Shown: piece after piece, positions 1 to 32,000 of the stretch | Numbering within the stretch: the first letter of the stretch is position 1 | How the letters are laid out: every line of letters begins with the position of its first letter | From: Breznakia sp. PF5-3 | GTDB lineage: Bacteria > Bacillota_I > Bacilli_A > Erysipelotrichales > Erysipelotrichaceae | Length of the DNA stretch: 32,000 nucleotides | NCBI RefSeq assembly: GCF_029504745.1 | Contig: NZ_JAQFIQ010000007.1 | Coordinates: 30,001 to 62,000 of the forward strand | Direction of reading: 5' to 3' | Notes under the pieces: generated by a model | Seen by the model: the letters and a program-made list of their open reading frames with translations, nothing else | The model's database searches: none | Told to the model about the DNA's origin: nothing | Position numbers and translations under genes: made by a program

Positions 1-1011
1 CAAGAACAACCGTCATCAATTACAGGACAGTATCTAAAAAATCCAGCAGTGGTAAAGACGATTACACGCTCGCCCAACCAAGGTTGGCTACACATAAAGC
101 ATGCACATCTACATAATCTTAAATATATTAATGTTGATATTCCTAAACATTGCTTAAGTAGTATTACGGGGGTATCAGGTTCAGGGAAATCTTCTTTAAT
201 CTTTGGTGTTTTACATGAACAAATGCATCAAGATATGGAAGATTATGATGAAATCATAACCATTTATCATTCCCCAATCACAAGAATGAAACGTTCAAAC
301 GTTGCAACTTATGCAGCAATCTTTACTGATTTGCGTATGCTATTTGCATCTACAAAAGAAGCTAAGGAACAAGGGTATACAAGTTCTAGTTTTTCTTTTA
401 ATACCAAAGGGGGAAGATGTGAACATTGTGAAGGTTTAGGATATGTAGAAAGCAATATGTTGTTTTTTGAAAATATCAATGTTGTTTGTCCAGTATGTAA
501 AGGAAAACAATACACGGATGAAGTATTAAATATAAAATGGAATGGTAAATCGATTCGTGATGTGTTACATATGGAAGTAAGTGATGCACTTCATTTTCTT
601 AAAGTTCATAAGAAAATAAGTGAAAGATTGCAATTGTTGGAAGATGTAGGACTTGGATATTTGAAACTTGGACAATCGCTTAATACCCTTTCAGGAGGGG
701 AAGGACAACGCTTAAAACTAGCAAGCGAGTTAATGCAAAACAAAGGAAAACAAAATCTTTATTTAATTGATGAGCCAACAACTGGACTTCACCCATTGGA
801 TGTGGAAAAATTTATTTTATTATTGAATCGAATTGTTGATTATGGAAATACAGTAATTGTAGTAGAGCATAACCAACAAATTATAAAAGCATCCGATTGG
901 ATAATTGATCTTGGACCTTATGGTGGAGAACGAGGTGGAGAGCTTATCGCTACTGGAACGCCAGAGGATATTAAGAAAAATAAGAAATCAATCACAGGAC
1001 GATATTTATAG
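1..1011 (+). CDS. UvrA-family ABC ATPase (excinuclease ABC subunit A or a paralogue), C-terminal half; the 5' end lies outside the window
   Basis: Frame 1 is open from nt 1 (QEQPSSITGQYLKNP...), so the listed GTG at 49 is internal. Motifs: Walker A GVSGSGKSS, Zn module CEHCEG..CPVCKG, ABC signature LSGGEGQR, Walker B LYLIDEPTTGLH, H-loop VVEHN. Confidence 0.85.
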   Translation, partial: QEQPSSITGQYLKNPAVVKTITRSPNQGWLHIKHAHLHNLKYINVDIPKHCLSSITGVSGSGKSSLIFGVLHEQMHQDMEDYDEIITIYHSPITRMKRSNVATYAAIFTDLRMLFASTKEAKEQGYTSSSFSFNTKGGRCEHCEGLGYVESNMLFFENINVVCPVCKGKQYTDEVLNIKWNGKSIRDVLHMEVSDALHFLKVHKKISERLQLLEDVGLGYLKLGQSLNTLSGGEGQRLKLASELMQNKGKQNLYLIDEPTTGLHPLDVEKFILLLNRIVDYGNTVIVVEHNQQIIKASDWIIDLGPYGGERGGELIATGTPEDIKKNKKSITGRYL

Positions 1012-1015
1012 ATTA

Positions 1016-1044
1016 AAGAATAGCAGAGTAGCTATTCTTTTTTA
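1016..1044 (+). terminator. Rho-independent terminator after the UvrA-family gene
   Basis: 9-bp stem aagaatagc (1016-1024) / gctattctt (1031-1039), 6-nt loop, then a T-run to 1044. Confidence 0.8.
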
Positions 1045-1120
1045 TGAAGAAGATAAGGATATCCTTTGTTAGTAAGTTGTTTGTTTAAGAAATCTCATGT
1101 AGAATATAGAAGAGGTTTTT

Positions 1121-1792
1121 ATGAAAAAGAAGATAGCTATTATGTTAGGAATCGTATTGATTATTATCCTTATTATCTTATATTTAGTATTGGATTATTT
1201 ACGAATAATTCCTCGAAAGTATTATGATGCAAAAGATTTTGATATTGTAGAAGTAATAAGTAAAAAAGATGCTGATAAAGATGGTATTGATGATTATCAT
1301 GATATTATGTTGGGAGCAAGAAAAGATGCAGAAAGCAAACCAAACTATCATTCTGCATATTATGAAGGTGGATATCCACCTGAAGACGAAGGTGTTTGTA
1401 CTGACGTTGTCTGGAGAGCTTTTCACCATGCTGGTTATGATTTAAAAGCAATGGTGGATAAAGATATCGCTGAAAATGTAAACCTTTATCCTCGTGTAGC
1501 AGGCCAGCCTGATCCAAACATTGATTTTCGCAGAGTTCCTAATCTATTGGTTTTCTTTGAGCGTAATGCGACATCATTAACTCGTGATCTTAGTAAGATA
1601 GAAGAATGGCAACCAGGTGATATTGTTATTTTTTCAGATTCTCATATTGGAATTCTTTCCGATAAAAGAAATGAAGATGGATTACCTTGGCTTATTCATA
1701 ATGCAAGCCAACCAAATCGTGAAGAAGATACATTAGTAAGATGGAGTAAAAATGAAATTAGTGGACATTATAGGTGGGATGGTGAAAAGTAA
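1121..1792 (+). CDS. DUF1287 family protein with an N-terminal membrane anchor
   Basis: N-terminal TM IAIMLGIVLIIILIILYLVL. Family-typical blocks GGYPPEDEGVCTDVVWRA, DPNIDFRRVPNL, PGDIVIF..HIGI, LIHN, GHYRW. SD-like gaagagg lies upstream. Confidence 0.8.
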   Translation: MKKKIAIMLGIVLIIILIILYLVLDYLRIIPRKYYDAKDFDIVEVISKKDADKDGIDDYHDIMLGARKDAESKPNYHSAYYEGGYPPEDEGVCTDVVWRAFHHAGYDLKAMVDKDIAENVNLYPRVAGQPDPNIDFRRVPNLLVFFERNATSLTRDLSKIEEWQPGDIVIFSDSHIGILSDKRNEDGLPWLIHNASQPNREEDTLVRWSKNEISGHYRWDGEK

Positions 1793-2247
1793 TGGATGAA
1801 ATAAATTATAGAATCGCTAAAATAGAGGATGCCAAAGATATTACATATCTAACAAATACAAGTTTGGGATATGAAATTTCTGTTGAACAAACGAAACAAC
1901 AATTACTTAAAATTTTAAATAAATCCCAATATATTGTATTGGTTGCAGAAATGGATGGACGAATTGTTGGCTATCTTCAAGGTGGTGATTATGATTGCAT
2001 ATACATGCCATCATTAAAAGATCTTGTTGCTTTGGCAATTGATAATCGATATCAACGCCGAGGAATAGGGAAAAAACTAATTGAAGAATTTGAAACATGG
2101 GCTAGTAAAGATGGAGCGATAGGAATTCAACTTGTATCTAATGTGAAGCGAAAAGAAGCCCATAAATTTTATCAGGCTTGTGGATATCATGAACGCAAAG
2201 AACAAAAGAATTTTATAAAATATTTTGATAATGGTGAAATGCTATGA
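1792..2247 (+). CDS. GNAT family N-acetyltransferase
   Basis: 151 aa. Acetyl-CoA binding motif QRRGIGKKLIEE after a beta-strand LVALAID. The ATG overlaps the upstream stop (taATGg). Confidence 0.8.
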   Translation: MDEINYRIAKIEDAKDITYLTNTSLGYEISVEQTKQQLLKILNKSQYIVLVAEMDGRIVGYLQGGDYDCIYMPSLKDLVALAIDNRYQRRGIGKKLIEEFETWASKDGAIGIQLVSNVKRKEAHKFYQACGYHERKEQKNFIKYFDNGEML

Positions 2248-3332
2248 TTTTATACTATATTACCCTTGCTTGTTTTATTGTCTTCTTAATTTCATATATT
2301 CATGATCGTAGGAAAATAATAAATGGCTTTCTATTTAATATTTTTTTATTTAGTGGGTTTTTATCAATTATTTATGTAACTGGGACAACACGAAATAATG
2401 CACTGTTCATGTTTGCATCGATTGTTTCAATTCTGCTCTTTTTTCTTATGGCATTCGGTGTTTTTATAGTTATTATCGTGTCTTTTGTAAATGGTATTAT
2501 TTTGATGCGAAGAGAAGGCAGAAGCTTATCCAATATGTTGACGTTGTTTCTTAGTATTGGACTCATCTTGTTATTGGTGTTATCGTATTATAATTTAAAC
2601 CATGCAACACCACCATATATTTTGAGTTATATTCTTGTATGTCTATATGTTGTTATCTTTTATCTTGCTTTTATATTCTTCAATTTTATTATGTCATCTA
2701 TGATTTATAAGATTTATCGTCCACGCTTAAATATTGATTATATTATTGTTTTGGGAAGTGGGTTATTAGAAGGATATCGAGTATCCCCATTGTTAGCTCG
2801 TCGAATTGATCGAGGCTTGGATATTTATCATCGTCAGATGAAAAAGAAAAGAAAAAAGAAAACACCAAAAATTATCATGTCAGGAGGCCAGGGAGCAGAT
2901 GAATTACTTCCTGAAGCAAAAGCGATGTATACATATGCTTTACAAAAAGGAATTCCTGAAAGTGATTTAATCATAGAAGATAACTCTAAAAACACGATGG
3001 AAAACATGTTGTTTTCAAAAGATATTATTCTTTCACAGATGGATGGTAAAAAGTATAAAGCAATCTTTTCAACTAGTAATTATCATGTATTACGGTCTGG
3101 AATCGATGCTCGAAAAGCAGGGTTAAAAGCACAAGGGGTAGGTTCAAAGACACCATTCTATTTTTGGTATAATGCGATTATTCGAGAATATATAGCAATT
3201 TTAGTGATGTATAAAAAATGGCACCTTTTCACAATCGTTATTTTAATTTTACTAACTTGTTTATGTGTGTATATGTTGTATAATCCAATACAGTTTTATG
3301 AGATTATTGAAACGATTCAAAAACTATTGTAA
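2244..3332 (+). CDS. Polytopic membrane protein with a C-terminal DUF218 (YdcF/SanA/ElyC-like) domain
   Basis: About 5-6 N-terminal TM helices. DUF218-like core follows: IIVLGSGL..., SGGQGADE..EA, NTMENM, STSNYHVLRS. A 4-nt overlap (ATGA) with the GNAT gene. Confidence 0.75.
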   Translation: MILYYITLACFIVFLISYIHDRRKIINGFLFNIFLFSGFLSIIYVTGTTRNNALFMFASIVSILLFFLMAFGVFIVIIVSFVNGIILMRREGRSLSNMLTLFLSIGLILLLVLSYYNLNHATPPYILSYILVCLYVVIFYLAFIFFNFIMSSMIYKIYRPRLNIDYIIVLGSGLLEGYRVSPLLARRIDRGLDIYHRQMKKKRKKKTPKIIMSGGQGADELLPEAKAMYTYALQKGIPESDLIIEDNSKNTMENMLFSKDIILSQMDGKKYKAIFSTSNYHVLRSGIDARKAGLKAQGVGSKTPFYFWYNAIIREYIAILVMYKKWHLFTIVILILLTCLCVYMLYNPIQFYEIIETIQKLL

Positions 3333-3360
3333 AGACGATTTATTTCGTCTTTTTCTTTAT
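3331..3360 (+). terminator. Rho-independent terminator
   Basis: Stem aaagacga (3331-3338) / tcgtcttt (3345-3352), 6-nt loop, followed by a T-rich tail ttctttattt. Confidence 0.75.
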
Positions 3361-3405
3361 TTGTAATATAATAGAAAGTAATAAAGAGTAATACAGGAGG
3401 CATGT

Positions 3406-4170
3406 ATGTTTGTAGAAGAGCGTCATCAGTATATTGTAGAGATGGTAAATCTAAATGGAAATGTTAGAGTGAAGGAATTAAGTGAAAAATTCAATGTAAC
3501 AGAAGACTGTATTCGTAAGGATTTAGCCGTGCTTGAGAAAAAAGGGTTTTTAAAAAGAGCATATGGTGGAGCGGTTACCGTGAGAGAAAATGTACATAAG
3601 CGAAAAAGTAGTGAACGTCGCAAATCATTGCATATTGAAGAACGTAGGGAAATCGCCAAAAAGGCTGTAAAGCTTTTACGTAAACATGATTTTGTTTACT
3701 TGGATGTATCAACAACGAGTATTGAAATTGCACAGCAACTCGCTCATGCCGATATTTCTTTGAGCGTTTTAACCAATATGATTGAAGTACTGAATGTATT
3801 AAAAGATGCAAAGCATATACAATTGATTTTTTTAGGTGGAACAATCAATGAGGAAAGAGATGCTTTTTGGGGAAGTATGAGTAAAAATATTCTTTCTTCA
3901 TTCCGTGTAGATATCGCCTTTTTAGGTGTTGTAGGAGTTAATCCGTATGATGGGAAGGTATCTACATATGTGGTTGAAGATGGATATATGAAACAAGAAG
4001 TTTTGGCTGTTAGTAAGAACACGTATTTGCTTTGTGAGAGCAACAAATTCAAGACCGATGGAAATTATGTATATGCATCATTAAATGATGTAAAGGGAAT
4101 GATAGTAGGAATGGCTTTAGATAAGCAAATCAAAGATAATGTAAAAGAATACAATTTAGAAATTGTATAG
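3406..4170 (+). CDS. DeoR/GlpR family transcriptional regulator
   Basis: N-terminal wHTH (RHQYIVEMV..VRVKELSEKFNVTEDCIRKDLAVLEKKGFLKRAYGGA) plus a C-terminal DeoR sugar-phosphate sensor-like domain, 254 aa. Strong SD acaggagg. Confidence 0.85.
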   Translation: MFVEERHQYIVEMVNLNGNVRVKELSEKFNVTEDCIRKDLAVLEKKGFLKRAYGGAVTVRENVHKRKSSERRKSLHIEERREIAKKAVKLLRKHDFVYLDVSTTSIEIAQQLAHADISLSVLTNMIEVLNVLKDAKHIQLIFLGGTINEERDAFWGSMSKNILSSFRVDIAFLGVVGVNPYDGKVSTYVVEDGYMKQEVLAVSKNTYLLCESNKFKTDGNYVYASLNDVKGMIVGMALDKQIKDNVKEYNLEIV

Positions 4171-4178
4171 GAGGAAAT

Positions 4179-4661
4179 ATGGATAAGATAGCAAGTTTTA
4201 CAGTAGATCACTTACGATTAAAGAAAGGGCTTTATGTATCAAGAAAGGATTATTTAGCTTCTGATACACTAACAACTTTTGATATTCGAATGTGTGAACC
4301 AAACAAAGAACCAGTATTGAATACAGCGGAGTTACATGCGATTGAGCATTTAGGAGCAACCTTTTTAAGGAACCACAAAGAATATAACGAAAAAACAGTT
4401 TATTTTGGTCCTATGGGATGTCGAACAGGCTTTTATGTAATCTTTAAGGGAGATTTAAAAGCAGAAGATATTGTAGATGTTATGAAAGAAATGTTTGCTT
4501 TTATAAAAGATTATGAAGGTGAGATACCAGGAGCAGATCCAAAATCTTGTGGTAATTATTTGGATTTAAATCTGCCAATGGCAAAGTATGTCGCAAATAA
4601 ATTTTATACAGAAACACTATTAAACTTACATGAAGAAAATTTAAGATATCCTGAAGAATGA
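4179..4661 (+). CDS. luxS: S-ribosylhomocysteine lyase (AI-2 synthase)
   Basis: 160 aa. Metal-binding HAIEHL (HxxEH) and GCRTGFY motifs, with N-terminal SFTVDH. SD aggagg 8 nt upstream. Confidence 0.92.
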   Translation: MDKIASFTVDHLRLKKGLYVSRKDYLASDTLTTFDIRMCEPNKEPVLNTAELHAIEHLGATFLRNHKEYNEKTVYFGPMGCRTGFYVIFKGDLKAEDIVDVMKEMFAFIKDYEGEIPGADPKSCGNYLDLNLPMAKYVANKFYTETLLNLHEENLRYPEE

Positions 4662-4716
4662 AGTTTATATTAACTCAATTCTTGCATTGCATTTGTAAGG
4701 ATTGTAAAATATGTAT

Positions 4717-4831
4717 GAATCTGTAAAGATAAAAACACGATCCGGCTGGTAGTCCGGATGCAGTCTAACTGTCAGTAACCTGCCTCCTTGGTTGTCCATT
4801 CTTTGCTTTGAAACAACAAGGAGGTTTTATT
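4717..4831 (+). promoter_or_regulatory. Probable yjdF-class riboswitch / structured 5' leader with an SD-sequestering helix
   Basis: Sits directly upstream of a YjdF (DUF2992) gene, which is the canonical genomic context of the yjdF RNA motif. Candidate promoter TTGCAT (4682-4687)-N17-TAAAAT (4705-4710). Hairpin atccgg..ccggat (~4740-4760). CCTCCTTGGTTGT (~4783-4795) is complementary to ACAACAAGGAGG (~4814-4825), which contains the SD. Confidence 0.5.
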
Positions 4832-5248
4832 ATGCAAAGAATTCAAAGCAAGTTGACTGTATTTTATGAAGGTCCTTTTTGGGTTGGTGTTTATGAACGA
4901 ATTGTAGATGGTGAAATGGAAGTTTGTAAGATTACCTTCGGAAGTGAACCAAAAGATTATGAAGTTTACGCTTTCCTATTACAGAACTGGCATCAACTAA
5001 GATTTAAGAAACATGTTCAAACAAATGAAAAACCAAAACAGGTAAGTCCTAAGCGAATGCAACGGATGATTACAAAACAACTTCGTGAAAGAGGTGTGGG
5101 TACAAAGTCGCAACAAGCGATAAAACAACAACAAGAAGAAGGTAAAGAGGAAAGAAAAAAACAAACAAAATTACAACGAGAACAAGCAAAAAGACAACGC
5201 TTTCTTTTGAAACAAGCAAAGAAGAAGCAAAAACATCGAGGACATTGA
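4832..5248 (+). CDS. yjdF: YjdF family protein (DUF2992)
   Basis: MQRIQSKLTVFYEGPFWVGVYERI..KITFGSEP N-terminus and a Lys/Gln-rich basic tail ending KKKQKHRGH, as in B. subtilis YjdF. Start moved from the listed TTG (4808) to the ATG 7 nt after AAGGAGG. Confidence 0.8.
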   Translation: MQRIQSKLTVFYEGPFWVGVYERIVDGEMEVCKITFGSEPKDYEVYAFLLQNWHQLRFKKHVQTNEKPKQVSPKRMQRMITKQLRERGVGTKSQQAIKQQQEEGKEERKKQTKLQREQAKRQRFLLKQAKKKQKHRGH

Positions 5249-5271
5249 TTTTAATCAATGTTCTTTTATTT
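5243..5271 (+). terminator. Weak AT-rich terminator-like hairpin after yjdF
   Basis: cattgat (5243-5249) / atcaatg (5254-5260), 4-nt loop, then ttcttttattt. The stem overlaps the stop codon and stability is low. Confidence 0.4.
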
Positions 5272-5331
5272 AATCGTATGACATTTTGAATACCTTTATA
5301 GTATAATAAATCTATAAGTGAGGTGTTATCA

Positions 5332-6504
5332 ATGAATAACTTTACATATTATGTACCAGTGAGAATTCATTTTGGAAAAGGTGAAATATCGAAGTTACAT
5401 GATGAAATTACAAGTATAGGAAAAAATGTATTGTTGGTTTATGGTGGAGGTAGTATTAAACGGATTGGGGTATACGATCAAGTCATAGAACAATTGAAAG
5501 ACTGTAATGTTTTTGAATTGGGTGGTGTAGATCCAAACCCCCGTTTAAAAAGTGTTGAAGATGGGGCGCTAATCTGTAAAGAAAATCATATTGATGTGGT
5601 TTTAGCTGTTGGTGGAGGAAGTAGTATTGATTGTGCAAAAGCAATCTGTGCTGCTGCTTACTATGATGGAAATCCATGGGACTTCATCGTTGATTCTAGT
5701 TTAATTAAGAAGGCTTTACCACTTGTAAGTGTTTTGACATTAAGTGCTACAGGTTCAGAGATGGACAATACAGCAGTTATAACCAATCCACAAACAAAGG
5801 ATAAACGAGGATTTGGAAGTCGTCATCTATTTCCAAAAGTGAGTATTTTAGATCCAACGTATACGTATAGTGTGTCAAAATATCAAACAGCATCAGGTGT
5901 TGCAGATATTATGTCACATACATTTGAAACTTATTTTAATGATACGAAAGATGCTTATCTTTCAAATGAAATAGCAATTAGCATTTTAAAAACTTGTATC
6001 AAATATGGAAAAGTGGTATATGATGAACCAGATAATTATGAAGCACGGGCAAATTTGATGTGGGCTTCATCATTAGCAATCAATGGTTTGATTTCATGTG
6101 GTTGTGGAAAAAGTTGGAGTTGTCATCCAATGGAACATGTATTAAGTGCATATTATGATGTAACCCATGGAGCAGGATTAGCGATGCTAACACCAAAATG
6201 GATGACGTATATTTTGGATGATAGTACAGTTGATAAGTTTGCTGAATATGGAATTGAAGTATGGGGAATTGATGCCTCATTACCACCGATGGAGATTGCG
6301 AAAACAGCAATAGCAAATACAGAAGCATTTTTCCATTCGCTTGATCTTCCAAGTACATTTGAAGAGATTGGCATTCCAGATACTTCTACACTAGAGGAAA
6401 TGGCACAGATGGCTGTGGATTCAAAAGGTGGAACAATTAAGGGGTATCGCAAATTAGAATTCCAAGATGTTGTAAATATTTATCACATGTGTCAAGGGAA
6501 GTAG
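5332..6504 (+). CDS. Iron-containing (group III) alcohol dehydrogenase, butanol dehydrogenase/YqhD-like
   Basis: GGGSSIDCAKAI nucleotide-binding motif, metal-binding His cluster (H..FETY; CHPMEH; THGAG), ~390 aa. Start set at ATG 5332 (MNNFTYY) after gtgagg. Confidence 0.88.
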   Translation: MNNFTYYVPVRIHFGKGEISKLHDEITSIGKNVLLVYGGGSIKRIGVYDQVIEQLKDCNVFELGGVDPNPRLKSVEDGALICKENHIDVVLAVGGGSSIDCAKAICAAAYYDGNPWDFIVDSSLIKKALPLVSVLTLSATGSEMDNTAVITNPQTKDKRGFGSRHLFPKVSILDPTYTYSVSKYQTASGVADIMSHTFETYFNDTKDAYLSNEIAISILKTCIKYGKVVYDEPDNYEARANLMWASSLAINGLISCGCGKSWSCHPMEHVLSAYYDVTHGAGLAMLTPKWMTYILDDSTVDKFAEYGIEVWGIDASLPPMEIAKTAIANTEAFFHSLDLPSTFEEIGIPDTSTLEEMAQMAVDSKGGTIKGYRKLEFQDVVNIYHMCQGK

Positions 6505-6561
6505 ATTAACTACTTTCCTTTTCTTATGGACGAATACGAATAAGCCTTTTATAATAATACT

Positions 6562-7089
6562 ATGAAAAAAGTTACAGAACAGGCTCAAGAGCTGTTATTA
6601 AGATCCAAAAATAAACAAATAGCGATTGATTTTACTTGTGGCAATGGAAACGATACATTCTTTTTGGCAAGTGCTTTTAAGGAAGTGCATGCTTTTGATA
6701 TTCAAGAAATGGCGATTAAAAACACCCAAGAATTATGTGCACAATTTACAAATGTAAATCTTCATTTGACATCACATAGCAACTTTGATAATTATGTAGA
6801 AACCTTTGATGCAGGTATTTTCAATCTTGGATATTTACCTCATGGAGATGAAAAGATTACAACGGATGCAATGGTTGTAATTGATACATTAGAGAAATGT
6901 TGGAAGCATCTTACAGATGGTGGCAGGATTGTATTAGTTTTATACCCAGGATTTAAATATGGTAAAAAAGAAGCAGAAATAATCGAAAAATATTGTCAAT
7001 CATTAGCAAGTAAACACTTTGATATATTGAAGGTACAGTTGTTGAACCGAAACCACGCTCCCTATATTCTTTGTATTGAAAAAAAATAA
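6562..7089 (+). CDS. Class I SAM-dependent methyltransferase, YtqB/MnmM-like (putative tRNA/rRNA methylase family)
   Basis: DFTCGNGNDTFFLA SAM-binding motif, AFDIQE, FNLGYLPHGD, C-terminal APYILCIEKK, 175 aa. No SD. TATAAT (6550-6555) lies 6 nt before the ATG. Confidence 0.75.
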   Translation: MKKVTEQAQELLLRSKNKQIAIDFTCGNGNDTFFLASAFKEVHAFDIQEMAIKNTQELCAQFTNVNLHLTSHSNFDNYVETFDAGIFNLGYLPHGDEKITTDAMVVIDTLEKCWKHLTDGGRIVLVLYPGFKYGKKEAEIIEKYCQSLASKHFDILKVQLLNRNHAPYILCIEKK

Positions 7090-7140
7090 AGCAATGAAAC
7101 TTTTTTACCATTGGTTTCGTTTCATAAGTAGAGGTAACTT

Positions 7141-7923
7141 ATGAAACATATAAAAGCAATTATATTGGGTATCCTTATCGTTTCCTTAATGGGATGTAAT
7201 TTCACAAACTCAACAAAACCATCGACGATAAGTAAGGAATCAACAGTTCACTATTACCCCAAAACATACGATATTGAACTAGCCAAAGAAAAGGGATTAA
7301 TCAGTGAGGATTTGGATACGTTGAGTGAGTATTATCTAGAAGTACAAGGCTTATATCGAATTGTGTTAGAGGATAAGTTAAAAAGAGAACTAGACTTGGG
7401 AAATTTTGAAAAGAAACTGGAAGAACTAGATACGTATTTTCAACCGTATCTTGGCAAGGTTGATAAATATGAAGGATATCAACAATTTACAACGATGGAT
7501 TTGCCATATTTGTTTTTACGTAATAATCTTCATATTGAAAATTTAAGCGATGAAGATTTGGAATTGCTTATTCAAAAATTAACCATAGAAGATCCAATTC
7601 ATGATAAAGACTTGGTAGCTTTAGTAGATCGAACGTTTCTTTCGGTATTACAAGTAAACCAATATGGTGATAAACCAACGGATAAGGATACAAGTATTTT
7701 CTATAATACACATTGGAGTTCTTGCTGTGCACTTGAACCAGAATTGGAAGTAAAAAGAGATACAATTGTTATTGAGGTTCGAGTGGATATGCAATACGAT
7801 GAGAACGGTAATGTTTTAGATGGATACAGCGAAGCTGCTAAACAGCTTGAAAAAACGATAGCAGAATTTAAAAAGCAAGCGAATAAACAATACACTGTAG
7901 ATGTGCTTTATTATTGGGACTAG
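7141..7923 (+). CDS. Lipoprotein of unknown function
   Basis: Signal peptide with lipobox LMGC (MKHIKAIILGILIVSLMGC). SD agaggt. I recognise no family. Confidence 0.65.
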   Translation: MKHIKAIILGILIVSLMGCNFTNSTKPSTISKESTVHYYPKTYDIELAKEKGLISEDLDTLSEYYLEVQGLYRIVLEDKLKRELDLGNFEKKLEELDTYFQPYLGKVDKYEGYQQFTTMDLPYLFLRNNLHIENLSDEDLELLIQKLTIEDPIHDKDLVALVDRTFLSVLQVNQYGDKPTDKDTSIFYNTHWSSCCALEPELEVKRDTIVIEVRVDMQYDENGNVLDGYSEAAKQLEKTIAEFKKQANKQYTVDVLYYWD

Positions 7924-7978
7924 TGTTATTTCATTATATGAAATTGTTTTTAATAGAAATAAGCGTATAATTTAAAGT

Positions 7979-9322
7979 ATGACAAAAAAAGCAAAGATGT
8001 TTAATGAGCAACAACTAAAAAGACTGATTCTACCTTTGATTGTAGAACAGTTTTTAGCGATTTCTGCCGGAATCATCGATACAATTATGGTTTCCTCTAT
8101 TGGTGAGAGTGCAGTAAGTGGTTTATCTTTAGTCGATAGTATTAATATTTTATTGATTAATATTTTTGCGGCTTTAGCAAGTGGTGGAGCTGTTGTAGCA
8201 AGTCAGTTTTTAGGAAAAAACAATCGTGAAAAAGCAAAAGATACGTGCAAACAACTTGTATATGCAGTATCTTTTATTGCTATAATCATCATGATTTTAT
8301 GCTTAGTATTTAGAACAAATATTTTATTAGCAATTTTTGGTAATGTGAATGCAGATATCATGGATTATGCAATTACATACTTTATTCTTTCAGCTCTTTC
8401 CTACCCATTCATTGCCCTTTATAATAGTGGGGCTGCTATCTTTAGATCAATGGGAAATTCTAAGATGCCGATGCAGATATCACTTTTGATGAGTATTGTA
8501 AATATCATTGGAAATAGTATTTTTATTTTTGTTTTTCATATGGGAGTTGTAGGAGCTGGGTTAGCAACCTTATTTTCAAGAATTTTGGGAGCAGTGATTA
8601 TTTTATACCGATTAAGAAATCCAGAATTACAAATCTATATTGAAAAATATCATAAGTTTCATTTTGATTTTTCAATTATTAAGAAAATCTTACAAATTGG
8701 AATTCCAAGTGGTTTTGAGAATGGAATATTTCAAGCTGGGAAAATAGTTGTACAGAGTCTTATCTCAACCTTTGGAGCAGCGTCCATTGCTGCAAATGCA
8801 GTAATTGTAAACTTTAGTTCCTTTATGATTATTCCTGGTGCTGCCATGGGTTTAGCCATGATTACAGTGGTTGGGCAATGTGTTGGGGCAAATGAATATG
8901 AACAAGCCAAATATTACATTCGAAAACTTATGAAGTATGCGTATCTTTCAGTCTTTATTACAACCCTTTGTATATTGTTGTTGAAAGGACAATTATATCA
9001 TCTGTATTCTTTGAGTGACAAGACGATGTCGATTGCCAATGAATTGATTCTTATTTGTGCTATTGGAAATGTCTTGTTTTGGCCAATGGCATTTACGTTC
9101 CCTAACAGTTTGCGAGCAAGCAATGATGCAACTTATTCCATGATTATTTCCATCATATCAATGTTTTTATTCCGGGTTGGGTTGTCTTACGTATTGGCAT
9201 ATCAATTTGATATGCAAGTAGATGCAGTATATTATGCGATGTTAGTGGATTGGGTATTCCGTGGTACATGCTTTTTCTTACGCTATAAAAGTGGCCGATG
9301 GATGTATCGAAAATTAGTTTGA
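7979..9322 (+). CDS. MATE family efflux transporter
   Basis: 447 aa, ~12 TM helices. MATE-typical N-terminus (LLPLIVEQFL..IDTIMVS) and internal duplication. No SD. TATAAT (7966-7971) lies 7 nt before the ATG. Confidence 0.85.
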   Translation: MTKKAKMFNEQQLKRLILPLIVEQFLAISAGIIDTIMVSSIGESAVSGLSLVDSINILLINIFAALASGGAVVASQFLGKNNREKAKDTCKQLVYAVSFIAIIIMILCLVFRTNILLAIFGNVNADIMDYAITYFILSALSYPFIALYNSGAAIFRSMGNSKMPMQISLLMSIVNIIGNSIFIFVFHMGVVGAGLATLFSRILGAVIILYRLRNPELQIYIEKYHKFHFDFSIIKKILQIGIPSGFENGIFQAGKIVVQSLISTFGAASIAANAVIVNFSSFMIIPGAAMGLAMITVVGQCVGANEYEQAKYYIRKLMKYAYLSVFITTLCILLLKGQLYHLYSLSDKTMSIANELILICAIGNVLFWPMAFTFPNSLRASNDATYSMIISIISMFLFRVGLSYVLAYQFDMQVDAVYYAMLVDWVFRGTCFFLRYKSGRWMYRKLV

Positions 9323-9348
9323 TGTGATACTATAGAAATGGTGAATTT

Positions 9349-11676
9349 ATGAAACGTTATAAACCAGATACTACCTGTGGACTTACAAGCGAACAGGTAA
9401 AGGAAAGAATAAAGCAAGGGCTTGTAAATGTTACAAGCATGAATAAAACAAAATCTTATAAGCAGATTATTTTTGATAATTTGTTTACGCTTTTTAATTT
9501 TGTAAACATAGTGTTAGCACTCATCATATTGCCAACAGGATCTTATCGAAATTTATTGTTTTTAGGAGTTGTTGTTTCCAATTTTGTAATTGGTACTTTT
9601 CAAGAGATTAGAGCTAAACGAACATTAGATCAAATTGCAGTTGTCGTTTGTTTAAAAGCAATGGTAATTCGGGATGGAAAGGTTGATGAAGTAGCAGTTG
9701 AAGATGTAGTATTGGATGATTTAATTCAGTTGAAAACAGGAAATCAAATTGTGAGTGATAGTATTGTAAGAGAAGGAATTCTTGAAGTGGATGAATCTTT
9801 ATTGAGTGGTGAAAGTAAAGTAATTGTCAAACAAGTAGGAGATTTCTTGTATTCGGGGAGTTTTGTGGTCAGTGGCGAGGCGATTGTCCAAGTGGATCGT
9901 GTTGGTGATGATAATTATGCTGCGAAGATTACAAGTGATGCTAAGCAGTTTCAGCGATACCCTTCTGAATTACGTGATTCACTAAATAAAATTATTAAAA
10001 TAATTGGGATTATAATTATTCCTTTGGGATCATTGATGTTTATTCAAAGTCATTTTTTTAATGGAAATAGTTATAGTGATACAGTATTGAATATGGCAGC
10101 TGCTTTAATTGGAATGATTCCTGAAGGATTGGTTATTTTGACGAGTATTGCTTTGACAGTAGGAACGATTAATCTAGCAAGACATAAAACCTTAGTACAA
10201 GAATTATATTGTCTAGAAACTTTAGCTAGAGTAGATACATTATGTTTGGATAAAACAGGAACGATTACGGAAGGAAAGATGGAAGTAAAAGAAGTTGTAG
10301 TTCTTAGTGATGATGATATTGATGAAATCATGGGAAACTATGTTCGCTCGATGAGTGATGACAATGCAACCTTTCTGGCATTGAGAAATCATTTTGAAGA
10401 AATTAATACTTTTGAGTTTATTAGTAAAAAGCCATTCTCGAGTAAACGAAAATACAGTGGTGCAGTTTTTACCTGTGCAACTTATGTTTTAGGGGCTTTT
10501 GAATTTGTTTGCAATCACCCAGAAAAATATCAATCGATTATCGATGATTTTAGTGAACAAGGATATCGAGTCATCGTTTTAGCGAAGTCGAATAAAACGA
10601 TAGAAGAAGCATTACCAGATGATTTAGAAGTGATAGCAGTCATTGCTTTGGCAGATAAAATTCGTGATAATGCGAAAGAAACATTGGCTTATTTTGATGA
10701 ACAAGGAGTTACTATTAAAGTAATTTCTGGAGATAATCCACTGACGGTAAGTAAGGTAGCCAAACGCGCAGGGGTTAAGCAATCGCAAAAGTATTTGAAT
10801 GCATCCCAATTGACGAATGTGGAAATTACCAAGCAAGTTGAAGAATGTGCTGTCTTTGGACGGGTTAGCCCTGAGCAAAAAAAGATGATGGTCAAAGCAT
10901 TAAAAGAACATAAACATATCGTAGGGATGACAGGAGATGGAGTAAACGATGTCTTAGCTTTTAAAGAAGCTAATATAAGTATTGCGATGGCCAGTGGTAG
11001 TGATGTGGCAAAGGCGAGTGCTAACTTAGTACTATTGGATAATAACTTTGATGCATTGCCATATGTTTTAAATGAAGGAAGAAGAGTAATTAATAATGTT
11101 GAAAAGGTAGCTACGCTTTTCTTAACTAAAACCATTTTTTCATTAATCTTAGCGTTTTTGGTGTTAATCGTAAATGTTGATTATCCTTTTATTCCCATTC
11201 AACTAACTATTGTTTCCTCTTTAACGATTGGTTTTCCTGCGTTTGTATTAGCATTAGAACCAAATCATGATCGAGTAAAAGGAGCCTTTTTAGAAAATAT
11301 TATGAAAGTAAGTCTTCCAGCTGCGCTTAGTGTAATCATAGCTATTATTTATGTTATGGTGTTATTCAAATGCAAGCATATTGATATGACGATTTCTAGA
11401 CAGTTAGCCTTTCTAACGATATCCTTAAATGGACTTATTGTCTTGGCAAAAGTAGCTAGACCATTTAGTAAACTTAGATTGGCATTGTTTATTTCTATGA
11501 GTGTACTTTTATTTGTTTGTGTTACGATTTTTCATCGGTTCTTTGAAATTCCTGTATTAAATATTTTTGCTTTATCGTATTACCCAATTGTTGTAATTGC
11601 CATATTATTGGGAGTATCATACGGAGGAAGAAAAATTGTAGAATATCTTATTAATTTAAAAAGAAATAAAAGATAG
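9349..11676 (+). CDS. Cation-translocating P-type ATPase (P2-like, PEGL-type)
   Basis: Phosphorylation motif DKTGTIT, TM4 IPEGL, TGES-like SGES, hinge TGDGVNDV, 775 aa. No N-terminal heavy-metal-binding CxxC domain. Confidence 0.9.
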   Translation: MKRYKPDTTCGLTSEQVKERIKQGLVNVTSMNKTKSYKQIIFDNLFTLFNFVNIVLALIILPTGSYRNLLFLGVVVSNFVIGTFQEIRAKRTLDQIAVVVCLKAMVIRDGKVDEVAVEDVVLDDLIQLKTGNQIVSDSIVREGILEVDESLLSGESKVIVKQVGDFLYSGSFVVSGEAIVQVDRVGDDNYAAKITSDAKQFQRYPSELRDSLNKIIKIIGIIIIPLGSLMFIQSHFFNGNSYSDTVLNMAAALIGMIPEGLVILTSIALTVGTINLARHKTLVQELYCLETLARVDTLCLDKTGTITEGKMEVKEVVVLSDDDIDEIMGNYVRSMSDDNATFLALRNHFEEINTFEFISKKPFSSKRKYSGAVFTCATYVLGAFEFVCNHPEKYQSIIDDFSEQGYRVIVLAKSNKTIEEALPDDLEVIAVIALADKIRDNAKETLAYFDEQGVTIKVISGDNPLTVSKVAKRAGVKQSQKYLNASQLTNVEITKQVEECAVFGRVSPEQKKMMVKALKEHKHIVGMTGDGVNDVLAFKEANISIAMASGSDVAKASANLVLLDNNFDALPYVLNEGRRVINNVEKVATLFLTKTIFSLILAFLVLIVNVDYPFIPIQLTIVSSLTIGFPAFVLALEPNHDRVKGAFLENIMKVSLPAALSVIIAIIYVMVLFKCKHIDMTISRQLAFLTISLNGLIVLAKVARPFSKLRLALFISMSVLLFVCVTIFHRFFEIPVLNIFALSYYPIVVIAILLGVSYGGRKIVEYLINLKRNKR

Positions 11677-11710
11677 GATAGTGTATAATGATAGGGAAGT
11701 AGGTGATTTG

Positions 11711-12205
11711 ATGTATGAAAAATGTATAGCGTTATTAAAAGAACGTGGTGTAGAAATTGAAGATATTGTTGATTGTGTCTTTTATTTACAACGTGGACAT
11801 ATTGATGATACAGATGCTGCATCGATAAGTGAAACAGTAAAGAAAGTAATTGATAAGCGTGAAGTTCAACATGCAATCATTACAGGTATTTGTTTGGATA
11901 AGATGAGTGAACAGCGTATGCTGGTGGATAAAGATTTAGAAGATATTTTAAATCGCGATGAATCACTATATGGAATTGATGAAGTACTAGCATATGGGAT
12001 TTGTAATTTATATGGTTCTATAGCTCTTACTAATTTTGGATATATCGATAAGGCGAAGTATGGAATTATCAAAGAGTTAAATGATCATATGGATAATCAT
12101 AATGCCTGTCATACATTTTTAGATGACATTGTAGGTGCGATTGCAGCTAGTGCTGCTAGTCGTATTGCTCATAATAAAAAGGGACCAGAAGATGAAACAT
12201 TGTAA
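11711..12205 (+). CDS. YutG-like phosphatidylglycerophosphatase A (PgpA) family protein
   Basis: Blocks LLKERGVEIEDI, KREVQHAIITGI, LYGIDEVLAYGICNLYGSIALTNFGYIDK, TFLDDIVGAIAASAASRIAH resemble B. subtilis YutG as I recall it. Start moved to ATG 11711 (MYEKCIALL). Confidence 0.7.
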   Translation: MYEKCIALLKERGVEIEDIVDCVFYLQRGHIDDTDAASISETVKKVIDKREVQHAIITGICLDKMSEQRMLVDKDLEDILNRDESLYGIDEVLAYGICNLYGSIALTNFGYIDKAKYGIIKELNDHMDNHNACHTFLDDIVGAIAASAASRIAHNKKGPEDETL

Positions 12206-12620
12206 ATGGATGCTTGCACTGTTGTCACTTACATTTATCATCACAGGTTGTTTTAATTCAAGGAATAGTGAAAAAAGCATGGAGATTGATGCAGAAACGG
12301 TTATTGAAAAGACAGTTAACCGAGAGACTTTTTTATTATTGATTGTGAATGATGATTGTGATCCTTGCGAGGATTTAATGTCGTTGATTAAAGTTCCACT
12401 GGCAAAAAACCAAATAACTTTATATAGGCTAAATTACGCTGATGTGAGTAATGATATGGCAGATCAGTTACAATTGATGTTAACATCATATTCTTCATGG
12501 CCAGCACTTGTATATGTGAAGGATGGAGAAGTTTATAGTGGTAGTGTTTATGAATATTCACTAGATCCAGAAGGGTGGGAAACATGGTTGATCAATCAGG
12601 GATTAATTCCACAAAATTAA
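12192..12620 (+). CDS. Thioredoxin-fold-like lipoprotein (CxxC)
   Basis: MKHCKWMLALLSLTFIITGC lipobox. The sequence then runs FLLLIVNDDCDPCEDL (CxxC at a helix start) ... SWPALVYVKDGEV (cis-Pro-like WPA plus beta-hairpin). The 5' part of the listed ORF (12135) overlaps the previous gene and was trimmed. Confidence 0.5.
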   Translation: MKHCKWMLALLSLTFIITGCFNSRNSEKSMEIDAETVIEKTVNRETFLLLIVNDDCDPCEDLMSLIKVPLAKNQITLYRLNYADVSNDMADQLQLMLTSYSSWPALVYVKDGEVYSGSVYEYSLDPEGWETWLINQGLIPQN

Positions 12621-13396
12621 TACAAGATAATTTAATTACTAAGGATGATTTAGTTGAGCATTTTAAAATGCTAGGCATTCAAAAAGGAATGCTTGTTTAT
12701 ATTCAATCATCACTTAACTATTTTTCGTATGTCTGTGGAGGGAATCGTACAATTATTGAAGCCCTTCAAGATGTTGTAGGTTATGATGGTGGTATTGTAA
12801 CAAATGCTTTTACTAAGGATAATAAAGATCCATTAAATCGTGATCTTCAGGTTTTTAAACCATATCAGATTGAAGTTATCCGTGATGCTATGCCAGCATT
12901 TAATAAAAAGCTGTGTGCAAGTAAAAATAAACTGGCAGATCAAATGATGCGTCATGATGGTGTTTTCCGCTCAAACCATCCAACCCATTCGTTTGTCGCA
13001 TGGGGTAAATATGCAAAATTGATTTGTGATAAGCAACCCTTGCATTTTCCTTTAACGTCAGAGTCACCACTTGGGAAAGTGTGTGAATTAAATGGCTATA
13101 TCTTACTTTTAGGAGTAAAATATGAGGCTGCTGATATTTTTAAGATGACAAGAGTGAATGATAAACAAACTCCTATTCGCATTGTTTCTAGTCCAATTGA
13201 AAGACGGGGACGCAAGAGTTTTATCAATATGTTGGATTACGATTATGAAAAGAAAGAGATCCAAGAAATTCAAGATATGATGAATGAGAGACAGATTGTG
13301 AAAGAAACCTATATTGGAAGAGCACGTTGTCGATTATTCAGTGCAAAAGAGGCAGCTACTTTGGCAAGTGGGTTCTATCATACTCATAAAAAATAA
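12584..13396 (+). CDS. AAC(3)-family aminoglycoside N-acetyltransferase-like protein (YokD-like)
   Basis: LVYIQSSL, SNHPTHSFVAWG, SPLGK, LLLGV and RCRLFSAKEA blocks are typical of the Antibiotic_NAT/AAC(3) fold. Start placed at ATG 12584 after aagggtggg; GTG 12575 is possible. Confidence 0.75.
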   Translation: MVDQSGINSTKLIQDNLITKDDLVEHFKMLGIQKGMLVYIQSSLNYFSYVCGGNRTIIEALQDVVGYDGGIVTNAFTKDNKDPLNRDLQVFKPYQIEVIRDAMPAFNKKLCASKNKLADQMMRHDGVFRSNHPTHSFVAWGKYAKLICDKQPLHFPLTSESPLGKVCELNGYILLLGVKYEAADIFKMTRVNDKQTPIRIVSSPIERRGRKSFINMLDYDYEKKEIQEIQDMMNERQIVKETYIGRARCRLFSAKEAATLASGFYHTHKK

Positions 13397-13411
13397 GCAA
13401 AAAAATATGCA

Positions 13412-13453
13412 ATGTGTATTGTTCGGCATTATCGAACGATATACATTTTTTTT
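13412..13453 (+). terminator. Rho-independent terminator
   Basis: atgtgtattgttcg (13412-13425) pairs with cgaacgatatacat (13433-13446), including G-U pairs. 7-nt loop, then T7 (13447-13453). Confidence 0.8.
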
Positions 13454-13593
13454 GACAAGTTTGGATTTTAATATTTTAATTATATACAGTAAACGATTTT
13501 TGGATGGTTTTTTCGATATGATAAAAACAAGACAAAAAAAGTGATATTCATAGCAAATGTTACTATTTTAAATCGCATTGATTTAGGATAATC

Positions 13594-13622
13594 TTACAGG
13601 TAAATAAACAAATTGCTATAAT
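13594..13622 (+). promoter_or_regulatory. Sigma-A type promoter for the signal peptidase gene
   Basis: TTACAG (13594-13599)-N17-TATAAT (13617-13622), with TGc immediately upstream of the -10 (extended -10). It lies 18 nt upstream of ATG 13640. A second candidate is TTGACA (13452-13457)-N17-TTTAAT (13475-13480). Confidence 0.55.
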
Positions 13623-13639
13623 CTTCGAGGGGTTAAAGG

Positions 13640-14200
13640 ATGAAGAAACTTAGAATCAGGAGTGAATATGTCATTTTTATTTTGAGAATGTTTGTAATCT
13701 TCAGCGTTCTTGTTTTTGTTGTAACTACTTTTATCTTTCGAACGGTGCGAATCAATGGACAAAGTATGGAACCAACATTACAAAGCGGAGAATATGCATT
13801 TTCAAACAGATTGGCAGCAGATGAAGGGAATATCAATCGATTTGATGTAATTGTAATTGATAACATTGAAGAAGATTATGTGGTGAAAAGAGTAATTGCA
13901 CTCCCCAATGAAACCATATCTTACAAAGATGGAAAGTTATATATTAATGGTGAATGGTATGAAGAACCATTCTTAGATCAAGAATATATTGCTTTGCATA
14001 CAATGAATAATCAAATTACTTTTACGCAAAATTTTGGACCAATCACATTAGGTGAAAATGAATATTTTGTACTTGGTGATAACCGATTGAATTCAAAAGA
14101 CTCTCGGGTCGTTGGTCCAATTCCTGAAAAAGACATTGTTGCAAAAGATGTAATTGTAGTATATCCGCTAAATAGTATACGTGTAGAAAGTTCCAACTAA
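13640..14200 (+). CDS. lepB: Signal peptidase I
   Basis: N-terminal TM, catalytic Ser box GQSMEPTL, Lys box VKRVIALPNE, and box E GDNRLNSKDSR. 186 aa. Confidence 0.92.
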   Translation: MKKLRIRSEYVIFILRMFVIFSVLVFVVTTFIFRTVRINGQSMEPTLQSGEYAFSNRLAADEGNINRFDVIVIDNIEEDYVVKRVIALPNETISYKDGKLYINGEWYEEPFLDQEYIALHTMNNQITFTQNFGPITLGENEYFVLGDNRLNSKDSRVVGPIPEKDIVAKDVIVVYPLNSIRVESSN

Positions 14201-14226
14201 TTTTTTAATTATTGGAACCTTTTTTG
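14190..14226 (+). terminator. Weak terminator-like hairpin after lepB, overlapping the -35 of the next promoter
   Basis: gttccaa (14190-14196) / ttggaac (14212-14218), 15-nt AT loop, then T6 (14220-14225). The stem is short, so this is tentative. Confidence 0.35.
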
Positions 14227-14238
14227 TTTATTTCCGTC
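14214..14238 (+). promoter_or_regulatory. ECF-type promoter P1 (GGAACC-N15-CGTC) upstream of sigma gene 1
   Basis: GGAACC 14214-14219, CGTC 14235-14238. Same motif and spacing as at 20795. ECF sigma promoters classically carry GGAAC at -35 and CGT(C) at -10. It lies 30 nt upstream of ATG 14268, which fits autoregulation. Confidence 0.6.
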
Positions 14239-14267
14239 AATATGTTAAGAAAGGATGAAAATGGAAT

Positions 14268-15593
14268 ATGAGCAGATTGAAAAAAGAAGAGATTCAAAAA
14301 TTTCTAGATGGAGACGATAGTGTTTTTCCTGAGATTTTTGCTGCTTATCGTAATAAGATTAATTATCTTGCGATAGAAATCTTACGAAACCAGGCAGATT
14401 GTGAGGAAGTAGTTCAAAATACGTTTATTAAAATCATTACCAAACGTAAGGATTTACGTGATGCTAGTGCTTTTAATACATGGATTTATCGAATTGCTTA
14501 CAACGACTGTATGGATATATATCGGCAAAATAAAAAGGGTAAAACAGGTATGAATAATGACTACACTCTAGAAAATTATTCTGACAACAAAGGAGAGCCA
14601 AACGATGTGGTGAGTAAAAAGGCAATTTTAGAAGCAATTCAAAGCGAAATTGATGGCCTTCCAGAGGATATGAAACAAGTGTGTTTGTTAAGATTCGTTG
14701 GTGAATGTAGCCTTGAAGAAATCTCTGAAATCATGAGTATTCCAAAAGGCACAGTAAAGAGTAGGCTAAACAGGGCAAAAGTAAAACTTCGAGAAGGGCT
14801 GGTTGATAAGCATGTGACTCCAGCAATCTATATGTCATTGTCATTTACACCTTTGGTATTTAAGTTGTATGCATCGTTAGTAAAACAACAAGAGATGCAA
14901 CCACTTGTAGAAACAAAAGTTGCTAAAGTTATTGAAAACGCAACAGGAGTAACAGCAGGAGTAACGGTCGCAAGCGGAGGAATGATTATAGGATTTGGTA
15001 GTGCAGTAATAGGAACATCTATATTATTAGCATTATTTGGCACTTATACGATTATAAATCCAATTATTGATCAAACGGCTGAAGTTGTAAAAATTGAGGA
15101 AATCAATTATTTGAAAGATCTTACAAATGAAAATTTGCAGATTGTTCTCATGTTCAGTGGAGAACCAGATGCAAAAGATATTAGTATAACATTTGTTGAT
15201 GAAAATACAACGATCGAGGCTGAATCCGTTGACAATGAAAACTACATGTTTGTTGCGAAGGCGAATGGAACATATCATGTAGAGTATGGTGGGGTAGCAC
15301 AGGATATCAAAGTTGATAACATTGACAAGCAAAGCCCTAAATTGAAAAGTTTAGAAAAGGAAGAAGGATTACTTAAGATTATAGGTAGTGATGATTTTTC
15401 TGGCATTGATTTCGATAAATCATACGTTGAAGAGGGTTCCAATAAGTTTGATTTGATCAAAATTGATGATACATCTGCATTTTTCAAAGATGCAGTTAAG
15501 AAAAAGGCAAAGCTGTATTTGTATGATAAGGTAGGAAATTACCAGGTCTATGAGATCAATGCAACAGATACAGTGAGCAATACAGATGGGTAG
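14268..15593 (+). CDS. Membrane-tethered ECF (sigma-70 family) sigma factor fused to a TM helix and an extracellular Ig-like C-terminal domain
   Basis: aa ~20-90 form sigma region 2 (EEVVQNTFIKI..AFNTWIYRIAYNDCMDIYR). aa ~125-180 form region 4 (LPEDMKQVCLLRF..SLEEISEIMSIPKGTVKSRLNRAK). The TM is GGMIIGFGSAVIGTSILLALFGTYTII. About 175 aa of ectodomain follow (NGTYHVEY..VDNIDKQSP; LYLYDKVGNYQVYEI). It is paralogous to 27790-29091. Confidence 0.8.
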   Translation: MSRLKKEEIQKFLDGDDSVFPEIFAAYRNKINYLAIEILRNQADCEEVVQNTFIKIITKRKDLRDASAFNTWIYRIAYNDCMDIYRQNKKGKTGMNNDYTLENYSDNKGEPNDVVSKKAILEAIQSEIDGLPEDMKQVCLLRFVGECSLEEISEIMSIPKGTVKSRLNRAKVKLREGLVDKHVTPAIYMSLSFTPLVFKLYASLVKQQEMQPLVETKVAKVIENATGVTAGVTVASGGMIIGFGSAVIGTSILLALFGTYTIINPIIDQTAEVVKIEEINYLKDLTNENLQIVLMFSGEPDAKDISITFVDENTTIEAESVDNENYMFVAKANGTYHVEYGGVAQDIKVDNIDKQSPKLKSLEKEEGLLKIIGSDDFSGIDFDKSYVEEGSNKFDLIKIDDTSAFFKDAVKKKAKLYLYDKVGNYQVYEINATDTVSNTDG

Positions 15594-15693
15594 TTTCATA
15601 AAATTAGGTCTATGAAACAATACACTGTATATCCATAAAGCAATTTATGGAGAAGTGAAAGATTATAAAATTAGAATGGAGGGAGTGAAAGTT

Positions 15694-18600
15694 TTGAGAC
15701 GTAAATACGTAAAAACATTAAAGATGTTTAAAAGGTGTTTTCTTACAGCACTGGCATTAGGTATTACACTTACGGCAATAAACCTGCCAAAAATGGATAT
15801 CCATGCTCAAACAGAGGATGTTCGCTATGATTTGCAAACGGAATTAAGCGAAGATAAAAAAGAACTTCGTATTGATTTATTAGCTTATGCAAATAGGAAT
15901 GATGTTGAAATAACGGCGATTGGTAACCCTGATGGGACCATCACGGATGGAGCAAAAACGTCATATGTTTCTGTAACAAATGAAACATTGACATTTGTGG
16001 TGAACTACAAAATATTAGAAGAGAAAGATGGAAAAATAAAAGAAATCTCAAAGACAAAAGAAGTTGAATATGAGGTGGATCAATTTGGTAAAGAAGAAGA
16101 GGCACAGCCTCAAGCATTAAGTGATCCATTGGCACCATTTTCATCTTTAAAAGCAAATATGAGTTTTAGAAATGCTTTTAATGTATCTCATACAAAAGAT
16201 GGGTTATACTATCTTTCTGATAATTCTATGGAATTAGGGTATCACTATAATGAATATGTGAAATTTTTGCTTAGCAAAGCACGTTGTACTACATCAAAGT
16301 ATTGGGAAGGCTGGTATGCGAAGTTTGCTGCAGTATCAAAATATAAAGTTGATTTCTCAAAAGATTTTAAAGTTACAAACGTAATATCTTCAAATCCAAC
16401 ATTATATGGAGATGGGTTCACGTTAGGATTTCAAACAGATCCAAACTTTACATATACAACAGGTAAAGGGGGTTCTATAGGAGTTTACCGTAATGGTAGT
16501 GACTATGGGGCTCGCAATGGTGTAGTATTTGAAGTTGATTATCATGATAACTCTCCAGATGGAATGTGGCATGATATAGGATTAGGTGGAAATCACTTAG
16601 CAATTCATACAACGGATGCTTATGGAAATGAATCAACTCCAGTTGCTTCTTGGTTCGGTGTAAAACACACAGGAAGTCTAACTGCATTCAATGTGACTTG
16701 GACAATTACAGATAAAGCTACAAACACTGGGACATTGACATTTACATATGGAACATACAATTTGAAATATACAAATTTCAGACCACATGAAGTATTTGGT
16801 GGGTCAGTAAACAATCCTACAGCAGCATATTTAACATATACTGGAGTAATCTTGAAAGATTATGGTTCAAATAACAAACCATTCCAAATCACAATGACAG
16901 ATTATTCTTATCTTGAAGATGAAGTAACTGCAAGTGATGGATTTATTACCCAAACTCAAGCAAAAGCTTTGGCAAACCAAAATGGATTAATTCTTTATAA
17001 CAATGCATCTGCAGTTTCTACTGCTGGAGATAGTGTTACACCTACGGTTTCAACACCTGCATGGAGCAACATTAAATCTGGTTTAGTAGGTACTTATGAT
17101 GTGACATATGCTTATGGAACAGCATCAAAAACAGTAAAATTAAGCGTAATTAAAGATGGATCAATCATTTCACCAAACAAGGATTTCTCACTTTATGCAG
17201 AAAATGCTTCCTTGTTACAAAGTGAAGCAATTGCATTAAGTTCAATGAATGATTTAGTATCTGTTCATGATGCAAGTGTAACGATGGCAAATGGAACGCT
17301 TCTTGCACCAAATGCAACAACAAGTGCTTGGTCATCAATCAAAGCTGGGGTTGTAGGAAATTACGTGATTACTTTCTATTATGGAACAGGATCAAACTAC
17401 ACAGCAAAAAACGTTACATTATCAGTTGTTGCTGATAAGAAACATGAAATATATGCAAGTGATGGATTTATTACCCAATCACAAGCTAAGGCACTTACGA
17501 GTATGCAAGGATTTATTCCTTACAACCAAGCAAAAGTAATTACTAATGAAGGTGTTACTACGGTGCCAAGTACCGTTGCTACGAACTATTGGAATGAAAT
17601 TAACACAGGAACAATCGGTTCTTATAACGTTACATATTCTTATGGATCAGGAACAGCAAGAGTATCAAAAACAGTAAAATTAAATGTTGTGAAAGATGGA
17701 ACTGTGTTCCCTCCAGATAACAGTTTTGCATTATATGCAGAAGATGGTTTTATTAAACAAAGTCAAGCAAAAGCACTTACATCAACAAGCCAATTAATAC
17801 CTTATAACAATGCGAGCGTAACATTGGCTGATGGAAGTAGTGATGTACCATTCGTTAGTTTAAATACTTGGTCAAATATTGTGAGTGGAACGATTGGTAG
17901 CTACGATATCGTATATATGTATGGTGCTGGTGCTAACCTTAAATATAAAGTTGTGAAATTAAACGTTATTGAAGATGGTGGTATTATTGCACCAGATAAG
18001 AGTTTTGCATTATATGCAGATAATGGAACGATTTCACAAACCCAAGCATCTGCACTTACAGGTACATCACAATTAATCCCTTATAACAATGCGAAAGTAA
18101 TTTTGGCGAACGGAACACGTGCAGAACCAAATGTATCTGCTCCAACGTATAGCGAAATTGTGAGTGGGGTTGTAAAGACTCATAAAGTTACATATAGTTA
18201 TGGAGTGCTTACAAACAAAGTATCTAAAGAAGTAGACTTACAATTAATTGCTGATAAGCGTCATGAAGTTCGCGCAGAAGATGGCTTCATTTATGCAACA
18301 CAAGCGAAAGCATTAACAAATCAAAGTGAATTAATTCCATTTAATAGTGCAAGTGTTATAACAAACACTGGTCAAAGTGCACAACCGGTTGTAACAACAG
18401 GAAGTTGGGCTAACATTGTAGCTGGGGTAACTGGTTCATATGATATTACTTATAGCTATGGAAGTGGAACAACACAAGGATCAAAAACAGTAGTCTTGAA
18501 TGTTGTACCAGATGGAACAATATTCCCACCAGATAAAGCATTTGCAGTATATGCAGAAGATGGTTTAATCAATGTGGAACAAGCGAAGAAGTTAACAGCA

Positions 18601-20691
18601 CAAAAAGATCTTATTCCATATAACTCAGCATATGTAATGTTGAAAAATGGAACGATTGTAGATCCAGATGTATCTACTTGGGATTGGGTAAAAATCTCAG
18701 CTGGAATTGAAGGAACATATGATGTTAACTATGGTTATACAATTATGCCGAATACGGTTCAAAAAGGTGTAAAACTTACTGTAACAAAAGGTACAACACC
18801 ACCAAGTAATTCATTCTCATTATATGCTAGAGATGGATTTGTATATGAAGATCAAGCAAAAGCATTTACTGCCCAAAAAGATATGATTCCATTCAATGAT
18901 GCTTTTGTAACATTGAAGGATGGATCAAGTGTAGATCCACAAGTTGCAACACCTCATTGGTCAGCAATTAAGGATGGAACAATTGGTTCATATCCAGTAA
19001 CATATGGTTATACAAAGGGTAGTGAATCATTATCAAGTGTTGTGAAATTGAATGTTGTAGAAAATGGTTCTACCATTTCACCAGGACAAGATTTTGCAAT
19101 TTATGCTAAGAATGGAATTATTCAACAATCATCTGCACAAGCATTGATTAGCTTGAATGATTTAATTCCTTACAATGGTGCAAAAGTTACCCTTAAAGAT
19201 GGTAGTGAAGCTACGCCAACGGTAACAACAGCAGATTGGACAGCAATTCGTGCAGGAGTATTGGGTACATATTCAATTACCTATAGTTATGGTAGTGGTA
19301 CGAATACAGCATCTAAAGTGGTAACACTAAGAGTAGTACCAGATGGAAATCCTTCACCAGAAGGAGACTTCATCTTATATGCTTCAAATGGATTCATTTC
19401 AAAAGAGCAGGCGATGGCTATTACAAGTCAAAAAGATTTGATTCCATATAACAAAGCATCCGTTATCAAGGACGATGGTAGCGATGCAGAACCATCTGTA
19501 TCAACAACTAGTTATGCAGATATTAAAGCTGGTAAATTAGGTGTTTACAATGTAACATATCGTTATGGATTTGGTACAAACTTAGTTTCAAAAACAGTGA
19601 AACTTACAGTTCATGATGGTACTCCTTCACCAGGAGGAAATTATGTATTAAATGCTAAAGATGGTTTAATTTCTAAAAGCGAAGCAAAAGCATTAAGTTC
19701 AACAGCAGACTTAATTGCAATTAACGACGCATCTGTTTGGATGAATGATGGATCAACTGATGTTCCAGTGGTTACAATGCTACCACTTAATTGGTTATCT
19801 TTAAATGAAGGTATTATCAATAGCTATCCAGTTCTTTATAGTTATGGAAGTGGTAGTGATTATACACAAAAAACAGTTCGTGTAACAGTGTATGATGATG
19901 GTGGTATCATATCTCCAAATAAAGACTTTGTATTAAATGCTAAGAATGCAGTATTAACACAAAGTGAAGCAAAAACTTTAACAAGTGCAAGTGACTTAAC
20001 CGTTTATAATGATGCTCTTGTTAGTTATGCAAATGGTAACAAAGCAATTCCAAATACAACAGCTACAGAATTTGCTTCTATTAAAAGTGGTGTAGTAGGA
20101 ACTTACAATGTAACATATGATTATGGTACAGGATCTAATTACACAGAAAAAGCAGTGAAATTAGTAGTTGTAAAGGATGGCGCATTGATTGCACCAGATC
20201 GTAGTTTTGCGATTTATGCAGAAGATGTAACATTGAATCAAGATGAGGCACGCGCATTGACAAACAAAAATCAAATTACAAGTTTGGCACACGCGATGGT
20301 CTATATTGCAGATGGAACAACAGCAACACCTACGTTGTCACTTCCAGATTGGGATGATATCAAAGCAGGTATTTCAAATGATTATGCTGCTGATTTCACA
20401 TATCAAGATGTAACAGGTAGTATTAATATAAAAGTTACGCAAGAATATGTAACAAGATATCTATTTGACTATGATAATAACAAACGTATTGATGTTATTG
20501 ATTATGCTTATTTTGCAAGTTACTATAGTGGTGCAACACCAATGTCTCCATTGGCTTGGGCATTAACAGATTACCCACCAGGAGATGGACGTATCGATGT
20601 TATCGATTTAGCACACTTTAAACGTCATTACAGCGATTCGACACTTCCATTGGTTGAAGTAGAAGTACCAGCAGATTGGCGCTTAGAATAA
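15694..20691 (+). CDS. Giant secreted adhesin-like protein: signal peptide, N-terminal beta module, L-type lectin-like domain, 13 Ig-like (Big_3/DUF5011-like) repeats and a C-terminal dockerin-like module
   Basis: The likely start is TTG 15694, 11 nt after GGAGG (15678-15682); the listed GTG 15655 has no SD. Signal peptide RRKYVKTLKMFKRCFLTALALGITLTAINL..IHA/QT. Lectin-like blocks DGFTLGFQ, GGSIGVY, NGVVFEVDYHDN, NHLAIHT. Repeat signature DGFIxQxQAKALT..LIPYN.A.V...G....P.V....W..I..G..G(S/T)Y.VTY.YG.G....K.V.L.V. The C-terminus has two Ca-loop-like segments, DYDNNKRIDVID and PGDGRIDVID. Confidence 0.85.
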   Translation: MRRKYVKTLKMFKRCFLTALALGITLTAINLPKMDIHAQTEDVRYDLQTELSEDKKELRIDLLAYANRNDVEITAIGNPDGTITDGAKTSYVSVTNETLTFVVNYKILEEKDGKIKEISKTKEVEYEVDQFGKEEEAQPQALSDPLAPFSSLKANMSFRNAFNVSHTKDGLYYLSDNSMELGYHYNEYVKFLLSKARCTTSKYWEGWYAKFAAVSKYKVDFSKDFKVTNVISSNPTLYGDGFTLGFQTDPNFTYTTGKGGSIGVYRNGSDYGARNGVVFEVDYHDNSPDGMWHDIGLGGNHLAIHTTDAYGNESTPVASWFGVKHTGSLTAFNVTWTITDKATNTGTLTFTYGTYNLKYTNFRPHEVFGGSVNNPTAAYLTYTGVILKDYGSNNKPFQITMTDYSYLEDEVTASDGFITQTQAKALANQNGLILYNNASAVSTAGDSVTPTVSTPAWSNIKSGLVGTYDVTYAYGTASKTVKLSVIKDGSIISPNKDFSLYAENASLLQSEAIALSSMNDLVSVHDASVTMANGTLLAPNATTSAWSSIKAGVVGNYVITFYYGTGSNYTAKNVTLSVVADKKHEIYASDGFITQSQAKALTSMQGFIPYNQAKVITNEGVTTVPSTVATNYWNEINTGTIGSYNVTYSYGSGTARVSKTVKLNVVKDGTVFPPDNSFALYAEDGFIKQSQAKALTSTSQLIPYNNASVTLADGSSDVPFVSLNTWSNIVSGTIGSYDIVYMYGAGANLKYKVVKLNVIEDGGIIAPDKSFALYADNGTISQTQASALTGTSQLIPYNNAKVILANGTRAEPNVSAPTYSEIVSGVVKTHKVTYSYGVLTNKVSKEVDLQLIADKRHEVRAEDGFIYATQAKALTNQSELIPFNSASVITNTGQSAQPVVTTGSWANIVAGVTGSYDITYSYGSGTTQGSKTVVLNVVPDGTIFPPDKAFAVYAEDGLINVEQAKKLTAQKDLIPYNSAYVMLKNGTIVDPDVSTWDWVKISAGIEGTYDVNYGYTIMPNTVQKGVKLTVTKGTTPPSNSFSLYARDGFVYEDQAKAFTAQKDMIPFNDAFVTLKDGSSVDPQVATPHWSAIKDGTIGSYPVTYGYTKGSESLSSVVKLNVVENGSTISPGQDFAIYAKNGIIQQSSAQALISLNDLIPYNGAKVTLKDGSEATPTVTTADWTAIRAGVLGTYSITYSYGSGTNTASKVVTLRVVPDGNPSPEGDFILYASNGFISKEQAMAITSQKDLIPYNKASVIKDDGSDAEPSVSTTSYADIKAGKLGVYNVTYRYGFGTNLVSKTVKLTVHDGTPSPGGNYVLNAKDGLISKSEAKALSSTADLIAINDASVWMNDGSTDVPVVTMLPLNWLSLNEGIINSYPVLYSYGSGSDYTQKTVRVTVYDDGGIISPNKDFVLNAKNAVLTQSEAKTLTSASDLTVYNDALVSYANGNKAIPNTTATEFASIKSGVVGTYNVTYDYGTGSNYTEKAVKLVVVKDGALIAPDRSFAIYAEDVTLNQDEARALTNKNQITSLAHAMVYIADGTTATPTLSLPDWDDIKAGISNDYAADFTYQDVTGSINIKVTQEYVTRYLFDYDNNKRIDVIDYAYFASYYSGATPMSPLAWALTDYPPGDGRIDVIDLAHFKRHYSDSTLPLVEVEVPADWRLE
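16921..20445 (+). repeat. 13 tandem, diverged ~255-285 nt (~88-90 aa) coding repeats (Ig-like modules)
   Basis: I counted 13 units from the recurring (L/I/V)YA(E/D/K/S)(D/N)GF..(Q/E)AKAL .. G(S/T)Y(D/N)VTY.YG motifs. Short identical DNA strings recur, e.g. aaaacagtaaaattaa at ~17131 and ~17671. Confidence 0.85.
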
Positions 20692-20744
20692 GCGAATATC
20701 GTAAATTTACATCATCAATTGATGTAGAAAGTATAGCTTTAGGT

Positions 20745-20775
20745 AAAGAGGATGCTAACGCATTCTCTTTTTTTA
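20745..20775 (+). terminator. Strong rho-independent terminator after the giant adhesin gene
   Basis: aaagaggatgc (20745-20755) / gcattctcttt (20760-20770), 11 bp with one G-U. The loop is taac and the stem runs into ttttttt. Confidence 0.8.
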
Positions 20776-20794
20776 CATTTTTTTATGAATTTAT

Positions 20795-20819
20795 GGAACC
20801 TTTTGCGCTGGATTCCGTC
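20795..20819 (+). promoter_or_regulatory. ECF-type promoter P3 (GGAACC-N15-CGTC) upstream of the cohesin-like gene operon
   Basis: GGAACC 20795-20800, CGTC 20816-20819. The flank TTCCGTCGATAT compares with P1 TTCCGTCAATAT. It lies ~60 nt upstream of ATG 20881 and just downstream of terminator 20745-20775. Confidence 0.6.
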
Positions 20820-20880
20820 GATATTACAGAAAGGAGCATTTTACATTGTAATTTTTATTTTATGTAAAGAGGAGGACGAA

Positions 20881-22413
20881 ATGAAATTGAAAATAAAGAG
20901 TAATAAATTCAAGATCCTGGCAGTTGTAGTTTTGGCTGCTATTGTGGCAATCCCAAGTATGTTGGCAGCAAAGCCTATGGATACGAAAGCGGATGAAGTA
21001 GATGGCGAACCTACTTTTGATATTGCACCAATACATCAGGTAACTAGAAATGATGGAGGAGGAGCATATGGAACACATGCTCAACAAAGCTATGTAGAAG
21101 ATGGTGTTCAATATTATCGTAATGGCGATATTATTGAAGTAAGCATCATGCTTCCTAAAGGACACGGTGCGACCGTATTCCAAGATGTTGTAAAATATGA
21201 CGAAGAGAAATTAACATTAATTTCACCTTTCACAGATATTAAAGCAACATTATCTAAAAACTATTTAGATAAAAGATGGTCAACAGAAGTGTCAAACCCA
21301 AATGCAGATACTTCACGTATTTTAGTATTTGGATCAGCAGCAGATTTTACAACTGGTGCTGAATACCAAGGTGGTAGTGTTGCTAGAATGTATTTCCGCG
21401 TTAATAATAATGTGGAATCTGATGCAGGTACAGCAATTACATTTGAATTCCCAGAATTCCAAACCGCTGGATATTCAAATGGAAAAGTTGTATATACACA
21501 CAGAGGATATGATGCAAATAACGATGCAGCTACTGCATTCTATCAAGCAGAACCAGTTACAATATATGCAAAAACACCTTCAAAAACAGTAAATGCACCA
21601 ACCCTTAACTTGAAGAATAGTTCAGCAACTATTTATGAAGGAGATTTATTTGATCCAGCTTCATACATAAGCAATGCTTCTTGTGAGGTTGATAAATCAG
21701 TAAGCAAAGACACTGTTGATATTAGTGAAGGAACTGGAGTTTATACAAAACATCAACCAGCAGCTGGAACTTATGTTTATAAATACAGCGTAACAAGTAG
21801 TACAGGAAAATCAACAGAGAAACAATTGTCTTTAAAAGTAACAGCAAGAACATATACAGTTGCTTCTATCGATGTAGATTCTAAAAAAATATCATTGCCT
21901 GTTGGAACAGCAAGTTCTGATTTAGAAGCAATGATTAATGAGATGAAAAAAGAAGACTTTAATGTAACTATTACTTGTAATGATGGTTCTAAATTTGTTG
22001 TTCCAGGAAAAGTATTGAATGGAAAAACAGATACTTACCGTATTGATGAAAACGATAAGTTATTAGCACAAACATTTAATGTTAACTTTACATTAGCATT
22101 GCCACTTGTTTCTTATGGAACAGATGGATCAAGAATTGTAACGCCATACAATGGAAGTTCAAGTTTTGTAAGTAATGTTGGAAATGGAAGAGCGGATGCA
22201 AAAGTTCCTGTTATTATCGGTACAGGTAATTCAGGAGGAAACAATACTGGAGGAAATTCTTCAGGAAAACCATCTACTGCACCTACAGCAGGAAGTAGTA
22301 ATGGTAGTGGTTCTGCAGCTTCAACAGGGGATACAACAAATGTAACATTCCTTGCAGTATTAGCTATTTTATCAGCAGGATTTATCGTACGTTCAAAATT
22401 TAAAAAACAATAA
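20881..22413 (+). CDS. Cell-surface anchoring protein: signal peptide, cohesin-like module, Ig-like domains, G/S/N/T linker and a cell-wall-sorting-like C-terminus
   Basis: Start ATG 20881 after agaggagg; the listed 20752 extension crosses a terminator and a promoter. Signal peptide KFKILAVVVLAAIVAIPSMLAAKP. Cohesin-like region ~21004-21575 (GDIIEVSIMLP..VFQDVVKYDEEKLTLIS..RILVFG..GGSVARMYFRVNN..GTAITFEF). Big_3-like SSATIYEGDLFDP..GTYVYKYSV. Tail GSGSAASTGDTTNVTFLAVLAILSAGFIVRSKFKKQ. Confidence 0.8.
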   Translation: MKLKIKSNKFKILAVVVLAAIVAIPSMLAAKPMDTKADEVDGEPTFDIAPIHQVTRNDGGGAYGTHAQQSYVEDGVQYYRNGDIIEVSIMLPKGHGATVFQDVVKYDEEKLTLISPFTDIKATLSKNYLDKRWSTEVSNPNADTSRILVFGSAADFTTGAEYQGGSVARMYFRVNNNVESDAGTAITFEFPEFQTAGYSNGKVVYTHRGYDANNDAATAFYQAEPVTIYAKTPSKTVNAPTLNLKNSSATIYEGDLFDPASYISNASCEVDKSVSKDTVDISEGTGVYTKHQPAAGTYVYKYSVTSSTGKSTEKQLSLKVTARTYTVASIDVDSKKISLPVGTASSDLEAMINEMKKEDFNVTITCNDGSKFVVPGKVLNGKTDTYRIDENDKLLAQTFNVNFTLALPLVSYGTDGSRIVTPYNGSSSFVSNVGNGRADAKVPVIIGTGNSGGNNTGGNSSGKPSTAPTAGSSNGSGSAASTGDTTNVTFLAVLAILSAGFIVRSKFKKQ

Positions 22414-22473
22414 AAGAAAAGACAGATGTAGAAAAGGTGTTTTATACATCTTTTCTACCATGTAGGAGGGAAA

Positions 22474-25400
22474 ATGAAAAAATTCTTTAAATTATTTATC
22501 GCTGCATTTATAGCAGTAACATGTATTGTTCCTTTACAAAGTATTTCAGCGGCTTATGGAGATCCAGTAGAGCCAATTTACCAAATTTCACGTAATGATG
22601 GTGGAGGGAAATATGGAACACATAAGAACCCTGATTATAAAGAGGGAACTACACAATATTACCGTGATGGAGATATTATCGAGGTAGATTTCAGATTACC
22701 AGCTGATTCAGGAGTTCAAATTTATAACCAAGTTATTAAATATGACTCAGATCAGTTAGATTTATTATCATCAGATACAGATATTACAGGTACTTTATCA
22801 TCTACTTTCACAAGTAAGAATTGGTCAAGTACAACAGCAAGAGACAATAATGACAATGAAAAAATCTTAGTTTATGGGGGAAGTAATAACTTTGGAAACC
22901 CTGATACAAAAGATTATACAGGTGGAACGATTGCTAAGGTTTACTTCAAAGTAAAAAATGGAGTTGAATCAACAGCAGGAACACCAATTACATTTGAATT
23001 TATGAATTTTCAAACAGCAGAGTTTAAAAATAACAAAGTTTCTTATACACATATAGGATATGATCCTAACAACGATGCAGGAACGGTATACTATACAGCT
23101 CCTTCACAAACCATTCAAGTAAAGAAACCAAGTGTAACATTTAGTGCTAATGATGGATTTATTACACAAAGCCAAGCAAAAGCATTAAATACAAAGAATG
23201 ATTTAAAAGCTTATAATGATGTAAGTGCAAAATTAACTGATGGCACTAATATTGATGTGACAACAGATGCACAAAACTTCAATGATATTAAAGCTGGAAA
23301 AATTGGTTCTTATGATGTGACATATGGATATACACATGATGGAAATTCAGATAGTAAAAAAGTAAAATTAAATGTAGTATCTGATGATGCAGTTATCTCA
23401 CCAGAGAAAAATTTTGCTTTATCAGCAGAACATGCATTTATTACTGCATCGGATGCGAAAAAGTTAACGAATAAAACACAATTGATTTCACTTAACAATG
23501 CAAAAGTAACATTGAAAAATGGTACTAACGCTACACCTAATGTAGATGCACCTGCATTTGCTTCTATTCAAGCAGGAAGTGTTGGAACTTACGAAGTTAC
23601 TTATAGTTATGGAAGTGGGTCTGATACAGCAAGTAAAAAAGTGTTTGTAACGGTTGTGAAAGATGGTTCGGTGATTTCACCTAACAAAGATTTCTCACTT
23701 TATGCAAAACATGGATTTATTAAGAATACAGAAGCTAAAAATTTAACAAGTAGAACTCAATTGATTCCATATAACAATGCAGAAGTTACACTTGTAAATG
23801 GAGATAAAAGAGATCCTAGACCAACAGTAACAGCTGCTGAATGGTTATCAATTACTTCTGGTATTAAAGGAAGTTACAATGTTCTTTATGAATATGGTGA
23901 TGGAGCAAATGAAACAAGCTTGGTTGTTAAAATAACAGTCATTGATGAAAACGATCCAATCTCACCAAACAAAGAAGCAAGTCTATCTGCACAAGATGTT
24001 GAGCTTAGTGAAACAGAAGCAAAAGCGCTTACATCAAAGAATGATTTGATTGCTTTAAATAAAGCGTCTGTTACATTATCTGACGGTTCTGTGGCAACAC
24101 CAACGATAGCAAGTGTTGATTATGCTAGTATAGTATCGGGTAAAATTGGAATTTATCCAATTACATATACATATGGTAGTGGTCAAGGAAAAGTTGATAA
24201 GACAGTAAATGTAATCGTTAAAGAAGATAAAAAACATGTAATTACATATGAAGATAAGATTATTACTGTTGATCAAGCAAAAGCATTATCTAGTAAAGAT
24301 GATCTTAGAGTGGTAAACAATGTTCAAGTAACAGCAATTGATGGATCACATCCAAATGCAGTTGTTGATGCACCAACATGGAGTTCTATTAAAGATGGTA
24401 AATTAGGAACATACACAGTTACTTATAGTTATGGATACGGAGATAAATTAGTATCTGTAAATGCAAAAGTTACAATCGTTCCAAATGGTTCAGAAATTGA
24501 TGATAACGCAAGTTTATATGCGCAAAATGGATTCCTTGAACAATCATCTGCAAAAGCACTAGTAACTAGAAATGATTTAATTCCTTATAATGCAGCGTCA
24601 GTTACATTATTAAGTGGTGGAACAGCAACGCCAACGGTTGGAATGAGCGCAGGAGATTGGTACTTATTGTCGGCAGGAGAATTAGGTTCATATGATGTTG
24701 TTTATTCATATGCAAGTTTAAGCAAACGTGTTCTTGCAACAGTAATTAAAGATGGATCTATCGTTTCTGAAGATAAGACAGCAAGTTTATATGCAGAAAA
24801 TGCATTTATTGAATCAAGCAATGCTAAGAAATTAGCAAATAAAGAAGCACTTAGAGCATATAACAAAGCGTCTGTAACATTAATTGATGGTAGAACAGCG
24901 AACGCAACAGTAGATGTTGCAGCTGCTGATTGGTTAGCAATCCAACAAGGAACAGTTGGAGCATATGACATACTATATACATATGGAAGTGGAGATGGAC
25001 AAGTTAGCAAGCGTGTAAAAATTGTTGTTATCGATGATGATCCAATCATTTCTCAAGATGGGAAAGTTGCATTGAATGCAGTTGATGGTGAAATTGCGGA
25101 TACGGATGCAAAGAAAGTTACAAGCAAAGAAGACTTGATTCCATATAACAGTGCAAAAGTTACATTGGAAGATGGAACTATCGCTAAATTGGATGTAACA
25201 ATATCTACAAGTAGCTTAAATGCTATTAAAGCAGGTACGTTAGGTACTTATACTGTTACATACTCTTATGGAAGTGTTGGAAGCCCAAGTTATGTAAGTA
25301 AAACAGTAAAATTAGAAGTTGTAATTAAAACAAGAGCAATTCATATGTTTGACTATGATGATAACAAACGTATTGATGTTATTGACTTAGCACATTTCAA

Positions 25401-25569
25401 TAGAATTTATTCTAATTCTATGAATGTTTCTGCATATGATTTAATGTTAACTGACTTCAACAAAGATAAACGTGTTGATGTTATTGATTTAACACAGTTT
25501 AAATATTACTATTCTAATTCATTGATTCTTCCACCAACAGTGGATGTACCAGTTGAAATAATTCCATAA
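22474..25569 (+). CDS. Secreted adaptor-like protein: signal peptide, cohesin-like module, 8 Ig-like repeats and a C-terminal dockerin-like module
   Basis: Signal peptide MKKFFKLFIAAFIAVTCIVPLQSISA/AYG. Cohesin-like region ~22555-23133 (GDIIEVDFRLPADSGVQIYNQVIKYDSDQLDLLS..KILVYGG..GGTIAKVYFKVKNG..GTPITFEF). Eight repeats of the same family as in 15694-20691. Dockerin-like DYDDNKRIDVIDLAHFNRIY ... DFNKDKRVDVIDLTQFKYYY. Confidence 0.85.
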   Translation: MKKFFKLFIAAFIAVTCIVPLQSISAAYGDPVEPIYQISRNDGGGKYGTHKNPDYKEGTTQYYRDGDIIEVDFRLPADSGVQIYNQVIKYDSDQLDLLSSDTDITGTLSSTFTSKNWSSTTARDNNDNEKILVYGGSNNFGNPDTKDYTGGTIAKVYFKVKNGVESTAGTPITFEFMNFQTAEFKNNKVSYTHIGYDPNNDAGTVYYTAPSQTIQVKKPSVTFSANDGFITQSQAKALNTKNDLKAYNDVSAKLTDGTNIDVTTDAQNFNDIKAGKIGSYDVTYGYTHDGNSDSKKVKLNVVSDDAVISPEKNFALSAEHAFITASDAKKLTNKTQLISLNNAKVTLKNGTNATPNVDAPAFASIQAGSVGTYEVTYSYGSGSDTASKKVFVTVVKDGSVISPNKDFSLYAKHGFIKNTEAKNLTSRTQLIPYNNAEVTLVNGDKRDPRPTVTAAEWLSITSGIKGSYNVLYEYGDGANETSLVVKITVIDENDPISPNKEASLSAQDVELSETEAKALTSKNDLIALNKASVTLSDGSVATPTIASVDYASIVSGKIGIYPITYTYGSGQGKVDKTVNVIVKEDKKHVITYEDKIITVDQAKALSSKDDLRVVNNVQVTAIDGSHPNAVVDAPTWSSIKDGKLGTYTVTYSYGYGDKLVSVNAKVTIVPNGSEIDDNASLYAQNGFLEQSSAKALVTRNDLIPYNAASVTLLSGGTATPTVGMSAGDWYLLSAGELGSYDVVYSYASLSKRVLATVIKDGSIVSEDKTASLYAENAFIESSNAKKLANKEALRAYNKASVTLIDGRTANATVDVAAADWLAIQQGTVGAYDILYTYGSGDGQVSKRVKIVVIDDDPIISQDGKVALNAVDGEIADTDAKKVTSKEDLIPYNSAKVTLEDGTIAKLDVTISTSSLNAIKAGTLGTYTVTYSYGSVGSPSYVSKTVKLEVVIKTRAIHMFDYDDNKRIDVIDLAHFNRIYSNSMNVSAYDLMLTDFNKDKRVDVIDLTQFKYYYSNSLILPPTVDVPVEIIP
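23140..25325 (+). repeat. 8 tandem diverged ~270 nt coding repeats (Ig-like modules), same family as 16921-20445
   Basis: Units start at FSANDGFITQSQAKAL, LSAEHAFITASDAKKL, LYAKHGFIKNTEAKNL, LSAQDVELSETEAKAL, ITYEDKIITVDQAKAL, LYAQNGFLEQSSAKAL, LYAENAFIESSNAKKL and LNAVDGEIADTDAKKV. Confidence 0.85.
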
Positions 25570-25598
25570 ACCTTATGATAATGAAGGGAAGGTTATTT

Positions 25599-26675
25599 AT
25601 GAGAAAACTAAAAAAACAAATAGCTATTCTTACAGTATTGATAATTGCATTCATTACTTGTGCTAGCCCTTTACAGGCTGTGCATTATTCACAAGTGCCA
25701 AGTAATAATGGGGGACACCGTTTGCAAAATTCAATTGCATATGTAGGAGGTGGAAGAGCACCATTTACAGAAAATGGAGTGACGTATTATAATGCAGGAA
25801 ATGTGATCGAGCTAACGGTCACATTACCTGCTAATACATACGCAGTATCTTTGCAAGAAATCATTACCTATGATTTAAATCAAGTAGATTTGGTAACAAG
25901 TTTTAATGATATTCGTCAAACCTTTGGGCAATCCCTTTTGAATGAAGGATGGGCACAAGATGTATTTAAGATGAATGGAAACAATAATCAAATTTTACTT
26001 TCTGCAGCAGGAAGTGATTGGACTAATCACTCAAGTATTGCTGGTGGAGTTGTAGGAAAGATACGTTTTCGAATCAAAGAACAAACAACAACTAATGTTG
26101 GAACAAATATCAACATTAATTTTGTTTATCAAATTGCAGGAGCAAAACCAAATGGAAAAGGGTTGGCATATATTCATGCTGGATATGATCCAAGCAATGA
26201 AGGCGGTACCTATCAAGTATCTGCACCAACGATTTCAATTGCGGCTCATAAGATACCATCTGCACCAACGACACCTACCAATCCTGAAAAACCTACTGAT
26301 CCAGTCGTGGATTATCATCCAAGTGTTGTGATCGATAAGGAAATCAGTGAAAGTAAGAAAAAAGAGATTGCGGCAATTACAGCGAAACGGGATTATTCAT
26401 TCGCAAAATCGAATGATTTTATGAATGGAAAGAATTCGTATCGAAATATTGCGAAAATGTTGATTGATCAAATGGTAAAGACAAAAGATAAAATCAAATA
26501 TCAAACATATGAGTTTAAAGATCAATATTTAGATATAAAGGCTAAGAAGACAATTGTGAAAACTACTTGTTATACACATTATCTTTATATCGGGATGAGT
26601 TTTGTAGTAATTTTTGTAACATATGGTTATAAAAAATATTTAGAAGCGAATCGTAAAGTGAAATGGAGGTCTTAA
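25599..26675 (+). CDS. Membrane-anchored cohesin-like protein: signal peptide, cohesin-like module, Pro/Thr linker and a C-terminal TM helix
   Basis: Start ATG 25599 after gaagggaagg. Signal peptide KQIAILTVLIIAFITCASPLQA/VH. Cohesin-like region ~25680-26253 (GNVIELTVTLPAN..LQEIITYDLNQVDLVTS..QILLSAAG..GGVVGKIRFRIKE..GTNININF). Linker PSAPTTPTNPEKPTDP. C-terminal TM YLYIGMSFVVIFVTYGY followed by KKYLEANRK. Confidence 0.75.
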   Translation: MRKLKKQIAILTVLIIAFITCASPLQAVHYSQVPSNNGGHRLQNSIAYVGGGRAPFTENGVTYYNAGNVIELTVTLPANTYAVSLQEIITYDLNQVDLVTSFNDIRQTFGQSLLNEGWAQDVFKMNGNNNQILLSAAGSDWTNHSSIAGGVVGKIRFRIKEQTTTNVGTNININFVYQIAGAKPNGKGLAYIHAGYDPSNEGGTYQVSAPTISIAAHKIPSAPTTPTNPEKPTDPVVDYHPSVVIDKEISESKKKEIAAITAKRDYSFAKSNDFMNGKNSYRNIAKMLIDQMVKTKDKIKYQTYEFKDQYLDIKAKKTIVKTTCYTHYLYIGMSFVVIFVTYGYKKYLEANRKVKWRS

Positions 26676-26678
26676 TTT

Positions 26679-26828
26679 ATGAACTGTGGATATGACATGA
26701 TGGCTTTGATATTATTCTTTATTACCGTGTTTGTTTGTAGCTTTTATATCATGAAATTAAAGCGTCAACATGCACAAAGTAATGTCTTACATGATCAATT
26801 TTCAAAATATTTTAAAAAAAATGATTAA
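26679..26828 (+). CDS. Small (49 aa) single-TM protein; not in the supplied ORF track
   Basis: The ATG lies 9 nt after GGAGG (26665-26669, inside the end of the previous gene) and 3 nt after its stop. Sequence MNCGYDMMALILFFITVFVCSFYIMKLKRQHAQSNVLHDQFSKYFKKND: one TM followed by a basic tail. Confidence 0.45.
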   Translation: MNCGYDMMALILFFITVFVCSFYIMKLKRQHAQSNVLHDQFSKYFKKND

Positions 26829-26832
26829 AAAC

Positions 26833-26858
26833 GGAACCTTTTTCGGATTATAAGCGTC
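26833..26858 (+). promoter_or_regulatory. ECF-type promoter motif P2 (GGAACC-N16-CGTC) with no adjacent gene
   Basis: GGAACC 26833-26838, CGTC 26855-26858. It shares GGAACCTTTTT with P1. The next CDS starts 273 nt downstream. Confidence 0.45.
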
Positions 26859-27038
26859 TCAATAATGAAGGGTAAATTATTTATCCTTTGCGGATATAGT
26901 TATTTTGCAATACAACAATTACTATTAAATATCATAACCGAATATTTATTCAATCGAAATTAATCCTTTCTTTATTCGATGGTATCAATTAGCCCTCAGT
27001 AGTTGGATGTATACTAAATGATTATCTTTCGCAACTAG

Positions 27039-27119
27039 ATATCGCTATCAACTAATTAAATACGCCTTCCCTGAACAATACATGTATTTAGTTAACCCCG
27101 ATAGCGATATATTTTTTTT
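27039..27119 (+). terminator. Long interrupted hairpin plus U-tract (terminator or attenuator) abutting the SD of the next gene
   Basis: atatcgctatc (27039-27049) is the exact reverse complement of gatagcgatat (27100-27110). Inner arms aactaattaaatac / gtatttagtt extend the helix. T8 at 27112-27119, then GGAGG and ATG 27131. Confidence 0.5.
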
Positions 27120-27130
27120 GGAGGAATAAA

Positions 27131-27592
27131 ATGAAAAAAATTATAATTAGCTCAATTTGCTTTGTTGCATTACTAGCTGGATGTTCTTCTGGTAGCAAGG
27201 GAAGTGAAAAAGTTTGTACAATGACACAAGGAGCTAGTGATGAATTAGAAGAAAAAATTACCATTTCTTATGATGGAGATACAGTAACAACCATTGTTTC
27301 AAAGACTACCATTGATGTAGAAAAAACGAAAACAGGTACAACAATGGAGGATTTAGAAAAGCTTGCAAAAGATGTTGATAAAGTTTATAACGCTATCAAG
27401 GGTGTAAAGTATACATATGAAAGCAAAGATAAGAAATTCTATGAAACGATAACTGTAGATATCAAGGAAGAGAATATGGAAGAATTACAAAACAAGGGAA
27501 TGATTAATATGTATGTTGATGAAGATGGAAAAATCTTAAAAGCTGACAAATTGATTGATTTCTTGAAAGATTCAGGAATGAAGTGTAAATAA
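27131..27592 (+). CDS. Lipoprotein, YehR/DUF1307-like
   Basis: Lipobox LLAGC (MKKIIISSICFVALLAGCSSG). ~150 aa with an alternating beta/alpha pattern (ITISYDGDTVTTIV..; YNAIKGVKYTYESKDKKFYETITVD; ..KADKLIDFLKDSGMKCK), typical of DUF1307 lipoproteins as I recall them. Confidence 0.6.
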   Translation: MKKIIISSICFVALLAGCSSGSKGSEKVCTMTQGASDELEEKITISYDGDTVTTIVSKTTIDVEKTKTGTTMEDLEKLAKDVDKVYNAIKGVKYTYESKDKKFYETITVDIKEENMEELQNKGMINMYVDEDGKILKADKLIDFLKDSGMKCK

Positions 27593-27604
27593 TGAATATA
27601 ATAC

Positions 27605-27640
27605 AAAGATAGAACAATTTATAGTTTTATCTTTTTTTTT
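27605..27640 (+). terminator. Strong rho-independent terminator
   Basis: aaagatagaac (27605-27615) / gttttatcttt (27624-27634), 11 bp with one G-U. The U-tract runs to 27640. Confidence 0.85.
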
Positions 27641-27712
27641 GTGTCATTTTTGTTTGGTTTTATAACTAATATACTCATATGAAGTAAGTTTTAATATAAA
27701 ATAAAAAAATAA

Positions 27713-27739
27713 TGAACCATTTTTATGTTTATTTCAACT
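27713..27739 (+). promoter_or_regulatory. Diverged copy of promoter P1 upstream of sigma gene 2 (TGAACC-N17-AACT)
   Basis: TGAACCATTTTTATGTTTATTTCAACT compares with P1 GGAACCTTTTTTGTTTATTTCCGTC. The spacer string GTTTATTTC is identical, while both the -35 first base and the -10 CGTC differ. Functional status is unknown. Confidence 0.35.
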
Positions 27740-27789
27740 AATTATATGATAGGTTATATTTTTGTCATGTATTGAAAGGGGGCGATGCT

Positions 27790-29091
27790 ATGATGAGAAA
27801 AGTGGATGTGAAATATGTAGAAGCACTTCAACGCGGTGATTTGGAGGCTTTTAATGTAATTTACGATTATTATAAGAATTCCATTTATTTTTTTGTACTT
27901 AAATTTGTTGGTAATCAACAAGATGTTGAGGAAGTAGTACAAGATACGTTTGTCAATGCATATCGAAATATCAATATGTTGAAATCTTTGGATGCTTTTC
28001 ATTCATGGCTTTTTAGTATTGCTTACAGCCAAGCACAAATGGTATATCGAAGAAAATCACATGGTAATCTGATTGATGGGAATCTAGAAGAAATTGCTAA
28101 GGTTGAAGATTCACAAAAAAAAGAAATTGAAAATAAAGATATTCTTGGAGCTGTAGAAGATGAATTGTATAAATTGCCTGCAAAATATTCACAAGTAGGA
28201 CAATTGAAATACTTTGAAGAACTTTCGGTAAAAGAAATTGCAGAGGTCTTAAGTATTCCAGTCGGAACGGTTAAAACTAGATTAATGCGAATTAGAAAGA
28301 TGATATCTCCTGGTTTAGAAAAAAGAGGATATACACCAAAGAAATATTTTGGGTTTGCATTTACACCGCTTCTTTACCAAGCCTTTACAGCAATGATTAA
28401 CAATCATACATTGTCTGCTGAGCAATCAGTGTCAACGTTCAATACGATTCAAGAGAAGATTACTACTGGAGGAGGAACGGCCTTGTTGAGTGGTGTTTCT
28501 GCGACAGGTGCTATGGCATCTGCAGGTGTTAGTGCAGTAAATAAAGCAATGATTGGAGCAACTCTTATGGCAAGTGCAGTAGGTGGTGTTGTCATTTATC
28601 AAAACTTACATACGGAAGCTGCAGTAATTGAAGATATTGTATATTATCAAGATCTAACAAATAAGGATATTGAAGTTGCGGTTCTTTGCAATAAAGAAAT
28701 TGGTAGTGCGGATATTGATGTGTCGTATAACGAAACACCAGTCGTATTTCGTATAGAGGATAATAAGGTATTGTTTGATGCCAAAGATAATGGTGAATAT
28801 AAGATTAGTTTAAATGATGAAAATCAAGTCCTTACCATTGATAATATTGATAAGGAAGTTCCATTGATTCATAATGTGGCATATGATAACGATTTACTAA
28901 AAATTGAATTTGATGATGCAAATGCAATAGATTATCAAAAATCATATGTAAACTTTAATGAAAAATCATATACAATTTCAAAGCAAGGAACCGTTCATGA
29001 AAAATTGGATGGTGAGTTTGAAGTTGTGTTGTATGACTTGGCAGGGAATAAAGTCGGCTATAAGATAGACTTAAAGACATACAAAAATTAG
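27790..29091 (+). CDS. Second membrane-tethered ECF sigma factor fused to a TM segment and an extracellular Ig-like domain (paralogue of 14268-15593)
   Basis: Start ATG 27790 after aaaggggg. Region 2 EEVVQDTFVNAY..AFHSWLFSIAYSQAQMVYR. Region 4 LPAKYSQVGQLKYFEELSVKEIAEVLSIPVGTVKTRLMRIRK. Conserved FTPLLY linker, Ala/Gly-rich TM AMIGATLMASAVGGVVIY. Ectodomain YYQDLTNKDIEV.., NGEYKISL..IDNIDKEVP, VVLYDLAGNKVGYKI. Confidence 0.8.
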   Translation: MMRKVDVKYVEALQRGDLEAFNVIYDYYKNSIYFFVLKFVGNQQDVEEVVQDTFVNAYRNINMLKSLDAFHSWLFSIAYSQAQMVYRRKSHGNLIDGNLEEIAKVEDSQKKEIENKDILGAVEDELYKLPAKYSQVGQLKYFEELSVKEIAEVLSIPVGTVKTRLMRIRKMISPGLEKRGYTPKKYFGFAFTPLLYQAFTAMINNHTLSAEQSVSTFNTIQEKITTGGGTALLSGVSATGAMASAGVSAVNKAMIGATLMASAVGGVVIYQNLHTEAAVIEDIVYYQDLTNKDIEVAVLCNKEIGSADIDVSYNETPVVFRIEDNKVLFDAKDNGEYKISLNDENQVLTIDNIDKEVPLIHNVAYDNDLLKIEFDDANAIDYQKSYVNFNEKSYTISKQGTVHEKLDGEFEVVLYDLAGNKVGYKIDLKTYKN

Positions 29092-29102
29092 AGGGGTAAA
29101 AG

Positions 29103-30272
29103 ATGATAAAAAAGAAGGGCGCAAAAATTAGTTTTTTAATCATGTTAATAATTGCTTTGTCATTTATTACTTCTTTTTCTGTAAATGCAGACTCGTTTTT
29201 TGATTTACATATTTCTATCAAAGCTGAATATCAAGGGGAAGCAATTCAAAGTCATACCAAGATTCCTTATGGAAGTAATGTTCGAGTGCATATAGATATT
29301 TCAAACCAACAGGGGAATCTTACATCTAAAGTTAAATTAATACCGAAAGAAAGTATGGAATTTCTTTCGTATCAAAACAGTGAAGCCCAAATCAATGGTG
29401 TTTTGCTTAGTGCTAATGAATATCAACAATTACTTAATGATGGATATTCATTAGCACTGGGAAGTACACCAACAACGATTGCATTGAATGTAAAGTCGAC
29501 AGGTTCTACAAGAAGTAAAATGTCAGCCGATATCAAAGTTTCTTCGACATCTATAAGCAATCGAAACTCTTATGAAATTTTTGAAATGCCAATACATGGA
29601 GATTTTAAGAGTAAAGAAACAGGTCCTCAGAATGCTTATCGAATCGCTTTATATGACGATGCGTTAAGTTTGATTGATGCTTTTGAAGTAACTCATAATG
29701 AGGTGTTTACATTACCAACGTTTACTCGTTATGGTTCTACGTTTGTAGGGTTTAATACAAAGCCAGATGGAACAGGTAAATATTTTATTCGTGGAACCGT
29801 TAATAAGGCTACTAATTTTTATGCTGTTTACAGCACAAACAAATACAAAGTCACCTATTACATAAATGGAAGTGTATATATGGTAGATTATGTTAATCAT
29901 GGTGAAGATGCACAAAATATTATTCCTTCCACTAAGGAGAGTGAAGGGAATAACTTTTTGCGTTGGGAAGGAAATCTAAATGCTGTTGATAGTGATCGTG
30001 ATGTGTTTGCAGTGTTTGAGAAAAAAGCAACCTTTCGCACTGGGATCGATTACTATATGTATATGATGGAACGAGGTTCTGGACGTCATAATGCGGATGG
30101 TGGAGATAGTTATAAACCAGATATTAATCTGTTTTTTGATGCCCTTATAGGGAAAATGCAAACATCCAATGAGTTTGTGAAGATTCTTTTCAGTACGATT
30201 CCTCTAATGTTGATTTTAGGGGGATGGTCTATGTACTTTTATAAAAAACGTTATGGAAGGAAAATATCATGA
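29103..30272 (+). CDS. Surface protein: signal peptide, DUF11-like N-terminal module, two Listeria-Bacteroides (Flg_new-type) repeats and a C-terminal TM anchor
   Basis: Signal peptide FLIMLIIALSFITSFSVNA/DS. IPYGSNVRVHIDISNQQGNLTSKVKLIPKESMEFLSY is DUF11-like. FTRYGSTFVGFNTKPDGTGKYF..NFYAVY and YKVTYYINGSVY..NFLRWEG..DVFAVF are Flg_new-like. C-terminal TM ILFSTIPLMLILGGWSMYFY followed by KKRYGRK. It starts 11 nt after sigma gene 2. Confidence 0.75.
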   Translation: MIKKKGAKISFLIMLIIALSFITSFSVNADSFFDLHISIKAEYQGEAIQSHTKIPYGSNVRVHIDISNQQGNLTSKVKLIPKESMEFLSYQNSEAQINGVLLSANEYQQLLNDGYSLALGSTPTTIALNVKSTGSTRSKMSADIKVSSTSISNRNSYEIFEMPIHGDFKSKETGPQNAYRIALYDDALSLIDAFEVTHNEVFTLPTFTRYGSTFVGFNTKPDGTGKYFIRGTVNKATNFYAVYSTNKYKVTYYINGSVYMVDYVNHGEDAQNIIPSTKESEGNNFLRWEGNLNAVDSDRDVFAVFEKKATFRTGIDYYMYMMERGSGRHNADGGDSYKPDINLFFDALIGKMQTSNEFVKILFSTIPLMLILGGWSMYFYKKRYGRKIS

Positions 30273-32000
30273 AAAAATTAGAGGGAAAATGGATTAAAGT
30301 AGCGACTATAATTTCAATATGTATGATTGCTATTTTAGTAAAGAGTACCTATATGGTATTCAGTGAAAACACAAAATATCTTGATTATGAAGTTATGCGT
30401 GATCAAGTAAATCCAATTGCTTATATTGTGTTTGATGTTCATAACGCTGCAAATGAAATTGAATCGATAAAGGACCCAGAAGGAAATTTATTGGATTTAC
30501 AAACAGCGCGTTACACAGTTGAGGAAAGTGGTGAATATGTCTTTACGATTCGTTATATAGAGGCTAATGAGACAAAGGAAGTCACACAGGCAATTGCAGT
30601 GGATATTGTAAAACGTCCACAAGCGCGTGCGCTAGGAAGACAACTTGTACCAGATGAAAATTTTTATAATTATTTGATTAGCGAAAAAGGATTACCGACA
30701 GATTTTACACAAGCAGATCTTGCAAGTGTTGATTATATCGATTATATGACATCTGATCCATCCTTACGGATTAATAGCATTCAAGGAATTGAATACATGA
30801 GTAATCTTACACATGTTTATTTGAATGACCAAAATCTATCGTCTTTACAACCAATGAAAGATACCATTTATCCAAAACTAACAATGTTAGAGTTTAACAA
30901 TTGGAATACAGGGACAAACGCCATTCATGATTTATCCTTGCTTACCAAAAGTAGATTTCCACAATTAAAAGGTCAAATTATGTTTAATAATAATGGCATT
31001 ACAGATGAGCATTTAACAACCTTACCAACAAGTGATGGTATTGAAAAAGCCCAATTTCATTTTCAAAATAATAATATTTCTAGTTTAGAAATATTTCGTC
31101 ATTATTCAGACTTAAAAGAGTTGCATGTACAACACAATCAGATTGCTGATTTAACACCATTATCAACTTTGAGAAATGTGGAAATTCTTCAACTTTCAAA
31201 TAATCTAATTGTAGATGTTTCCCCTTTGACAACGATTCAAAGTATTTCGAATGCTTCTTTATATTTAAATAATAATCAGATTGTTGATTTATCACCATTA
31301 CAATCCTTTACAGGATCTATTTATGCCCAGACATATCATCCATCTATTGATCCTTATCATGATCCAGATCAAAATTATGGACAGCAGATTTATTTGAATG
31401 AACCAATTTATGGTGACAAGAAGACGAAAACAATTAAAGTGTATGCAACAGGTAAAAATCGTGATGGAAATGCGATTCCCTTTGAGTGTGAAGGAAATCT
31501 AGTTGAAGAGGCAGAGATAACACTTCTTGATTTAGATGATACCTATACATATACATCGTCTTTGATTGAATATGATACAAGGTATCAAAGTGTGACTACG
31601 CAACCTATCATATGGTGGGATAATCCAATCATTACAATGGATGCTTTAGAAATTTTCACTGATACAAATTATGATTTGTTAACGGGTGTAGAAGCGATAG
31701 ATACCTTAGGTAATAGTTTAACCACAAAAGTATCTATTCACGATAGGGGGAGCTTTAAAAGCGATGTACCAGGAACTTATGAAGTTCAATATAAAGTGGT
31801 AGATGAAAGAAACTATGAAACGATTCAGACACGTATTATCAAAGTACATGGTCAACCAATTCTTAAAATGGAAAACCAACGTTTTAATGTTGATGATTTC
31901 TCTAATATAAATATAAATCAACATGTAAATGCATATTGGATGCAAGCACAGGATAGTCCTAATCAAAGTGCTCAAAAAGTAGCAATTGAAGATAAAGACT
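30269..32000 (+). CDS. Internalin-like leucine-rich-repeat surface protein; the 3' end lies outside the window and it is absent from the supplied ORF track
   Basis: I hand-translated this frame from ATG 30269 (ATGA overlap with the previous stop) to nt 32000 and found no stop in 577 codons. N-terminal signal anchor WIKVATIISICMIAILV. Small beta module (IESIKDPEGN..YTVEESGEYVFTIRY). LRRs (IQGIEYMSNLTHVYLNDQNLSSLQPM; LHVQHNQIADLTPLSTLRNVEILQLSNNLIVDVSPLTT; LYLNNNQIVDLSPL). DUF5011/Ig-like segment (LLTGVEAIDTLGNSLTTKVSI..VPGTYEVQYKVVDERNYE..RIIKVHG). Confidence 0.8.
   Translation, partial: MKKLEGKWIKVATIISICMIAILVKSTYMVFSENTKYLDYEVMRDQVNPIAYIVFDVHNAANEIESIKDPEGNLLDLQTARYTVEESGEYVFTIRYIEANETKEVTQAIAVDIVKRPQARALGRQLVPDENFYNYLISEKGLPTDFTQADLASVDYIDYMTSDPSLRINSIQGIEYMSNLTHVYLNDQNLSSLQPMKDTIYPKLTMLEFNNWNTGTNAIHDLSLLTKSRFPQLKGQIMFNNNGITDEHLTTLPTSDGIEKAQFHFQNNNISSLEIFRHYSDLKELHVQHNQIADLTPLSTLRNVEILQLSNNLIVDVSPLTTIQSISNASLYLNNNQIVDLSPLQSFTGSIYAQTYHPSIDPYHDPDQNYGQQIYLNEPIYGDKKTKTIKVYATGKNRDGNAIPFECEGNLVEEAEITLLDLDDTYTYTSSLIEYDTRYQSVTTQPIIWWDNPIITMDALEIFTDTNYDLLTGVEAIDTLGNSLTTKVSIHDRGSFKSDVPGTYEVQYKVVDERNYETIQTRIIKVHGQPILKMENQRFNVDDFSNININQHVNAYWMQAQDSPNQSAQKVAIEDKD

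Follow-up and report, generated by a model that had tools for sequence, protein, structure and literature searches.

The locus occupies positions 14214 to 26828 of the window, the 32,000-nucleotide stretch of Breznakia sp. PF5-3 DNA analysed here, starting with the opening base of an ECF-type promoter motif and closing with the stop codon of a conserved 49-aa ORF. Its genes all lie on the forward strand (+) and encode, in order, an ECF sigma factor, a long fibre protein, a cell-surface anchor (anchor A), an adaptor, a second anchor (anchor B) and a 49-aa hydrophobic membrane protein. Breznakia is an insect-gut bacterium, and in this operon modules of the cellulosome type, cohesins and dockerins, appear to be used for attaching long adhesin-like fibres to the cell surface. 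Every sequence feature reported in an earlier note on this DNA was found again in its place. The combination of two anchors, a cohesin- and dockerin-bearing adaptor, a fibre with a dockerin at its tip and, linked to these, a sigma factor, which the note had proposed, is real and is kept as a set in five sources. The products of nearby genes include surface proteins of the LRR and “pectate lyase-like adhesive domain” kinds.

The ECF sigma factor gene (14268..15593) matches Pfam Sigma70_r2 and Sigma70_r4_2, and scores 94.8 bits against the NCBIfam sigma70-ECF cut-off of 42.9. The sigma portion covers amino acids 1-180 and is followed by a TM-like segment at amino acids 236-259 (14973-15044) and a C-terminal domain of ~180 aa. 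The related loci L001, L002 and L006 keep this full-length architecture, as does a paralogue encoded at 27772-29091. Three ECF-type motifs were found. The first (GGAACCTTTT-N11-CGTC, 14214..14238, +) is located 30 nt upstream of the sigma factor gene and takes an equal position in L001 and L002. The second, with the same spacing (20795..20819, +), precedes the anchor A gene, is kept in the aligned intergenic regions of L001, L002 and L006, and is also present in L007. The third (GGAACCTTTT-N12-CGTC, 26833..26858, +) lies ~270 nt upstream of a DUF1307 lipoprotein gene, with an equal position in L001. The pattern GGAAC-N15-18-CGTC occurs three times in the window, as compared to 0.04 expected. 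These three GGAAC-N16/17-CGTC sites are promoter-like and mark the transcription units. The linkage of the sigma factor to the system is strengthened because ECF-type motifs head the transcription units.

Several accessory genes accompany this core. An S26 type I signal peptidase (13640..14200, +; Pfam Peptidase_S26, E 1.2e-43) adjoins the sigma factor gene in every related locus (L001, L002, L006 and L007). A predicted sigma-70-like promoter precedes it at 13593-13622, and a strong terminator-like hairpin lies 5′ of that promoter at 13411-13447. Another terminator-like hairpin, with a stem of 11 bp and a T-run after it (20745..20770, +), separates the fibre and anchor A genes. The gene for the 49-aa protein (26679..26828) directly follows the anchor B gene, and its orthologues hold an equal position in L001, L002 and L006. 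The DUF1307 lipoprotein (27131..27592, +; lipobox LAGC; Pfam DUF1307, E 2e-10) is encoded 3′ of the cassette in L001, L002, L005 and L006, and may form part of the system. At least five sources, from Breznakia or Coprobacillaceae, share the gene set, and what is conserved also takes in the S26 signal peptidase, the ECF sigma factor, the 49-aa membrane protein and the DUF1307 lipoprotein. Each of five sources has exactly three cohesins and two dockerins. In L006 the gene order has changed with the gene set intact, and a separate copy of the promoter motif accompanies the relocated fibre gene.

The fibre protein (15694..20691, 1665 aa) consists of a signal peptide, a head of ~400 aa, 13 Ig-like repeats and a C-terminal dockerin. 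Position 15694 is a plausible start of its gene, judging from the sequence: it is a TTG codon 8 nt 3′ of GGAGGGAG, within an ORF open from 15655. The N-terminal region (15718..16116) resembles the N-terminus of the Listeria adhesin Lcp (NCBIfam NF053816 List_LCP_LPXTG, E 4.8e-17, 62.5 bits, below the cut-off of 175). The earlier note had described a lectin-like head on a stalk of 13 Ig domains. The stalk is exactly as proposed: jackhmmer delimits 13 tandem Big_3-like repeats of ~91 aa (16921..20457) in the fibre, together with eight in the adaptor, each with E between 1e-25 and 1e-43, and DNA-level repeat families are also seen across the repeat region of the fibre. The lectin did not hold up as well. 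A possible L-type (legume) lectin-like beta-sandwich at 16330..16764 matches Pfam PF18483 (E 1.8e-7; 31.7 bits, far short of the 78.3-bit cut-off); this family has no match in two 60%-identical orthologues, and searching the PDB by profile gave no matches. Assignment of the head as a lectin is weak. The heads of the L001 and L002 orthologues are 55-57% identical, while in L006 the head is swapped for an unrelated sequence and the stalk and dockerin are retained. We infer an adhesin character of the fibre from the lack of an enzyme domain, the Lcp-like N-terminus, the exchangeable head and the surface-protein neighbours.

A hydrophobic segment resembling a signal peptide opens each of the ORFs at 20881-22413, 22474-25569 and 25599-26675, and a common module of about 185-187 aa comes next; three consecutive secreted proteins with a shared N-terminal module had indeed been noted earlier. 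The other two modules are 51% and 32% identical to the copy in 22474-25569, with 44 invariant columns. By profile and modelled fold, this module is a very divergent cohesin, one per protein, which accords with the earlier identification, although the Pfam Cohesin cut-off was missed. The Pfam model is silent for the anchor A and adaptor modules, and gives the isolated anchor B module an E of 1.8e-3 and 18.9 bits, below the cut-off of 24.1, so the case for homology is made by profiles and fold. In a search of 1.84 billion proteins, a profile built from just the three modules of the window matched 19 family members, and four of the five remaining, weaker matches are Pfam-verified multi-cohesin scaffoldins. 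A 21-sequence profile matches solved A. cellulolyticus cohesins (E 1.2e-6 and 2.4e-4), and hhalign against verified cohesins gives a probability of 97.6% (E 3.8e-12). Moreover, the AlphaFold model of the adaptor cohesin (pLDDT 94.2, pTM 0.89) retrieves cohesins as all of its top 38 Foldseek matches in the PDB, with E down to 3e-6 and a target-normalised TM of about 0.5-0.64. The modules share 12-23% identity with solved cohesins and, in contrast to classical cohesins, have N- and C-terminal extensions.

The three cohesin proteins differ in what follows this module. In anchor A (510 aa), the cohesin (21013-21576; cohesin HMM E 1.8e-79) is followed by a middle region of ~250 aa, a Gly/Ser-rich linker and a C-terminal tail (nt 22321-22410) composed of STGDTTN, a hydrophobic stretch and KFKKQ. 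This tail is LPXTG-like but without the “LP” (TIGR01167 LPXTG_anchor, 13.1 bits against a cut-off of 15.9); anchor A has no canonical LPXTG motif, and the window contains no sortase gene. The GDTT(N/D) sequence is common to the orthologues and one unrelated LRR surface protein. In the adaptor (1031 aa), the cohesin (22558-23127) is followed by the eight Ig-like repeats (23134-25347; Pfam Big_3, E 7.1e-7) and a dockerin. In anchor B (358 aa), a cohesin of a distinct subclade (25707-26252) precedes a Pro-rich linker (26256-26303), a region of ~90 aa, and a C-terminal end with a TM helix (26568-26630) and a basic tail. Owing to this short stalk, the anchor B cohesin might be buried inside the wall, and the role of anchor B could therefore be assembly rather than display.

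The fibre ORF (15694, open from 15655, to 20691) and the adaptor ORF (22474-25569) both end in a duplicated segment of ~20 aa. In the fibre dockerin (20455..20685), the Ca-loop and helix segments lie at 20467-20526 and 20569-20631; in the adaptor dockerin (25339-25566), at 25351-25410 and 25453-25512. The isolated tails score 24.7 bits (E 2.7e-5) and 27.0 bits, respectively, above the Pfam Dockerin_1 cut-off of 22.9, and the dockerin profile A4 matches solved dockerins (E 5e-11 to 1e-5). Of the four loops, three have Asp or Asn at EF-hand positions 1, 3, 5, 9 and 12; in the fibre dockerin, the second loop (DYPPGDGRIDVID) is degenerate (YPPGDG) and is without positions 1 and 3. On these sequence matches, the two proteins carry true C-terminal dockerins, as the earlier note had held. 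That note had also named findings that would speak against its idea; run as far as the tools allowed, none of these checks refuted it.

How could these parts be assembled? The LPXTG-like tail would fix anchor A to the wall or membrane, and the C-terminal TM helix would fix anchor B in the membrane. The adaptor dockerin would plug into an anchor cohesin, and the fibre dockerin into the adaptor cohesin or straight into anchor A. As many as 21 Ig-like domains would then form a non-covalent stalk that depends on Ca2+ and displays, far from the cell, a head that binds a ligand, possibly a glycan. Tethered by its hydrophobic segment, with the C-terminal domain facing outward, the sigma factor would turn on its own gene and the fibre gene, as well as the anchor-adaptor operon. 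Both the Ca2+-dependent binding and the adhesion are inferred. On balance, we consider it somewhat more likely than not that the locus is a self-contained, ECF-sigma-controlled cohesin-dockerin system that builds long non-enzymatic cell-surface fibres in Breznakia.

The same parts could be joined differently. The adaptor (cohesin, eight Ig-like domains, dockerin) may polymerise head-to-tail, its own dockerin entering the cohesin of the next copy, in a chain that starts on a cohesin-only anchor and is capped by the dockerin-only fibre with its adhesive head. Such a pilus would follow the base, backbone and tip logic of sortase-built pili without covalent bonds or a sortase. The domain roles fit it, the adaptor has both module types in every system, and streptococcal pilus islands also have a signal peptidase homologue. 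In addition, the anchor A and adaptor cohesins are 82% identical to each other in L006 and 56% in L005, as compared to about 27-34% and 41-51% across genomes, and both dockerins of one genome carry genome-specific helix signatures (D-x-x-D-K-x-x-L-N-Y-Y in L006, G-Y-V-D-I-L-D-L-N in L005), which suggests overlapping specificity. However, this likeness within genomes could reflect gene conversion without functional meaning, in the window the identity between orthologues (61-64%) exceeds that between paralogues (49%), and in known cellulosomes the cohesins and dockerins of adaptor scaffoldins differ in specificity, which prevents self-association. We regard polymerisation as unlikely, and the other two readings that we weighed as less likely still. 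It is quite improbable that the locus provides the scaffold of an ordinary enzyme-bearing, cellulosome- or amylosome-like system, with the fibre as one cargo among many and the enzymes encoded elsewhere. Genes for dockerin-bearing enzymes are usually scattered over the genome in known systems, and our view of this genome spans 32 kb plus 6 kb further downstream. The placement of the R. flavefaciens CttA and ScaE genes, which adjoin scaffoldin genes, also favours such a scaffold (PMC4266597, PMC2930009). Against it, each protein has one cohesin and there is no multi-cohesin scaffoldin, and the cassette is fixed at three cohesins and two dockerins in the five sources. As the earlier note had observed, GH, CBM, PL and CE Pfam families are absent from all ORFs of the window, and the syntenic loci show no enzyme or CBM either. 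The dockerin profile matched just one small unrelated sequence in a word-indexed search and none in a metagenome scan, both of which are insensitive. Breznakia is not known to be cellulolytic.

Least probable, in our judgement very improbable, is that the modules resemble cohesin and dockerin in structure but have lost mutual binding; the beta-sandwich might then serve as a spacer or in carbohydrate binding, with Ca2+ or wall polymers as the only possible partners of the EF-hand pair. The divergence of the cohesins from solved ones, their terminal extensions and the one degenerate Ca loop are consistent with such a loss, but both modules strictly co-occur at a fixed ratio in one co-regulated cassette, there are signs of concerted cohesin and dockerin change within genomes, and conservation is good in the loops and helices of the dockerins. 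The fibre-displaying system that we favour has a precedent for its concept in R. flavefaciens, where CttA and ScaE, encoded in a single gene cluster, form an adhesion link via a cohesin-dockerin interaction (PMC4266597).

Three consecutive genes of the window encode proteins that begin in the same way. Anchor A (20881-22413, 510 aa), the adaptor (22474-25569, 1031 aa) and anchor B (25599-26675, 358 aa) each carry a signal-peptide-like hydrophobic N-terminus, followed by a common module of about 185 aa (51% and 32% identity, 44 invariant columns). The earlier note had described them as secreted proteins with a common N-terminal module; this description holds, and the ORF coordinates that it gave match our ORF map. 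In GenBank, all three are annotated “hypothetical protein”.

Is the common module a cohesin, as the earlier note also claimed? The Pfam Cohesin model (PF00963), which it had named as a check, does not recognize the module: the isolated anchor B module came closest, with 18.9 bits (E 1.8e-3), short of the 24.1-bit cut-off, and the anchor A and adaptor modules were silent. A single-sequence PDB search with anchor B returned only noise, and the cohesin alignment found no relatives in a word-indexed search of 5.8 billion clusters. The exhaustive HMMER search of 1.84 billion cluster representatives with the three-module profile yielded 24 matches. Nineteen of these are clear family members, and four of the five weaker ones are Pfam-verified multi-cohesin proteins. 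Clustered at 50% identity, the family amounts to 19 of 1.84 billion clusters, which makes it rare. Among PDB sequences, the profile of a 21-sequence family alignment matched the cohesin dyad of Acetivibrio cellulolyticus ScaA (3l8q, E 1.2e-6), as well as 3fnk (2.4e-4) and 3ghp (4.7e-4). The hhalign comparison of this profile with four Pfam-verified cohesins gave a probability of 97.6% and an E-value of 3.8e-12, which is optimistic because the four targets were picked from the profile's own earlier matches.

The AlphaFold2 model computed with the 21-sequence alignment (pLDDT 94.2, pTM 0.89) is all-beta with short helices, and cohesins of types I, II and III make up the whole of its top 38 Foldseek matches in the PDB (E 3e-6 to 3e-4). 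The model and its matches agree with the flattened beta-sandwich (jelly-roll) of the cohesin fold. This run superseded a mediocre first one with three sequences only (pLDDT 64.5), for which the top 50 Foldseek matches were likewise cohesins without exception. The target-normalized TM-scores are moderate (0.28-0.64; most chains with a single cohesin domain reach at least 0.5), which would fit the additional N- and C-terminal elements that the ~187-aa module has in the model. The structural matches include non-cellulosomal cohesins from C. perfringens and A. fulgidus (2jh2, 2o4e, 2xdh), and the matches of both the profile in the PDB and the model in Foldseek are spread over types I, II and III without clear preference. 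As judged from profile and model, the N-terminal modules are true but very divergent cohesins, which form a clade of their own and lie outside the Pfam membership cut-off; the earlier identification was correct. In the window, the three modules span 21013-21576, 22558-23127 and 25707-26252.

The C-termini of the fiber protein (15694-20691, or from 15655) and of the adaptor contain a duplicated loop-helix segment, with Asp or Asn at EF-hand positions 1, 3, 5, 9 and 12. In each sequence, two tandem segments of ~22 residues can be read, consisting of a 12-residue Ca-binding loop and a following helix. The EF-hand-like loops described in the earlier note are canonical in three of four cases in the window, and the second fiber loop is degenerate (YPPGDGRIDVID; YPPGDG). 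In the B. pachnodae orthologues, the dockerin loops are canonical throughout, for example DSNGDGRIDILD. When the tails are scored in isolation on Pfam Dockerin_1 (PF00404), they reach 24.7 bits (E 2.7e-5) and 27.0 bits (E 5.2e-6), above the cut-off of 22.9 bits; as parts of the whole proteins, they reach 13.3 and 18.2 bits, below it. The profile of a nine-sequence dockerin alignment matches solved dockerins, namely the double dockerin 8x39 (E 5e-11), 2vn5_B (1.4e-6), and 4fl4_A, 1daq and 2mte (1.3e-5). By these profile matches, both tails are dockerins, as the earlier note had proposed. They are located at 20455-20685 and 25339-25566. In the word-indexed search, the dockerin profile found one 74-aa protein and nothing useful, and a closer dockerin alignment had no relatives in the metagenome collection. 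A C-terminal extension, (L/P)P-x-V-x-(V/I)-P-x (20640-20691 and 25520-25569 in the window), is also conserved in all dockerins of the family and might provide an extra strand or clasp for the complex. Classical dockerins are not known to have this extension.

How are these modules arranged? The fiber protein consists of a signal peptide, a head of ~400 aa, 13 Ig-like repeats and the dockerin, and the adaptor consists of its cohesin, eight repeats and its dockerin. The repeats (~91 aa) were counted by jackhmmer, which bears out the 13-Ig stalk reported earlier. Their Ig-like assignment rests on Pfam Big_3, the cut-off of which is passed on the adaptor; the repeat profile gave no significant match in the PDB (best E 0.2). 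Over its first ~130 aa, the head has a partial match to Lcp, the NCBIfam model for a Listeria adhesin (E 4.8e-17, far below the cut-off). As for the lectin-like head proposed in the earlier note, the head center in the window copy gives a sub-threshold match to the L-type lectin model PF18483 (31.7 bits, E 1.8e-7, against a cut-off of 78.3). The lectin assignment gains no backing from two 60%-identical fiber-head orthologues, in which this model is silent, or from the PDB, where neither the single head sequence nor its profile found a match; the word-indexed search gave a repeat-level match only. In the most distant, rearranged locus (L006), the fiber head (L006 2547-3900) has no detectable similarity to that of the window, and the Ig-like stalk and dockerin are kept. 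This combination suggests head swapping and is what one would expect of an adhesin tip that diversifies. A C-type-lectin-like identity, considered for the L006 head, found no support in Pfam or the PDB and was dropped.

In anchor A, the cohesin is followed by a middle region of ~250 aa, a Gly/Ser-rich linker, and a tail composed of STGDTTN, a hydrophobic stretch and KFKKQ. Within this tail (22321-22410), AASTGDTTN contains TG-D without LP, and the other two elements of such a signal, a hydrophobic stretch and basic residues, are in place; the score on the LPXTG-anchor model TIGR01167 is 13.1 bits, just below the cut-off of 15.9. The signature [ST/A]GDTT[ND], with the hydrophobic and basic parts, is common to anchor A, its orthologues and an unrelated LRR surface protein. 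The latter, encoded ~4 kb downstream on a stretch reaching past the window end (L009 13650-13791), has AGDTTD at this position. Because this unrelated protein ends in the same tail, GDTT(N/D) is probably the general surface-anchoring signal of the organism, like LPXTG-D without LP, and may be a lineage-variant sorting motif of the LPXTG type that has lost “LP”. No sortase gene was found within the window. In anchor B, the cohesin belongs to a separate subclade and is followed by a Pro-rich linker, a region of ~90 aa, and a C-terminal transmembrane helix with a basic tail. Directly 3′ of the anchor B gene, a hydrophobic 49-aa protein (MNCGYDMMALILFFITVFVCSFYIMKLKRQ...) is encoded at 26679-26828, a position kept in three other loci.

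Related loci were retrieved with the three-sequence cohesin alignment. Its gene order is conserved in B. pachnodae DSM 16784 and a Breznakia MAG, where the cassette is syntenic with that of the window, and the cassette is also found on a metagenomic contig. In the more distant GCA_028749475.1 (L006), the fiber gene has moved upstream and the gene set is kept: fiber, S26 signal peptidase, sigma factor, anchor A, adaptor and anchor B, along with the genes for a 50-aa protein and DUF1307. Each of the five systems compared has three cohesins and two dockerins, no more and no fewer, with one cohesin per cohesin-bearing protein and no multi-cohesin primary scaffoldin. The earlier note had seen no carbohydrate-active enzyme, and we likewise found none, dockerin-bearing ones included, in the window or the related loci.

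The window comes from contig JAQFIR010000007.1 of Breznakia sp. PF5-3 (GCA_029504775.1). Breznakia belongs to the class Erysipelotrichia, and identical proteins are present in three other unclassified Breznakia isolates. The genes of the window lie on the + strand throughout, with a GC content of ~33% and an even composition, and those upstream of the cassette are housekeeping genes (ABC ATPase, GNAT, DeoR, LuxS, Fe-ADH, MATE, P-type ATPase, PgpA and aminoglycoside acetyltransferase). A mobile-element origin was considered and rejected, as no sign of it was seen among these flanking genes or in the composition. The upstream part also includes an ordinary azaaromatic (yjdF) riboswitch at 4719-4815 (84 bits, cut-off 45), 5′ of the DUF2992/yjdF gene (4808-5248), and two ORFs with no Pfam match (7141-7923, 260 aa; 12135-12620, 161 aa).

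The sigma factor gene (14268-15593) encodes a bona fide ECF protein (NCBIfam sigma70-ECF, 94.8 bits against a cut-off of 42.9). Its sequence contains sigma-2 and sigma-4 as the only sigma domains, and GGAAC/CGTC promoter-like sites are located upstream of its own gene and the predicted target genes, as in an ECF regulon. Beyond the sigma domains, the protein has a hydrophobic segment (aa 236-259) and a C-terminal domain of ~180 aa, with invariant NIDKxxP and LYDxxGN motifs. A paralogue (27772-29091), 28% identical over the full length, has the same hydrophobic, TM-like segment, ~180-aa domain and motifs, and each of the two heads a surface-protein gene cluster. The predicted arrangement of a tethered sigma factor with an outward-facing domain, always adjoining an S26 signal peptidase (13640-14200) in the first cluster, is unusual.

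The promoter-like motif GGAACCTTTT-N11/12-CGTC (GGAAC-N16/17-CGTC) occurs three times in the window, against 0.04 expected. One site is 30 nt upstream of the sigma gene, another is upstream of anchor A, just past a terminator-like hairpin 3′ of the fiber gene, and the last follows the 49-aa ORF, upstream of the DUF1307 lipoprotein gene (27131-27592). The sites are kept in the related loci, and the relocated fiber gene of L006 carries its own copy. This layout is consistent with an ECF regulon under positive autoregulation, in which two or three transcription units are predicted. The signal peptidase gene is located upstream of the first motif, behind a sigma-70-like promoter. It is a matter of speculation whether the peptidase processes the large secreted proteins or performs the site-1 cleavage of the sigma C-terminal domain; in the activation of B. 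subtilis sigma-V, signal peptidase cleaves RsiV.

A second adhesin module is located downstream (27772-32000 and beyond; L009 8688-18944). It comprises the sigma paralogue (27772-29091), a membrane protein (29103-30272) containing a Listeria-Bacteroides repeat, an LRR and Ig-like protein of 874 aa that starts at about 30269 and runs off the window, and a protein, longer than 1681 aa, in which a “pectate lyase-like adhesive domain” (PF20585) was identified. No cohesin or dockerin was found in the parts seen.

The best-supported reading of the cassette is a non-covalent surface-fiber system. The anchors would hold their cohesins at the cell envelope, the adaptor dockerin would plug into one of the anchors, and the fiber dockerin would plug into the adaptor or anchor A, presumably in a Ca2+-dependent manner. 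The head would thereby be displayed at the surface, on a stalk of up to 21 Ig-like domains, for the binding of a ligand. As to module identity and architecture, the interpretation in the earlier note is supported; as to binding and adhesion, it is plausible from the sequences.

Which dockerin would pair with which cohesin? The module comparison of the five systems places the anchor B cohesins in a clade apart. In some genomes, the cohesins of anchor A and the adaptor are closer to each other than to their orthologues in other genomes (82% in L006, and 56% in L005, another related locus), and the two dockerins of one genome have common genome-specific helix signatures. Such concerted change of cohesins and dockerins within genomes suggests overlapping specificities, which would allow the adaptor to polymerize head to tail, with a pilus-like base, backbone and tip connected by non-covalent joints. 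The signal is not uniform, because the orthologue identity of the window exceeds its paralogue identity.

We consider it possible, albeit improbable, that the adaptor polymer is a non-covalent, sortase-independent pilus, with a cohesin-only anchor as its base, the fiber, a dockerin-only adhesin, as its cap, and the tethered sigma factor as its control. The sigma factor, connected through its hydrophobic segment to an outward-facing sensor domain, would govern the expression of such a pilus, and could be released by the adjacent signal peptidase. We give little credence to an enzyme-bearing system with its enzymes encoded elsewhere in the genome, against which both the single-cohesin proteins and the fixed 3:2 cassette argue. 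It is also unlikely that the modules are look-alikes that no longer interact, in view of their strict co-occurrence and co-variation.

Several features of the surface-fiber system are new: the Erysipelotrichia lineage with its separate cohesin clade; the compact cassette, enzyme-free as far as seen, with Ig-repeat stalks and paired anchors; a cohesin-stalk-dockerin protein that could polymerize; and an ECF sigma factor with a hydrophobic segment and C-terminal domain. Should binding be confirmed, the Erysipelotrichia, and the building of adhesive surface fibers, would be added to the range of the cohesin-dockerin principle, beyond polysaccharide degradation. Standard HMM annotation is blind to whole cohesin families. 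The small size of the system (three cohesins, two dockerins) and the cultured Breznakia isolates suggest that specificity, mechanostability under load and possible polymerization would be open to direct tests. The system would supply orthogonal cohesin-dockerin pairs for protein-assembly engineering, and would offer a candidate colonization factor for insect-gut symbionts. If the adaptor indeed forms a pilus, then cellulosome joints would represent a third way of building filaments, besides sortase pili and chaperone-usher/type IV pili.

We found no paper tying Breznakia or the Erysipelotrichia to such a system. The closest known system is the CttA-ScaE link of R. flavefaciens, in which a binding protein without catalytic function docks, through its X-module-dockerin, onto a single cohesin that is anchored by sortase; the link is encoded in the scaffoldin (sca) cluster and holds the cell on its substrate (PMC4266597). 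As in CttA-ScaE (PMC4266597), a dockerin-ended non-catalytic protein and a single-cohesin anchor with a C-terminal sorting signal, a putative one in Breznakia, are encoded in one cluster with the adaptor(s), and the link would serve adhesion rather than catalysis, as read from the genes in Breznakia. An Ig-like module directly precedes the dockerin in both, namely the X-module in CttA and the last, truncated Ig-like repeat in Breznakia. In contrast, CttA-ScaE is part of a large enzyme-bearing cellulosome with cellulose-binding CBMs, whereas no enzymes or CBMs were seen in the Breznakia loci, which have stalks of 8 and 13 Ig-like repeats, a second, membrane-anchored cohesin, a separate and very divergent Erysipelotrichia cohesin clade, and a putative sorting signal without LP.

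The scaffoldins of Acetivibrio cellulolyticus and Clostridium thermocellum (ScaA, ScaB, SdbA, OlpB type), which gave the best sequence-profile matches (3l8q, 3fnk, 3ghp, 4u3s), resemble the Breznakia system in their hierarchy of anchor cohesin, adaptor with both cohesin and dockerin, and cargo dockerin. However, they have several cohesins each, SLH anchoring and CAZyme cargos. Their regulation involves separate sigma-I and RsgI pairs.

Sortase-assembled Gram-positive pili provide a functional analogy only, with their tip adhesin, repeated Ig-like shaft and wall-anchored base. Like the Breznakia cassette, sortase pilus islands include a dedicated regulator and a signal-peptidase-family gene. 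Unlike these pili, the Breznakia system has no sortase, pilin motif or isopeptide chemistry in evidence, and it would be joined by non-covalent contacts between cohesin and dockerin. Over its N-terminal ~130 aa, the fiber resembles Lcp of Listeria monocytogenes, an LPXTG cellulose-binding adhesin, in a partial match far below the cut-off. Lcp, which promotes attachment to plant surfaces (PMC10172500), is covalently anchored to the wall by LPXTG, whereas the Breznakia fiber ends in a dockerin.

Non-cellulosomal cohesins and dockerins have long been known, according to Peer et al. (2009) as cited in PMC9012536, and the amylosomes of R. bromii are enzyme systems for other substrates (PMC4611034). 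The C. perfringens toxin and glycosidase complexes, Archaeoglobus fulgidus, ANME archaea and the R. bromii amylosome share with Breznakia the use of cohesin-dockerin modules outside cellulose degradation, but their pairs link enzymes or have unknown roles, without a compact anchor-adaptor-fiber operon. A 2026 study reported that many divergent ruminococcal cohesins escape sequence HMMs, and described R. difficilis scaffoldins with Ig-like, LRR and mucin-binding domains (PMC13463774). These scaffoldins are the nearest precedent for adhesion-oriented cohesin systems.

Follow-up and report, generated by a model that had tools for sequence, protein, structure and literature searches.

A shared ECF-type promoter motif points to a self-regulating sigma regulon for surface cohesin–dockerin proteins in Breznakia

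Three copies of a bipartite motif, GGAACC followed by CGTC, lie in the 32,000-nucleotide stretch of Breznakia sp. PF5-3 DNA analysed here (the window), all of them intergenic and on the plus strand. The motif is probably (we put this at roughly 0.8) the cognate promoter of sigma-1, a membrane-anchored ECF sigma factor encoded at the same locus, and its three copies, P1, P3 and P4 (Table 1), would define a three-promoter regulon with positive autoregulation. The sites occur far above chance, are confined to orthologous positions and have changed together with the sigma lineage; linkage and covariation suggest sigma-1, rather than another ECF sigma, as their reader. ECF sigmas usually autoregulate and have group-specific promoter motifs (PMC7826278), and their promoters combine a −35 AAC motif with a −10 element at which specificity mainly resides (PMC4598750).

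The sequences of P1 and P3 are exactly as the original prediction quoted them, and the GGAACC-N15-CGTC arrangement common to both was recovered with up to one mismatch allowed (2 matches in the window versus 0.24 expected). Scanning the window for the motif, as had been proposed, returned three matches to GGAAC-N15-18-CGTC where 0.04 were expected, a count reached in none of 100 shuffles. The third copy, P4, had been missed by an earlier scan by eye, which reported no further CGTC at the right distance; the regulon would thus be larger than two operons. P1 and P3 carry an identical −35 element, GGAACCTTTT (14214–14223 at P1). The sites show the features of ECF-type promoters, namely an AAC-core −35, a CGT-type −10 and ~16–17 nt from AAC to CGT, and transcription is predicted to start ~7 nt past the −10, at ~14245 for P1, ~20826 for P3 and ~26865 for P4. 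No sigma-70-like promoter was found at the starts of the sigma and cohesin operons.

P1 ends 29 nt before the sigma-1 ATG. As originally proposed, its −35 lies in the 3′ arm (TTGGAAC) of a weak hairpin at the end of lepB; this hairpin was found only in the window and L003 and is missing in L001, L005 and L016, ruling it out as a conserved feature. P3 directly follows a strong terminator, also as predicted, beginning 18 nt past the T-run and lying 61 nt ahead of the true ATG of cohesin-like protein 1. An ORF start at 20752, which places P3 inside the gene, is an artefact; orthologues start with MKLKIK at the counterpart of the ATG at 20881, and a strong Shine–Dalgarno (SD) sequence precedes this ATG.

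Table 1 Features of the sigma-1 locus, in window coordinates.
Feature	Position	Strand	Description
lepB, signal peptidase S26	13640–14200	+	Pfam Peptidase_S26, E 1e-43
Weak hairpin and T-run at lepB end	14185–14225	+	RNA fold −10.6 kcal/mol
P1, ECF-type promoter tTGGAACCTTTTTTGTTTATTTCCGTCAATATg	14214–14238	+	GGAACC 14214–14219, CGTC 14235–14238, 15-nt spacer
Sigma gene SD AAGAAAGGATG	14247–14257	+	Kept in all orthologues
Sigma-1, 441 aa	14268–15593	+	ECF core, TM helix, two extracellular domains (predicted)
Fibre gene, 1678 aa as listed	15655–20691	+	Likely start TTG 15694
Intrinsic terminator of sigma–fibre operon	about 20745–20777	+	11-bp stem and T-run, −14.4 kcal/mol
P3, ECF-type promoter aTGGAACCTTTTGCGCTGGATTCCGTCGATATt	20795–20819	+	GGAACC 20795–20800, CGTC 20816–20819, 15-nt spacer
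SD-like element AGAAAGGAGC	20828–20837	+	Predicted 5′ end of P3 transcript
Cohesin-like protein 1, 510 aa	20881–22413	+	Signal peptide, C-terminal TM anchor
Adaptor, 1031 aa	22474–25569	+	N-terminal cohesin-like domain, repeats, C-terminal dockerin
Cohesin-like protein 3	25575–26675	+	Likely start 25599, 358 aa; C-terminal TM anchor
Small hydrophobic ORF, 49 aa	26679–26828	+	Kept in L001 and L011; 59 aa in paralogous L009
P4, third ECF-type site GGAACCTTTTTCGGATTATAAGCGTC	26833–26858	+	−35 GGAACCTTTT, 16-nt spacer, CGTC 26855–26858
Structured RNA/leader, ~250 nt	26866–27119	+	Conserved; directly 3′ of P4
DUF1307 lipoprotein gene	27131–27592	+	Pfam DUF1307, E 2e-10; directly 3′ of leader terminator

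The motif was then searched for beyond the window. In 163 kb comprising the window and related loci, GGAACYTTYT-N10-13-CGYC matched 12 times against 0.005 expected, and a relaxed pattern gave 19 matches in 301 kb, 17 of which occupy orthologous positions in eight genomes, each ahead of a sigma, fibre, cohesin or lipoprotein gene at which it points. Sites orthologous to P1 are present in L001, L003, L005, L013, L014 and L016, and those orthologous to P3 in L001, L003, L004, L005 and L016. The P4 comparison covers the window, L001 (site at 20906, 15-nt spacer) and L011 (site at 11241, a GAAACC variant), as the L005 and L016 sequences end before this position. The predicted ECF promoter common to the sigma and cohesin/adaptor operons is supported by this footprint in eight genomes, and the limit of two operons falls with P4. 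Similarly, the 15-nt spacer holds for P1 and P3 and is ruled out as a strict rule, because orthologous sites have 15 or 16 nt between GGAACC and CGTC.

The likeness of P1 and P3 might also be explained by chance, or as the functionless remnant of a local duplication, in a window that is AT-rich (33% GC) and in which T-tracts are common. The counts in the window and across loci argue against this reading, as does the pattern of conservation: GGAACYTTYT and CGYC are invariant, the spacers and flanks are only ~40–60% conserved, and the spacers are unrelated in genomes whose sigma is 48–73% identical to that of the window. The comparative data effectively refute such an origin. The motif also keeps its place through rearrangement. 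L003 has an inserted Na+/H+ exchanger gene, yet P3 and the cohesin gene have remained together; the fibre–cohesin block of L004 is inverted, and both its cohesin gene and its fibre gene, the latter unlinked from sigma, have a motif copy of their own.

Taken by themselves, the conservation data would also fit a non-sigma regulator, with the bipartite motif as its operator and transcription arising from other promoters. We consider this very unlikely. The half-sites are non-palindromic and have ECF −35 and −10 sequences and spacing; their orientation is fixed relative to the genes, at 25–90 nt 5′ of start codons; no sigma-70-like promoter lies nearby; and an ECF sigma gene is linked to the motif at every locus compared.

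Sigma-1, which matches a Breznakia sp. PF5-3 protein at 100% identity, has the composition of an ECF (group 4) sigma factor. Pfam detects only Sigma70_r2 (residues 24–90) and Sigma70_r4_2 (122–174), with no sigma3 or sigma1.1. The best PDB matches by sequence and by Foldseek are SigW (2e-21 by sequence), sigmaE (6e-17 by sequence), AlgU and SigH; SigW, sigmaE and AlgU read AAC-type −35 elements. None of the 17 PDB sequence matches with E ≤ 1e-5 was a SigI chain. In the AF2 model, the sigma2–sigma4 core (1–180) is followed by two low-confidence linker helices (185–226, pLDDT below 50), in which only a short motif, TPxxY..S..FTP, is conserved, then by a hydrophobic stretch forming a TM helix (~245–263) and by two predicted extracellular beta-sandwich (Ig-like) domains (276–431, pLDDT 80–88). 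Sigma-1 is thus predicted to be a fusion ECF, a single polypeptide in which sigma4 is followed by a TM segment and an extracytoplasmic domain. Between sigma4 and the TM helix, Pfam gave no match to an anti-sigma domain (ASD, zf-HC2 or FecR-like), and no separate anti-sigma gene was seen adjoining sigma-1. Sixteen homologues share this architecture; relatives of full length turned up in Breznakia and two other Erysipelotrichales genomes only.

The sites could be real ECF promoters of which sigma-1 is a target and another ECF sigma the reader, the candidates being one of the paralogues, sigma-3 or sigma-2, and an ECF of the SigV/SigM/SigX type for general envelope stress. Several Firmicute ECF sigmas share an AAC-N16-17-CGTC architecture, and these sites could accordingly be recognised by a further ECF sigma of the genome. 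The sigma-3 loci carry a motif, GAGAACTTTT...CGTC, that differs only slightly from that of sigma-1, so cross-talk is possible; and the −10 context of P4, GCGTCTYA, resembles the sigma-2-type variant of L008 and L021, which makes the assignment of P4 to sigma-1 less secure. In addition, the motif is missing ahead of the gene for the L004 sigma-1 orthologue. Against these points, in eight genomes the motif accompanies sigma-1 and the genes around it, and the strict sigma-1 pattern is absent from the sigma-3 loci and from the sigma-2-type loci, whose variants are TGAAC...(C/G)AACTAA or GAAACC...GCGTCTTAC. Moreover, sigma and cohesin promoters alike have CGTC as their −10 in the PF5-3 clade and CGCC in that of B. 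pachnodae (P1 in L005, L013 and L016; P3 in L005 and L016), and this switch coincides exactly with the sigma-1 subclade that has altered sigma2 residues (AFNVWLYRIAYHN versus AFNTWIYRIAYND). It is a concerted change at both promoters within one clade. A reader other than sigma-1 appears unlikely to us, if less so than a non-sigma regulator.

With sigma-1 as the probable reader, its region 4 would read the −35, GGAAC(C/T)TT(T/C)T, and its region 2 the −10, CG(T/C)C, located 15–16 nt after GGAACC. P1 would drive sigma-1 and the fibre gene, giving positive autoregulation. The motif indeed lies directly upstream of the sigma gene in the window and at the six loci with P1 orthologues; the original expectation of autoregulation stands to this extent and not as a universal, since L004 sigma-1 and PF5-3 sigma-3 have no motif 5′ of their own genes and autoregulation is thus not obligatory. 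Basal expression of sigma-1 would probably come from read-through of the weak lepB hairpin. The fibre gene is probably co-transcribed with sigma-1, and no terminator-like T-run was found in the gap between them (15594–15654).

P3 would drive two membrane-anchored cohesin-like proteins, the cohesin–dockerin adaptor and a small TM protein. Near the predicted start of its transcript lies an SD-like element, ~45 nt before the real SD (20866–20875). It has no conserved start codon after it, is kept in six genomes and may be a 5′ mRNA stabiliser. The fibre protein consists of a signal peptide, a lectin-like N-terminal domain (legume-lectin match sub-threshold, E 1.7e-7), ~75-aa repeats and a C-terminal dockerin. 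Dockerin_1 (PF00404) scored above its gathering cut-off of 22.9 bits in both the fibre (24.7 bits) and the adaptor (27.1 bits), and the orthologues are annotated Dockerin_1. Matches to Pfam Cohesin (PF00963) stayed below the gathering score, with 7 of 15 members giving such a sub-threshold hit and a best E of 3e-4. The cohesin-like profile matched ScaB cohesins in the PDB (E 1.7e-4), and the cohesin-like domain of the adaptor is supported by the cohesin-like alignment (A1). For the AF2 model of cohesin-like protein 3 (pLDDT 83), the top Foldseek PDB matches were almost all cohesin modules (E ~1e-5, target-normalised TM mostly 0.5–0.65). A homologue search with the cohesin-like domain fragment alone returned no matches, and the full-length query returned four orthologues. 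Profiles and structural models confirm the cohesin fold and the dockerin domains, which are candidates for binding one another.

P4 would drive the structured RNA or leader and the DUF1307 lipoprotein, an arrangement repeated in L001 and L011. The RNA, 85% identical to its L001 counterpart, comprises a 5′ hairpin (26867–26889), a CU-rich loop, AATCCTTTCTTT (26962–26973), and a terminator (arms 27037–27049 and 27100–27110, then U8), with a minimum free energy of −59.6 kcal/mol (z = −5.6). RNAalifold predicted 72 pairs, 9 of them compensatory, from three sequences. Rfam, at gathering and permissive thresholds, contained no known family matching the leader, and a metagenome scan with AATCCTTTCTT-N65-95-AATACGNCTTCCC gave a single chance match, in an unrelated coding region, so the covariation is that of three sequences. 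Specific targeting of the sigma-1 and P3 leaders by the CU-rich loop was rejected: among 26 gene starts, RNAduplex ranked sigma-1 fifth and the cohesin-1 start sixteenth. Because the pairing is non-specific, such targeting is kept as speculation; attenuation of the DUF1307 gene in cis is an equally possible role for the element. In its setting, an ECF-type promoter directly before a structured, terminator-capped RNA at an operon 3′ end, the P4 RNA is similar to the sigmaE-dependent MicA, RybB and MicL, from which it differs in that a trans-acting role is only a candidate. MicL likewise arises from a sigmaE promoter internal to its host gene and uses that gene's terminator.

We next compared the locus with known systems. 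Like SigW, sigmaE and AlgU, the closest matches in sequence and structure, sigma-1 has sigma2 and sigma4 only, and the promoters share with theirs an AAC core and T-tract at −35, a CGT-type −10, a distance of 16–17 nt from AAC to CGT and a copy ahead of the sigma gene itself. Unlike them, sigma-1 has a fused TM helix and ectodomain in place of a separate paired anti-sigma gene, the −10 is CGTC or CGCC by clade, and the regulon would consist of a surface-assembly locus, not of envelope-stress genes. A single chain with an ECF core, a TM segment and an extracytoplasmic domain, as predicted here, is also found in IutY (ECF243, Pseudomonas putida) and in ECF48, ECF52 and ECF53 (e.g. SCO4117), for which activation by regulated proteolysis has been proposed or shown (PMC8999054). 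Those proteins come from proteobacteria or actinobacteria, and they have carbohydrate-binding domains as well as anti-sigma modules of the FecR-like or zinc-finger kind, whereas sigma-1 has no detectable anti-sigma domain and two Ig-like domains as its ectodomain. By analogy with IutY, ECF52 and RsgI systems, we infer that sigma-1 may be held inactive at the membrane until the ectodomain senses an extracellular cue and regulated proteolysis releases the sigma.

In Clostridium thermocellum, sets of SigI/RsgI paralogues control the cohesin–dockerin genes of the cellulosome (PMC6056542; PMC4711584). The Breznakia system would resemble it in having several paralogous sigmas with extracytoplasmic sensors, their own stringent promoter variants and limited cross-talk, in autoregulation, and in targeting cohesin- or dockerin-bearing surface proteins. 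However, SigI falls outside the ECF sigmas, with RsgI as its anti-sigma on a polypeptide of its own; the SigI/RsgI targets are polysaccharide-degrading enzymes and scaffoldins, whereas the operons here encode a lectin-like fibre and no glycoside hydrolase.

Collectively, the locus is very likely a well-supported and fairly ordinary self-regulating sigma regulon for a surface cohesin–dockerin fibre in insect-gut Breznakia. It is of an already known kind, given ECF autoregulation, sigma/anti-sigma fusions and the SigI/RsgI analogy, and the conserved structured RNA 3′ of P4 is its most novel by-product. A broader reading, which we hold tentatively and regard as doubtful in its entirety, is that lineage-restricted single-chain TM ECF sigmas form parallel, promoter-insulated circuits, with that of sigma-1 also making, from an ECF promoter at the 3′ end of the operon, a so far undescribed structured RNA that acts as an sRNA or riboregulator. 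There would be at least three such sigmas in PF5-3 and about six in B. pachnodae, each wired to a different surface assembly (cohesin–dockerin fibre, pilus operon, LRR/Ig proteins); specificity would be re-tuned mainly at the −10 (CGTC, CGCC, CAACTAA, GCGTCTTAC); and the P4 RNA would feed back on the regulon, for example via its conserved anti-SD-like CU loop. Because B. pachnodae DSM 16784 has been cultured and carries the orthologous locus, experiments are feasible. The motif provides a wiring diagram for a non-cellulosomal cohesin–dockerin fibre in gut Erysipelotrichales, with three promoters, one probable sigma and predicted starts, and its variants (CGTC, CGCC and those of the paralogues) offer a natural specificity series for how ECF sigma2 regions re-tune −10 recognition. 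Sigma-1 would also add a Firmicute member to a poorly studied class, the ECF sigmas that are membrane proteins.

The original prediction took P1, before the gene of the membrane-anchored ECF sigma factor sigma-1, and P3, before the first cohesin-like gene, for ECF promoters of one autoregulated regulon. Re-reading the window returned exactly the two sequences it had quoted, and P3 indeed lies directly past a terminator (20745-20770, -14.4 kcal/mol) and 61 nt before the cohesin-like gene. The in-frame ATG at 20752 in the ORF list was rejected as the cohesin-1 start because the orthologous proteins open with MKLKIK. As had been described, the -35 element of P1 falls within the 3' arm of the lepB hairpin (14185-14225, -10.6 kcal/mol, plus a T-run), which is kept in just one other genome. 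No sigma-70-like promoter was found at the start of either operon. Scanning the window with GGAACC-N15-CGTC and at most one mismatch gave 2 matches (0.24 expected), and GGAAC-N15-18-CGTC gave 3 (0.04 expected). P4, after the 49-aa ORF, had been overlooked in an earlier, non-exhaustive scan by eye that reported no further GGAACC with CGTC at the right distance. All three sites are intergenic and on the plus strand. The spacer is 15 nt at P1 and P3 and 15-16 nt across sites.

Coordinates of predicted promoter sites and genes in the window and in compared loci (L numbers)
Feature	Locus	Position	Strand	Remarks
P1	window	GGAACC 14214-14219, CGTC 14235-14238	+	ahead of sigma-1 ATG 14268
Shine-Dalgarno of sigma-1 gene	window	14247-14257		AAGAAAGGATG
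P3	window	GGAACC 20795-20800, CGTC 20816-20819	+	61 nt ahead of cohesin-1 ATG 20881
P4	window	26833-26858	+	GGAACCTTTTTCGGATTATAAGCGTC, 16-nt spacer
Sigma-2 candidate promoter	window	27713-27743		TGAACCATTTTTATGTTTATTTCAACTAATT
Sigma-3-type sites	L009 (GCA_029504715.1, JAQFIO010000033.1)	421-446, 8570-8595		GAGAACTTTT...CGTC
Sigma-3-type sites	L006	3707-3732, 5541-5566		GAGAACTTTT...CGTC
CGCC sites	L005	9950, 16371		
CGCC site	L013	572		
CGCC sites	L016	7949, 14383		
lepB, S26 gene next to sigma-1	window	13640-14200		Peptidase_S26 (Pfam)
S26 gene next to sigma-1	L001	9370-9900		
S26 gene next to sigma-1	L003	8624-9196		
S26 gene next to sigma-1	L005	9373-9936		
S26 gene next to sigma-1	L014	1086-1625		
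S26 gene next to sigma-1	L016	7345-7935		
Sigma-1	window	14268-15593		ECF core (Sigma70_r2, r4_2), TM helix ~245-263, two confident beta-sandwich domains 276-431 (Pfam, AF2 model)
Fibre, 1678 aa	window	15655-20691		legume-lectin domain sub-threshold; C-terminal dockerin above Pfam cut-off
Cohesin-like protein 1	window	20881-22413		C-terminal membrane anchor
Adaptor	window	22474-25569		cohesin plus dockerin
Cohesin-like protein 3	window	25575-26675		C-terminal membrane anchor
Hydrophobic ORF, 49 aa	window	26679-26828		
DUF1307 lipoprotein	window	27131-27592		Pfam
Sigma-2, 439 aa	window	27772-29091		second fused sigma (Pfam)

The comparison covered syntenic loci of sigma-1 orthologues at 48-73% identity to the window's sigma. 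The motif recurs 5' of the sigma gene in the window, L001, L003, L005, L013, L014 (a Coprobacillaceae MAG) and L016 (B. pachnodae DSM 16784), 5' of the first cohesin-like gene in the window, L001, L003, L004, L005 and L016, and between the small ORF and the DUF1307 gene in the window, L001 and L011. GGAACYTTYT and CGYC are invariant over the sites, in contrast to little conservation in the spacer and flanks. Two natural rearrangements are telling. The L003 fibre and cohesin genes are split by an unrelated gene for a Na+/H+ exchanger, yet the cohesin gene retains its motif. The fibre-cohesin block of L004 is inverted and runs divergently from the sigma gene; there the fibre gene, unlinked from sigma, has gained a motif copy of its own and the cohesin gene has kept one. 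Between the fibre motif and the called start lies an unusually long leader of ~310 nt (L004 9844-9509, minus strand; the same stretch as L012 1517-1852). No ECF-type motif was found upstream of the L004 sigma gene, so that sigma autoregulation, indicated by the motif in the window and six loci, is not universal. The strict pattern gave 12 matches in 163 kb (0.005 expected), none of them in the paralogue loci. The relaxed pattern gave 19 matches in 301 kb: the 17 orthologous sites, the promoter of one paralogue and a probable chance match.

In the B. pachnodae clade (L005, L013, L016), sigma promoters and cohesin promoters alike have CGCC in place of CGTC as the -10 element. The clade's sigma2 region differs from that of the window lineage (AFNVWLYRIAYHN versus AFNTWIYRIAYND), the substitutions accompanying CGCC being AYND to AYHN and NTWI to NVWL; judged from sequence, this may be a natural specificity switch. 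The paralogous sigmas have motifs of their own. Sigma-3 (P0007), the third PF5-3 paralogue, lies in a second complete sigma/dockerin/cohesin locus (fibre, cohesin, adaptor) adjoining a pilus operon (DUF7601/FctA plus S26 peptidase). Its sites precede the dockerin fibre gene and the pilus operon, with none upstream of the sigma-3 gene itself; cross-talk between sigma-1 and sigma-3 promoters is possible. Identity between sigma-2 and sigma-1 is 29% for the full-length proteins and 33% for the sigma core. Sigma-2-type sites take the form TGAAC-N16-17-(C/G)AACTAA, found once in the window and twice in L007 (5' of sigma and of a 1388-aa gene), or GAAACC...GCGTCTTAC in L008 and L021. A Listeria-Bacteroides-repeat protein (29103-30272) and then an LRR-type protein follow sigma-2. 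ECFs are usually autoregulated with group-specific motifs (PMC7826278), and their -35 elements carry an AAC motif, with specificity mainly in sigma2/-10 contacts (PMC4598750); the clade- and paralogue-linked variants fit this published view.

The cohesin assignment is one of remote homology. ScaB cohesins in the PDB were hit by a profile built from the 15 cohesin-like copies (E 1.7e-4), the Pfam Cohesin match is sub-threshold in 7 of the 15, and the AF2 model of cohesin-like protein 3 (pLDDT 83) matched almost exclusively cohesin modules. Both anchors end in a hydrophobic segment and basic tail, not SLH or a clear LPXTG. The 49-aa mini-protein is conserved as the last member of the cohesin operon, and its counterpart in the paralogous locus has 59 aa.

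A structured RNA of ~250 nt lies 3' of P4 (26866-27119; counterparts at L001 20936-21200, 85% identical, and L011 11268-11528). Its folding z is -5.6, and RNAalifold on the three sequences gave 72 pairs, 9 of them compensatory. It has a hairpin at its 5' end, a CU-rich loop that is conserved (AATCCTTTCTTT, 26962-26973) and, adjoining the DUF1307 Shine-Dalgarno (SD), a terminator (27037-27119, 12-bp stem plus U8) that is invariant; Rfam gave no match. It may be an attenuator leader or a 3'-end sRNA transcribed from an ECF promoter of its own. The CU loop shows complementarity to sequences of SD type, but a pairing test gave a non-specific result. Separately, the SD-like AGAAAGGAGC (20828-20837) stands at the predicted 5' end of the P3 transcript, with the real SD following ~45 nt later. 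Six genomes share it (window, L001, L003, L004, L005, L016), without a conserved start codon behind it. In Bacillus, 5' SD-like elements are known mRNA stabilisers, and by analogy AGAAAGGAGC may be such an element. Elsewhere, the start listed for ORF 4808-5248 falls within an azaaromatic (yjdF) riboswitch aptamer (4719-4815; Rfam RF01764, 84 bits, E 6e-16).

A Breznakia sp. PF5-3 protein matches sigma-1 at 100% identity. The sigma-1 core most resembles SigW (E 2e-21), followed by sigmaE and AlgU, all with -35 targets of the GAAC/AAC type. Region 4 can be superposed on its sigmaE counterpart in complex with -35 DNA (2h27), and the sigma-1 recognition helix, GTVKSRLNRAK, resembles sigmaE GTVRSRIFRAR. 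The best-supported model is that sigma-1 reads P1, P3 and probably P4, with a paralogous sigma as the other candidate reader of P4; reading of P1 would amount to positive autoregulation, with read-through from lepB, whose hairpin is weak, as a possible source of basal expression. As an integral membrane protein, sigma-1 would presumably become active only after release of its cytoplasmic domain. Precedents for such release are RIP of RsgI in cellulosome regulation and the fused sigmas of IutY and the ECF48/52/53 groups (PMC8999054). No anti-sigma domain was detectable in sigma-1 with Pfam, and the linker has low confidence in the AF2 model. A search of 185,579 species genomes found full-length family members only in Breznakia, a Coprobacillaceae MAG and Erysipelotrichaceae MTC7.

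In an alignment of 16 fused sigmas (A2; motifs at sigma-1 residues 178-200 and 281-424), TPxxY..S..FTP is invariant in 16/16 right behind sigma4. The ectodomain has an invariant NIDKxxP and a nearly invariant YD..GN (Y419, D420, G423, N424), reminiscent of the linkers between Ig-like repeats on bacterial surfaces. This conservation suggests a cleavage or docking site and a common sensing fold. In most genomes the gene directly 5' of sigma-1 encodes a type I signal peptidase (S26); in L007 this gene is divergent, and in L009 it sits inside the pilus operon. The adjacency could be plain synteny or a hint of site-1 cleavage of the fused sigma; in B. subtilis, signal peptidase performs site-1 cleavage of RsiV.

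Collectively, our results support the original prediction of an ECF promoter set for the sigma and cohesin operons, with three amendments: P4 is an additional site, the spacer measures 15-16 nt, and autoregulation is not universal. The regulon is of the ordinary ECF autoregulatory type; what sets it apart is its unusual fused sigma and its uncommon cargo.

Follow-up and report, generated by a model that had tools for sequence, protein, structure and literature searches.

A new, previously undescribed family of one-component transmembrane sigma factors, belonging to the already known fused sigma/anti-sigma type, is represented in the window (the whole 32,000-nucleotide stretch of Breznakia sp. 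PF5-3 DNA that was analysed) by the 441-aa product of one gene (Table 1). Based on profile matches, this gene codes for a true ECF (group 4) sigma factor, and conservation across the family indicates that the fusion of sigma factor, transmembrane (TM) segment and ectodomain is real and under selection. The sigma factor probably carries, in covalent fusion, a homolog of its membrane anti-sigma factor, and would be tethered, autoinhibited and released by regulated proteolysis.

Table 1. Coordinates of the fusion gene, its domains, its neighbours and the predicted promoters in the window
Feature	Position	Strand	Remarks
Signal peptidase I (S26) gene	13640..14200	+	Directly upstream of the fusion gene; PF10502 1e-43, TIGR02227 2e-43
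ECF-type promoter TGGAACC-N15-CGTC	14213..14238	+	Predicted by motif search; right upstream of the fusion gene
Sigma-TM-Ig fusion gene, 441 aa	14268..15593	+	ECF sigma, cytoplasmic module, TM, two Ig-like ectodomains
Sigma region 2, aa 24-90	14337..14537	+	Pfam Sigma70_r2 PF04542, 7e-11; helices pLDDT 81-91 (AlphaFold2)
Sigma region 4, aa 122-176	14631..14795	+	Pfam PF08281 8e-13 (Sigma70_r4_2, aa 122-174), PF04545 1e-10
Cytoplasmic module after region 4, aa 181-226	14808..14945	+	G..P..Y.S....P and two helices; candidate short anti-sigma/autoinhibitory segment
Single TM segment, aa ~237-263	14976..15056	+	Gly/Ala/Ser/Thr-rich; Kyte-Doolittle 19-residue maximum 2.17; AlphaFold2 confidence low here
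Ectodomain beta-sandwich 1, aa ~272-349	15081..15314	+	Y281, T286-N287, N333-G334-x-Y336; AlphaFold2 strands 276-349
Ectodomain beta-sandwich 2, aa ~352-431	15321..15560	+	NIDKxxP, DxxSGIDYxKSY, LYDxxGN; AlphaFold2 domain aa 359-431
1678-aa repeat protein, dockerin-like C-terminus	15655..20691	+	Downstream, co-oriented; 61-nt gap, no terminator-like site
Second ECF-type promoter GGAACC-N15-CGTC	20795..20819	+	Predicted; behind terminator-like hairpin 20745-20770
Probable target operon	20881..26675	+	~510-aa secreted protein, 1031-aa Big_3/dockerin protein, 366-aa membrane-anchored protein
Third ECF-type promoter GGAACC-N16-CGTC	26833..26858	+	Predicted; upstream of DUF1307 gene 27131-27592
Promoter-like motif TGAACC-N17-AACT of the paralog	27713-27739	+	Upstream of 27772..29091
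Paralogous sigma-TM-Ig fusion, 439 aa	27772..29091	+	28% identity over full length, E=6e-57; Pfam matches

Sigma factor part

Neither a stop nor a frameshift occurs inside the open reading frame, and its product is 100% identical to the NCBI entry 'RNA polymerase sigma factor [Breznakia sp. PF5-3]'. The initial annotation had recognised complete sigma-70 regions 2 and 4 in one ORF, and had named a failure of the N-terminal part to match the corresponding HMMs as grounds for doubt. Both regions were recovered by Pfam, all three matches lying above their gathering scores. The NCBIfam sigma70-ECF model TIGR02937 was matched at 94.8 bits (cutoff 42.9), and the closest solved structure was SigW (5wuq, 7e-21); the identity as a sigma factor is thus firm. 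The NCBIfam SigW/SigV equivalog models scored far under their cutoffs (e.g. 114 vs 209 bits), and every equivalog model among the best 25 of the 96 matching NCBIfam models was below cutoff. No Pfam match to Sigma70_r3 or r1 was found in the fusion protein, and the Pfam matches showed a sigma factor as the cytoplasmic domain with no OmpR-type winged helix of the ToxR/CadC kind. The linker between sigma2 and sigma4, of ~25 aa, was modelled by AlphaFold2 with low confidence (aa 91-118).

Cytoplasmic module, membrane segment and ectodomain

Nowhere is the extension better conserved than in the linker and ectodomain motifs quoted in the initial annotation. In alignment A4 the module after region 4 follows the pattern L..KG[YF].P..Y[FL]S[FV]...P...F..L......[ML]S......I...I, and the conserved FTP linker noted earlier is reflected in P185 and P195, each kept in >90% of members. 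In the full-length AlphaFold2 model the helices 195-207 and 212-226 have pLDDT 71-79 and aa 184-195 fall below 50, while in a second model, of aa 1-234 alone, residues 185-207 form one continuous helix. Packing of the module helices onto the sigma domain is not confidently predicted, since this second model reached a pTM of 0.47 and a pLDDT of 59-70 for the two helices after sigma4.

No significant Pfam match to a known anti-sigma or sensor domain was obtained at E<=10 with the extension (queried as window 14799-15590, from aa 178), that of the paralog or four stand-alone homologs, only sub-threshold noise being returned; the HMMER speed filters drop most matches above ~E 0.1, and a weak RsgI_N match could escape such a search. 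Searching the PDB with module A4 (67 positions) as a profile gave TALE-repeat artefacts only, with zero qualifying stretches and no anti-sigma factor. Residues 181-236 contain no Cys and no HxxxCxxC motif, and no carbohydrate-binding module was detected.

One segment (Table 1) is strongly hydrophobic, in keeping with the one TM helix of the initial annotation. Its equivalent in 106 fused family members has a mean hydropathy maximum of 2.0 (at least 1.6 in 90 of the 106), and the net charge of the flanks, +1.3 on the N-side vs -1.1 on the C-side, fits an N-in/C-out topology. The core of the family TM consists to 41% of Ala, Gly, Ser and Thr (22% overall), with ~2 Gly/Pro per 19 residues. A hydrophobic stretch at aa 186-205 was rejected as a second TM, as its hydropathy is only 1.25-1.38 and it would put the Ig-like domains in the cytoplasm. 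About 55 residues separate sigma4 from the membrane, and the ectodomain begins just ~8 residues past it.

Both beta-sandwiches of the ectodomain matched Ig/FnIII-like folds (Foldseek on the AlphaFold2 model), and N333, G334, Y336, I352, D353 and P357, of the motifs NGxY, NIDKxxP and LYDxxGN, are each conserved at 90% or above, bearing out the Ig-like extracytoplasmic signatures reported earlier. The idea that the ectodomain was borrowed from the targets of the sigma factor was discarded, as hmmsearch of profile A1 against every ORF of 80 aa or more, taken from all six frames of the window, matched only the two sigma fusions. The domain type of beta-sandwich 2 is also found repeated in tandem in giant surface proteins, e.g. 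P0013 with 22 matched stretches.

Family, paralog and split homologs

The similarity between the fusion and its paralog in the window covers sigma, linker, TM and ectodomain; a gene for a 389-aa surface protein comes after the paralog. When only the C-terminal part served as the profile, an exhaustive search yielded 252 representatives, each standing for one 50%-identity cluster. Among the best 156 of these, 125 were of 230-500 aa, and 107 of the 125 bear a sigma domain at the N-terminus, with a TM near residue 244. Sigma and TM sensor had been described as one polypeptide, which would have to work in tethered form or be set free by proteolysis; this view is supported, the arrangement being kept in a divergent paralog and ~100 family representatives. 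A further, word-indexed search added at least ~8 members, the other candidates being ordinary ECF sigma factors. All named members, with taxonomy taken from cluster names, are Erysipelotrichales (Breznakia, Thomasclavelia, Coprobacillaceae); a contig scan with narrow derived peptide patterns gave only 3 loci.

A minority of the homologs of the C-terminal part, about 7-10 representatives vs the 107 fused ones, are separate proteins of ~250 aa. All three that were checked (P0113, P0098, P0156) lie at +1, right behind a separate ECF sigma gene of 188-202 aa, each with its own start codon and with junctions of 8-nt overlap, 8-nt gap and 20-nt overlap. The break falls just past the end of region 4, and the summed length of sigma and partner (441-453 aa) equals that of the fused form. 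Because these stand-alone homologs are found directly behind separate ECF sigma genes, the extension can be regarded as a fused anti-sigma homolog; from their position and topology we infer that the stand-alone proteins act as anti-sigma factors. The first helix of the split anti-sigmas differs (P[IL]xKxLNxSA), so fused and split forms are not simply interchangeable.

The family thus comprises ~250 clusters at 50% identity, whose extension has no Pfam model and whose members appear in databases just as 'RNA polymerase sigma factor'. Its hosts are gut Erysipelotrichales, and each member is seemingly wired to a neighbouring large surface-protein operon. The coexistence of fused and split forms offers a system for studying the effects of covalent linkage on stoichiometry, noise and release mechanism, and the family also suits the question of how small an anti-sigma module can be.

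Promoters and neighbouring genes

Sequences of the form GAACC-N14-18-CGTC occur three times on the + strand of the window, vs 0.13 expected, and each precedes a gene start. Output of the sigma factor to predicted GGAACC-N15/16-CGTC promoters is supported in silico. The predicted promoter before the fusion's own gene is of the AAC (-35) / CGT (-10) type, and the gene is probably autoregulated. The motif TGGAACCTTTT-N11/12-TCG[TC]C is kept at the same place in four orthologous loci (L002, L004, L005 and L011), with spacers of differing sequence. Equivalents of the second promoter lie upstream of a ~500-aa gene in L002 (14813) and L004 (17183), and that of the third was found in L002 (20907). A predicted promoter motif and regulon are thereby gained for cell-surface display systems of insect- and animal-gut bacteria that have been little studied.

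The fusion gene had been placed at the head of its locus, which does not strictly hold for the conserved block, as the signal peptidase I gene lies immediately upstream. It takes the same position in all four syntenic relatives, among them L002, L004 and L005, and is missing beside P0005 in L001. Behind the fusion gene comes the repeat protein gene and no small membrane-protein gene, in agreement with the earlier statement that no separate anti-sigma gene follows. The repeat protein gene is a probable co-transcribed target, judged from the short gap; its L004 ortholog bears Dockerin_1. In the operon that follows, the true start of the ~510-aa secreted protein is 20881, and the order of genes recurs in L002, L005 and L013. 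Sigma-fusion genes adjoin genes for dockerin, LRR or Listeria-Bacteroides-repeat surface proteins in seven loci (L001, L002, L004, L005, L013, L014, L015). The pairing with a cohesin-dockerin locus proposed earlier is upheld to the extent that dockerin-bearing surface-protein operons recur beside the fusions and share the ECF-type promoter. No site-2 protease gene was found within the window.

Proposed mode of action

At rest, the sigma domain would be held at the membrane and probably also masked by the adjoining cytoplasmic module. An extracellular cue perceived by the Ig-like ectodomain would lead to trimming of the ectodomain (site-1 cleavage), followed by an intramembrane cut by a site-2 protease, and the outcome would be a soluble sigma domain. 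Once freed, it would direct RNA polymerase to GGAACC-N15/16-CGTC promoters, both the one before its own gene and those of the adjoining operons for large dockerin-type and anchor surface proteins. The sequences themselves show the architecture, the conservation of the fusion, the kinship with split sigma/anti-sigma pairs and the conserved promoter motif, whereas we infer that the extension inhibits the sigma factor, that proteolysis releases it, what kind of signal acts and which genes form the regulon.

The arrangement of sigma2 and sigma4 in both AlphaFold2 models fits best to anti-sigma-bound closed forms, with TM-scores of 0.75-0.78 for CnrH/CnrY (rmsd ~4 A), 0.74-0.76 for RpoE/NepR and 0.71-0.75 for SigW/RsiW, vs only 0.31-0.45 for RNA-polymerase-bound open forms; free ECF sigma factors often come out compact in AlphaFold2, and the fit therefore lends weak support. 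In RseP/RasP substrates helix-destabilising residues favour site-2 cleavage, and with its many small residues the TM has the look of such a site-2 protease substrate. A conserved site-1 cleavage motif was not found across the family. An Asn-Pro after the TM was rejected as an RsgI-like autoproteolysis site, since it lies at a helix end and not inside a folded domain, and it is confined to the Breznakia clade, being missing from the paralog and most of the family. Speaking against release is that the sigma factor would keep the putative inhibitory module after site-2 cleavage.

That the sigma factor acts while anchored, following a ToxR/CadC-like logic, is unlikely: it would never be released, a signal at the ectodomain would shift the module off sigma2/sigma4, and RNA polymerase would be recruited to promoters at the membrane, which might couple transcription of giant secreted proteins to their export. 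Less likely still is the full form of this scheme, in which initiation takes place at the envelope on the adjacent promoters of giant secreted proteins and sensing, transcription and export are all coupled. Fusion prevails in the family and has long been conserved, no dedicated protease (nor the site-1 motif) is evident across it, the spacer between sigma4 and the membrane gives some reach, and the putative targets are all adjacent genes for secreted or surface proteins. To our knowledge no sigma factor functions while membrane-anchored, which weakens the idea, as do the protease-substrate-like TM and the fact that IutY, the only fusion dissected experimentally, needs proteolysis (PMC8999054). 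If true, the fusion would be the first membrane-tethered sigma factor, and the fused and split homologs within one family would provide a natural test.

It is quite improbable that the protein is a polyprotein, with constitutive cleavage behind region 4, in the poorly ordered GxxP segment, to give sigma factor and membrane anti-sigma factor at 1:1, with products that would behave like the split homologs. The split homologs break exactly there, the segment has the low pLDDT given above and its two prolines are nearly invariant, but neither a protease nor an autoproteolytic motif was identified, the first helix of the split anti-sigmas is of another kind, and the segment belongs to a continuous helix in the second model. 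An artificial fusion by sequencing or assembly error, or by recent loss of a stop codon, is effectively refuted. A single-base change could indeed fuse a split pair, as the split genes overlap or nearly abut, but the same architecture is present in the 28%-identical paralog, in independent assemblies of Breznakia sp., B. pachnodae DSM 16784, Thomasclavelia and Coprobacillaceae, and in ~107 clusters, and the junction segment is conserved too. Of these readings, an autoinhibited and membrane-tethered sigma factor set free by regulated proteolysis is the most likely, as in IutY and as proposed for ECF52.

Comparison with known systems

The SigW/RsiW and SigV/RsiV pairs of Bacillus subtilis, canonical Firmicutes systems in which release occurs through regulated intramembrane proteolysis, resemble the fusion in that its sigma domain is closest to SigW and in that the anti-sigma factor is single-pass and N-in. 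The SigW/RsiW-type two-gene layout is exactly that of the split family members; the difference is that the two proteins form one chain in the Breznakia fusion. Site-1 cleavage of RsiV is carried out by signal peptidase, and a signal peptidase I gene adjoins the fusion, a neighbourhood shared with close syntenic relatives only; any role of it in this system is hypothetical.

In Clostridium thermocellum, cellulosome genes are controlled by SigI/RsgI, an alternative sigma factor with an outward-sensing membrane protein. The parallel drawn earlier with this system stands as a functional analogy, both cases combining an alternative sigma factor, an outward-facing sensor module borne by a membrane protein, and control of dockerin-bearing surface-protein genes, putative in Breznakia. 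It does not extend to the components, for the Breznakia sigma factor is ECF-type (TIGR02937) and fused to its sensor; no SigI model was among the best 25 of the 96 matching NCBIfam models, and nothing ties the extension to the RsgI N-terminal domain given the Pfam result at E<=10. The topology is analogous to that of ToxR/CadC, a likeness of logic only, as the cytoplasmic domain is a sigma factor.

IutY of P. putida (ECF243 subgroup; iron cell-surface signalling) is a sigma/anti-sigma hybrid cleaved by Prc and then RseP (PMC8999054; PMC5411451). Like the fusion, it unites in one polypeptide an N-terminal ECF sigma factor, a single TM and an extracytoplasmic anti-sigma part at the C-terminus, and related systems have both parts as separate genes (PMC8999054; PMC5411451). 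The IutY extension is FecR-type, its signal arrives through a TonB-dependent receptor in the outer membrane of a Gram-negative envelope and its targets are siderophore uptake genes, whereas the Breznakia fusion occurs in monoderm Erysipelotrichales, has no FecR or other Pfam match, ends in two Ig-like domains and has surface-protein operons as putative targets.

Single-polypeptide sigma/anti-sigma proteins of ECF48, ECF52 and ECF53, including SCO4117, have also been described already (PMC8999054; PMC5411451), and for the ECF52 member SCO4117 release by regulated proteolysis was proposed (PMC8999054). The novelty implied in the initial annotation was therefore overstated, and current understanding is not overturned. 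These proteins of Actinobacteria (SCO4117 is from Streptomyces coelicolor) likewise join an ECF sigma factor to a long C-terminal extension, in which a segment resembling an anti-sigma factor is combined with 1-2 TM helices and an extracytoplasmic domain of carbohydrate-binding type, and proteolysis is predicted to activate them (PMC8999054; PMC5826349). A zinc-finger (ZAS-like) domain and a Pro-rich region are present in their extensions, whereas the Breznakia segment aa 181-236, free of Cys and HxxxCxxC, matches no known anti-sigma domain and belongs to another phylum and another type of ectodomain.

Domain architecture of the sigma fusion

The initial annotation had proposed an ECF sigma factor joined to a transmembrane helix and an Ig-like outer part in one polypeptide, and this architecture was confirmed. 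Sigma-70 regions 2 and 4 were identified by Pfam (Sigma70_r2, aa 24-90; Sigma70_r4_2/r4, aa 122-176; all above gathering scores) and by TIGR02937, the ECF superfamily model of NCBIfam (94.8 bits; cutoff, 42.9). The protein scored far under the cutoff of each named NCBIfam equivalog (SigW, SigV, SigM, SigX and others), and the closest solved structure was B. subtilis SigW (5wuq, 7e-21). The uninterrupted ORF contains one strongly hydrophobic segment at aa ~237-263.

An AlphaFold2 model built from an 8-sequence family alignment (mean pLDDT 64) gave, in order, sigma2, a disordered linker, sigma4, two helices (195-207 and 212-226), a low-confidence membrane region and two beta-sandwiches (276-349 and 359-431). 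The sandwiches resembled Ig/FnIII-like folds in Foldseek, including MET IPT domains, filamin, SiiE and the Sap S-layer protein. Among ~105 relatives, no part of the extension is better conserved than the motifs quoted earlier. The linker "FTPLVF" proved to belong to a longer pattern directly after region 4, L..KG[YF].P..Y[FL]S[FV]...P[LI]...F..[LI]......[ML]S......I...I, which adds a second helix; P185 and P195 are each conserved in >90% of the family alignment.

Family members and the origin of the extension

The gene fusion could have been created by a sequencing or assembly error, and this explanation is effectively excluded. The protein is identical to the NCBI entry of Breznakia sp. PF5-3, and a paralog in the window (paralog 2) has the same architecture with 28% identity end to end (E=6e-57). 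Orthologs of 437-447 aa all carry sigma domains, with extensions 46-63% identical. When 1.84 billion representative proteins were searched exhaustively with an HMM of the C-terminal 263 aa alone, 252 representatives matched at E<=1e-3. Of the 156 best, 125 were 230-500 aa long, and 107 of these had an N-terminal sigma domain (counted when aligned residues were >120). In the fused representatives the hydrophobic segment has its centre close to residue 244 and the flanking charge bias (N-side +1.3, C-side -1.1) fits an N-in/C-out topology. Every named member belongs to the Erysipelotrichales: Breznakia sp. PF5-3 (at least three paralogs), B. pachnodae DSM 16784, one Breznakia MAG, Thomasclavelia sp. 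and Coprobacillaceae MAGs. The third PF5-3 paralog is P0009, at locus L013.

Pfam gave no family for the extension at a threshold as permissive as E<=10. The decisive clue to its nature was a minority of short homologs, three of which (P0113, P0098 and P0156; 251-255 aa) consist of a ~55-aa cytoplasmic N-terminus, a TM segment and the same ectodomain. Directly upstream of each lies a separate ECF sigma gene of 188-202 aa. In one pair the two genes overlap by 8 nt, in one they lie 8 nt apart and in one they overlap by 20 nt, with an own start codon in each case; sigma/anti-sigma operons are canonically arranged in this way. The paired lengths sum to 441-453 aa, as in the fused form. Since the short homologs occupy the +1 position after separate sigma genes, the extension is, as judged by homology, a fused counterpart of a membrane anti-sigma-type protein. 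In a neighbour-joining ectodomain tree the true split forms fell in one region, mixed among fused forms; several other short matches were truncated gene calls still holding part of region 4. The stand-alone sigma at locus L006 has 29% identity to the sigma domain in the window. In the region 5288-8768 of L007/L008, the split pair that includes P0098 is followed by a 546-aa protein and a GBS104-like Ig/VWA gene of pilus-tip-adhesin type, surroundings that recall the surface-protein genes next to the fused members.

The module between region 4 and the TM segment showed no sequence resemblance to any solved anti-sigma domain. Modelling of aa 1-234 alone gave a pTM of 0.47 and pLDDT of 59-70 for the module helices, so their docking within the molecule is not predicted with confidence. 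Sigma2 and sigma4 were arranged in both models most like anti-sigma-bound closed states, with TM-scores of 0.75-0.78 to CnrH/CnrY (rmsd ~4 A), 0.74-0.76 to RpoE/NepR and 0.71-0.75 to SigW/RsiW, but only 0.31-0.45 to polymerase-bound open states; this counts as no more than a weak hint.

Predicted promoters and neighbouring genes

Features of the sigma-fusion locus (window coordinates)
Feature	Position	Strand	Remarks
Signal peptidase I (S26)	13640-14200	+	immediately upstream of sigma fusion; syntenic in L002, L004, L005
Predicted ECF promoter	14213-14238	+	just upstream of sigma-fusion gene
Sigma fusion ORF	14268-15593	+	uninterrupted, 441 codons
1678-aa protein	15655-20691	+	many tandem ~100-aa repeats
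Predicted ECF promoter	20795-20819	+	after terminator-like hairpin 20745-20770; before good ribosome-binding site and ATG 20881
1031-aa protein	22474-25569	+	Big_3 and weak Dockerin_1 match
366-aa protein	25575-26675	+	signal peptide, ~190-aa beta-rich domain, Pro/Thr linker, C-terminal membrane anchor
Predicted ECF promoter	26833-26858	+	upstream of DUF1307 gene
Paralog 2 promoter-like motif	27713-27739		TGAACC-N17-AACT
Paralog 2	27772-29091	+	439 aa; NCBI start at ATG 27790 (433 aa)
389-aa protein	29103-30272		11 nt after paralog 2; secreted, C-terminally anchored, Listeria-Bacteroides repeat

Based on the motif GAACC-N14-18-CGTC, three putative ECF promoters were identified in the window, against 0.13 expected. 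The second lies, with the hairpin, inside an ORF listed as starting at 20752, and a strong ribosome-binding site stands before ATG 20881, where a signal peptide begins; the start at 20752 is therefore too early and almost certainly wrong. The later start gives ~510 aa, in agreement with the orthologs (499-516 aa). The motif TGGAACCTTTT-N11/12-TCG[TC]C, with a varying spacer, is conserved in place before the sigma-gene orthologs of the syntenic loci L002, L004 and L005 and of B. pachnodae (L011). The motif is also present ahead of the ~500-aa gene orthologs and, in L001, ahead of a divergent dockerin gene; in the L013 cluster GAACTTTT...CGTC precedes a dockerin gene. The -10-like element of paralog 2 differs from CGTC, which fits a distinct promoter specificity.

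The order signal peptidase I, sigma fusion, 1100-1680-aa, ~510-aa, ~1035-aa and ~355-aa proteins is kept in the window, L002/L003 and L005. In L004 the first three positions are retained, as are genes for ~500 and ~1045 aa, with a Na/H-exchanger gene inserted between them, and the locus ends before any ~355-aa gene. L013 duplicates the part from the sigma gene to the ~1031-aa gene; another S26 gene (3318-3860) lies there within an FctA/DUF7601 pilin-like cluster. More distant family members adjoin LRR or Listeria-Bacteroides-repeat surface proteins.

The N-terminus of the 1678-aa protein matched the Listeria LCP N-terminal model below cutoff (4.8e-17), and its C-terminus has a dockerin-like duplicated Ca-binding segment; a Pfam dockerin match was obtained only for the L004 ortholog. 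The 366-aa protein had no Pfam or PDB sequence match and no detected cohesin domain; by position it could be an anchoring (cohesin-like) partner of the dockerin-bearing proteins.

Proposed release of the sigma domain

The best-supported model, which we consider probable, is a one-component transmembrane sigma factor released by ectodomain trimming and site-2 cleavage; its support is the homology to split anti-sigma partners, together with precedent. At rest the sigma domain would be tethered at the membrane, probably masked by the adjacent module. After trimming of the ectodomain, a site-2 protease would cut the Gly/Ala/Ser/Thr-rich TM segment (41% small residues in its core, 22% overall), and the freed sigma would autoactivate its own gene and turn on the adjacent surface-protein operons. 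A sigma that is permanently membrane-tethered yet active is unlikely, and constitutive processing into a canonical sigma/anti-sigma pair slightly more so.

RsiV is processed by signal peptidase, and this analogy makes the signal peptidase I encoded upstream a tempting candidate for the site-1 protease. Its adjacency to the sigma fusion is, however, restricted to close syntenic relatives. Its gene sits upstream of the fusion's ECF promoter, and the enzyme could instead serve only exported proteins, such as the giant, fibre and pilin proteins.

Relation to known sigma fusions

The single-chain sigma/anti-sigma principle is established: it is represented by IutY, by ECF48/52/53 and, in ECF36, by N-terminal fusions. 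Among ECF regulatory modes, C-terminal extensions rank second in frequency, and they presumably arose by repeated gene fusion (PMC7826278, PMC7671368, PMC8999054). Release by Prc and RseP in IutY, and the same kind of proteolysis proposed for ECF52 SCO4117 (PMC8999054), are the precedents for the release proposed here. Firmicutes ECF groups with extensions include ECF262-264 and ECF288, and the Ig-type family may already have a group number. What is new is the specific family, with its short unclassified cytoplasmic module and Ig-like ectodomain (named members restricted to Erysipelotrichales), its inclusion of both fused and split members, and the predicted local regulon.

Other sigma-TM fusions (the BspA-type LRR proteins P0176/P0177, and P0178/P0179, P0174 and P0182) have different ectodomains; they share a similar hydrophobic motif that follows region 4 and an Ala/Gly/Thr-rich stretch ahead of the TM segment. 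The Ig-type family thus looks like a single branch of a wider class, which suggests swappable sensors. These six ECF sigmas are 536-608 aa long, the stretch is of low complexity, the shared motif reads Y/F-G/S-hydrophobic-x-x-P-L, and the ectodomains include BspA-type LRR_5 and LRR_14. The domain type of the second Ig-like ectodomain (NIDKxxP ... LYDxxGN) occurs in 11-22 tandem copies in the giant surface proteins P0013, P0018, P0040, P0055 and P0120 (1800-7900 aa), which places the sensor domain in a repeat family of adhesin-like proteins.

Follow-up and report, generated by a model that had tools for sequence, protein, structure and literature searches.

How does a long, stalked lectin-like protein remain on a bacterial cell when it carries no anchor of its own? 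The question is raised by a gene from Breznakia, a gut bacterium of the family Erysipelotrichaceae, located in a 32,000-nucleotide stretch of genomic DNA (hereafter the window) for which the features discussed below are compiled in Table 1. The secreted 1665-aa product of ORF 15694-20691 (+ strand), annotated as "hypothetical" in Breznakia sp. PF5-3/PM6-1, had originally been predicted to present a lectin on a stalk of Ig-like repeats and to plug a C-terminal dockerin into a cell-bound cohesin. Herein, we examine each part of this protein, the genes that surround it, and the ways in which these components might be put together.

Table 1. Positions of the genes, domains, and regulatory sites within the window
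Feature	Coordinates	Strand	Content or supporting evidence
Sigma-70-like promoter of S26 peptidase gene	13593-13622	+	Promoter scan
Signal peptidase I (S26)	13640-14200	+	Pfam Peptidase_S26 1.2e-43; TIGR02227 1.7e-43
ECF-type promoter 1	14214-14238	+	GGAACCTTTT-N-CGTC; before sigma gene and lectin gene
Membrane-tethered ECF sigma factor	14268-15593	+	Pfam Sigma70_r2/r4; TIGR02937 4e-27; hydropathy
Lectin gene	15694-20691	+	Start codon, ribosome-binding site (RBS), stop codon, public gene calls
Signal peptide (aa 1-39)	15694-15810	+	K/R-rich n-region, hydrophobic core, IHA before Q
N-terminal tip module (aa 40-140)	15811-16113	+	Related to Listeria Lcp N-terminus
L-type (legume-like) lectin domain (aa 145-412)	16126-16929	+	PF18483, AF2 model, Foldseek, metal motif
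Stalk, 13 diverged Big_3-like repeats (aa 411-1590)	16924-20463	+	Repeat profile, orthology
Dockerin and conserved C-terminal tail	20455-20688	+	Two EF-hand-like loops, DYDNNKRIDVID and DYPPGDGRIDVID
Terminator-like hairpin after lectin gene	20745-20770	+	Terminator scan
ECF-type promoter 2	20795-20819	+	Before three cohesin genes; invariant in four loci
p510, putative anchor protein	20881-22413	+	Signal peptide, class A cohesin, two beta domains, predicted C-terminal anchor
p510 class A cohesin (modelled fold)	21022-21582	+	
p1031, putative adaptor protein	22474-25569	+	Signal peptide, class B cohesin, 8 repeats, dockerin
p1031 class B cohesin (modelled fold)	22564-23133	+	
p1031 stalk-type repeats (8)	23143-25335	+	
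p1031 dockerin	25342-25557	+	
p358	25599-26675	+	Signal peptide, class C cohesin, Pro-rich linker, small domain, C-terminal stretch
p358 class C cohesin (modelled fold)	25665-26261	+	
ECF-type promoter 3	26833-26858	+	Before DUF1307 lipoprotein gene (27131-27592)

Architecture of the secreted protein

Translation of the lectin gene begins at a TTG codon preceded by the RBS GGAGGGAG and terminates at the stop codon at 20689-20691; a gene call of the same 1665-aa length is present in the public assembly and at NCBI (WP_277489481.1). The original delimitation of the ORF is thus borne out by its start, RBS, stop, and public gene calls. A GTG codon at 15655, taken as the start in one NCBI entry, was rejected because the RBS at TTG 15694 is better. 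The anticipated Sec signal peptide is recognisable in the sequence as MFKRCFLTALALGITLTAINLPKMDIHA, ending immediately before a Gln residue. As a whole, the protein returned no match in a phmmer search of the PDB.

The mature N-terminus consists of the ~110-aa module that had been foreseen, which is conserved in four orthologues. It is matched by NF053816, the NCBIfam model for the N-terminus of Listeria Lcp, with an E-value of 4.7e-17, under the cut-off of that model; a profile of the module returned no meaningful match in the PDB.

Beyond this module lies the lectin domain, which a Pfam scan of the whole protein missed. When the region was scanned alone, the Pfam Lectin_L-type_dom model PF18483 matched at E 1.7e-7 (31.7 bits versus a cut-off of 78.3), and distant homologues match both PF18483 and PF00139, with two of these (P0004 and P0006) reaching PF18483 E-values of ~1e-10 that are also below the cut-off. 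An AlphaFold2 (AF2) model of the region (pLDDT 73, pTM 0.78) is a ConA-like β-sandwich superimposable on solved L-type lectins, as had been suggested, with TM scores of up to 0.69 among the best 50 PDB matches. These 50 Foldseek matches are exclusively L-type lectins (E 9e-10 to 5e-6) and are headed by SraP (9e-10), 7elv, SasG/Aap/Pls, YwfG, and pea lectin; a reading of the region as a glycoside hydrolase of the ConA-like superfamily was rejected on this basis.

The motifs by which the domain was originally recognised also hold, with DGFTLGFQ, GGSIGVY, and FEVDYHDN...D...NHLAIH alignable with DGFAIF, GGYLG, and VEFDT of legume lectin. Residues of the metal and sugar site are present, i.e., the Asp of DG, the Gly of GG, E-x-D-x-x-x-N, the downstream D, and H (the DG, GG, and E-x-D positions being placed by alignment to legume lectin and the N, D, and H positions by inspection), and E136, D138, D150, and H157 of the lectin region are invariant across the seven-sequence family alignment. 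Since the residues of the Ca/Mn site are kept, the domain should bind a glycan. Related staphylococcal lectin domains are, however, known for non-canonical ligand binding (PMC9999234), and glycan binding by the Breznakia domain thus comes without guarantee. The head of the protein is also rare: a word-indexed search with the N-terminal 372 aa returned no homologue, and a full HMMER scan retrieved only 9 proteins from 1.84 billion representatives.

The stalk comprises exactly 13 repeats of 86-95 aa (mean identity 41%), each scoring between E 1e-30 and 1e-41 against their own profile. Both the count and the length of the repeats were therefore correctly foreseen, but their designation as Ig-like fared less well, with Big_3 detected in 3 of the 13 and always at E ≥ 0.02. 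A paralogue with eight such repeats, p1031, does score above the whole-protein threshold for Big_3, and the repeat profile returned no meaningful match in the PDB. Repeats are in one-to-one positional orthology with those of the related locus L002, an internal block is missing from L004, and repeat numbers among relatives are 13, 13, and 8 (7 by repeat HMM). As no tandem repeat was detected at the DNA level within the stalk, recent expansion of DNA repeats was rejected as its origin. The last repeat, R13, abuts the dockerin with no linker between the two and is specifically conserved beside it, as in X-dockerin dyads.

At the C-terminus, two tandem segments of ~22 residues, each a Ca loop followed by a helix, provide the architecture of a dockerin. 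In the first loop (D-Y-D-N-N-K-R-I-D-V-I-D), positions 1, 3, 5, 9, and 12 are canonical, and the second (D-Y-P-P-G-D-G-R-I-D-V-I-D) has one extra residue and no Asn at position 3; in the orthologues P0001 and P0007 the second loop is of the canonical form SDANxDGRIDVxD. Pfam PF00404 matched the Breznakia dockerin at E 0.097, below threshold; its cut-off of 22.9 bits is passed by P0001 (34 bits) and P0007 (36.5 bits). A seven-sequence family profile retrieved solved dockerins from the PDB (8x39, 4fl4, 5nrm, 9qf9, 2vn5, and 5lxv_B; E 6e-8 to 6e-3), and together with the two orthologues that pass Pfam this upholds the dockerin assignment. The protein contains no other anchor, in keeping with the original reading: no LPXTG-, NPXTG-, or LAXTG-like motif was identified in a motif search, neither a transmembrane (TM) segment nor a C-terminal hydrophobic segment emerged from a hydropathy scan, and no SLH, LysM, or CWB module was detected by Pfam.

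Cohesin-like domains encoded downstream

The three genes that follow the lectin gene encode proteins with a common domain of ~200 aa that is unrecognised by Pfam, the cohesin model not being matched at E ≤ 0.01 in any of the three. A structural model of this domain, built on a six-row alignment (pLDDT 79, pTM 0.79), gave Foldseek matches in the PDB of which 49 of the best 50 are cohesins (of types I and II and from Ruminococcus flavefaciens), with E-values of 3e-6 to 4e-4 and moderate TM scores of 0.4-0.6. The leading match is the R. flavefaciens ScaC cohesin 5lxv (E 3e-6), and the same ScaC cohesin chain was the sole full-length match, a weak one (E 0.55), when a profile of the domain was searched against the PDB. 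The domain thus models as a cohesin fold. A match of a second cohesin profile to FlgK in the PDB was dismissed as spurious. This genomic context had not formed part of the original prediction.

For p510, the start at 20881 agrees with the public gene call; an ATG at 20752 was rejected as it would overlap the terminator and promoter. Its cohesin is followed by two beta domains, a G/S/N-rich linker, and, at the C-terminus, by GDTTN, a TM segment, and a basic tail. Such a sorting-signal-like ending, composed of [GN]D[TA]TN, ~20 hydrophobic residues, and a K/R tail, is present in 4/4 orthologues as well as in a GH31 protein, and TIGR01167 matched p510 at E 0.12 (13.1 bits, below the cut-off of 15.9). 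We know of no described sortase signal of the form xD[TA]TN; judging from the layout of its tail, p510 would nonetheless be a candidate for sortase processing. In p358, which is identical to M2475_000590 of Breznakia sp. PF5-3, a conserved C-terminal stretch (CYTHYLYIG...TYGYKKYLEA) that falls below the 19-residue hydropathy threshold of 1.6 is read as a putative membrane anchor. A C-terminal anchor is hence predicted for two of the three downstream cohesin proteins (p510 and p358).

With three cohesin-fold genes immediately downstream, two of them with predicted anchors, a cassette conserved in four lineages, and a common type of promoter (see below), the suggestion that the dockerin engages a cell-bound cohesin gains strong, albeit circumstantial, support.

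Conservation of the cassette and its promoters

In four Breznakia lineages, the cassette encodes exactly three cohesins and two dockerins. Among these lineages, the three orthologous cohesin classes are each conserved and anciently distinct, and p1031 has the layout of a cohesin, eight repeats, and a dockerin throughout. The Lcp-like module is kept in 4/4 tip proteins, including that of L001, which has a different head. Within L002, a Na+/H+ exchanger gene has been inserted and the set is still together; in L001 only, the cassette adjoins a GH31 whose dockerin and cohesin are its own and of a different kind. As the cassette contains no enzyme and one cohesin per protein, it falls outside the definition of a cellulosome or amylosome. 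A genome scan for the p358 family added one further locus, in the Breznakia metagenome-assembled genome (MAG) VLC_068, and two scans of JGI metagenomes added no further cassette locus. The six-sequence cohesin alignment was itself too variable to serve in a genome scan.

Three copies of the motif GGAACC-N-CGTC (GGAAC-N16/17-CGTC) are found in the window versus 0.04 expected, and these ECF-type promoters occupy equivalent positions across all loci compared. L002 and L004 each have promoter 1 at the corresponding site, and in L001 it immediately precedes the tip gene. The ECF sigma factor encoded behind it is composed of regions 2 and 4, one TM segment (aa ~236-264), and an extracytoplasmic domain of ~175 aa; its gene is separated from the lectin gene by 100 bp, in which a scan revealed no terminator-like site. 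All three promoters are probably read by this adjacent sigma factor. The S26 peptidase gene lies upstream of the cassette, is syntenic in a second lineage, and occupies the same position in L002 and L003; a link to the adhesin system is at most tentative. A TasA/SipW-like fibre, prompted by this neighbour, was rejected given that the peptidase belongs to the ordinary bacterial type of S26 and that the shared domain is cohesin-like.

Proposed assembly of the putative adhesin and its known counterparts

While the domain identities, the lack of another anchor, the conserved cassette, and the common promoter motif are direct results of computation, we infer from them the pairing of dockerin with cohesin and the anchoring to the wall; docking may run via the adaptor as opposed to directly onto an anchor. 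On balance, and with moderate confidence in the mechanism as a whole, we propose that the lectin protein forms the tip of a Breznakia surface adhesin whose subunits are assembled non-covalently. Following Sec export, the Lcp-like module and the L-type lectin would be displayed at the far N-terminus, kept ~40-50 nm from the C-terminus by the 13 Big_3-like modules, and the R13-dockerin dyad would insert into a cohesin from one of the three following genes. In the most economical wiring, the p510 cohesin, anchored in the wall or membrane, would hold the p1031 dockerin, and the p1031 cohesin would hold the lectin protein, so that the fibre could reach 21 modules, with p358 serving as a second socket at the level of the membrane. 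This specific hierarchy is a guess, as the two dockerin types are weakly distinct. The adjacent membrane-tethered ECF sigma factor would turn the set on jointly via three promoters, one of them autoregulatory. A lectin fibre lacking a wall anchor beside three cohesin sockets suggests that cellulosome-type connectors have apparently been reused for an adhesin.

That same weak distinction admits a further arrangement, in which the cohesin and the dockerin of p1031 would overlap in specificity and let it polymerise head-to-tail into the shaft of a non-covalent cohesin-dockerin pilus, with p510 as the base and the lectin protein, which has a dockerin and no cohesin, capping the fibre as its tip. 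Such a fibre would follow the principle of sortase pili but dispense with their covalent bonds. The cassette does have a base, shaft, and tip composition, the layout of p1031 is the same in four lineages, and the tip-type and adaptor-type dockerins of one genome are 38-50% alike, near the 47-64% of orthologues, with hydrophobic residues common at the recognition positions. However, each dockerin type retains its own C-terminal tail signature, and three anciently distinct, conserved cohesin classes fit separate specificities, as in adaptor scaffoldins, better than promiscuity; we thus regard polymerisation as unlikely. Also improbable, in our estimation, is the broader claim that the four genes constitute a new class of surface fibre, i.e., a pilus-like adhesin in which cohesin-dockerin bonds take the place of sortase-made isopeptide bonds, with a base (cohesin and sorting signal), a possibly self-polymerising shaft (cohesin, eight repeats, and dockerin), an exchangeable tip (lectin or other head, and dockerin), and production under an outside-sensing, one-component, membrane-spanning ECF sigma factor.

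Doubts may also be raised at either end of the lectin protein. Were its dockerin to bind some other partner, or merely to stabilise the protein through Ca2+, the product could be released or deposited in a matrix as an agglutinin or biofilm component; the sub-threshold Pfam score, the aberrant second loop, and the terminator-like hairpin between the lectin gene and the cohesin genes are compatible with such a fate. It is nevertheless very unlikely given the strict co-conservation of cohesin genes beside dockerin genes in four lineages, the promoter motif common to the lectin and cohesin genes, and the persistence of the L002 set despite the exchanger insertion. Concerning the head, the lectin domain may not bind sugar at all, with a non-canonical and possibly protein ligand being recognised instead, or with binding (e.g., to plant fibre) left to the Lcp-like module. 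Its closest structural matches include Aap/SasG/Pls, which are without the cis-peptide thought necessary for sugar binding (PMC9999234); Listeria Lcp favours adhesion to plant surfaces (PMC10172500), and the Lcp-like module is retained even where the head differs. Yet the metal-site positions (Asp of DG, Gly of GG, Asn, and E-x-D...H) are present, and SraP and YwfG, which entry titles and published work describe as sugar binders, are equally close, making a head without sugar binding doubtful, albeit deserving of consideration.

Relative to known systems, the proposed tip subunit most directly recalls CttA-ScaE of R. flavefaciens, in which a sortase-anchored cohesin binds the dockerin of a substrate-binding protein and thereby displays it (PMC4266597, PMC2930009). 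Display by docking, originally deemed unusual, is therefore established in principle; what is new is its proposed use for a periscope-type adhesin with an L-type lectin and in an enzyme-free cassette. Both systems feature a non-enzymatic binder with N-terminal binding modules and a C-terminal module-dockerin dyad, and in both the binder and a cohesin protein are encoded within one cluster; the cohesin protein ends in a sorting signal in R. flavefaciens and in a sorting-signal-like tail in Breznakia, where the pairing is a proposed one. The best structural match of the Breznakia cohesins is also an R. flavefaciens cohesin. In contrast to CttA-ScaE, the Breznakia head is an L-type lectin with an Lcp-like module in place of CBMs, the stalk is long (13 repeats), the cassette lacks enzymes and enzyme-bearing scaffoldins and is under proposed ECF sigma control, the cohesins have diverged beyond the reach of Pfam, and the host belongs to the Erysipelotrichaceae as opposed to the cellulolytic Clostridia.

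Periscope-type adhesins likewise place L-type lectins atop stalks of variable length (PMC9999234). Aap/SasG/Pls, SraP, and YwfG share with the Breznakia protein a lectin tip on a rod whose number of modules varies (here 13, 13, and 8), but are covalently anchored to the wall via LPXTG and sortase, whereas the Breznakia protein ends in a dockerin; its stalk is Big_3-like and not G5-E or cadherin-like, with repeats that are diverged (41% identity) as opposed to near-identical in DNA. The three tiers of ScaA/ScaB/ScaC in Acetivibrio cellulolyticus, i.e., an anchoring cohesin, an adaptor with cohesin and dockerin, and a terminal dockerin subunit (PMC4959524), are also reminiscent of the cassette, and type II cohesins are among the best 50 matches of the Breznakia cohesin model. 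There, however, the terminal subunit is an enzyme and anchoring is via SLH, whereas Breznakia has a single cohesin per protein, an adhesin as the terminal subunit, and predicted anchoring by a sorting-signal-like tail or TM segment. Use of cohesin and dockerin outside cellulose degradation is shared with the glycoside hydrolases of Clostridium perfringens, whose cohesins 2jh2, 2vo8, and 2w1n are among the best matches; those pairs join secreted enzymes and toxins to one another and not a lectin fibre to a cell.

To our knowledge, cohesin-dockerin pairs have been described almost exclusively as connectors that hold enzyme complexes together (cellulosomes, amylosomes, and clostridial toxin complexes), and in Gram-positive bacteria periscope adhesins with an L-type lectin only as sortase-anchored proteins. 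Our literature searches turned up no relevant report of dockerins in fibrillar adhesins or of cohesin-dockerin adhesins in Erysipelotrichaceae. The Breznakia cassette unites these two worlds: its three cohesins and two dockerins form a self-contained, enzyme-free unit that apparently serves solely to mount a stalked lectin. As cohesins this divergent escape Pfam, non-cellulosomal cohesin-dockerin systems have probably been under-counted. Display would be modular and non-covalent, with an exchangeable tip, as one lineage carries another head on the same chassis. Ultimately, the cassette may provide a compact model for mechanically loaded adhesion without covalent anchoring, as well as a membrane-tethered ECF sigma factor with a cleanly delimited candidate regulon.

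Architecture of the tip protein

The ORF predicted to encode a stalked lectin proved real: a public assembly has the same gene call, and the ORF opens with TTG (GGAGGGAG just 5') and yields a 1665-aa product, hereafter the tip protein, in which every element originally listed is present. An identical product is recorded for Breznakia sp. PF5-3 and PM6-1 (Erysipelotrichaceae, Bacillota) as WP_277489481.1 / M2475_000587, a "hypothetical protein"; the G+C content of the window is 33%. The signal peptide (...LTAINLPKMDIHA/Q) is followed by an N-terminal module (aa ~40-140) that is conserved in four orthologues and scores E 4.7e-17, under the cut-off, with the model for the N-terminus of Listeria Lcp proteins.

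The lectin region drew no match in a whole-protein Pfam scan; scanned alone, it matched PF18483 (Lectin_L-type_dom) at E 1.7e-7, with 31.7 bits versus a curated 78.3. Only nine relatives emerged from an exhaustive HMMER scan across 1.84 billion representatives: two orthologues of the same architecture (P0001, 1653 aa, 64% identity; P0002, 1113 aa, 60% identity), four distant proteins (P0003-P0006) whose homologous region matches PF18483 (E ~1e-10) or Lectin_legB (E ~1e-3), one protein (P0007) matching the N-terminal module only, and two marginal matches. Against PDB sequences, the family profile gave a single, non-significant match to a legume lectin, in which the motif alignment first proposed (DGF..F / GG.LG / ..EFDT) was reproduced. 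The AlphaFold2 model of aa 145-412 (pLDDT 73, pTM 0.78) bears out the expected L-type lectin fold; the best 50 PDB neighbours listed are L-type lectins only, among them SraP (E 9e-10), a Methanocaldococcus legume-lectin domain, the A-domains of Pls, SasG and Aap, YwfG, pea lectin, VIP36 and Emp46/47. The metal-site pattern E-x-D-x-x-x-N...D...H reads FEVDYHDN...D...NH in the tip protein, with E, D, D and H invariant across the family alignment. As modelled, the head is an L-type lectin with putative sugar binding. Of its nearest non-orthologous relatives, P0003-P0006 (284-515 aa), P0004 shows just the lectin domain and the other three add DUF11/CARDB to it, one of them together with a Spy0128-like isopeptide (FctA) domain; other bacteria therefore mount this lectin subfamily on very different chassis.

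The stalk contains exactly 13 repeats, the number anticipated, each of 86-95 aa (mean identity 41%; each E 1e-30 to 1e-41 versus a joint profile), and no DNA-level tandem repeat was found in its coding region. The "Ig-like" label of the repeats is weak, with Big_3 matched in three of the 13 at a best E of 0.022; p1031, a paralogous protein encoded downstream that has eight of the same repeats, exceeds the Big_3 whole-protein threshold (29.8 vs 21.2 bits). The repeats may be Ig-like, and the stalk would measure some 40-50 nm. Repeat number varies among orthologues: the L002 tip protein retains all 13 in one-to-one positional orthology, and in that of L004 an internal stretch spanning roughly repeats 4/5 to 9 is missing. 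No linker separates the last repeat from the dockerin; this repeat is specifically conserved with it, also in the tip protein that diverges most (56% identity vs 34% for the next best repeat), recalling the X-module-dockerin dyads of CttA and scaffoldins.

The C-terminal dockerin reaches only E 0.097 in Pfam; those of the orthologues P0001 and P0007 score above threshold, and a seven-sequence family profile matches solved dockerins (8x39, 4fl4, 5nrm, R. bromii Amy16 9qf9, 2vn5 and 5lxv_B) at E 6e-8 to 6e-3, in line with the original prediction. Loop 1 (DYDNNKRIDVID) is canonical, and loop 2 (DYPPGDGRIDVID) has a one-residue insertion and no position-3 Asn; in P0001 and P0007 it reads SDANxDGRIDVxD. 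Judged by sequence, the dockerin is genuine, with cohesin binding predicted.

Cohesin proteins and the four cassettes

The three proteins encoded directly downstream (p510, p1031 and p358, the last identical to M2475_000590) have in common an N-terminal domain of ~200 aa (34-49% identity) that matches nothing in Pfam. Its model (pLDDT 79, pTM 0.79) has cohesins as 49 of its 50 best PDB neighbours, led by the R. flavefaciens ScaC cohesin with dockerin (5lxv, E 3e-6); type I, type II, C. perfringens and archaeal cohesins come next. Insertions, including a helix, keep the TM-scores at a moderate 0.4-0.6. The ScaC cohesin chain had earlier been the only full-length sequence match, a weak one. Candidate sockets for the dockerin, as modelled, are encoded next door, a feature outside the original reading.

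Like a sortase sorting signal, the p510 tail is built of three parts (13.1 bits versus TIGR01167, cut-off 15.9). Each of the four p510 orthologues, and a 2336-aa GH31 enzyme neighbouring the cassette, ends in the [GN/Y]D[TA]TN motif, hydrophobic stretch and K/R tail, possibly an undescribed sorting motif of the sortase type in Breznakia. To our knowledge, [GN]D[TA]TN is not among described sortase motifs; the tail bears only a faint resemblance to NPQTN, the signal of class B sortases.

The cassette occurs in four lineages: the window, L001, L002 and L004 (Breznakia MAG VLC_068). All four contain exactly three cohesins and two dockerins. The cohesins form three orthologous classes (p510 type, 46-65% identity; p1031 type, 48-63%; p358 type, 40-55%; 25-51% between classes), and the two dockerin types are weakly separated. 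The L001 tip protein keeps the Lcp-like module, repeats and dockerin with a different region instead of the lectin; heads can therefore be swapped on an otherwise constant chassis. Scans of JGI metagenomes yielded nothing related, and the system looks confined to Breznakia. The L001 GH31 enzyme has an internal canonical dockerin (GDYTNDGKVNEDD...) and then a cohesin-like stretch, neither detected by cassette-specific profiles, so the genus has a second, different cohesin-dockerin type.

Features of the cassette and its surroundings
Feature	Sequence	Position	Remarks
Signal peptidase I gene	Window	13640-14200	Bacterial type; immediately 5' of sigma gene, likewise in L002
ECF-type promoter	Window	14214	Just upstream of 441-aa sigma fusion gene
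Conserved block	Window	14214-14262; 20795-20860	ATAT..A.AGAAAGGAG, past CGTC
Tip gene	Window	15694-20691 (+)	
Stalk repeat starts	Tip protein	aa 411, 498, 586, 678, 771, 859, 950, 1041, 1134, 1226, 1317, 1412, 1505	
Terminator-like hairpin	Window	20745-20770	
ECF-type promoter	Window	20795	Upstream of p510, just past hairpin
p510	Window	20881-22413	Signal peptide, cohesin, two beta domains, G/S/N-rich linker, GDTTN + hydrophobic stretch + RSKFKKQ
[GN/Y]D[TA]TN tails	Window	22306-22410	Equivalents in L002, L004
[GN/Y]D[TA]TN tails	L001	6590-6691; 18380-18481	
p1031	Window	22474-25569	Signal peptide, cohesin, 8 stalk-type repeats, dockerin
p358	Window	25599-26675	Signal peptide, cohesin, Pro-rich linker, small domain, conserved C-terminal stretch read as TM
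49-aa ORF	Window	26679-26828	Directly 3' of p358; small hydrophobic protein (MNCGYDMMALILFFITVFVCSFYIMKLKRQ...); called in public assembly
ECF-type promoter	Window	26833-26858	Upstream of DUF1307 gene
DUF1307 lipoprotein gene	Window	27131-27592	Lipobox LLAGCSSG; ~270-nt leader; promoter as in cassette; arrangement kept in L004
Second sigma fusion	Window	27772-29091	439 aa; membrane-tethered ECF, layout as in first
Surface protein	Window	29103-30272	389 aa; Flg_new repeat, C-terminal TM
Large surface protein	Window	30269-32000	LRR / Bact_surface_Ig-like; runs off window
GH31 enzyme	L001	11471-18481	Adjoins cassette; discoidin domains, xDATN tail

Promoters and neighbouring genes

In form, the motif GGAACCTTTT-N-CGTC is that of an ECF sigma promoter. 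The window has three copies versus 0.04 expected, and every other locus carries the motif at the corresponding places; in L001, where the sigma gene is divergent, it directly precedes the tip gene. The tip gene starts 100 bp after the gene of a 441-aa ECF sigma factor fused to a TM helix and a ~175-aa external domain. The simplest reading would be an autoregulated regulon of this adjacent membrane-tethered sigma factor. Different promoters and lineages also share the block past CGTC, which in the p510 leader lies ~50 nt ahead of the real RBS; it could belong to the promoter/+1 region or be a leader element. In Bacillus, site-1 cleavage of the anti-sigma RsiV is by signal peptidase; the neighbouring signal peptidase I could conceivably release the tethered sigma factor or process cassette proteins. 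The genes at 27772-32000 form a parallel "sigma + surface protein" module, upstream of which GAACC is present and CGTC absent, so its promoter specificity is probably different.

Proposed assembly of the adhesin

The closest system in function and logic is CttA-ScaE of R. flavefaciens, in which CttA has its binding modules at the N-terminus and an XDoc at the C-terminus, and the sortase-anchored cohesin that holds it is encoded in the same cluster (PMC4266597, PMC2930009). The Breznakia system differs in its head, stalk, taxon and absence of any enzymes, and, compared with Periscope-type lectin adhesins, in having a dockerin instead of covalent LPXTG anchoring. We found no description of such a dockerin-mounted lectin adhesin system in the literature.

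The tip protein probably forms the tip of an adhesin whose subunits assemble non-covalently, and docks via a cassette cohesin. The lectin and Lcp-like module would bind a glycan or fibre, the 13-module stalk would project the head, and the repeat-dockerin dyad would dock into a cassette cohesin, the most economical route running from the tip protein via the adaptor p1031 to an anchored p510. As predicted, the tip protein has no other anchor: LPXTG-, NPXTG- and LAXTG-type motifs were not found, there is no hydrophobic segment apart from the signal peptide, and Pfam found no SLH, LysM or CWB module. A released lectin, with another role for its dockerin, is very unlikely in our estimate.

Ligand binding by staphylococcal relatives of the head is reported as non-canonical (PMC9999234). 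A non-glycan ligand, which would be compatible with the other readings, seems somewhat unlikely. Docking of a single tip protein also competes with a daisy-chained "cohesin-dockerin pilus", in which p1031, bearing both a cohesin and a dockerin, would polymerise into the shaft with the lectin protein as its cap. We consider such a polymerising fibre unlikely; if true, it would make this a considerably more interesting system.

Follow-up and report, generated by a model that had tools for sequence, protein, structure and literature searches.

A locus of the gut bacterium Breznakia sp. PF5-3 encodes a polypeptide that carries a cohesin and a dockerin in one chain, and this raises the question of what such a protein connects. 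The analysis covered a window of 32,000 nucleotides of contig NZ_JAQFIQ010000007.1. The reading frame at 22474-25569 (+ strand), here called protein C, is genuine: it encodes 1031 amino acids from an ATG start, with an AGGAGGG ribosome-binding site just 5' of it, and its product matches, at 100% identity, the entry annotated as 'hypothetical protein M2475_000589' in Breznakia sp. PF5-3. In our reading, to which we assign a probability of about 0.5, protein C serves as an adaptor or spacer scaffoldin without catalytic function, and the small, self-contained cohesin-dockerin system around it would display adhesins and not enzymes.

From its N terminus, protein C has a signal peptide, a cohesin of divergent sequence, eight Ig-like repeats of 92 residues each and, at the C terminus, a dockerin:

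22474..22551, + strand: signal peptide (aa 1-26), recognized by eye from a basic N terminus, a hydrophobic core and a site between SISA and AY
22552..23130, + strand: divergent cohesin module (aa 27-219), from profile matches, an AlphaFold2 model and Foldseek
23131..25326, + strand: eight tandem Ig-like repeats, Big_3-related, ~92 aa each (aa ~220-951), from a repeat HMM and Pfam
25327..25569, + strand: dockerin (aa ~952-1031) that ends in a conserved PPxVxVP tail before the stop codon, from a profile and a model

This layout had been proposed in a preliminary description of the locus, and the module assignments proved correct, the cohesin and dockerin through family profiles and models and the eight repeats through the repeat HMM. 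The putative Sec signal peptide, read by eye from the sequence, would be cleaved between MKKFFKLFIAAFIAVTCIVPLQSISA and AYG. Protein C itself lacks a membrane or wall anchor, and its retention on the cell therefore requires a partner.

The cohesin is divergent enough that protein C gives no match to Pfam Cohesin (PF00963) at E <= 1. Its paralogue protein D (ORF listed from 25575) scores 16.1 bits (E 0.014) against a cut-off of 24.1. A family profile of 21 sequences matched solved cohesins, with ScaB (3l8q) at E 1.1e-6, followed by 3fnk, 3ghp, 4u3s and 4ums. When a profile of three paralogous cohesins was searched against 1.84 billion representative proteins, its own 19 relatives came first, and true Pfam-Cohesin proteins followed at E 2e-6 to 8e-4. 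An RHS-repeat protein that ranked after the 19 relatives is likely an artefact. The AlphaFold2 model of the module has a pLDDT of 94.1, and cohesins make up nearly all of its best 40 Foldseek matches in the PDB (E 1.2e-6 to 3e-4, probability 1.00). The best match is the ScaC cohesin 5lxv (E 1.2e-6), and target-normalised TM-scores are 0.5-0.7 for most of the best-ranked matches. By model and Foldseek, the module has the nine-stranded β jelly-roll of the cohesin fold. With 193 aa it is ~40 aa longer than classical cohesins, and much of the extra length is N-terminal, because the 3l8q alignment begins at profile position 37.

The dockerin, as read from the sequence, is built from two 22-residue segments with the loop D-x-D/N-x-N/D-x3-D-x2-D; segment 1 is DYDDNKRIDVID followed by LAHFNRIY, and segment 2 is DFNKDKRVDVID followed by LTQFKYYY. 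This is the type I arrangement of tandem ~22-residue segments, with an EF-hand-like Ca2+ loop (positions 1, 3, 5, 9, 12) and a helix, and the model places helices at H113-124, H131-137 and H147-158. Against Pfam Dockerin_1 (PF00404) the module scores 18.2 bits, under the cut-off of 22.9, which the four tested orthologues pass (P0002 30.5, P0003 23.0, P0005 25.2 and P0017 26.6 bits). The dockerin family profile matched solved dockerins at E values up to 3e-4, including 8x39 (E 8.9e-11), 2vn5_B (1.9e-5), 4dh2_B, 1daq and the R. bromii dockerin 9qf9 (E 6e-6). The model has the dockerin fold, and Foldseek aligns it with the cellulosomal double dockerin 8x39_A with a probability of 0.98 and an rmsd of 2.4 Å over 60 columns at 27% identity. 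Most Ca2+-ligand positions are conserved in the dockerin alignment, and three Asp are invariant.

Each of the eight repeat domains is found by the repeat HMM at E 1e-33 to 1e-42, with pairwise identities of 30-50%, and the Pfam Big_3 (PF07523) score of 29.8 bits passes the cut-off of 21.2. A model of repeat 8 matched the Ig-like domains of chitinase (4mb3), InlK (4l3a) and ZmpB (7jrl) in Foldseek at E ~1e-3 to 6e-2, a weak but consistent match to the Ig-like β-sandwich fold. When the last repeat and the dockerin were modelled together (pLDDT 95, pTM 0.75), no linker separated them, and the junction is predicted to be rigid. The number of repeats is eight in 13/13 full-length C-type proteins counted, among them paralogues with cohesins just 36-38% identical to the one studied here. 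A spacer of fixed length accounts for this constancy better than a polymer of variable length would.

Protein C belongs to a cassette with the gene order signal peptidase, ECF sigma factor, A, B, C, D, lipoprotein; the intergenic gaps are 60 nt between B and C and 29 nt between C and D. The other cassette genes in the window are as follows:

13640..14200, + strand: signal peptidase I, first conserved cassette gene (Pfam Peptidase_S26 E 1.2e-43; TIGR02227 E 1.7e-43)
14268..15593, + strand: ECF sigma factor with a long C-terminal extension (Sigma70_r2 and r4_2 E 1e-11 to 1e-13; TIGR02937 94.8 bits)
15655..20691, + strand: protein A, a secreted fibre whose head resembles an L-type lectin, with 13 C-type repeats and a C-terminal dockerin (aa ~1598-1678), from HMMs
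20881..22413, + strand: protein B, with a signal peptide, a cohesin (HMM 258 bits), an uncharacterised middle and an anchor-like C-terminal end
25599..26675, + strand: protein D, with a signal peptide, a distant cohesin (HMM 219 bits), a linker rich in Pro and Thr and, at the very C terminus, a hydrophobic helix
27131..27592, + strand: DUF1307 lipoprotein, last conserved cassette gene (Pfam DUF1307 E 2e-10)

A signal peptidase homologue occupies the equivalent place in the loci L001, L002, L004, L006 and L007. The DUF1307 gene lies 3' of D in L004, L006, L007 and L009, and an ORF of 150-152 aa is found at the equivalent place in L001-L003. The extension of the sigma factor, read by eye from the translation, comprises a hydrophobic stretch and ~170 further residues. 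Proteins B and D had both been proposed as anchors, and both exist with the starts claimed: that of B at 20881 agrees with the orthologue P0004, and P0001 is identical to D from 25599. Each carries a cohesin of the same family as that of protein C, to which the B cohesin is 50% and the D cohesin 28% identical. The C terminus of B has TGDTTN, a hydrophobic helix and a basic tail (KFKKQ). Its sorting-signal motif, AASTGDTTN, is without the LP of LPXTG, T-G/A-D is kept in the orthologues, and the LPXTG_anchor model TIGR01167 scores 12.9 bits, below its cut-off of 15.9.

In protein A the repeat HMM finds 13 domains and the dockerin HMM scores 97 bits; the repeat count of A is 4, 7 or 13. The second Ca2+ loop of the A dockerin has a one-residue insertion and is without the usual first two ligands. 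The name "lectin fibre" given to this protein earlier is weakened: the head matches Pfam Lectin_L-type_dom (E 1.8e-7) with a score of 31.7 bits, below the cut-off of 78.3. The N terminus of A also gives a partial match to the Listeria LCP model NF053816 (E 4.8e-17). Pfam and NCBIfam scans of the window's proteins A-D and lipoprotein, and of three A heads, gave no catalytic domain. The cassette is thus without the dockerin-bearing carbohydrate-active enzyme cargo by which a cellulosome or amylosome is recognized.

A census was taken within 10 kb of ten cassettes, which came from Breznakia, one Thomasclavelia MAG and metagenome assemblies. All ten contain exactly two dockerins and three cohesins, ordered A (dockerin), B (cohesin), C (cohesin and dockerin) and D (cohesin), and in each of them only C combines the two modules. 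At least three paralogous C-type proteins are present in Breznakia sp. PF5-3. FctA-type pilin genes adjoin the cassette in L003.

Covariation between modules was measured over the ten cassettes (45 pairs) as a partial correlation that controls, imperfectly, for the identity of the C repeats; the cassettes are few and related. The strongest dockerin-cohesin pair is the C dockerin with the B cohesin (partial r 0.60, p 0.001), and the C dockerin covaries more weakly with the cohesin of its own chain (r 0.38, p 0.06). Between the window and L001, the A dockerin (63% identity) and the C cohesin (64%) have stayed close, whereas the C dockerin (39%) and the B cohesin (52%) have both drifted. The A dockerin covaries to the same degree with all three cohesins (r ~0.43 each), so that its partner is not singled out. 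Modules of the same kind also covary: the A and C dockerins do so beyond background (partial r 0.59, p 0.005), as do the B and C cohesins (r 0.68, p 0.0008).

A single specificity shared by all dockerins of the locus had been suggested from a V-I pair at positions 10-11, the specificity-determining positions of type I dockerins. The segment alignment confirmed this pair in 4/4 dockerin segments, and in most of the ten cassettes the A and C dockerins have residues of one chemical class at 10-11: both are aliphatic in six, the match is non-aliphatic in L003 and L007 and partial in L005, and only L001 shows a clear mismatch. In L003 the two dockerins are nearly identical in their helix regions (11-12/14 positions). 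At positions 17-18, however, A-type and C-type dockerins differ, and the difference is conserved across lectin-head orthologues; it could mean that the two types differ in preference, or that they dock in opposite orientations. The suggestion gains support from the covariation of the two dockerins and from the class match at 10-11, whereas positions 17-18 leave the argument from 10-11 alone incomplete. Together with the constant eight repeats, these type-specific positions speak against free promiscuity. The B and C cohesins also have type-specific residue differences, in strands of the predicted 8-3-6-5 binding face (the strand mapping is itself inferred).

Module identity, the cassette and the covariation results together make it plausible that protein C acts as an adaptor or extender. 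In the mechanism that we propose, the ECF sigma factor of the cassette would turn on sigma-A, B-C-D and the lipoprotein gene, and all four structural proteins would be exported by Sec. Protein B would be kept on the cell by its C-terminal anchor, and D would remain in the membrane. The C-terminal dockerin of C, dependent on Ca2+, would plug into the B cohesin, so that the eight rigid Ig-like repeats hold the N-terminal cohesin of C at a fixed distance from the cell. That cohesin may then capture the dockerin of A, whose 13 repeats would end in the lectin-like head and its putative glycan target. The earlier arithmetic for such a stalk is right, the 8 repeats of C and the 13 of A giving 21. The enzyme-free gene set would thus probably hold a lectin-tipped fibre off the cell surface. 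The similar residues at 10-11 of the A and C dockerins and the covariation of the B and C cohesins fit one specificity, and the order B-C-A would then not be enforced.

The nearest known counterpart is ScaC of R. flavefaciens, a one-cohesin, one-dockerin adaptor whose dockerin plugs into other scaffoldins and whose cohesin recruits further proteins (PMC5429695). The comparison with adaptor scaffoldins, made in the preliminary description, is sound for the ScaC type, since protein C is likewise a secreted chain without catalytic function that joins a single cohesin to a single dockerin, the composition of an adaptor scaffoldin of the ScaC or ScaB type, and the ScaC cohesin is its best structural match, although the two cohesins are only 12-13% identical in the structural alignment. 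ScaC changes specificity and recruits hemicellulases, and its cohesin does not recognize the dockerins of its own group. The system of protein C, in contrast, would carry an adhesin fibre; none of the cassette genes matched an enzyme family, eight Ig-like repeats lie between the modules of C, and the two dockerins look alike. On the surface of R. flavefaciens, the protein ScaE carries one cohesin (PMC5429695). Protein B resembles it as a single-cohesin surface protein, and the C cohesin has that of ScaE (2zf9) among its fold matches. ScaE carries a sortase signal, in place of which B has TGDTTN with no LP, and the non-enzymatic binding protein CttA is held on ScaE by its dockerin. In that system the anchor takes up the binding protein itself, with no stalk protein in between.

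The same modules also occur outside cellulose degradation, for example in the GH84 toxin complexes of Clostridium perfringens and in Archaeoglobus fulgidus, and the fold matches of the C cohesin include C. perfringens 2jh2, 2o4e and 2w1n and A. fulgidus 2xdh. These modules pair enzymes or toxins one to one. We know of no anchor-stalk-adhesin arrangement or ECF-controlled cassette among non-cellulosomal cohesin-dockerin pairs, nor did a literature search yield one. The parts of the Breznakia system are known from cellulosomes; a use of them for enzyme-free display of a lectin fibre is not known to have been described.

An alternative that we consider rather doubtful is that C polymerises head to tail into a non-covalent, pilus-like filament, with a dockerin that accepts both the B cohesin and the one on the next C. 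The base would then be B, the shaft of variable length C, and A, with a dockerin and no cohesin, the tip and chain terminator. Because the B and C cohesins are alike and covary, a C dockerin that fits the first may also fit the second, and the uniform V-I pairs, the covariation of the A and C dockerins and their near-identity in L003 point the same way. There is precedent in R. bromii Amy4, which has both modules and whose dockerin recognizes its own cohesin, leading to multimerisation (PMC4611034). Amy4, however, is an amylase (GH13) in an enzyme complex, whereas protein C combines the two modules with a long repeat stalk and no catalytic domain. Against self-assembly, the C dockerin covaries less with the C than with the B cohesin, the strict count of eight repeats is unexpected if polymerisation sets filament length, and the differences at dockerin positions 17-18 and on the predicted cohesin face separate the A from the C type and the B from the C type.

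Similarly tentative is the idea that the whole cassette builds an ECF-switched, non-covalent cohesin-dockerin fibre like a pilus, with B as base, C as shaft (a polymer or a defined stack) and lectin-headed A as tip adhesin. If true, this would be a third assembly route for adhesive surface filaments besides sortase pili and chaperone-usher/type IV systems, and the first cohesin-dockerin system with the fibre itself, not an enzyme complex, as its product. Sortase-assembled Gram-positive pili serve here as a working analogy only, with an anchored base (B), an Ig-like repeat shaft (C) and a lectin-like tip (A). Streptococcal FCT loci contain a signal peptidase gene, SipA/LepA, as does the cassette. 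The cassette is not a member of the sortase-pilus family. No sortase gene was seen among the cassette genes scanned, and its subunits would join non-covalently by cohesin-dockerin pairs.

It is unlikely that C is a parallel receptor and not a bridge, with A and C both plugged directly into the anchors B and D and the distal C cohesin serving as a raised extra docking site for dockerins encoded elsewhere, or as a link between cells. The equal covariation of the A dockerin with all three cohesins and the paralogous C-type proteins of Breznakia sp. PF5-3 would suit such a role. So would an orphan A-type adhesin (L008), which lies outside the cassette L007 of the same Thomasclavelia MAG and shares its dockerin signature, D-[IV]-x-D-K. 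Every cassette, however, has just two dockerins within 10 kb, and a search for further dockerin proteins of the A/C family (by word index, weak for a 79-residue query) gave only a fragment. Paralogous cassettes also differ at dockerin positions 10-11 (V-I; S-V/M-V; S-Y), which argues for insulation and not for sharing. It is very improbable that the modules are non-pairing structural relics and C a long Ig-repeat protein, secreted or at the surface, with different functions for its end domains: the weak Pfam visibility of both C modules and the altered second Ca2+ loop of A could be read in this way, but the census and gene order are kept in ten cassettes, most Ca2+ ligands and the three Asp are conserved, the modules covary beyond the repeat background, and C needs a partner for cell retention.

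Returning to the adaptor reading, three promoter motifs 5' of cassette genes speak for co-regulation; they are listed here with two hairpins of the window:

14214..14238, + strand: ECF-type promoter motif GGAACCTTTT-N11-CGTC, 5' of the sigma gene, from a window motif scan
20745..20770, + strand: terminator-like hairpin with a T-run (an 11-bp stem, then TTTTTTACATTT), directly 3' of A, from a consensus scan
20795..20819, + strand: ECF-type promoter motif 5' of B, from the window motif scan
22422..22463, + strand: stable RNA hairpin (dG -17.9 kcal/mol) between B and C, just 5' of the C ribosome-binding site
26833..26858, + strand: third ECF-type promoter motif, 5' of the lipoprotein gene, from the window motif scan

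The B-C hairpin has a z of -4.6, with 0/200 shuffles equally good; it is absent in L001 and L004, and a related one is found in L002, L003 and L006. The ECF-type motif has three matches in the window where none is expected (100 shuffles). The copy 5' of the sigma gene would act as a promoter, and the copy 5' of B probably drives B-C-D. The same motif lies 5' of the sigma gene and 5' of B in L001 and L002, and L001 shares the -35-like element of the third motif (TGGAACCTTTT), at 14287 and 5' of its lipoprotein gene.

The protein under study, C, is encoded by an open reading frame at 22474–25569 on the forward strand, with an ATG start and the ribosome-binding site AGGAGGG directly upstream. Its 1031 residues are 100% identical to 'hypothetical protein M2475_000589' of Breznakia sp. 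PF5-3, a member of a genus placed by taxonomy in the Erysipelotrichaceae. The G+C content of the window is about 33%, and every large gene lies on the + strand. The genes that accompany C are listed below. The longest open reading frame called for B (from 20752) begins within a hairpin at 20745–20770, which places the real start of B at 20881; the real start of D is at 25599, not 25575.

Genes of the cassette in the window (start, strand, product and features)
13640, +, signal peptidase I: Peptidase S26
14268, +, ECF sigma: sigma factor, hydrophobic stretch, long C-terminal tail
15655, +, A: LCP-like N terminus, L-type-lectin-like head (below the Pfam cut-off), 13 repeats, dockerin
20881 (real start), +, B: cohesin, uncharacterised middle region, TGDTTN followed by a helix and a basic tail
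22474, +, C: cohesin, 8 repeats, dockerin
25599 (real start), +, D: cohesin, Pro/Thr linker, C-terminal helix
27131, +, lipoprotein: DUF1307

Neither Pfam nor NCBIfam recognises the N-terminal module of C, a protein whose annotation is hypothetical. A word-index search with this module alone gave no match, so that an exhaustive profile search was needed to reach its relatives. Two paralogous modules occupy the N termini of the adjoining genes of the window, with alignment-dependent identities of 50% and 28–32%. Counted from the real starts, they cover residues 44–235 of B and 36–220 of D (approximate limits), and the module of C covers residues 27–219. When a profile of the three paralogues was searched against 1.84 billion representative proteins, just 19 close relatives were found (E < 1e-24), followed by one RHS-repeat protein, which is likely an artefact, and then by the Pfam Cohesin proteins P0021, P0022, and P0024 (E 2e-6 to 8e-4). 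Searches of the PDB with the three-paralogue profile gave chance-level matches only, and single-sequence PDB searches with the whole of C or with its dockerin gave nothing significant, but larger family profiles succeeded. A 21-sequence profile matched solved cohesins, with ScaB of A. cellulolyticus (3l8q, E 1.1e-6) first and 3fnk, 3ghp, 4u3s, and 4ums next.

The AlphaFold2 model of the C cohesin has a pLDDT of 94.1 and a pTM of 0.89. When it was compared with the PDB using Foldseek, nearly all of the top 40 matches were cohesins. The best was the cohesin of the R. flavefaciens adaptor ScaC (5lxv, E 1.2e-6), followed by type I, II, and III cohesins as well as the non-cellulosomal cohesins of C. 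perfringens and Archaeoglobus. The target-normalised TM-scores of 0.5–0.7 for most top matches, together with the length of the module (193 residues), indicate a cohesin core with extra elements. An N-terminal motif, SRNDGGGxYGTH, is conserved in the B- and C-type cohesins. By profile and predicted fold, the N-terminal module of C is a cohesin.

The C-terminal module contains two segments, DYDDNKRIDVIDLAHFNRIY and DFNKDKRVDVIDLTQFKYYY, with predicted Ca2+ ligands at positions 1, 3, 5, 9, and 12. Against Pfam Dockerin_1 it scores 18.2 bits, below the cut-off of 22.9, and its orthologues score 23.0–30.5 bits. The dockerin family profile matches the solved dockerins 8x39 (E 8.9e-11), R. bromii Amy16 (6e-6), and 2vn5_B (1.9e-5), with 4fl4_A, 4dh2_B, and 1daq lower down. 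The model of repeat 8 with the dockerin has a pLDDT of 95.4 and a pTM of 0.75, and its helical part superposes on 8x39 with a probability of 0.98 and an r.m.s.d. of 2.4 Å. Profile and model thus identify the module as a dockerin. The last repeat joins it without a linker. In the model, one strand is formed by the conserved tail PPxVxVP and another by the residues that immediately precede the first Ca2+ loop, and this predicted arrangement appears reminiscent of X-module-dockerin dyads.

Between these two modules, C has eight domains that match an HMM of the repeat (E 1e-33 to 1e-42). A has 13 such domains, and B and D have none. The eight repeats of C share pairwise identities of 30–50%, and Pfam Big_3 is matched above its cut-off. 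The model of repeat 8 shows weak similarity (E 1e-3 to 1e-1) to Ig-like domains from a chitinase, from InlK and ZmpB, and from the Sap S-layer protein. At the level of profile and predicted fold, then, the parts of C belong to the cohesin, dockerin, and Big_3 families, and the co-occurrence of a cohesin-like and a dockerin-like module in one chain, as given in the preliminary description, is confirmed. The repeat count is eight in all 13 full-length C-type proteins counted (C of the window, its counterparts in the homologous loci L001–L007, L009, and L010, and P0017, P0028, and P0035), even in paralogues with cohesins less than 40% identical. Outside this count are P0003 (760 residues), with five repeats, and P0012, which is a partial sequence. 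A-type proteins have 4, 7, or 13 repeats. The constant number in C suggests a spacer of defined reach, with a length constraint on the stalk.

Ten complete cassettes were compared, namely those of the window, L001–L007, L009, and L010. They come from Breznakia sp. PF5-3, a Breznakia MAG, B. pachnodae DSM 16784, a Thomasclavelia MAG, one GenBank assembly, and otherwise metagenome assemblies; the named sources, Breznakia and the Thomasclavelia MAG, belong to the Erysipelotrichales. A genome scan with a six-sequence alignment as the query returned two loci only. By six-frame HMM scans, each of the ten cassettes has two dockerins and three cohesins, no more and no fewer, arranged A ... B-C-D. Neither Pfam nor NCBIfam gave a catalytic domain for A–D of the window, for the lipoprotein, or for the three A heads scanned. 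The PF5-3 genome encodes at least three paralogous C-type proteins.

The heads of A differ among cassettes, and five share the lectin-like head of the window's A. The sole match of this head is to an L-type lectin family of Pfam, below the cut-off; searches of PDB sequences, both by single sequence and by profile, gave no match, and the A heads of L003 and Thomasclavelia have no Pfam match. The C terminus of B (22270–22413) carries AASTGDTTN, then a hydrophobic helix, and last KFKKQ. Its orthologues keep T-G/A-D, but LP is absent. This end of B would be a sortase signal of non-canonical type or else a simple membrane anchor.

The dockerin of A (20446–20688) has an atypical second Ca2+ loop, DYPPGDGRIDVID, with a one-residue insertion and proline at the usual ligand 1 and 3 sites. 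The A protein of L001 shares this feature (DALPADGRIDVND), and the loop is canonical in the other A orthologues. The V-I pair noted earlier at dockerin positions 10–11 was read correctly from the sequences of the locus. At these positions the dockerins of A and C are both aliphatic in 6 of the 10 cassettes. Matched non-aliphatic signatures occur in L003, where both dockerins have S-V/M-V, and in L007, where I/V precedes a small residue in both and D-K comes next after position 12, as it also does in the orphan adhesin of L008. The match is only partial in L005, and there is a clear mismatch in L001. Paralogous cassettes differ here (V-I, S-V/M-V, and S-Y), the pattern expected of insulated cognate sets; because those of one genome differ at recognition positions, they may be kept apart.

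Positions 17–18 are type-specific and conserved among the lectin-head orthologues. A-type dockerins have [A/E/T]-S in segment 1 and [K/N]-R in segment 2 (K-Y in L001), and C-type dockerins have [K/N/R]-[R/K] and [Q/K]-Y, respectively. The dockerins of A and C are thus not interchangeable copies. At these positions, segment 1 of the C dockerin resembles segment 2 of the A dockerin, a hint that the two may dock in opposite orientations or differ in preference. A weak search for further proteins of this dockerin family, from which absence is not implied, returned one fragment only.

Covariation between modules was tested in the ten cassettes (45 pairs) by partial correlation, with the identity of the C repeats as the control and with Mantel permutation.

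Covariation between modules (Coh, cohesin; Doc, dockerin)
C_Doc and B_Coh: partial r 0.60, p 0.001
C_Doc and C_Coh: partial r 0.38, p 0.06
C_Doc and D_Coh: partial r 0.32, p 0.07
A_Doc and the B, C, or D cohesin: partial r ~0.43 each, p ~0.02
A_Doc and C_Doc: partial r 0.59, p 0.005
B_Coh and C_Coh: partial r 0.68, p 0.0008

Given the small sample and the imperfect control, these correlations are weak evidence. They favour docking of C on B and suggest a common specificity group in which the dockerins of A and C would be recognised by the cohesins of B and C. Head-to-tail polymerisation of C has a precedent for self-recognition in R. bromii Amy4, whose own cohesin is recognised by its dockerin (PMC4611034), but it appears less likely for C: the number of its repeats is fixed, and its dockerin covaries less strongly with its own cohesin than with that of B. 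The best-supported reading of the sequences is an ordered, enzyme-free display system, B to C to A. The anchor B would hold the stalk C, and C would hold the lectin-headed fibre A; D would be a second anchor, nearer the membrane. The earlier proposal of C as an adaptor or chain extender is thus partly supported: the module identities and the likeness to an adaptor hold, and covariation favours docking of C on B.

Cohesin-dockerin pairs are known chiefly as the glue of enzyme complexes, the cellulosomes and amylosomes. Cohesins and dockerins reportedly also occur outside cellulosomes, across life. Enzyme cargo, the defining feature of a cellulosome, is missing from the present system. Here the same glue would join a closed set of four proteins, none of which matched an enzyme family: a pair of anchors, one stalk, and the lectin-headed fibre. 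In the ScaE/CttA pair, CttA is the counterpart of A. The B/A pair can be likened to ScaE/CttA, and C to an adaptor scaffoldin such as ScaC (ScaE and ScaC: PMC5429695). A literature search for a cohesin-dockerin system in Erysipelotrichaceae, or for one serving as an adhesin scaffold, gave nothing specific. Neither a comparable anchor-stalk-adhesin cassette nor the subfamily of the C cohesin, which escapes Pfam, was described in the papers that it returned. If the B to C to A model is true, plug-and-socket modules would set the reach of the adhesin and let heads be swapped; the A heads vary among cassettes while the dockerins match. The cassette would also be a source of small, orthogonal pairs for use in protein engineering.

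The motif GGAACCTTTT-N11/12-CGTC, which we take to be of the ECF −35/−10 type, occurs three times in the window (14214–14238, 20795–20819, and 26833–26858; 0 expected by chance), preceding the sigma gene, B, and the lipoprotein gene, respectively. Its −35-like element is present at the corresponding sites in L001 and L002. We infer that the cassette's sigma factor may drive sigma-A, B-C-D, and the lipoprotein gene. Gene A is followed immediately by a terminator-like hairpin with a T-run (20745–20770). In L004, A and B are separated by an inserted Na+/H+ exchanger gene (6946–8229), showing that the A and B-C-D units are separable, which fits separate promoters. A stable RNA hairpin between B and C (22422–22463; ΔG −17.9 kcal/mol, z −4.6) has related sequence in L002, L003, and L006 and is absent from L001 and L004. 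Its role could lie in fixing the B:C ratio or in transcript stability. Sigma-70-like sites were fewer in the window than in shuffled sequences (51 versus 73), so that this promoter scan was uninformative. The idea that the C-terminal tail of the sigma factor is a cargo sensor resembling the N-terminal domain of A was dropped (BLASTP E 5.9).

In the paralogous cassette L003 (1–3076), FctA-type pilin genes separate the S26 signal peptidase gene from the sigma gene, so that a sortase-pilus-like locus directly adjoins a cohesin-dockerin cassette. Cassette L007 belongs to a Thomasclavelia MAG, which also encodes, elsewhere in its genome, an orphan A-type adhesin with 13 repeats (L008, 445–5331). 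Its dockerin has the same D-[IV]-x-D-K signature as the cassette, so this adhesin may use the cassette's cohesins. A second unit occupies 27772–32000 of the window. It comprises an ECF sigma factor with a similarly long C-terminal extension (27772–29091), a Flg_new-repeat protein with a hydrophobic C terminus (29103–30272), and, from 30269, a surface protein with LRR and Ig-like domains that continues past the end of the window.

Follow-up and report, generated by a model that had tools for sequence, protein, structure and literature searches.

ECF promoters of Bacillus subtilis combine an AAC -35, a 16-17 nt spacer, a T-tract beside the -35 and a four-base -10 (Gaballa et al. 2018, PMC5758882). 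As stated there in a passage citing Qiu and Helmann, CGAC versus CGTA in the -10 switches a promoter between sigma-X and sigma-W. Other ECF sigmas are part of larger proteins. For example, IutY of Pseudomonas putida (ECF243) and actinobacterial ECF48/52/53 members such as SCO4117 are sigma/anti-sigma hybrids, for which activation by proteolytic release has been proposed or shown, with Prc and RseP involved in the case of IutY (review PMC8999054). A similar logic is seen in Clostridium thermocellum, where many paralogous sigma-I factors per genome are linked to outward-facing RsgI sensors, use their own promoter variants, are autoregulated, control surface-assembly genes and depend on RseP for release (PMC6056542, PMC4711584, PMC10575876, PMC12203970). 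In the RsiV/sigma-V and RsiP/sigma-P pathways, signal peptidase cuts at site 1 and RasP at site 2 (PMC10202637).

Here, a window of 32,000 nt from Breznakia sp. PF5-3 (contig NZ_JAQFIQ010000007.1, positions 30,001 to 62,000) was analysed; coordinates refer to this window unless a contig is named. It contains two fused sigma genes, sigma-1 (14268-15593) and sigma-2 (27790-29091, + strand), the latter heading a set of surface protein genes that runs past the window end (module 2). This module is a variant of two described themes, fused ECF sigmas and -10 discrimination between paralogous ECF sigmas.

The sigma-2 gene starts with an ATG at 27790, preceded by AAGGGGG, and ends with its stop codon at 29091. 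It encodes an ECF core (residues ~1-180) that a low-complexity linker connects to a hydrophobic segment and, beyond it, a tandem Ig-like outer domain. Pfam places Sigma70_r2 at residues 25-90 and Sigma70_r4_2 at residues 122-171 and finds no region 3; regions 2 and 4 without region 3 or region 1.1 are the mark of group 4 (ECF) sigmas. The NCBIfam model TIGR02937 is matched at 89.9 bits (cut-off 42.9), and no cut-off for a named equivalog (SigW, SigX, SigV, RpoE and others) is reached, the best being SigW with 110 vs 209 bits. SigW is also the nearest sequence among solved structures (E 3e-23), and AlgU, sigma-E and SigW are the top Foldseek matches of the structural model, whose region 2 superposes on sigma-E bound to -10 DNA (4lup; TM 0.88, rmsd 1.8 A). 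The core is a genuine ECF sigma.

Like the hybrid ECFs, sigma-2 carries its ECF core and a putative membrane segment and extracytoplasmic part on one polypeptide. It differs from them in having no detectable FecR-like or zinc-finger anti-sigma domain, as its only Pfam matches at E <= 0.01 are the sigma domains. The FecR-type fusion and TonB-dependent receptor partner of ECF243 are absent, the neighbours being Gram-positive surface proteins, as is the ZAS-like zinc-finger that lies between core and helix in ECF48/52/53: residues 178-252 hold no Cys and a single His, and have no Pfam match. The host is also a Gram-positive member of the Erysipelotrichaceae, the outer part is tandem Ig-like and there are at least 13 such paralogues per genome. 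The initial annotation had labelled sigma-2 a fused adhesin; by Foldseek the outer domain is a generic tandem Ig-like module, which does not establish that label. This domain is not copied in either of the next two proteins of the operon (BLASTP E >= 0.49).

The single hydrophobic segment of sigma-2 (residues 253-269, with K252 just before it) is rich in Ala, Gly and Ser and only moderately hydrophobic (Kyte-Doolittle mean 1.98). In the AlphaFold2 model, residues 280-430 form two beta-sandwiches (pLDDT 85-92) and the stretch 188-275 is unconfident. Because of this moderate hydrophobicity and the unconfident stretch, the topology and activation of sigma-2 are argued here by analogy: the sigma part would face the cytoplasm and the Ig-like part the exterior, and a surface signal would lead to proteolytic release of the sigma part, the last step possibly falling to the only M50 (site-2) protease encoded in the genome (C9:23742-24734). 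The RsiV and RsiP pathways offer a possible route for releasing a membrane-held sigma activity in Firmicutes. However, their substrate is an anti-sigma factor, whereas for sigma-2 it would be the sigma factor itself, and no signal peptidase gene adjoins module 2. Such a gene does lie directly 5' of sigma-1 and of a paralogue on contig C34.

Sigma-1 and sigma-2 are full-length paralogues (28% identity over 441 columns, E 6e-57, BLASTP). Both carry Sigma70_r2 and Sigma70_r4_2 within residues 1-176 (Pfam), followed by a hydrophobic segment and an outer domain, in agreement with the architecture that the initial annotation had proposed for both. All the sequence blocks it had listed as common to the pair are present: FTPLV/FTPLL, YLKDLTNE/YYQDLTNK, NGTY/NGEY, VDNIDKQSP/IDNIDKEVP, LLKI and LYDKVGN/LYDLAGN. 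They belong to a wider family in Erysipelotrichales of fused sigma, membrane segment and tandem Ig-like domain that, to our knowledge, is undescribed. Its members combine an ECF core and a conserved FTP motif with a single hydrophobic segment near residues 240-277, and their C-terminal ~150 aa form a domain with NGxY, DNIDKxxP and YDxxGN; sigma-2 displays all of these in alignments and in hydropathy profiles across 32 members. When the outer domain was searched exhaustively against 1.84 billion representatives, 96 clusters were found, most of them 410-465 aa long with the domain at the C terminus, and all seven matches sampled at full length carried sigma domains.

Module 2 had been interpreted as a duplicate of the sigma-1 module. 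The family tree contradicts this, placing sigma-2 in a clade with L003, C28, L039, L040 and L007 (support 99/97) and sigma-1 in a separate clade (support 100/99), as distant family members. The closest paralogous module is instead found on contig C28, where all four genes are homologous at 33-41% identity. Outside this genome, the closest relative is locus L003, with a sigma 52% identical to sigma-2.

Upstream of sigma-2 lies a predicted sigma-2-dependent ECF promoter (27713-27742, + strand) of the form TGAACC-N16-CAAC-TAAT. It comprises the -35 TGAACC (27713-27718), a 16-nt spacer that opens with a T-tract (27719-27734), the -10 CAAC (27735-27738) and an extended TAAT (27739-27742). Transcription would be expected to start near 27745-27748, 42-45 nt 5' of the ATG. 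The string TGAACCATTTTTATGTTTATTTCAACT given for this region in the initial annotation sits exactly at 27713-27739, and its -10 is indeed altered relative to the CGTC of P1, the sigma-1 promoter (14214-14238). The register proposed for the change (AACT) was off, as alignment to the family consensus gives CAAC followed by TAAT. The spacer after TGAACC is 16 nt long vs 15 nt in P1. Homology to P1 had been claimed to extend into the spacer, and both elements do contain GTTTATTTC. This 9-mer occurs 70 times in the genome and is missing from closer relatives of either promoter, and it was therefore rejected as proof of common descent; its presence in both is probably a T-tract coincidence. T-tracts adjoining the -35 are functional in ECF promoters (PMC5758882), which makes a shared spacer weak evidence of homology in any case.

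In promoter layout and in a sigma gene that appears to be autoregulated, module 2 is like B. subtilis sigma-W, -X, -M and -V, among which tetramer changes of one or two bases likewise sort paralogous sigmas. The -35 TGAACC and 16-nt spacer agree with the sigma-XWM class, but the -10 is not CGT(A/C): CAAC lacks the CGT core. Judged by its motifs, this is a promoter that would work like that class while standing outside its consensus. Further differences are the separate anti-sigma factor of B. subtilis, in contrast to the fused membrane segment and outer domain of sigma-2, and the envelope-stress regulon there, in contrast to a local adhesin cassette here.

Two surface protein genes follow sigma-2 at the spacings first reported, 11 nt (29092-29102) and -4 nt (overlap 30269-30272). 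Gene 2 (29103-30272, + strand) encodes a protein that begins with a signal peptide, ends in a membrane anchor and contains an Ig-like domain as well as Listeria-Bacteroides repeats; its hydrophobic segments lie at residues 4-30 and 358-379. The earlier description as DUF11-like with Listeria-Bacteroides repeats stands for the repeats (Flg_new, E 4e-7, Pfam), and its DUF11-like part narrows to a pilin/adhesin-like Ig fold: the AlphaFold2 model (mean pLDDT 69) matches pilin/MSCRAMM-like Ig folds in Foldseek, with low TM-scores. A homologue lies 3' of the sigma gene in L003, L005 and L007. Gene 3 (30269-32000 within the window, continuing to window-equivalent 32893, + strand) encodes an 874-aa surface protein with LRR_4 and Bact_surface_Ig-like domains (Pfam), as the LRR assignment had anticipated, and hydrophobic segments at residues 6-32 and 848-869. 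Beyond the window, from window-equivalent 33002, follows a giant adhesin gene of more than 1681 codons that is cut by the contig end and encodes Pectate_lyase_5 ('putative pectate lyase-like adhesive domain') and Bact_surface_Ig-like repeats (Pfam).

A genome search for the altered motif, as the initial annotation had suggested, found a second copy in front of this adhesin gene. The twin element (C7:62919, window-equivalent 32919-32948) begins 919 nt past the window end, in the intergenic region 26 nt 3' of the LRR gene stop and 84 nt 5' of the giant adhesin ATG. It repeats all 16 specified bases of the sigma-2 element exactly, while flanks and spacer are only 37% identical. In the 2.36-Mb genome, TGAACCA-N14-TCAACTAAT occurs twice vs 0.0035 times expected, and a scan of the intergenic DNA of the locus that disregarded the -10 found CAAC-TAAT at these two sites only. 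Two further CAAC sites (C25:30274 and C44:4573) were dropped since they lie inside coding frames, and an intergenic one at C12:14128, with TTAT after CAAC and small ORFs without family match behind it, is a candidate only. Apart from a sigma-1-type site at 26833, neither the sigma-1 nor the sigma-2 locus holds the motif of the other. In line with the change in promoter specificity proposed for sigma-2, its promoter bears a signature that differs from P1 and also precedes the module's giant adhesin. Because the same promoter recurs 5' of the neighbouring adhesin gene, the sigma-2 element looks, from its sequence, almost certainly functional and not like a dead copy of P1.

Matched pairs are also seen in related modules. 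The C28 module has CGTC-(A/T)TAC at both corresponding promoters, L003 has GCATCTAAT (CATC-TAAT) at both positions and L039 has GCGTCTTAC at both. The pairs in C28 and L003 indicate that both promoters changed together in each module. Across the family, the tetramer upstream of the sigma gene is identical to that of its partner at 10 of 13 loci, whereas shuffling gives 2.8; with likely orthologues dropped, 8 of 10 are identical (p ~1e-5). Part of the partner sites had been found using the sigma-upstream motif, and the search was therefore repeated without reference to the -10 at four loci of this genome, with the same pairs as the outcome. Unequal pairs occur at three related loci (L044, TCTC/GCAC; L046, CGTC/AGTC; L043, TGTC/AGTC), and L007 has the motif only 5' of its giant gene, with a sigma-70-like site 5' of the sigma gene.

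The initial annotation had raised the alternative of a dead promoter, with the operon depending on something else. That the element has decayed and is inactive, and that a housekeeping promoter or read-through from 26833 serves the operon, is highly improbable. A -10 with the CGT core missing is atypical of Firmicute ECF promoters (PMC5758882), and the sigma-1-type site at 26833 does lie on the same strand, 880 nt 5' of the sigma-2 element. Decay would not, however, leave 16 specified bases exact in front of the giant adhesin between unrelated flanks, nor keep matched pairs in relatives, and no sigma-70-like site was found on the + strand of 27600-27790. Between the 26833 site and sigma-2 lie one gene and a terminator-like hairpin with a U-run (27605-27648, + strand), 3' of the DUF1307 lipoprotein gene. 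RNA folding gives an 11-bp stem (AAAGAUAGAAC/GUUUUAUCUUU) followed by U8, and a folding energy over 27585-27660 of -15 kcal/mol (z = -3.05 vs shuffles); a G+C-based terminator scan made no call there. The hairpin probably shields the sigma-2 operon from read-through starting at 26833. An Rfam search over 26000-32000 returned just one chance match, below threshold. A conserved association of DUF1307 with the sigma gene was rejected, as the arrangement recurs in L057 and at none of the other loci.

It is likewise very unlikely that the paired motif is the site of another DNA-binding protein, or a short repeat, that merely looks like an ECF promoter. The tie between motif and RNA polymerase is drawn from sequence, which leaves some room for this reading. 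Against it, the spacing, orientation, distance to the start codon and bipartite form all fit ECF promoters, and at homologous positions in more than ten related modules the -35, the spacing and the C-TAA frame are all retained. Self-promoters are, moreover, the rule for ECF sigma genes.

A more serious contender, although still unlikely, is that these are real ECF promoters that are not private to sigma-2: paralogous sigmas (sigma-1, the C28 sigma and others) would read overlapping sets, and CAAC would only tune promoter strength. ECF paralogues often overlap in the promoters they recognise, and a CGTC -10 is promiscuous (PMC5758882); in B. subtilis, such overlap links sigma-X, -W, -M and -V. 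At least five paralogues of this genome have CGTC, and in the related genome G171 CGTC-TAA and CGAC-TAA are each found at three non-sister sigma genes. Because several paralogues have CGTC in common, some regulon overlap is possible, and the three unequal pairs point the same way. So does the lack of a residue-to-base rule. Aligning the two sigmas, a proposed check, confirmed their paralogy, but the -10 variants are not followed family-wide by any residue of region 2 or 4. Within the six-member clade, D in the loop before FxxW goes with a non-G at tetramer position 2 and K with G. This residue is at most a tentative -10 determinant, as L040 breaks the rule and it does not extend to the whole family. 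On the other side, CAAC is two positions away from the tetramer of every other paralogue and, among the promoters of the paralogues, occurs only at the two of module 2. Pairing within loci is far above the shuffled expectation, and paralogues with CGTC in common still differ in their -35 and post -10 bases. Taken on sequence, the CAAC promoter is almost certainly one of several distinct promoter types among the at least 13 fused sigmas of this genome.

The reading favoured here, and the probable one, is that of a tethered sigma with a private CAAC promoter type, in a duplicated cassette whose -10 elements changed in concert. We infer that sigma-2 is the factor reading the CAAC-TAAT sites. The element at 27713-27742 would then be its own, autoregulatory promoter, and sigma-2 holoenzyme would start transcription at two TGAACC-N16-CAAC-TAAT promoters, the first driving sigma-2, the Listeria-Bacteroides-repeat protein and the LRR protein, and the twin driving the giant pectate-lyase-fold adhesin. 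Module 2 would have arisen by duplication of the whole four-gene cassette, with its sister on contig C28, after which the -10 tetramers of both promoters would have shifted together, from a likely ancestral CGTC, with CATC in the closest relative, to CAAC in module 2. Such a joint change would have given module 2 a promoter type unlike that of any other paralogue in the genome. The last C of the tetramer would have stayed fixed throughout; in solved sigma-E complexes this is the flipped-out base.

A bolder and doubtful version would extend this to the whole set. The at least 13 fused sigmas would act as orthogonal one-protein switches, each sensing contact or a ligand through its Ig-like domain and controlling only its own adhesin cassette, and once a cassette had been duplicated, the -10 tetramers at all its promoters would change in coordinated steps (CGTC, CATC, CAAC), together with changes in sigma region 2, to yield new promoter types. 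CAAC would represent a new mode of ECF recognition, and relatives would preserve the intermediates. The set recalls sigma-I/RsgI in its paralogous sigmas tied to sensors, own promoter variants and surface targets. However, sigma-I lies outside the ECF group, its sensor RsgI is a protein of its own and the targets are cellulosomal enzymes instead of adhesins; the likeness is one of logic and not of descent.

These observations raise the question of how a duplicated sigma factor, along with its full set of promoters, can drift to another specificity while avoiding a non-functional intermediate. With a CGTC sister, a CATC relative and the CAAC cassette at hand, each with two matched promoters, this path can be rebuilt and reporter-tested. 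The fused-sigma family also supplies compact sigma/promoter pairs with a built-in sensor that may not cross-react, making it a source of regulatory parts. For the organism itself, an insect-gut member of the Erysipelotrichaceae, each of many giant adhesins appears to be controlled by a separate surface-linked switch.

On the + strand, positions 27713-32000 hold a promoter-like element followed by three closely packed genes. The first (sigma-2, 27790-29091, + strand) encodes a 433-aa fused ECF sigma factor that aligns end to end with its paralogue sigma-1 (14268-15593) at 28% identity (E 6e-57). The initial annotation had credited the two with one architecture and a set of shared sequence blocks, and every block was found in this alignment. 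Gene 2 (29103-30272, +) encodes a protein that combines Listeria-Bacteroides repeats with a pilin-like Ig fold and carries a signal peptide and an anchor at its C-terminus. Gene 3 (30269 onward, +; 874 aa in total) encodes an LRR protein with Ig-like domains, likewise anchored C-terminally. Domain searches agree with the Listeria-Bacteroides-repeat and LRR features first assigned to the two genes, and the coordinates confirm spacings of 11 nt (sigma-2/gene 2) and -4 nt (gene 2/gene 3). Past the window end lies a giant gene of more than 1681 codons, encoding a 'pectate lyase-like adhesive domain' and Ig-like repeats. Two surface proteins, the LRR protein (C-terminus at L001 6790-6893) and one in the window (22300-22413), have (A/T)GDTT(D/N) near the C-terminus, then hydrophobic residues and last a basic tail (...AAGDTTDISLYMQVLVVFGIFVLRKLKKKIF; ...STGDTTNVTFLAVLAILSAGFIVRSKFKKQ); this looks like a sorting signal other than LPXTG.

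In both sigma-1 and sigma-2, Pfam places Sigma70_r2 and Sigma70_r4_2 within the first ~176 residues and no further domain. Sigma-2 passes the NCBIfam cut-off for the ECF superfamily model only; the named models are not reached, the best, SigW, falling far under threshold, and B. subtilis SigW is its closest solved sequence (E 3e-23). An AlphaFold2 model of sigma-2, with 14 family members as input (mean pLDDT 67.5), is confident in the sigma helices and in two beta-sandwiches at 280-430 (pLDDT 85-92) but not over residues 188-275. In Foldseek, the N-terminal half matched AlgU, sigma-E and SigW, including sigma-E region 2 on its -10 strand (4lup; TM 0.88, rmsd 1.8 Å), and the C-terminal half matched generic tandem Ig domains only. 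The sole hydrophobic segment (residues 253-269; KD mean 1.98) is Ala/Gly/Ser-rich with a lysine just before it, and a comparable segment occurs at a similar position in all 32 family members examined.

This family is rare. With the outer domain alone as query, an exhaustive search of 1.84 billion representatives gave 96 clusters, mostly of proteins 410-465 aa long with the domain C-terminal. Sigma domains were present in all seven full-length matches sampled and absent from three short proteins of 187-214 aa (P0061, P0064, P0104). A sigma-less copy of the outer domain also adjoins the paralogue on contig C34 (C34:16260-16823). Family members come, where the source is named, from Breznakia and a Coprobacillaceae MAG, and a literature search found no paper describing a family of fused sigma and tandem Ig-like domains.

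The frame common to related promoters is (T/G)GAAC-N17-nnnC-TAA; in it the element at 27713-27742 reads as a -35 of TGAACC, a 16-nt spacer and a -10 of CAAC, then TAAT. The -10 is altered, as initially proposed, although the register given there ('AACT') was not correct. Relative to CGTC, both middle positions are changed and the final C, which we take to be the flipped-out base of sigma-E complexes, is kept. According to the titles of 4lup and 5or5, sigma-E complexes matching the sigma-2 model have a -10 of GTC followed by A-rich sequence, and an engineered loop alters the base read at the last -10 position.

A whole-genome search with the originally proposed pattern located another copy, at C7:62919, 919 nt beyond the window end, in intergenic DNA 26 nt past the LRR gene stop and 84 nt ahead of the giant adhesin gene ATG. 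The two sites share TGAACCA-N14-TCAACTAAT, which occurs twice in 2.36 Mb (0.0035 expected). Beyond these 16 bases they are only 37% identical, near background, which argues for a conserved motif and against a recent DNA copy. When the intergenic DNA of the locus was scanned for any [TG]GAAC, ignoring the -10, CAAC-TAAT followed at these two sites only, and the CAAC pair is unique to module 2, the sigma-2 cassette, within this genome. A third, looser site, TGAACC-N16-CAAC-TTAT, lies in intergenic DNA at C12:14128 (L002 2128-2163). Two short ORFs (136 and 190 aa), neither matching Pfam, follow after 132 nt; the site may be a distant regulon member or a chance occurrence. The suggestion that the 27713 promoter is dead is very unlikely, given its exact intergenic twin before the giant adhesin gene. 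No sigma-70-like site was found on the + strand ahead of sigma-2, and the upstream DUF1307 gene has an 11-bp hairpin and U-run at its 3' side (z = -3.05).

The sigma-1-type promoter, GGAACC-N15/16-CGTC, occurs three times in the window (14214, 20795 and 26833; 0.01 expected). Downstream of the third (26833-26858, N16) come 272 nt of leader, without an ORF or an Rfam match, and then the DUF1307 lipoprotein gene (27131-27592), whose next neighbour downstream is the sigma-2 promoter. In the Coprobacillaceae MAG the fused sigma gene is likewise directly preceded by a DUF1307 gene, though this is not so in the other loci examined. The 27713 element does share the spacer 9-mer GTTTATTTC with P1, the sigma-1 promoter at 14214, as the initial annotation observed. 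As an argument for homology this is weakened, because a T-tract adjoining the -35 is a functional element of B. subtilis ECF promoters (PMC5758882); the 9-mer also has 70 occurrences in the genome and is missing from the promoters of closer relatives.

The proposed descent of module 2 from the sigma-1 unit and its promoter was wrong in detail. This genome encodes at least 13 full-length paralogues of the fused sigma protein. In a maximum-likelihood tree of 32 family members, sigma-2 is sister to that of locus L003 (100/100), both within a clade holding C28, L039, L040 and L007 (99/97), and sigma-1 falls in another with L048, C36 and C34 (100/99). The order sigma, repeat protein, LRR protein, giant adhesin is common to the sigma-2-clade members whose neighbourhoods were read. 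This genome's sister cassette, on contig C28 and read through a near-identical public contig (assembly GCA_029504775.1), matches module 2 across its four products at 41, 33, 41 and 41% identity. Tree placement and this four-gene homology indicate that a whole cassette was duplicated to give module 2, though that cassette was not module 1.

Across these cassettes the -10 regions before the sigma gene and the giant gene change in pairs. Both sites read TCAACTAAT in module 2, GCATCTAAT in L003 (sigma 52% identical to sigma-2) and GCGTCTTAC in L039, from another species of the genus; C28 has GCGTCATAC before the sigma gene and GCGTCTTAC before the giant gene. Elsewhere in this genome, C27 has TGTC-TAA at three sites within its locus, C45 has AGAC-TAA at two, the second on contig C70, and sigma-1 has GGAACC with CGTC at three. 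In 10 of 13 loci (2.8 by shuffling) the tetramer ahead of the sigma gene and the one at the partner site are the same, as they are in 8 of 10 once likely orthologues are removed (p about 1e-5). The unequal pairs are L044, L046 and L043, and L007 has the motif before the giant gene only. Such pairing would follow if every sigma recognised its own promoters and co-evolved with them; together with the exact twin, it supports the initial proposal that the specificity of the 27713 promoter has diverged. There is a likeness in B. subtilis, where the promoters of paralogous sigmas also differ in the -10 tetramer: CGAC versus CGTA sorts promoters between sigma-X and sigma-W, and several sigmas read CGTC (PMC5758882). 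The C28 promoters (C28:23878 and 29141) share seven spacer bases (TGACTTA) just 5' of the -10, more than the sigma-2 pair shares, which may reflect an extended -10 or more recent homogenisation.

Sigma-2 is probably held at the membrane and would be freed by cleavage, with an M50 protease acting last; the genome encodes a single one (C9:23742-24734). This reading draws on the analogous cases of IutY and the fused ECFs of actinobacteria (PMC8999054), and of RsiV, RsiP and RsgI (PMC10202637, PMC12203970). Neither Pfam nor the sequence reveals a recognisable anti-sigma domain between the sigma core and the membrane segment, and inactivity may come from tethering itself rather than from an inhibitory domain. 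Sigma-2 could also be active while still tethered. A type I signal peptidase gene lies directly upstream of sigma-1 (13640-14200), of the C34 paralogue (upstream of 15610) and of L040, a relative of C28 in genome G128 (G128:C7, reverse-complemented, sigma gene on + strand; 805-1425); the window copy has a Pfam match, and the other two calls are inferred from sequence. This neighbour, which sigma-2 lacks directly upstream, may be a dedicated site-1 protease.

Comparison of sigma regions 2 and 4, as initially suggested, revealed differences in the loop ahead of the FxxW motif (SLDAF in sigma-2, SNKAF in C28, DASAF in sigma-1) and in the region 4 recognition helix (VKTRLMRIR in sigma-2, VKSRLNRAK in sigma-1). 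In the family alignment, no residue of either region tracked the -10 variants and no rule held family-wide. An island in a related genome (L047; G171:C2:292800-311800, reverse-complemented, sigma gene on + strand) carries two fused sigma genes, the second of which has two motifs ahead of it at 14241-14385, that of the first sigma (GCGACTAAT) and another (ACATCTAAC); this arrangement suggests that the sigmas act in a cascade. C27 likewise has TGTC-TAA ahead of both its sigma genes. Because several paralogues share CGTC, some regulon overlap among them is likely in general. The fused sigma with its altered promoter is a variant on known kinds of system rather than a new kind.
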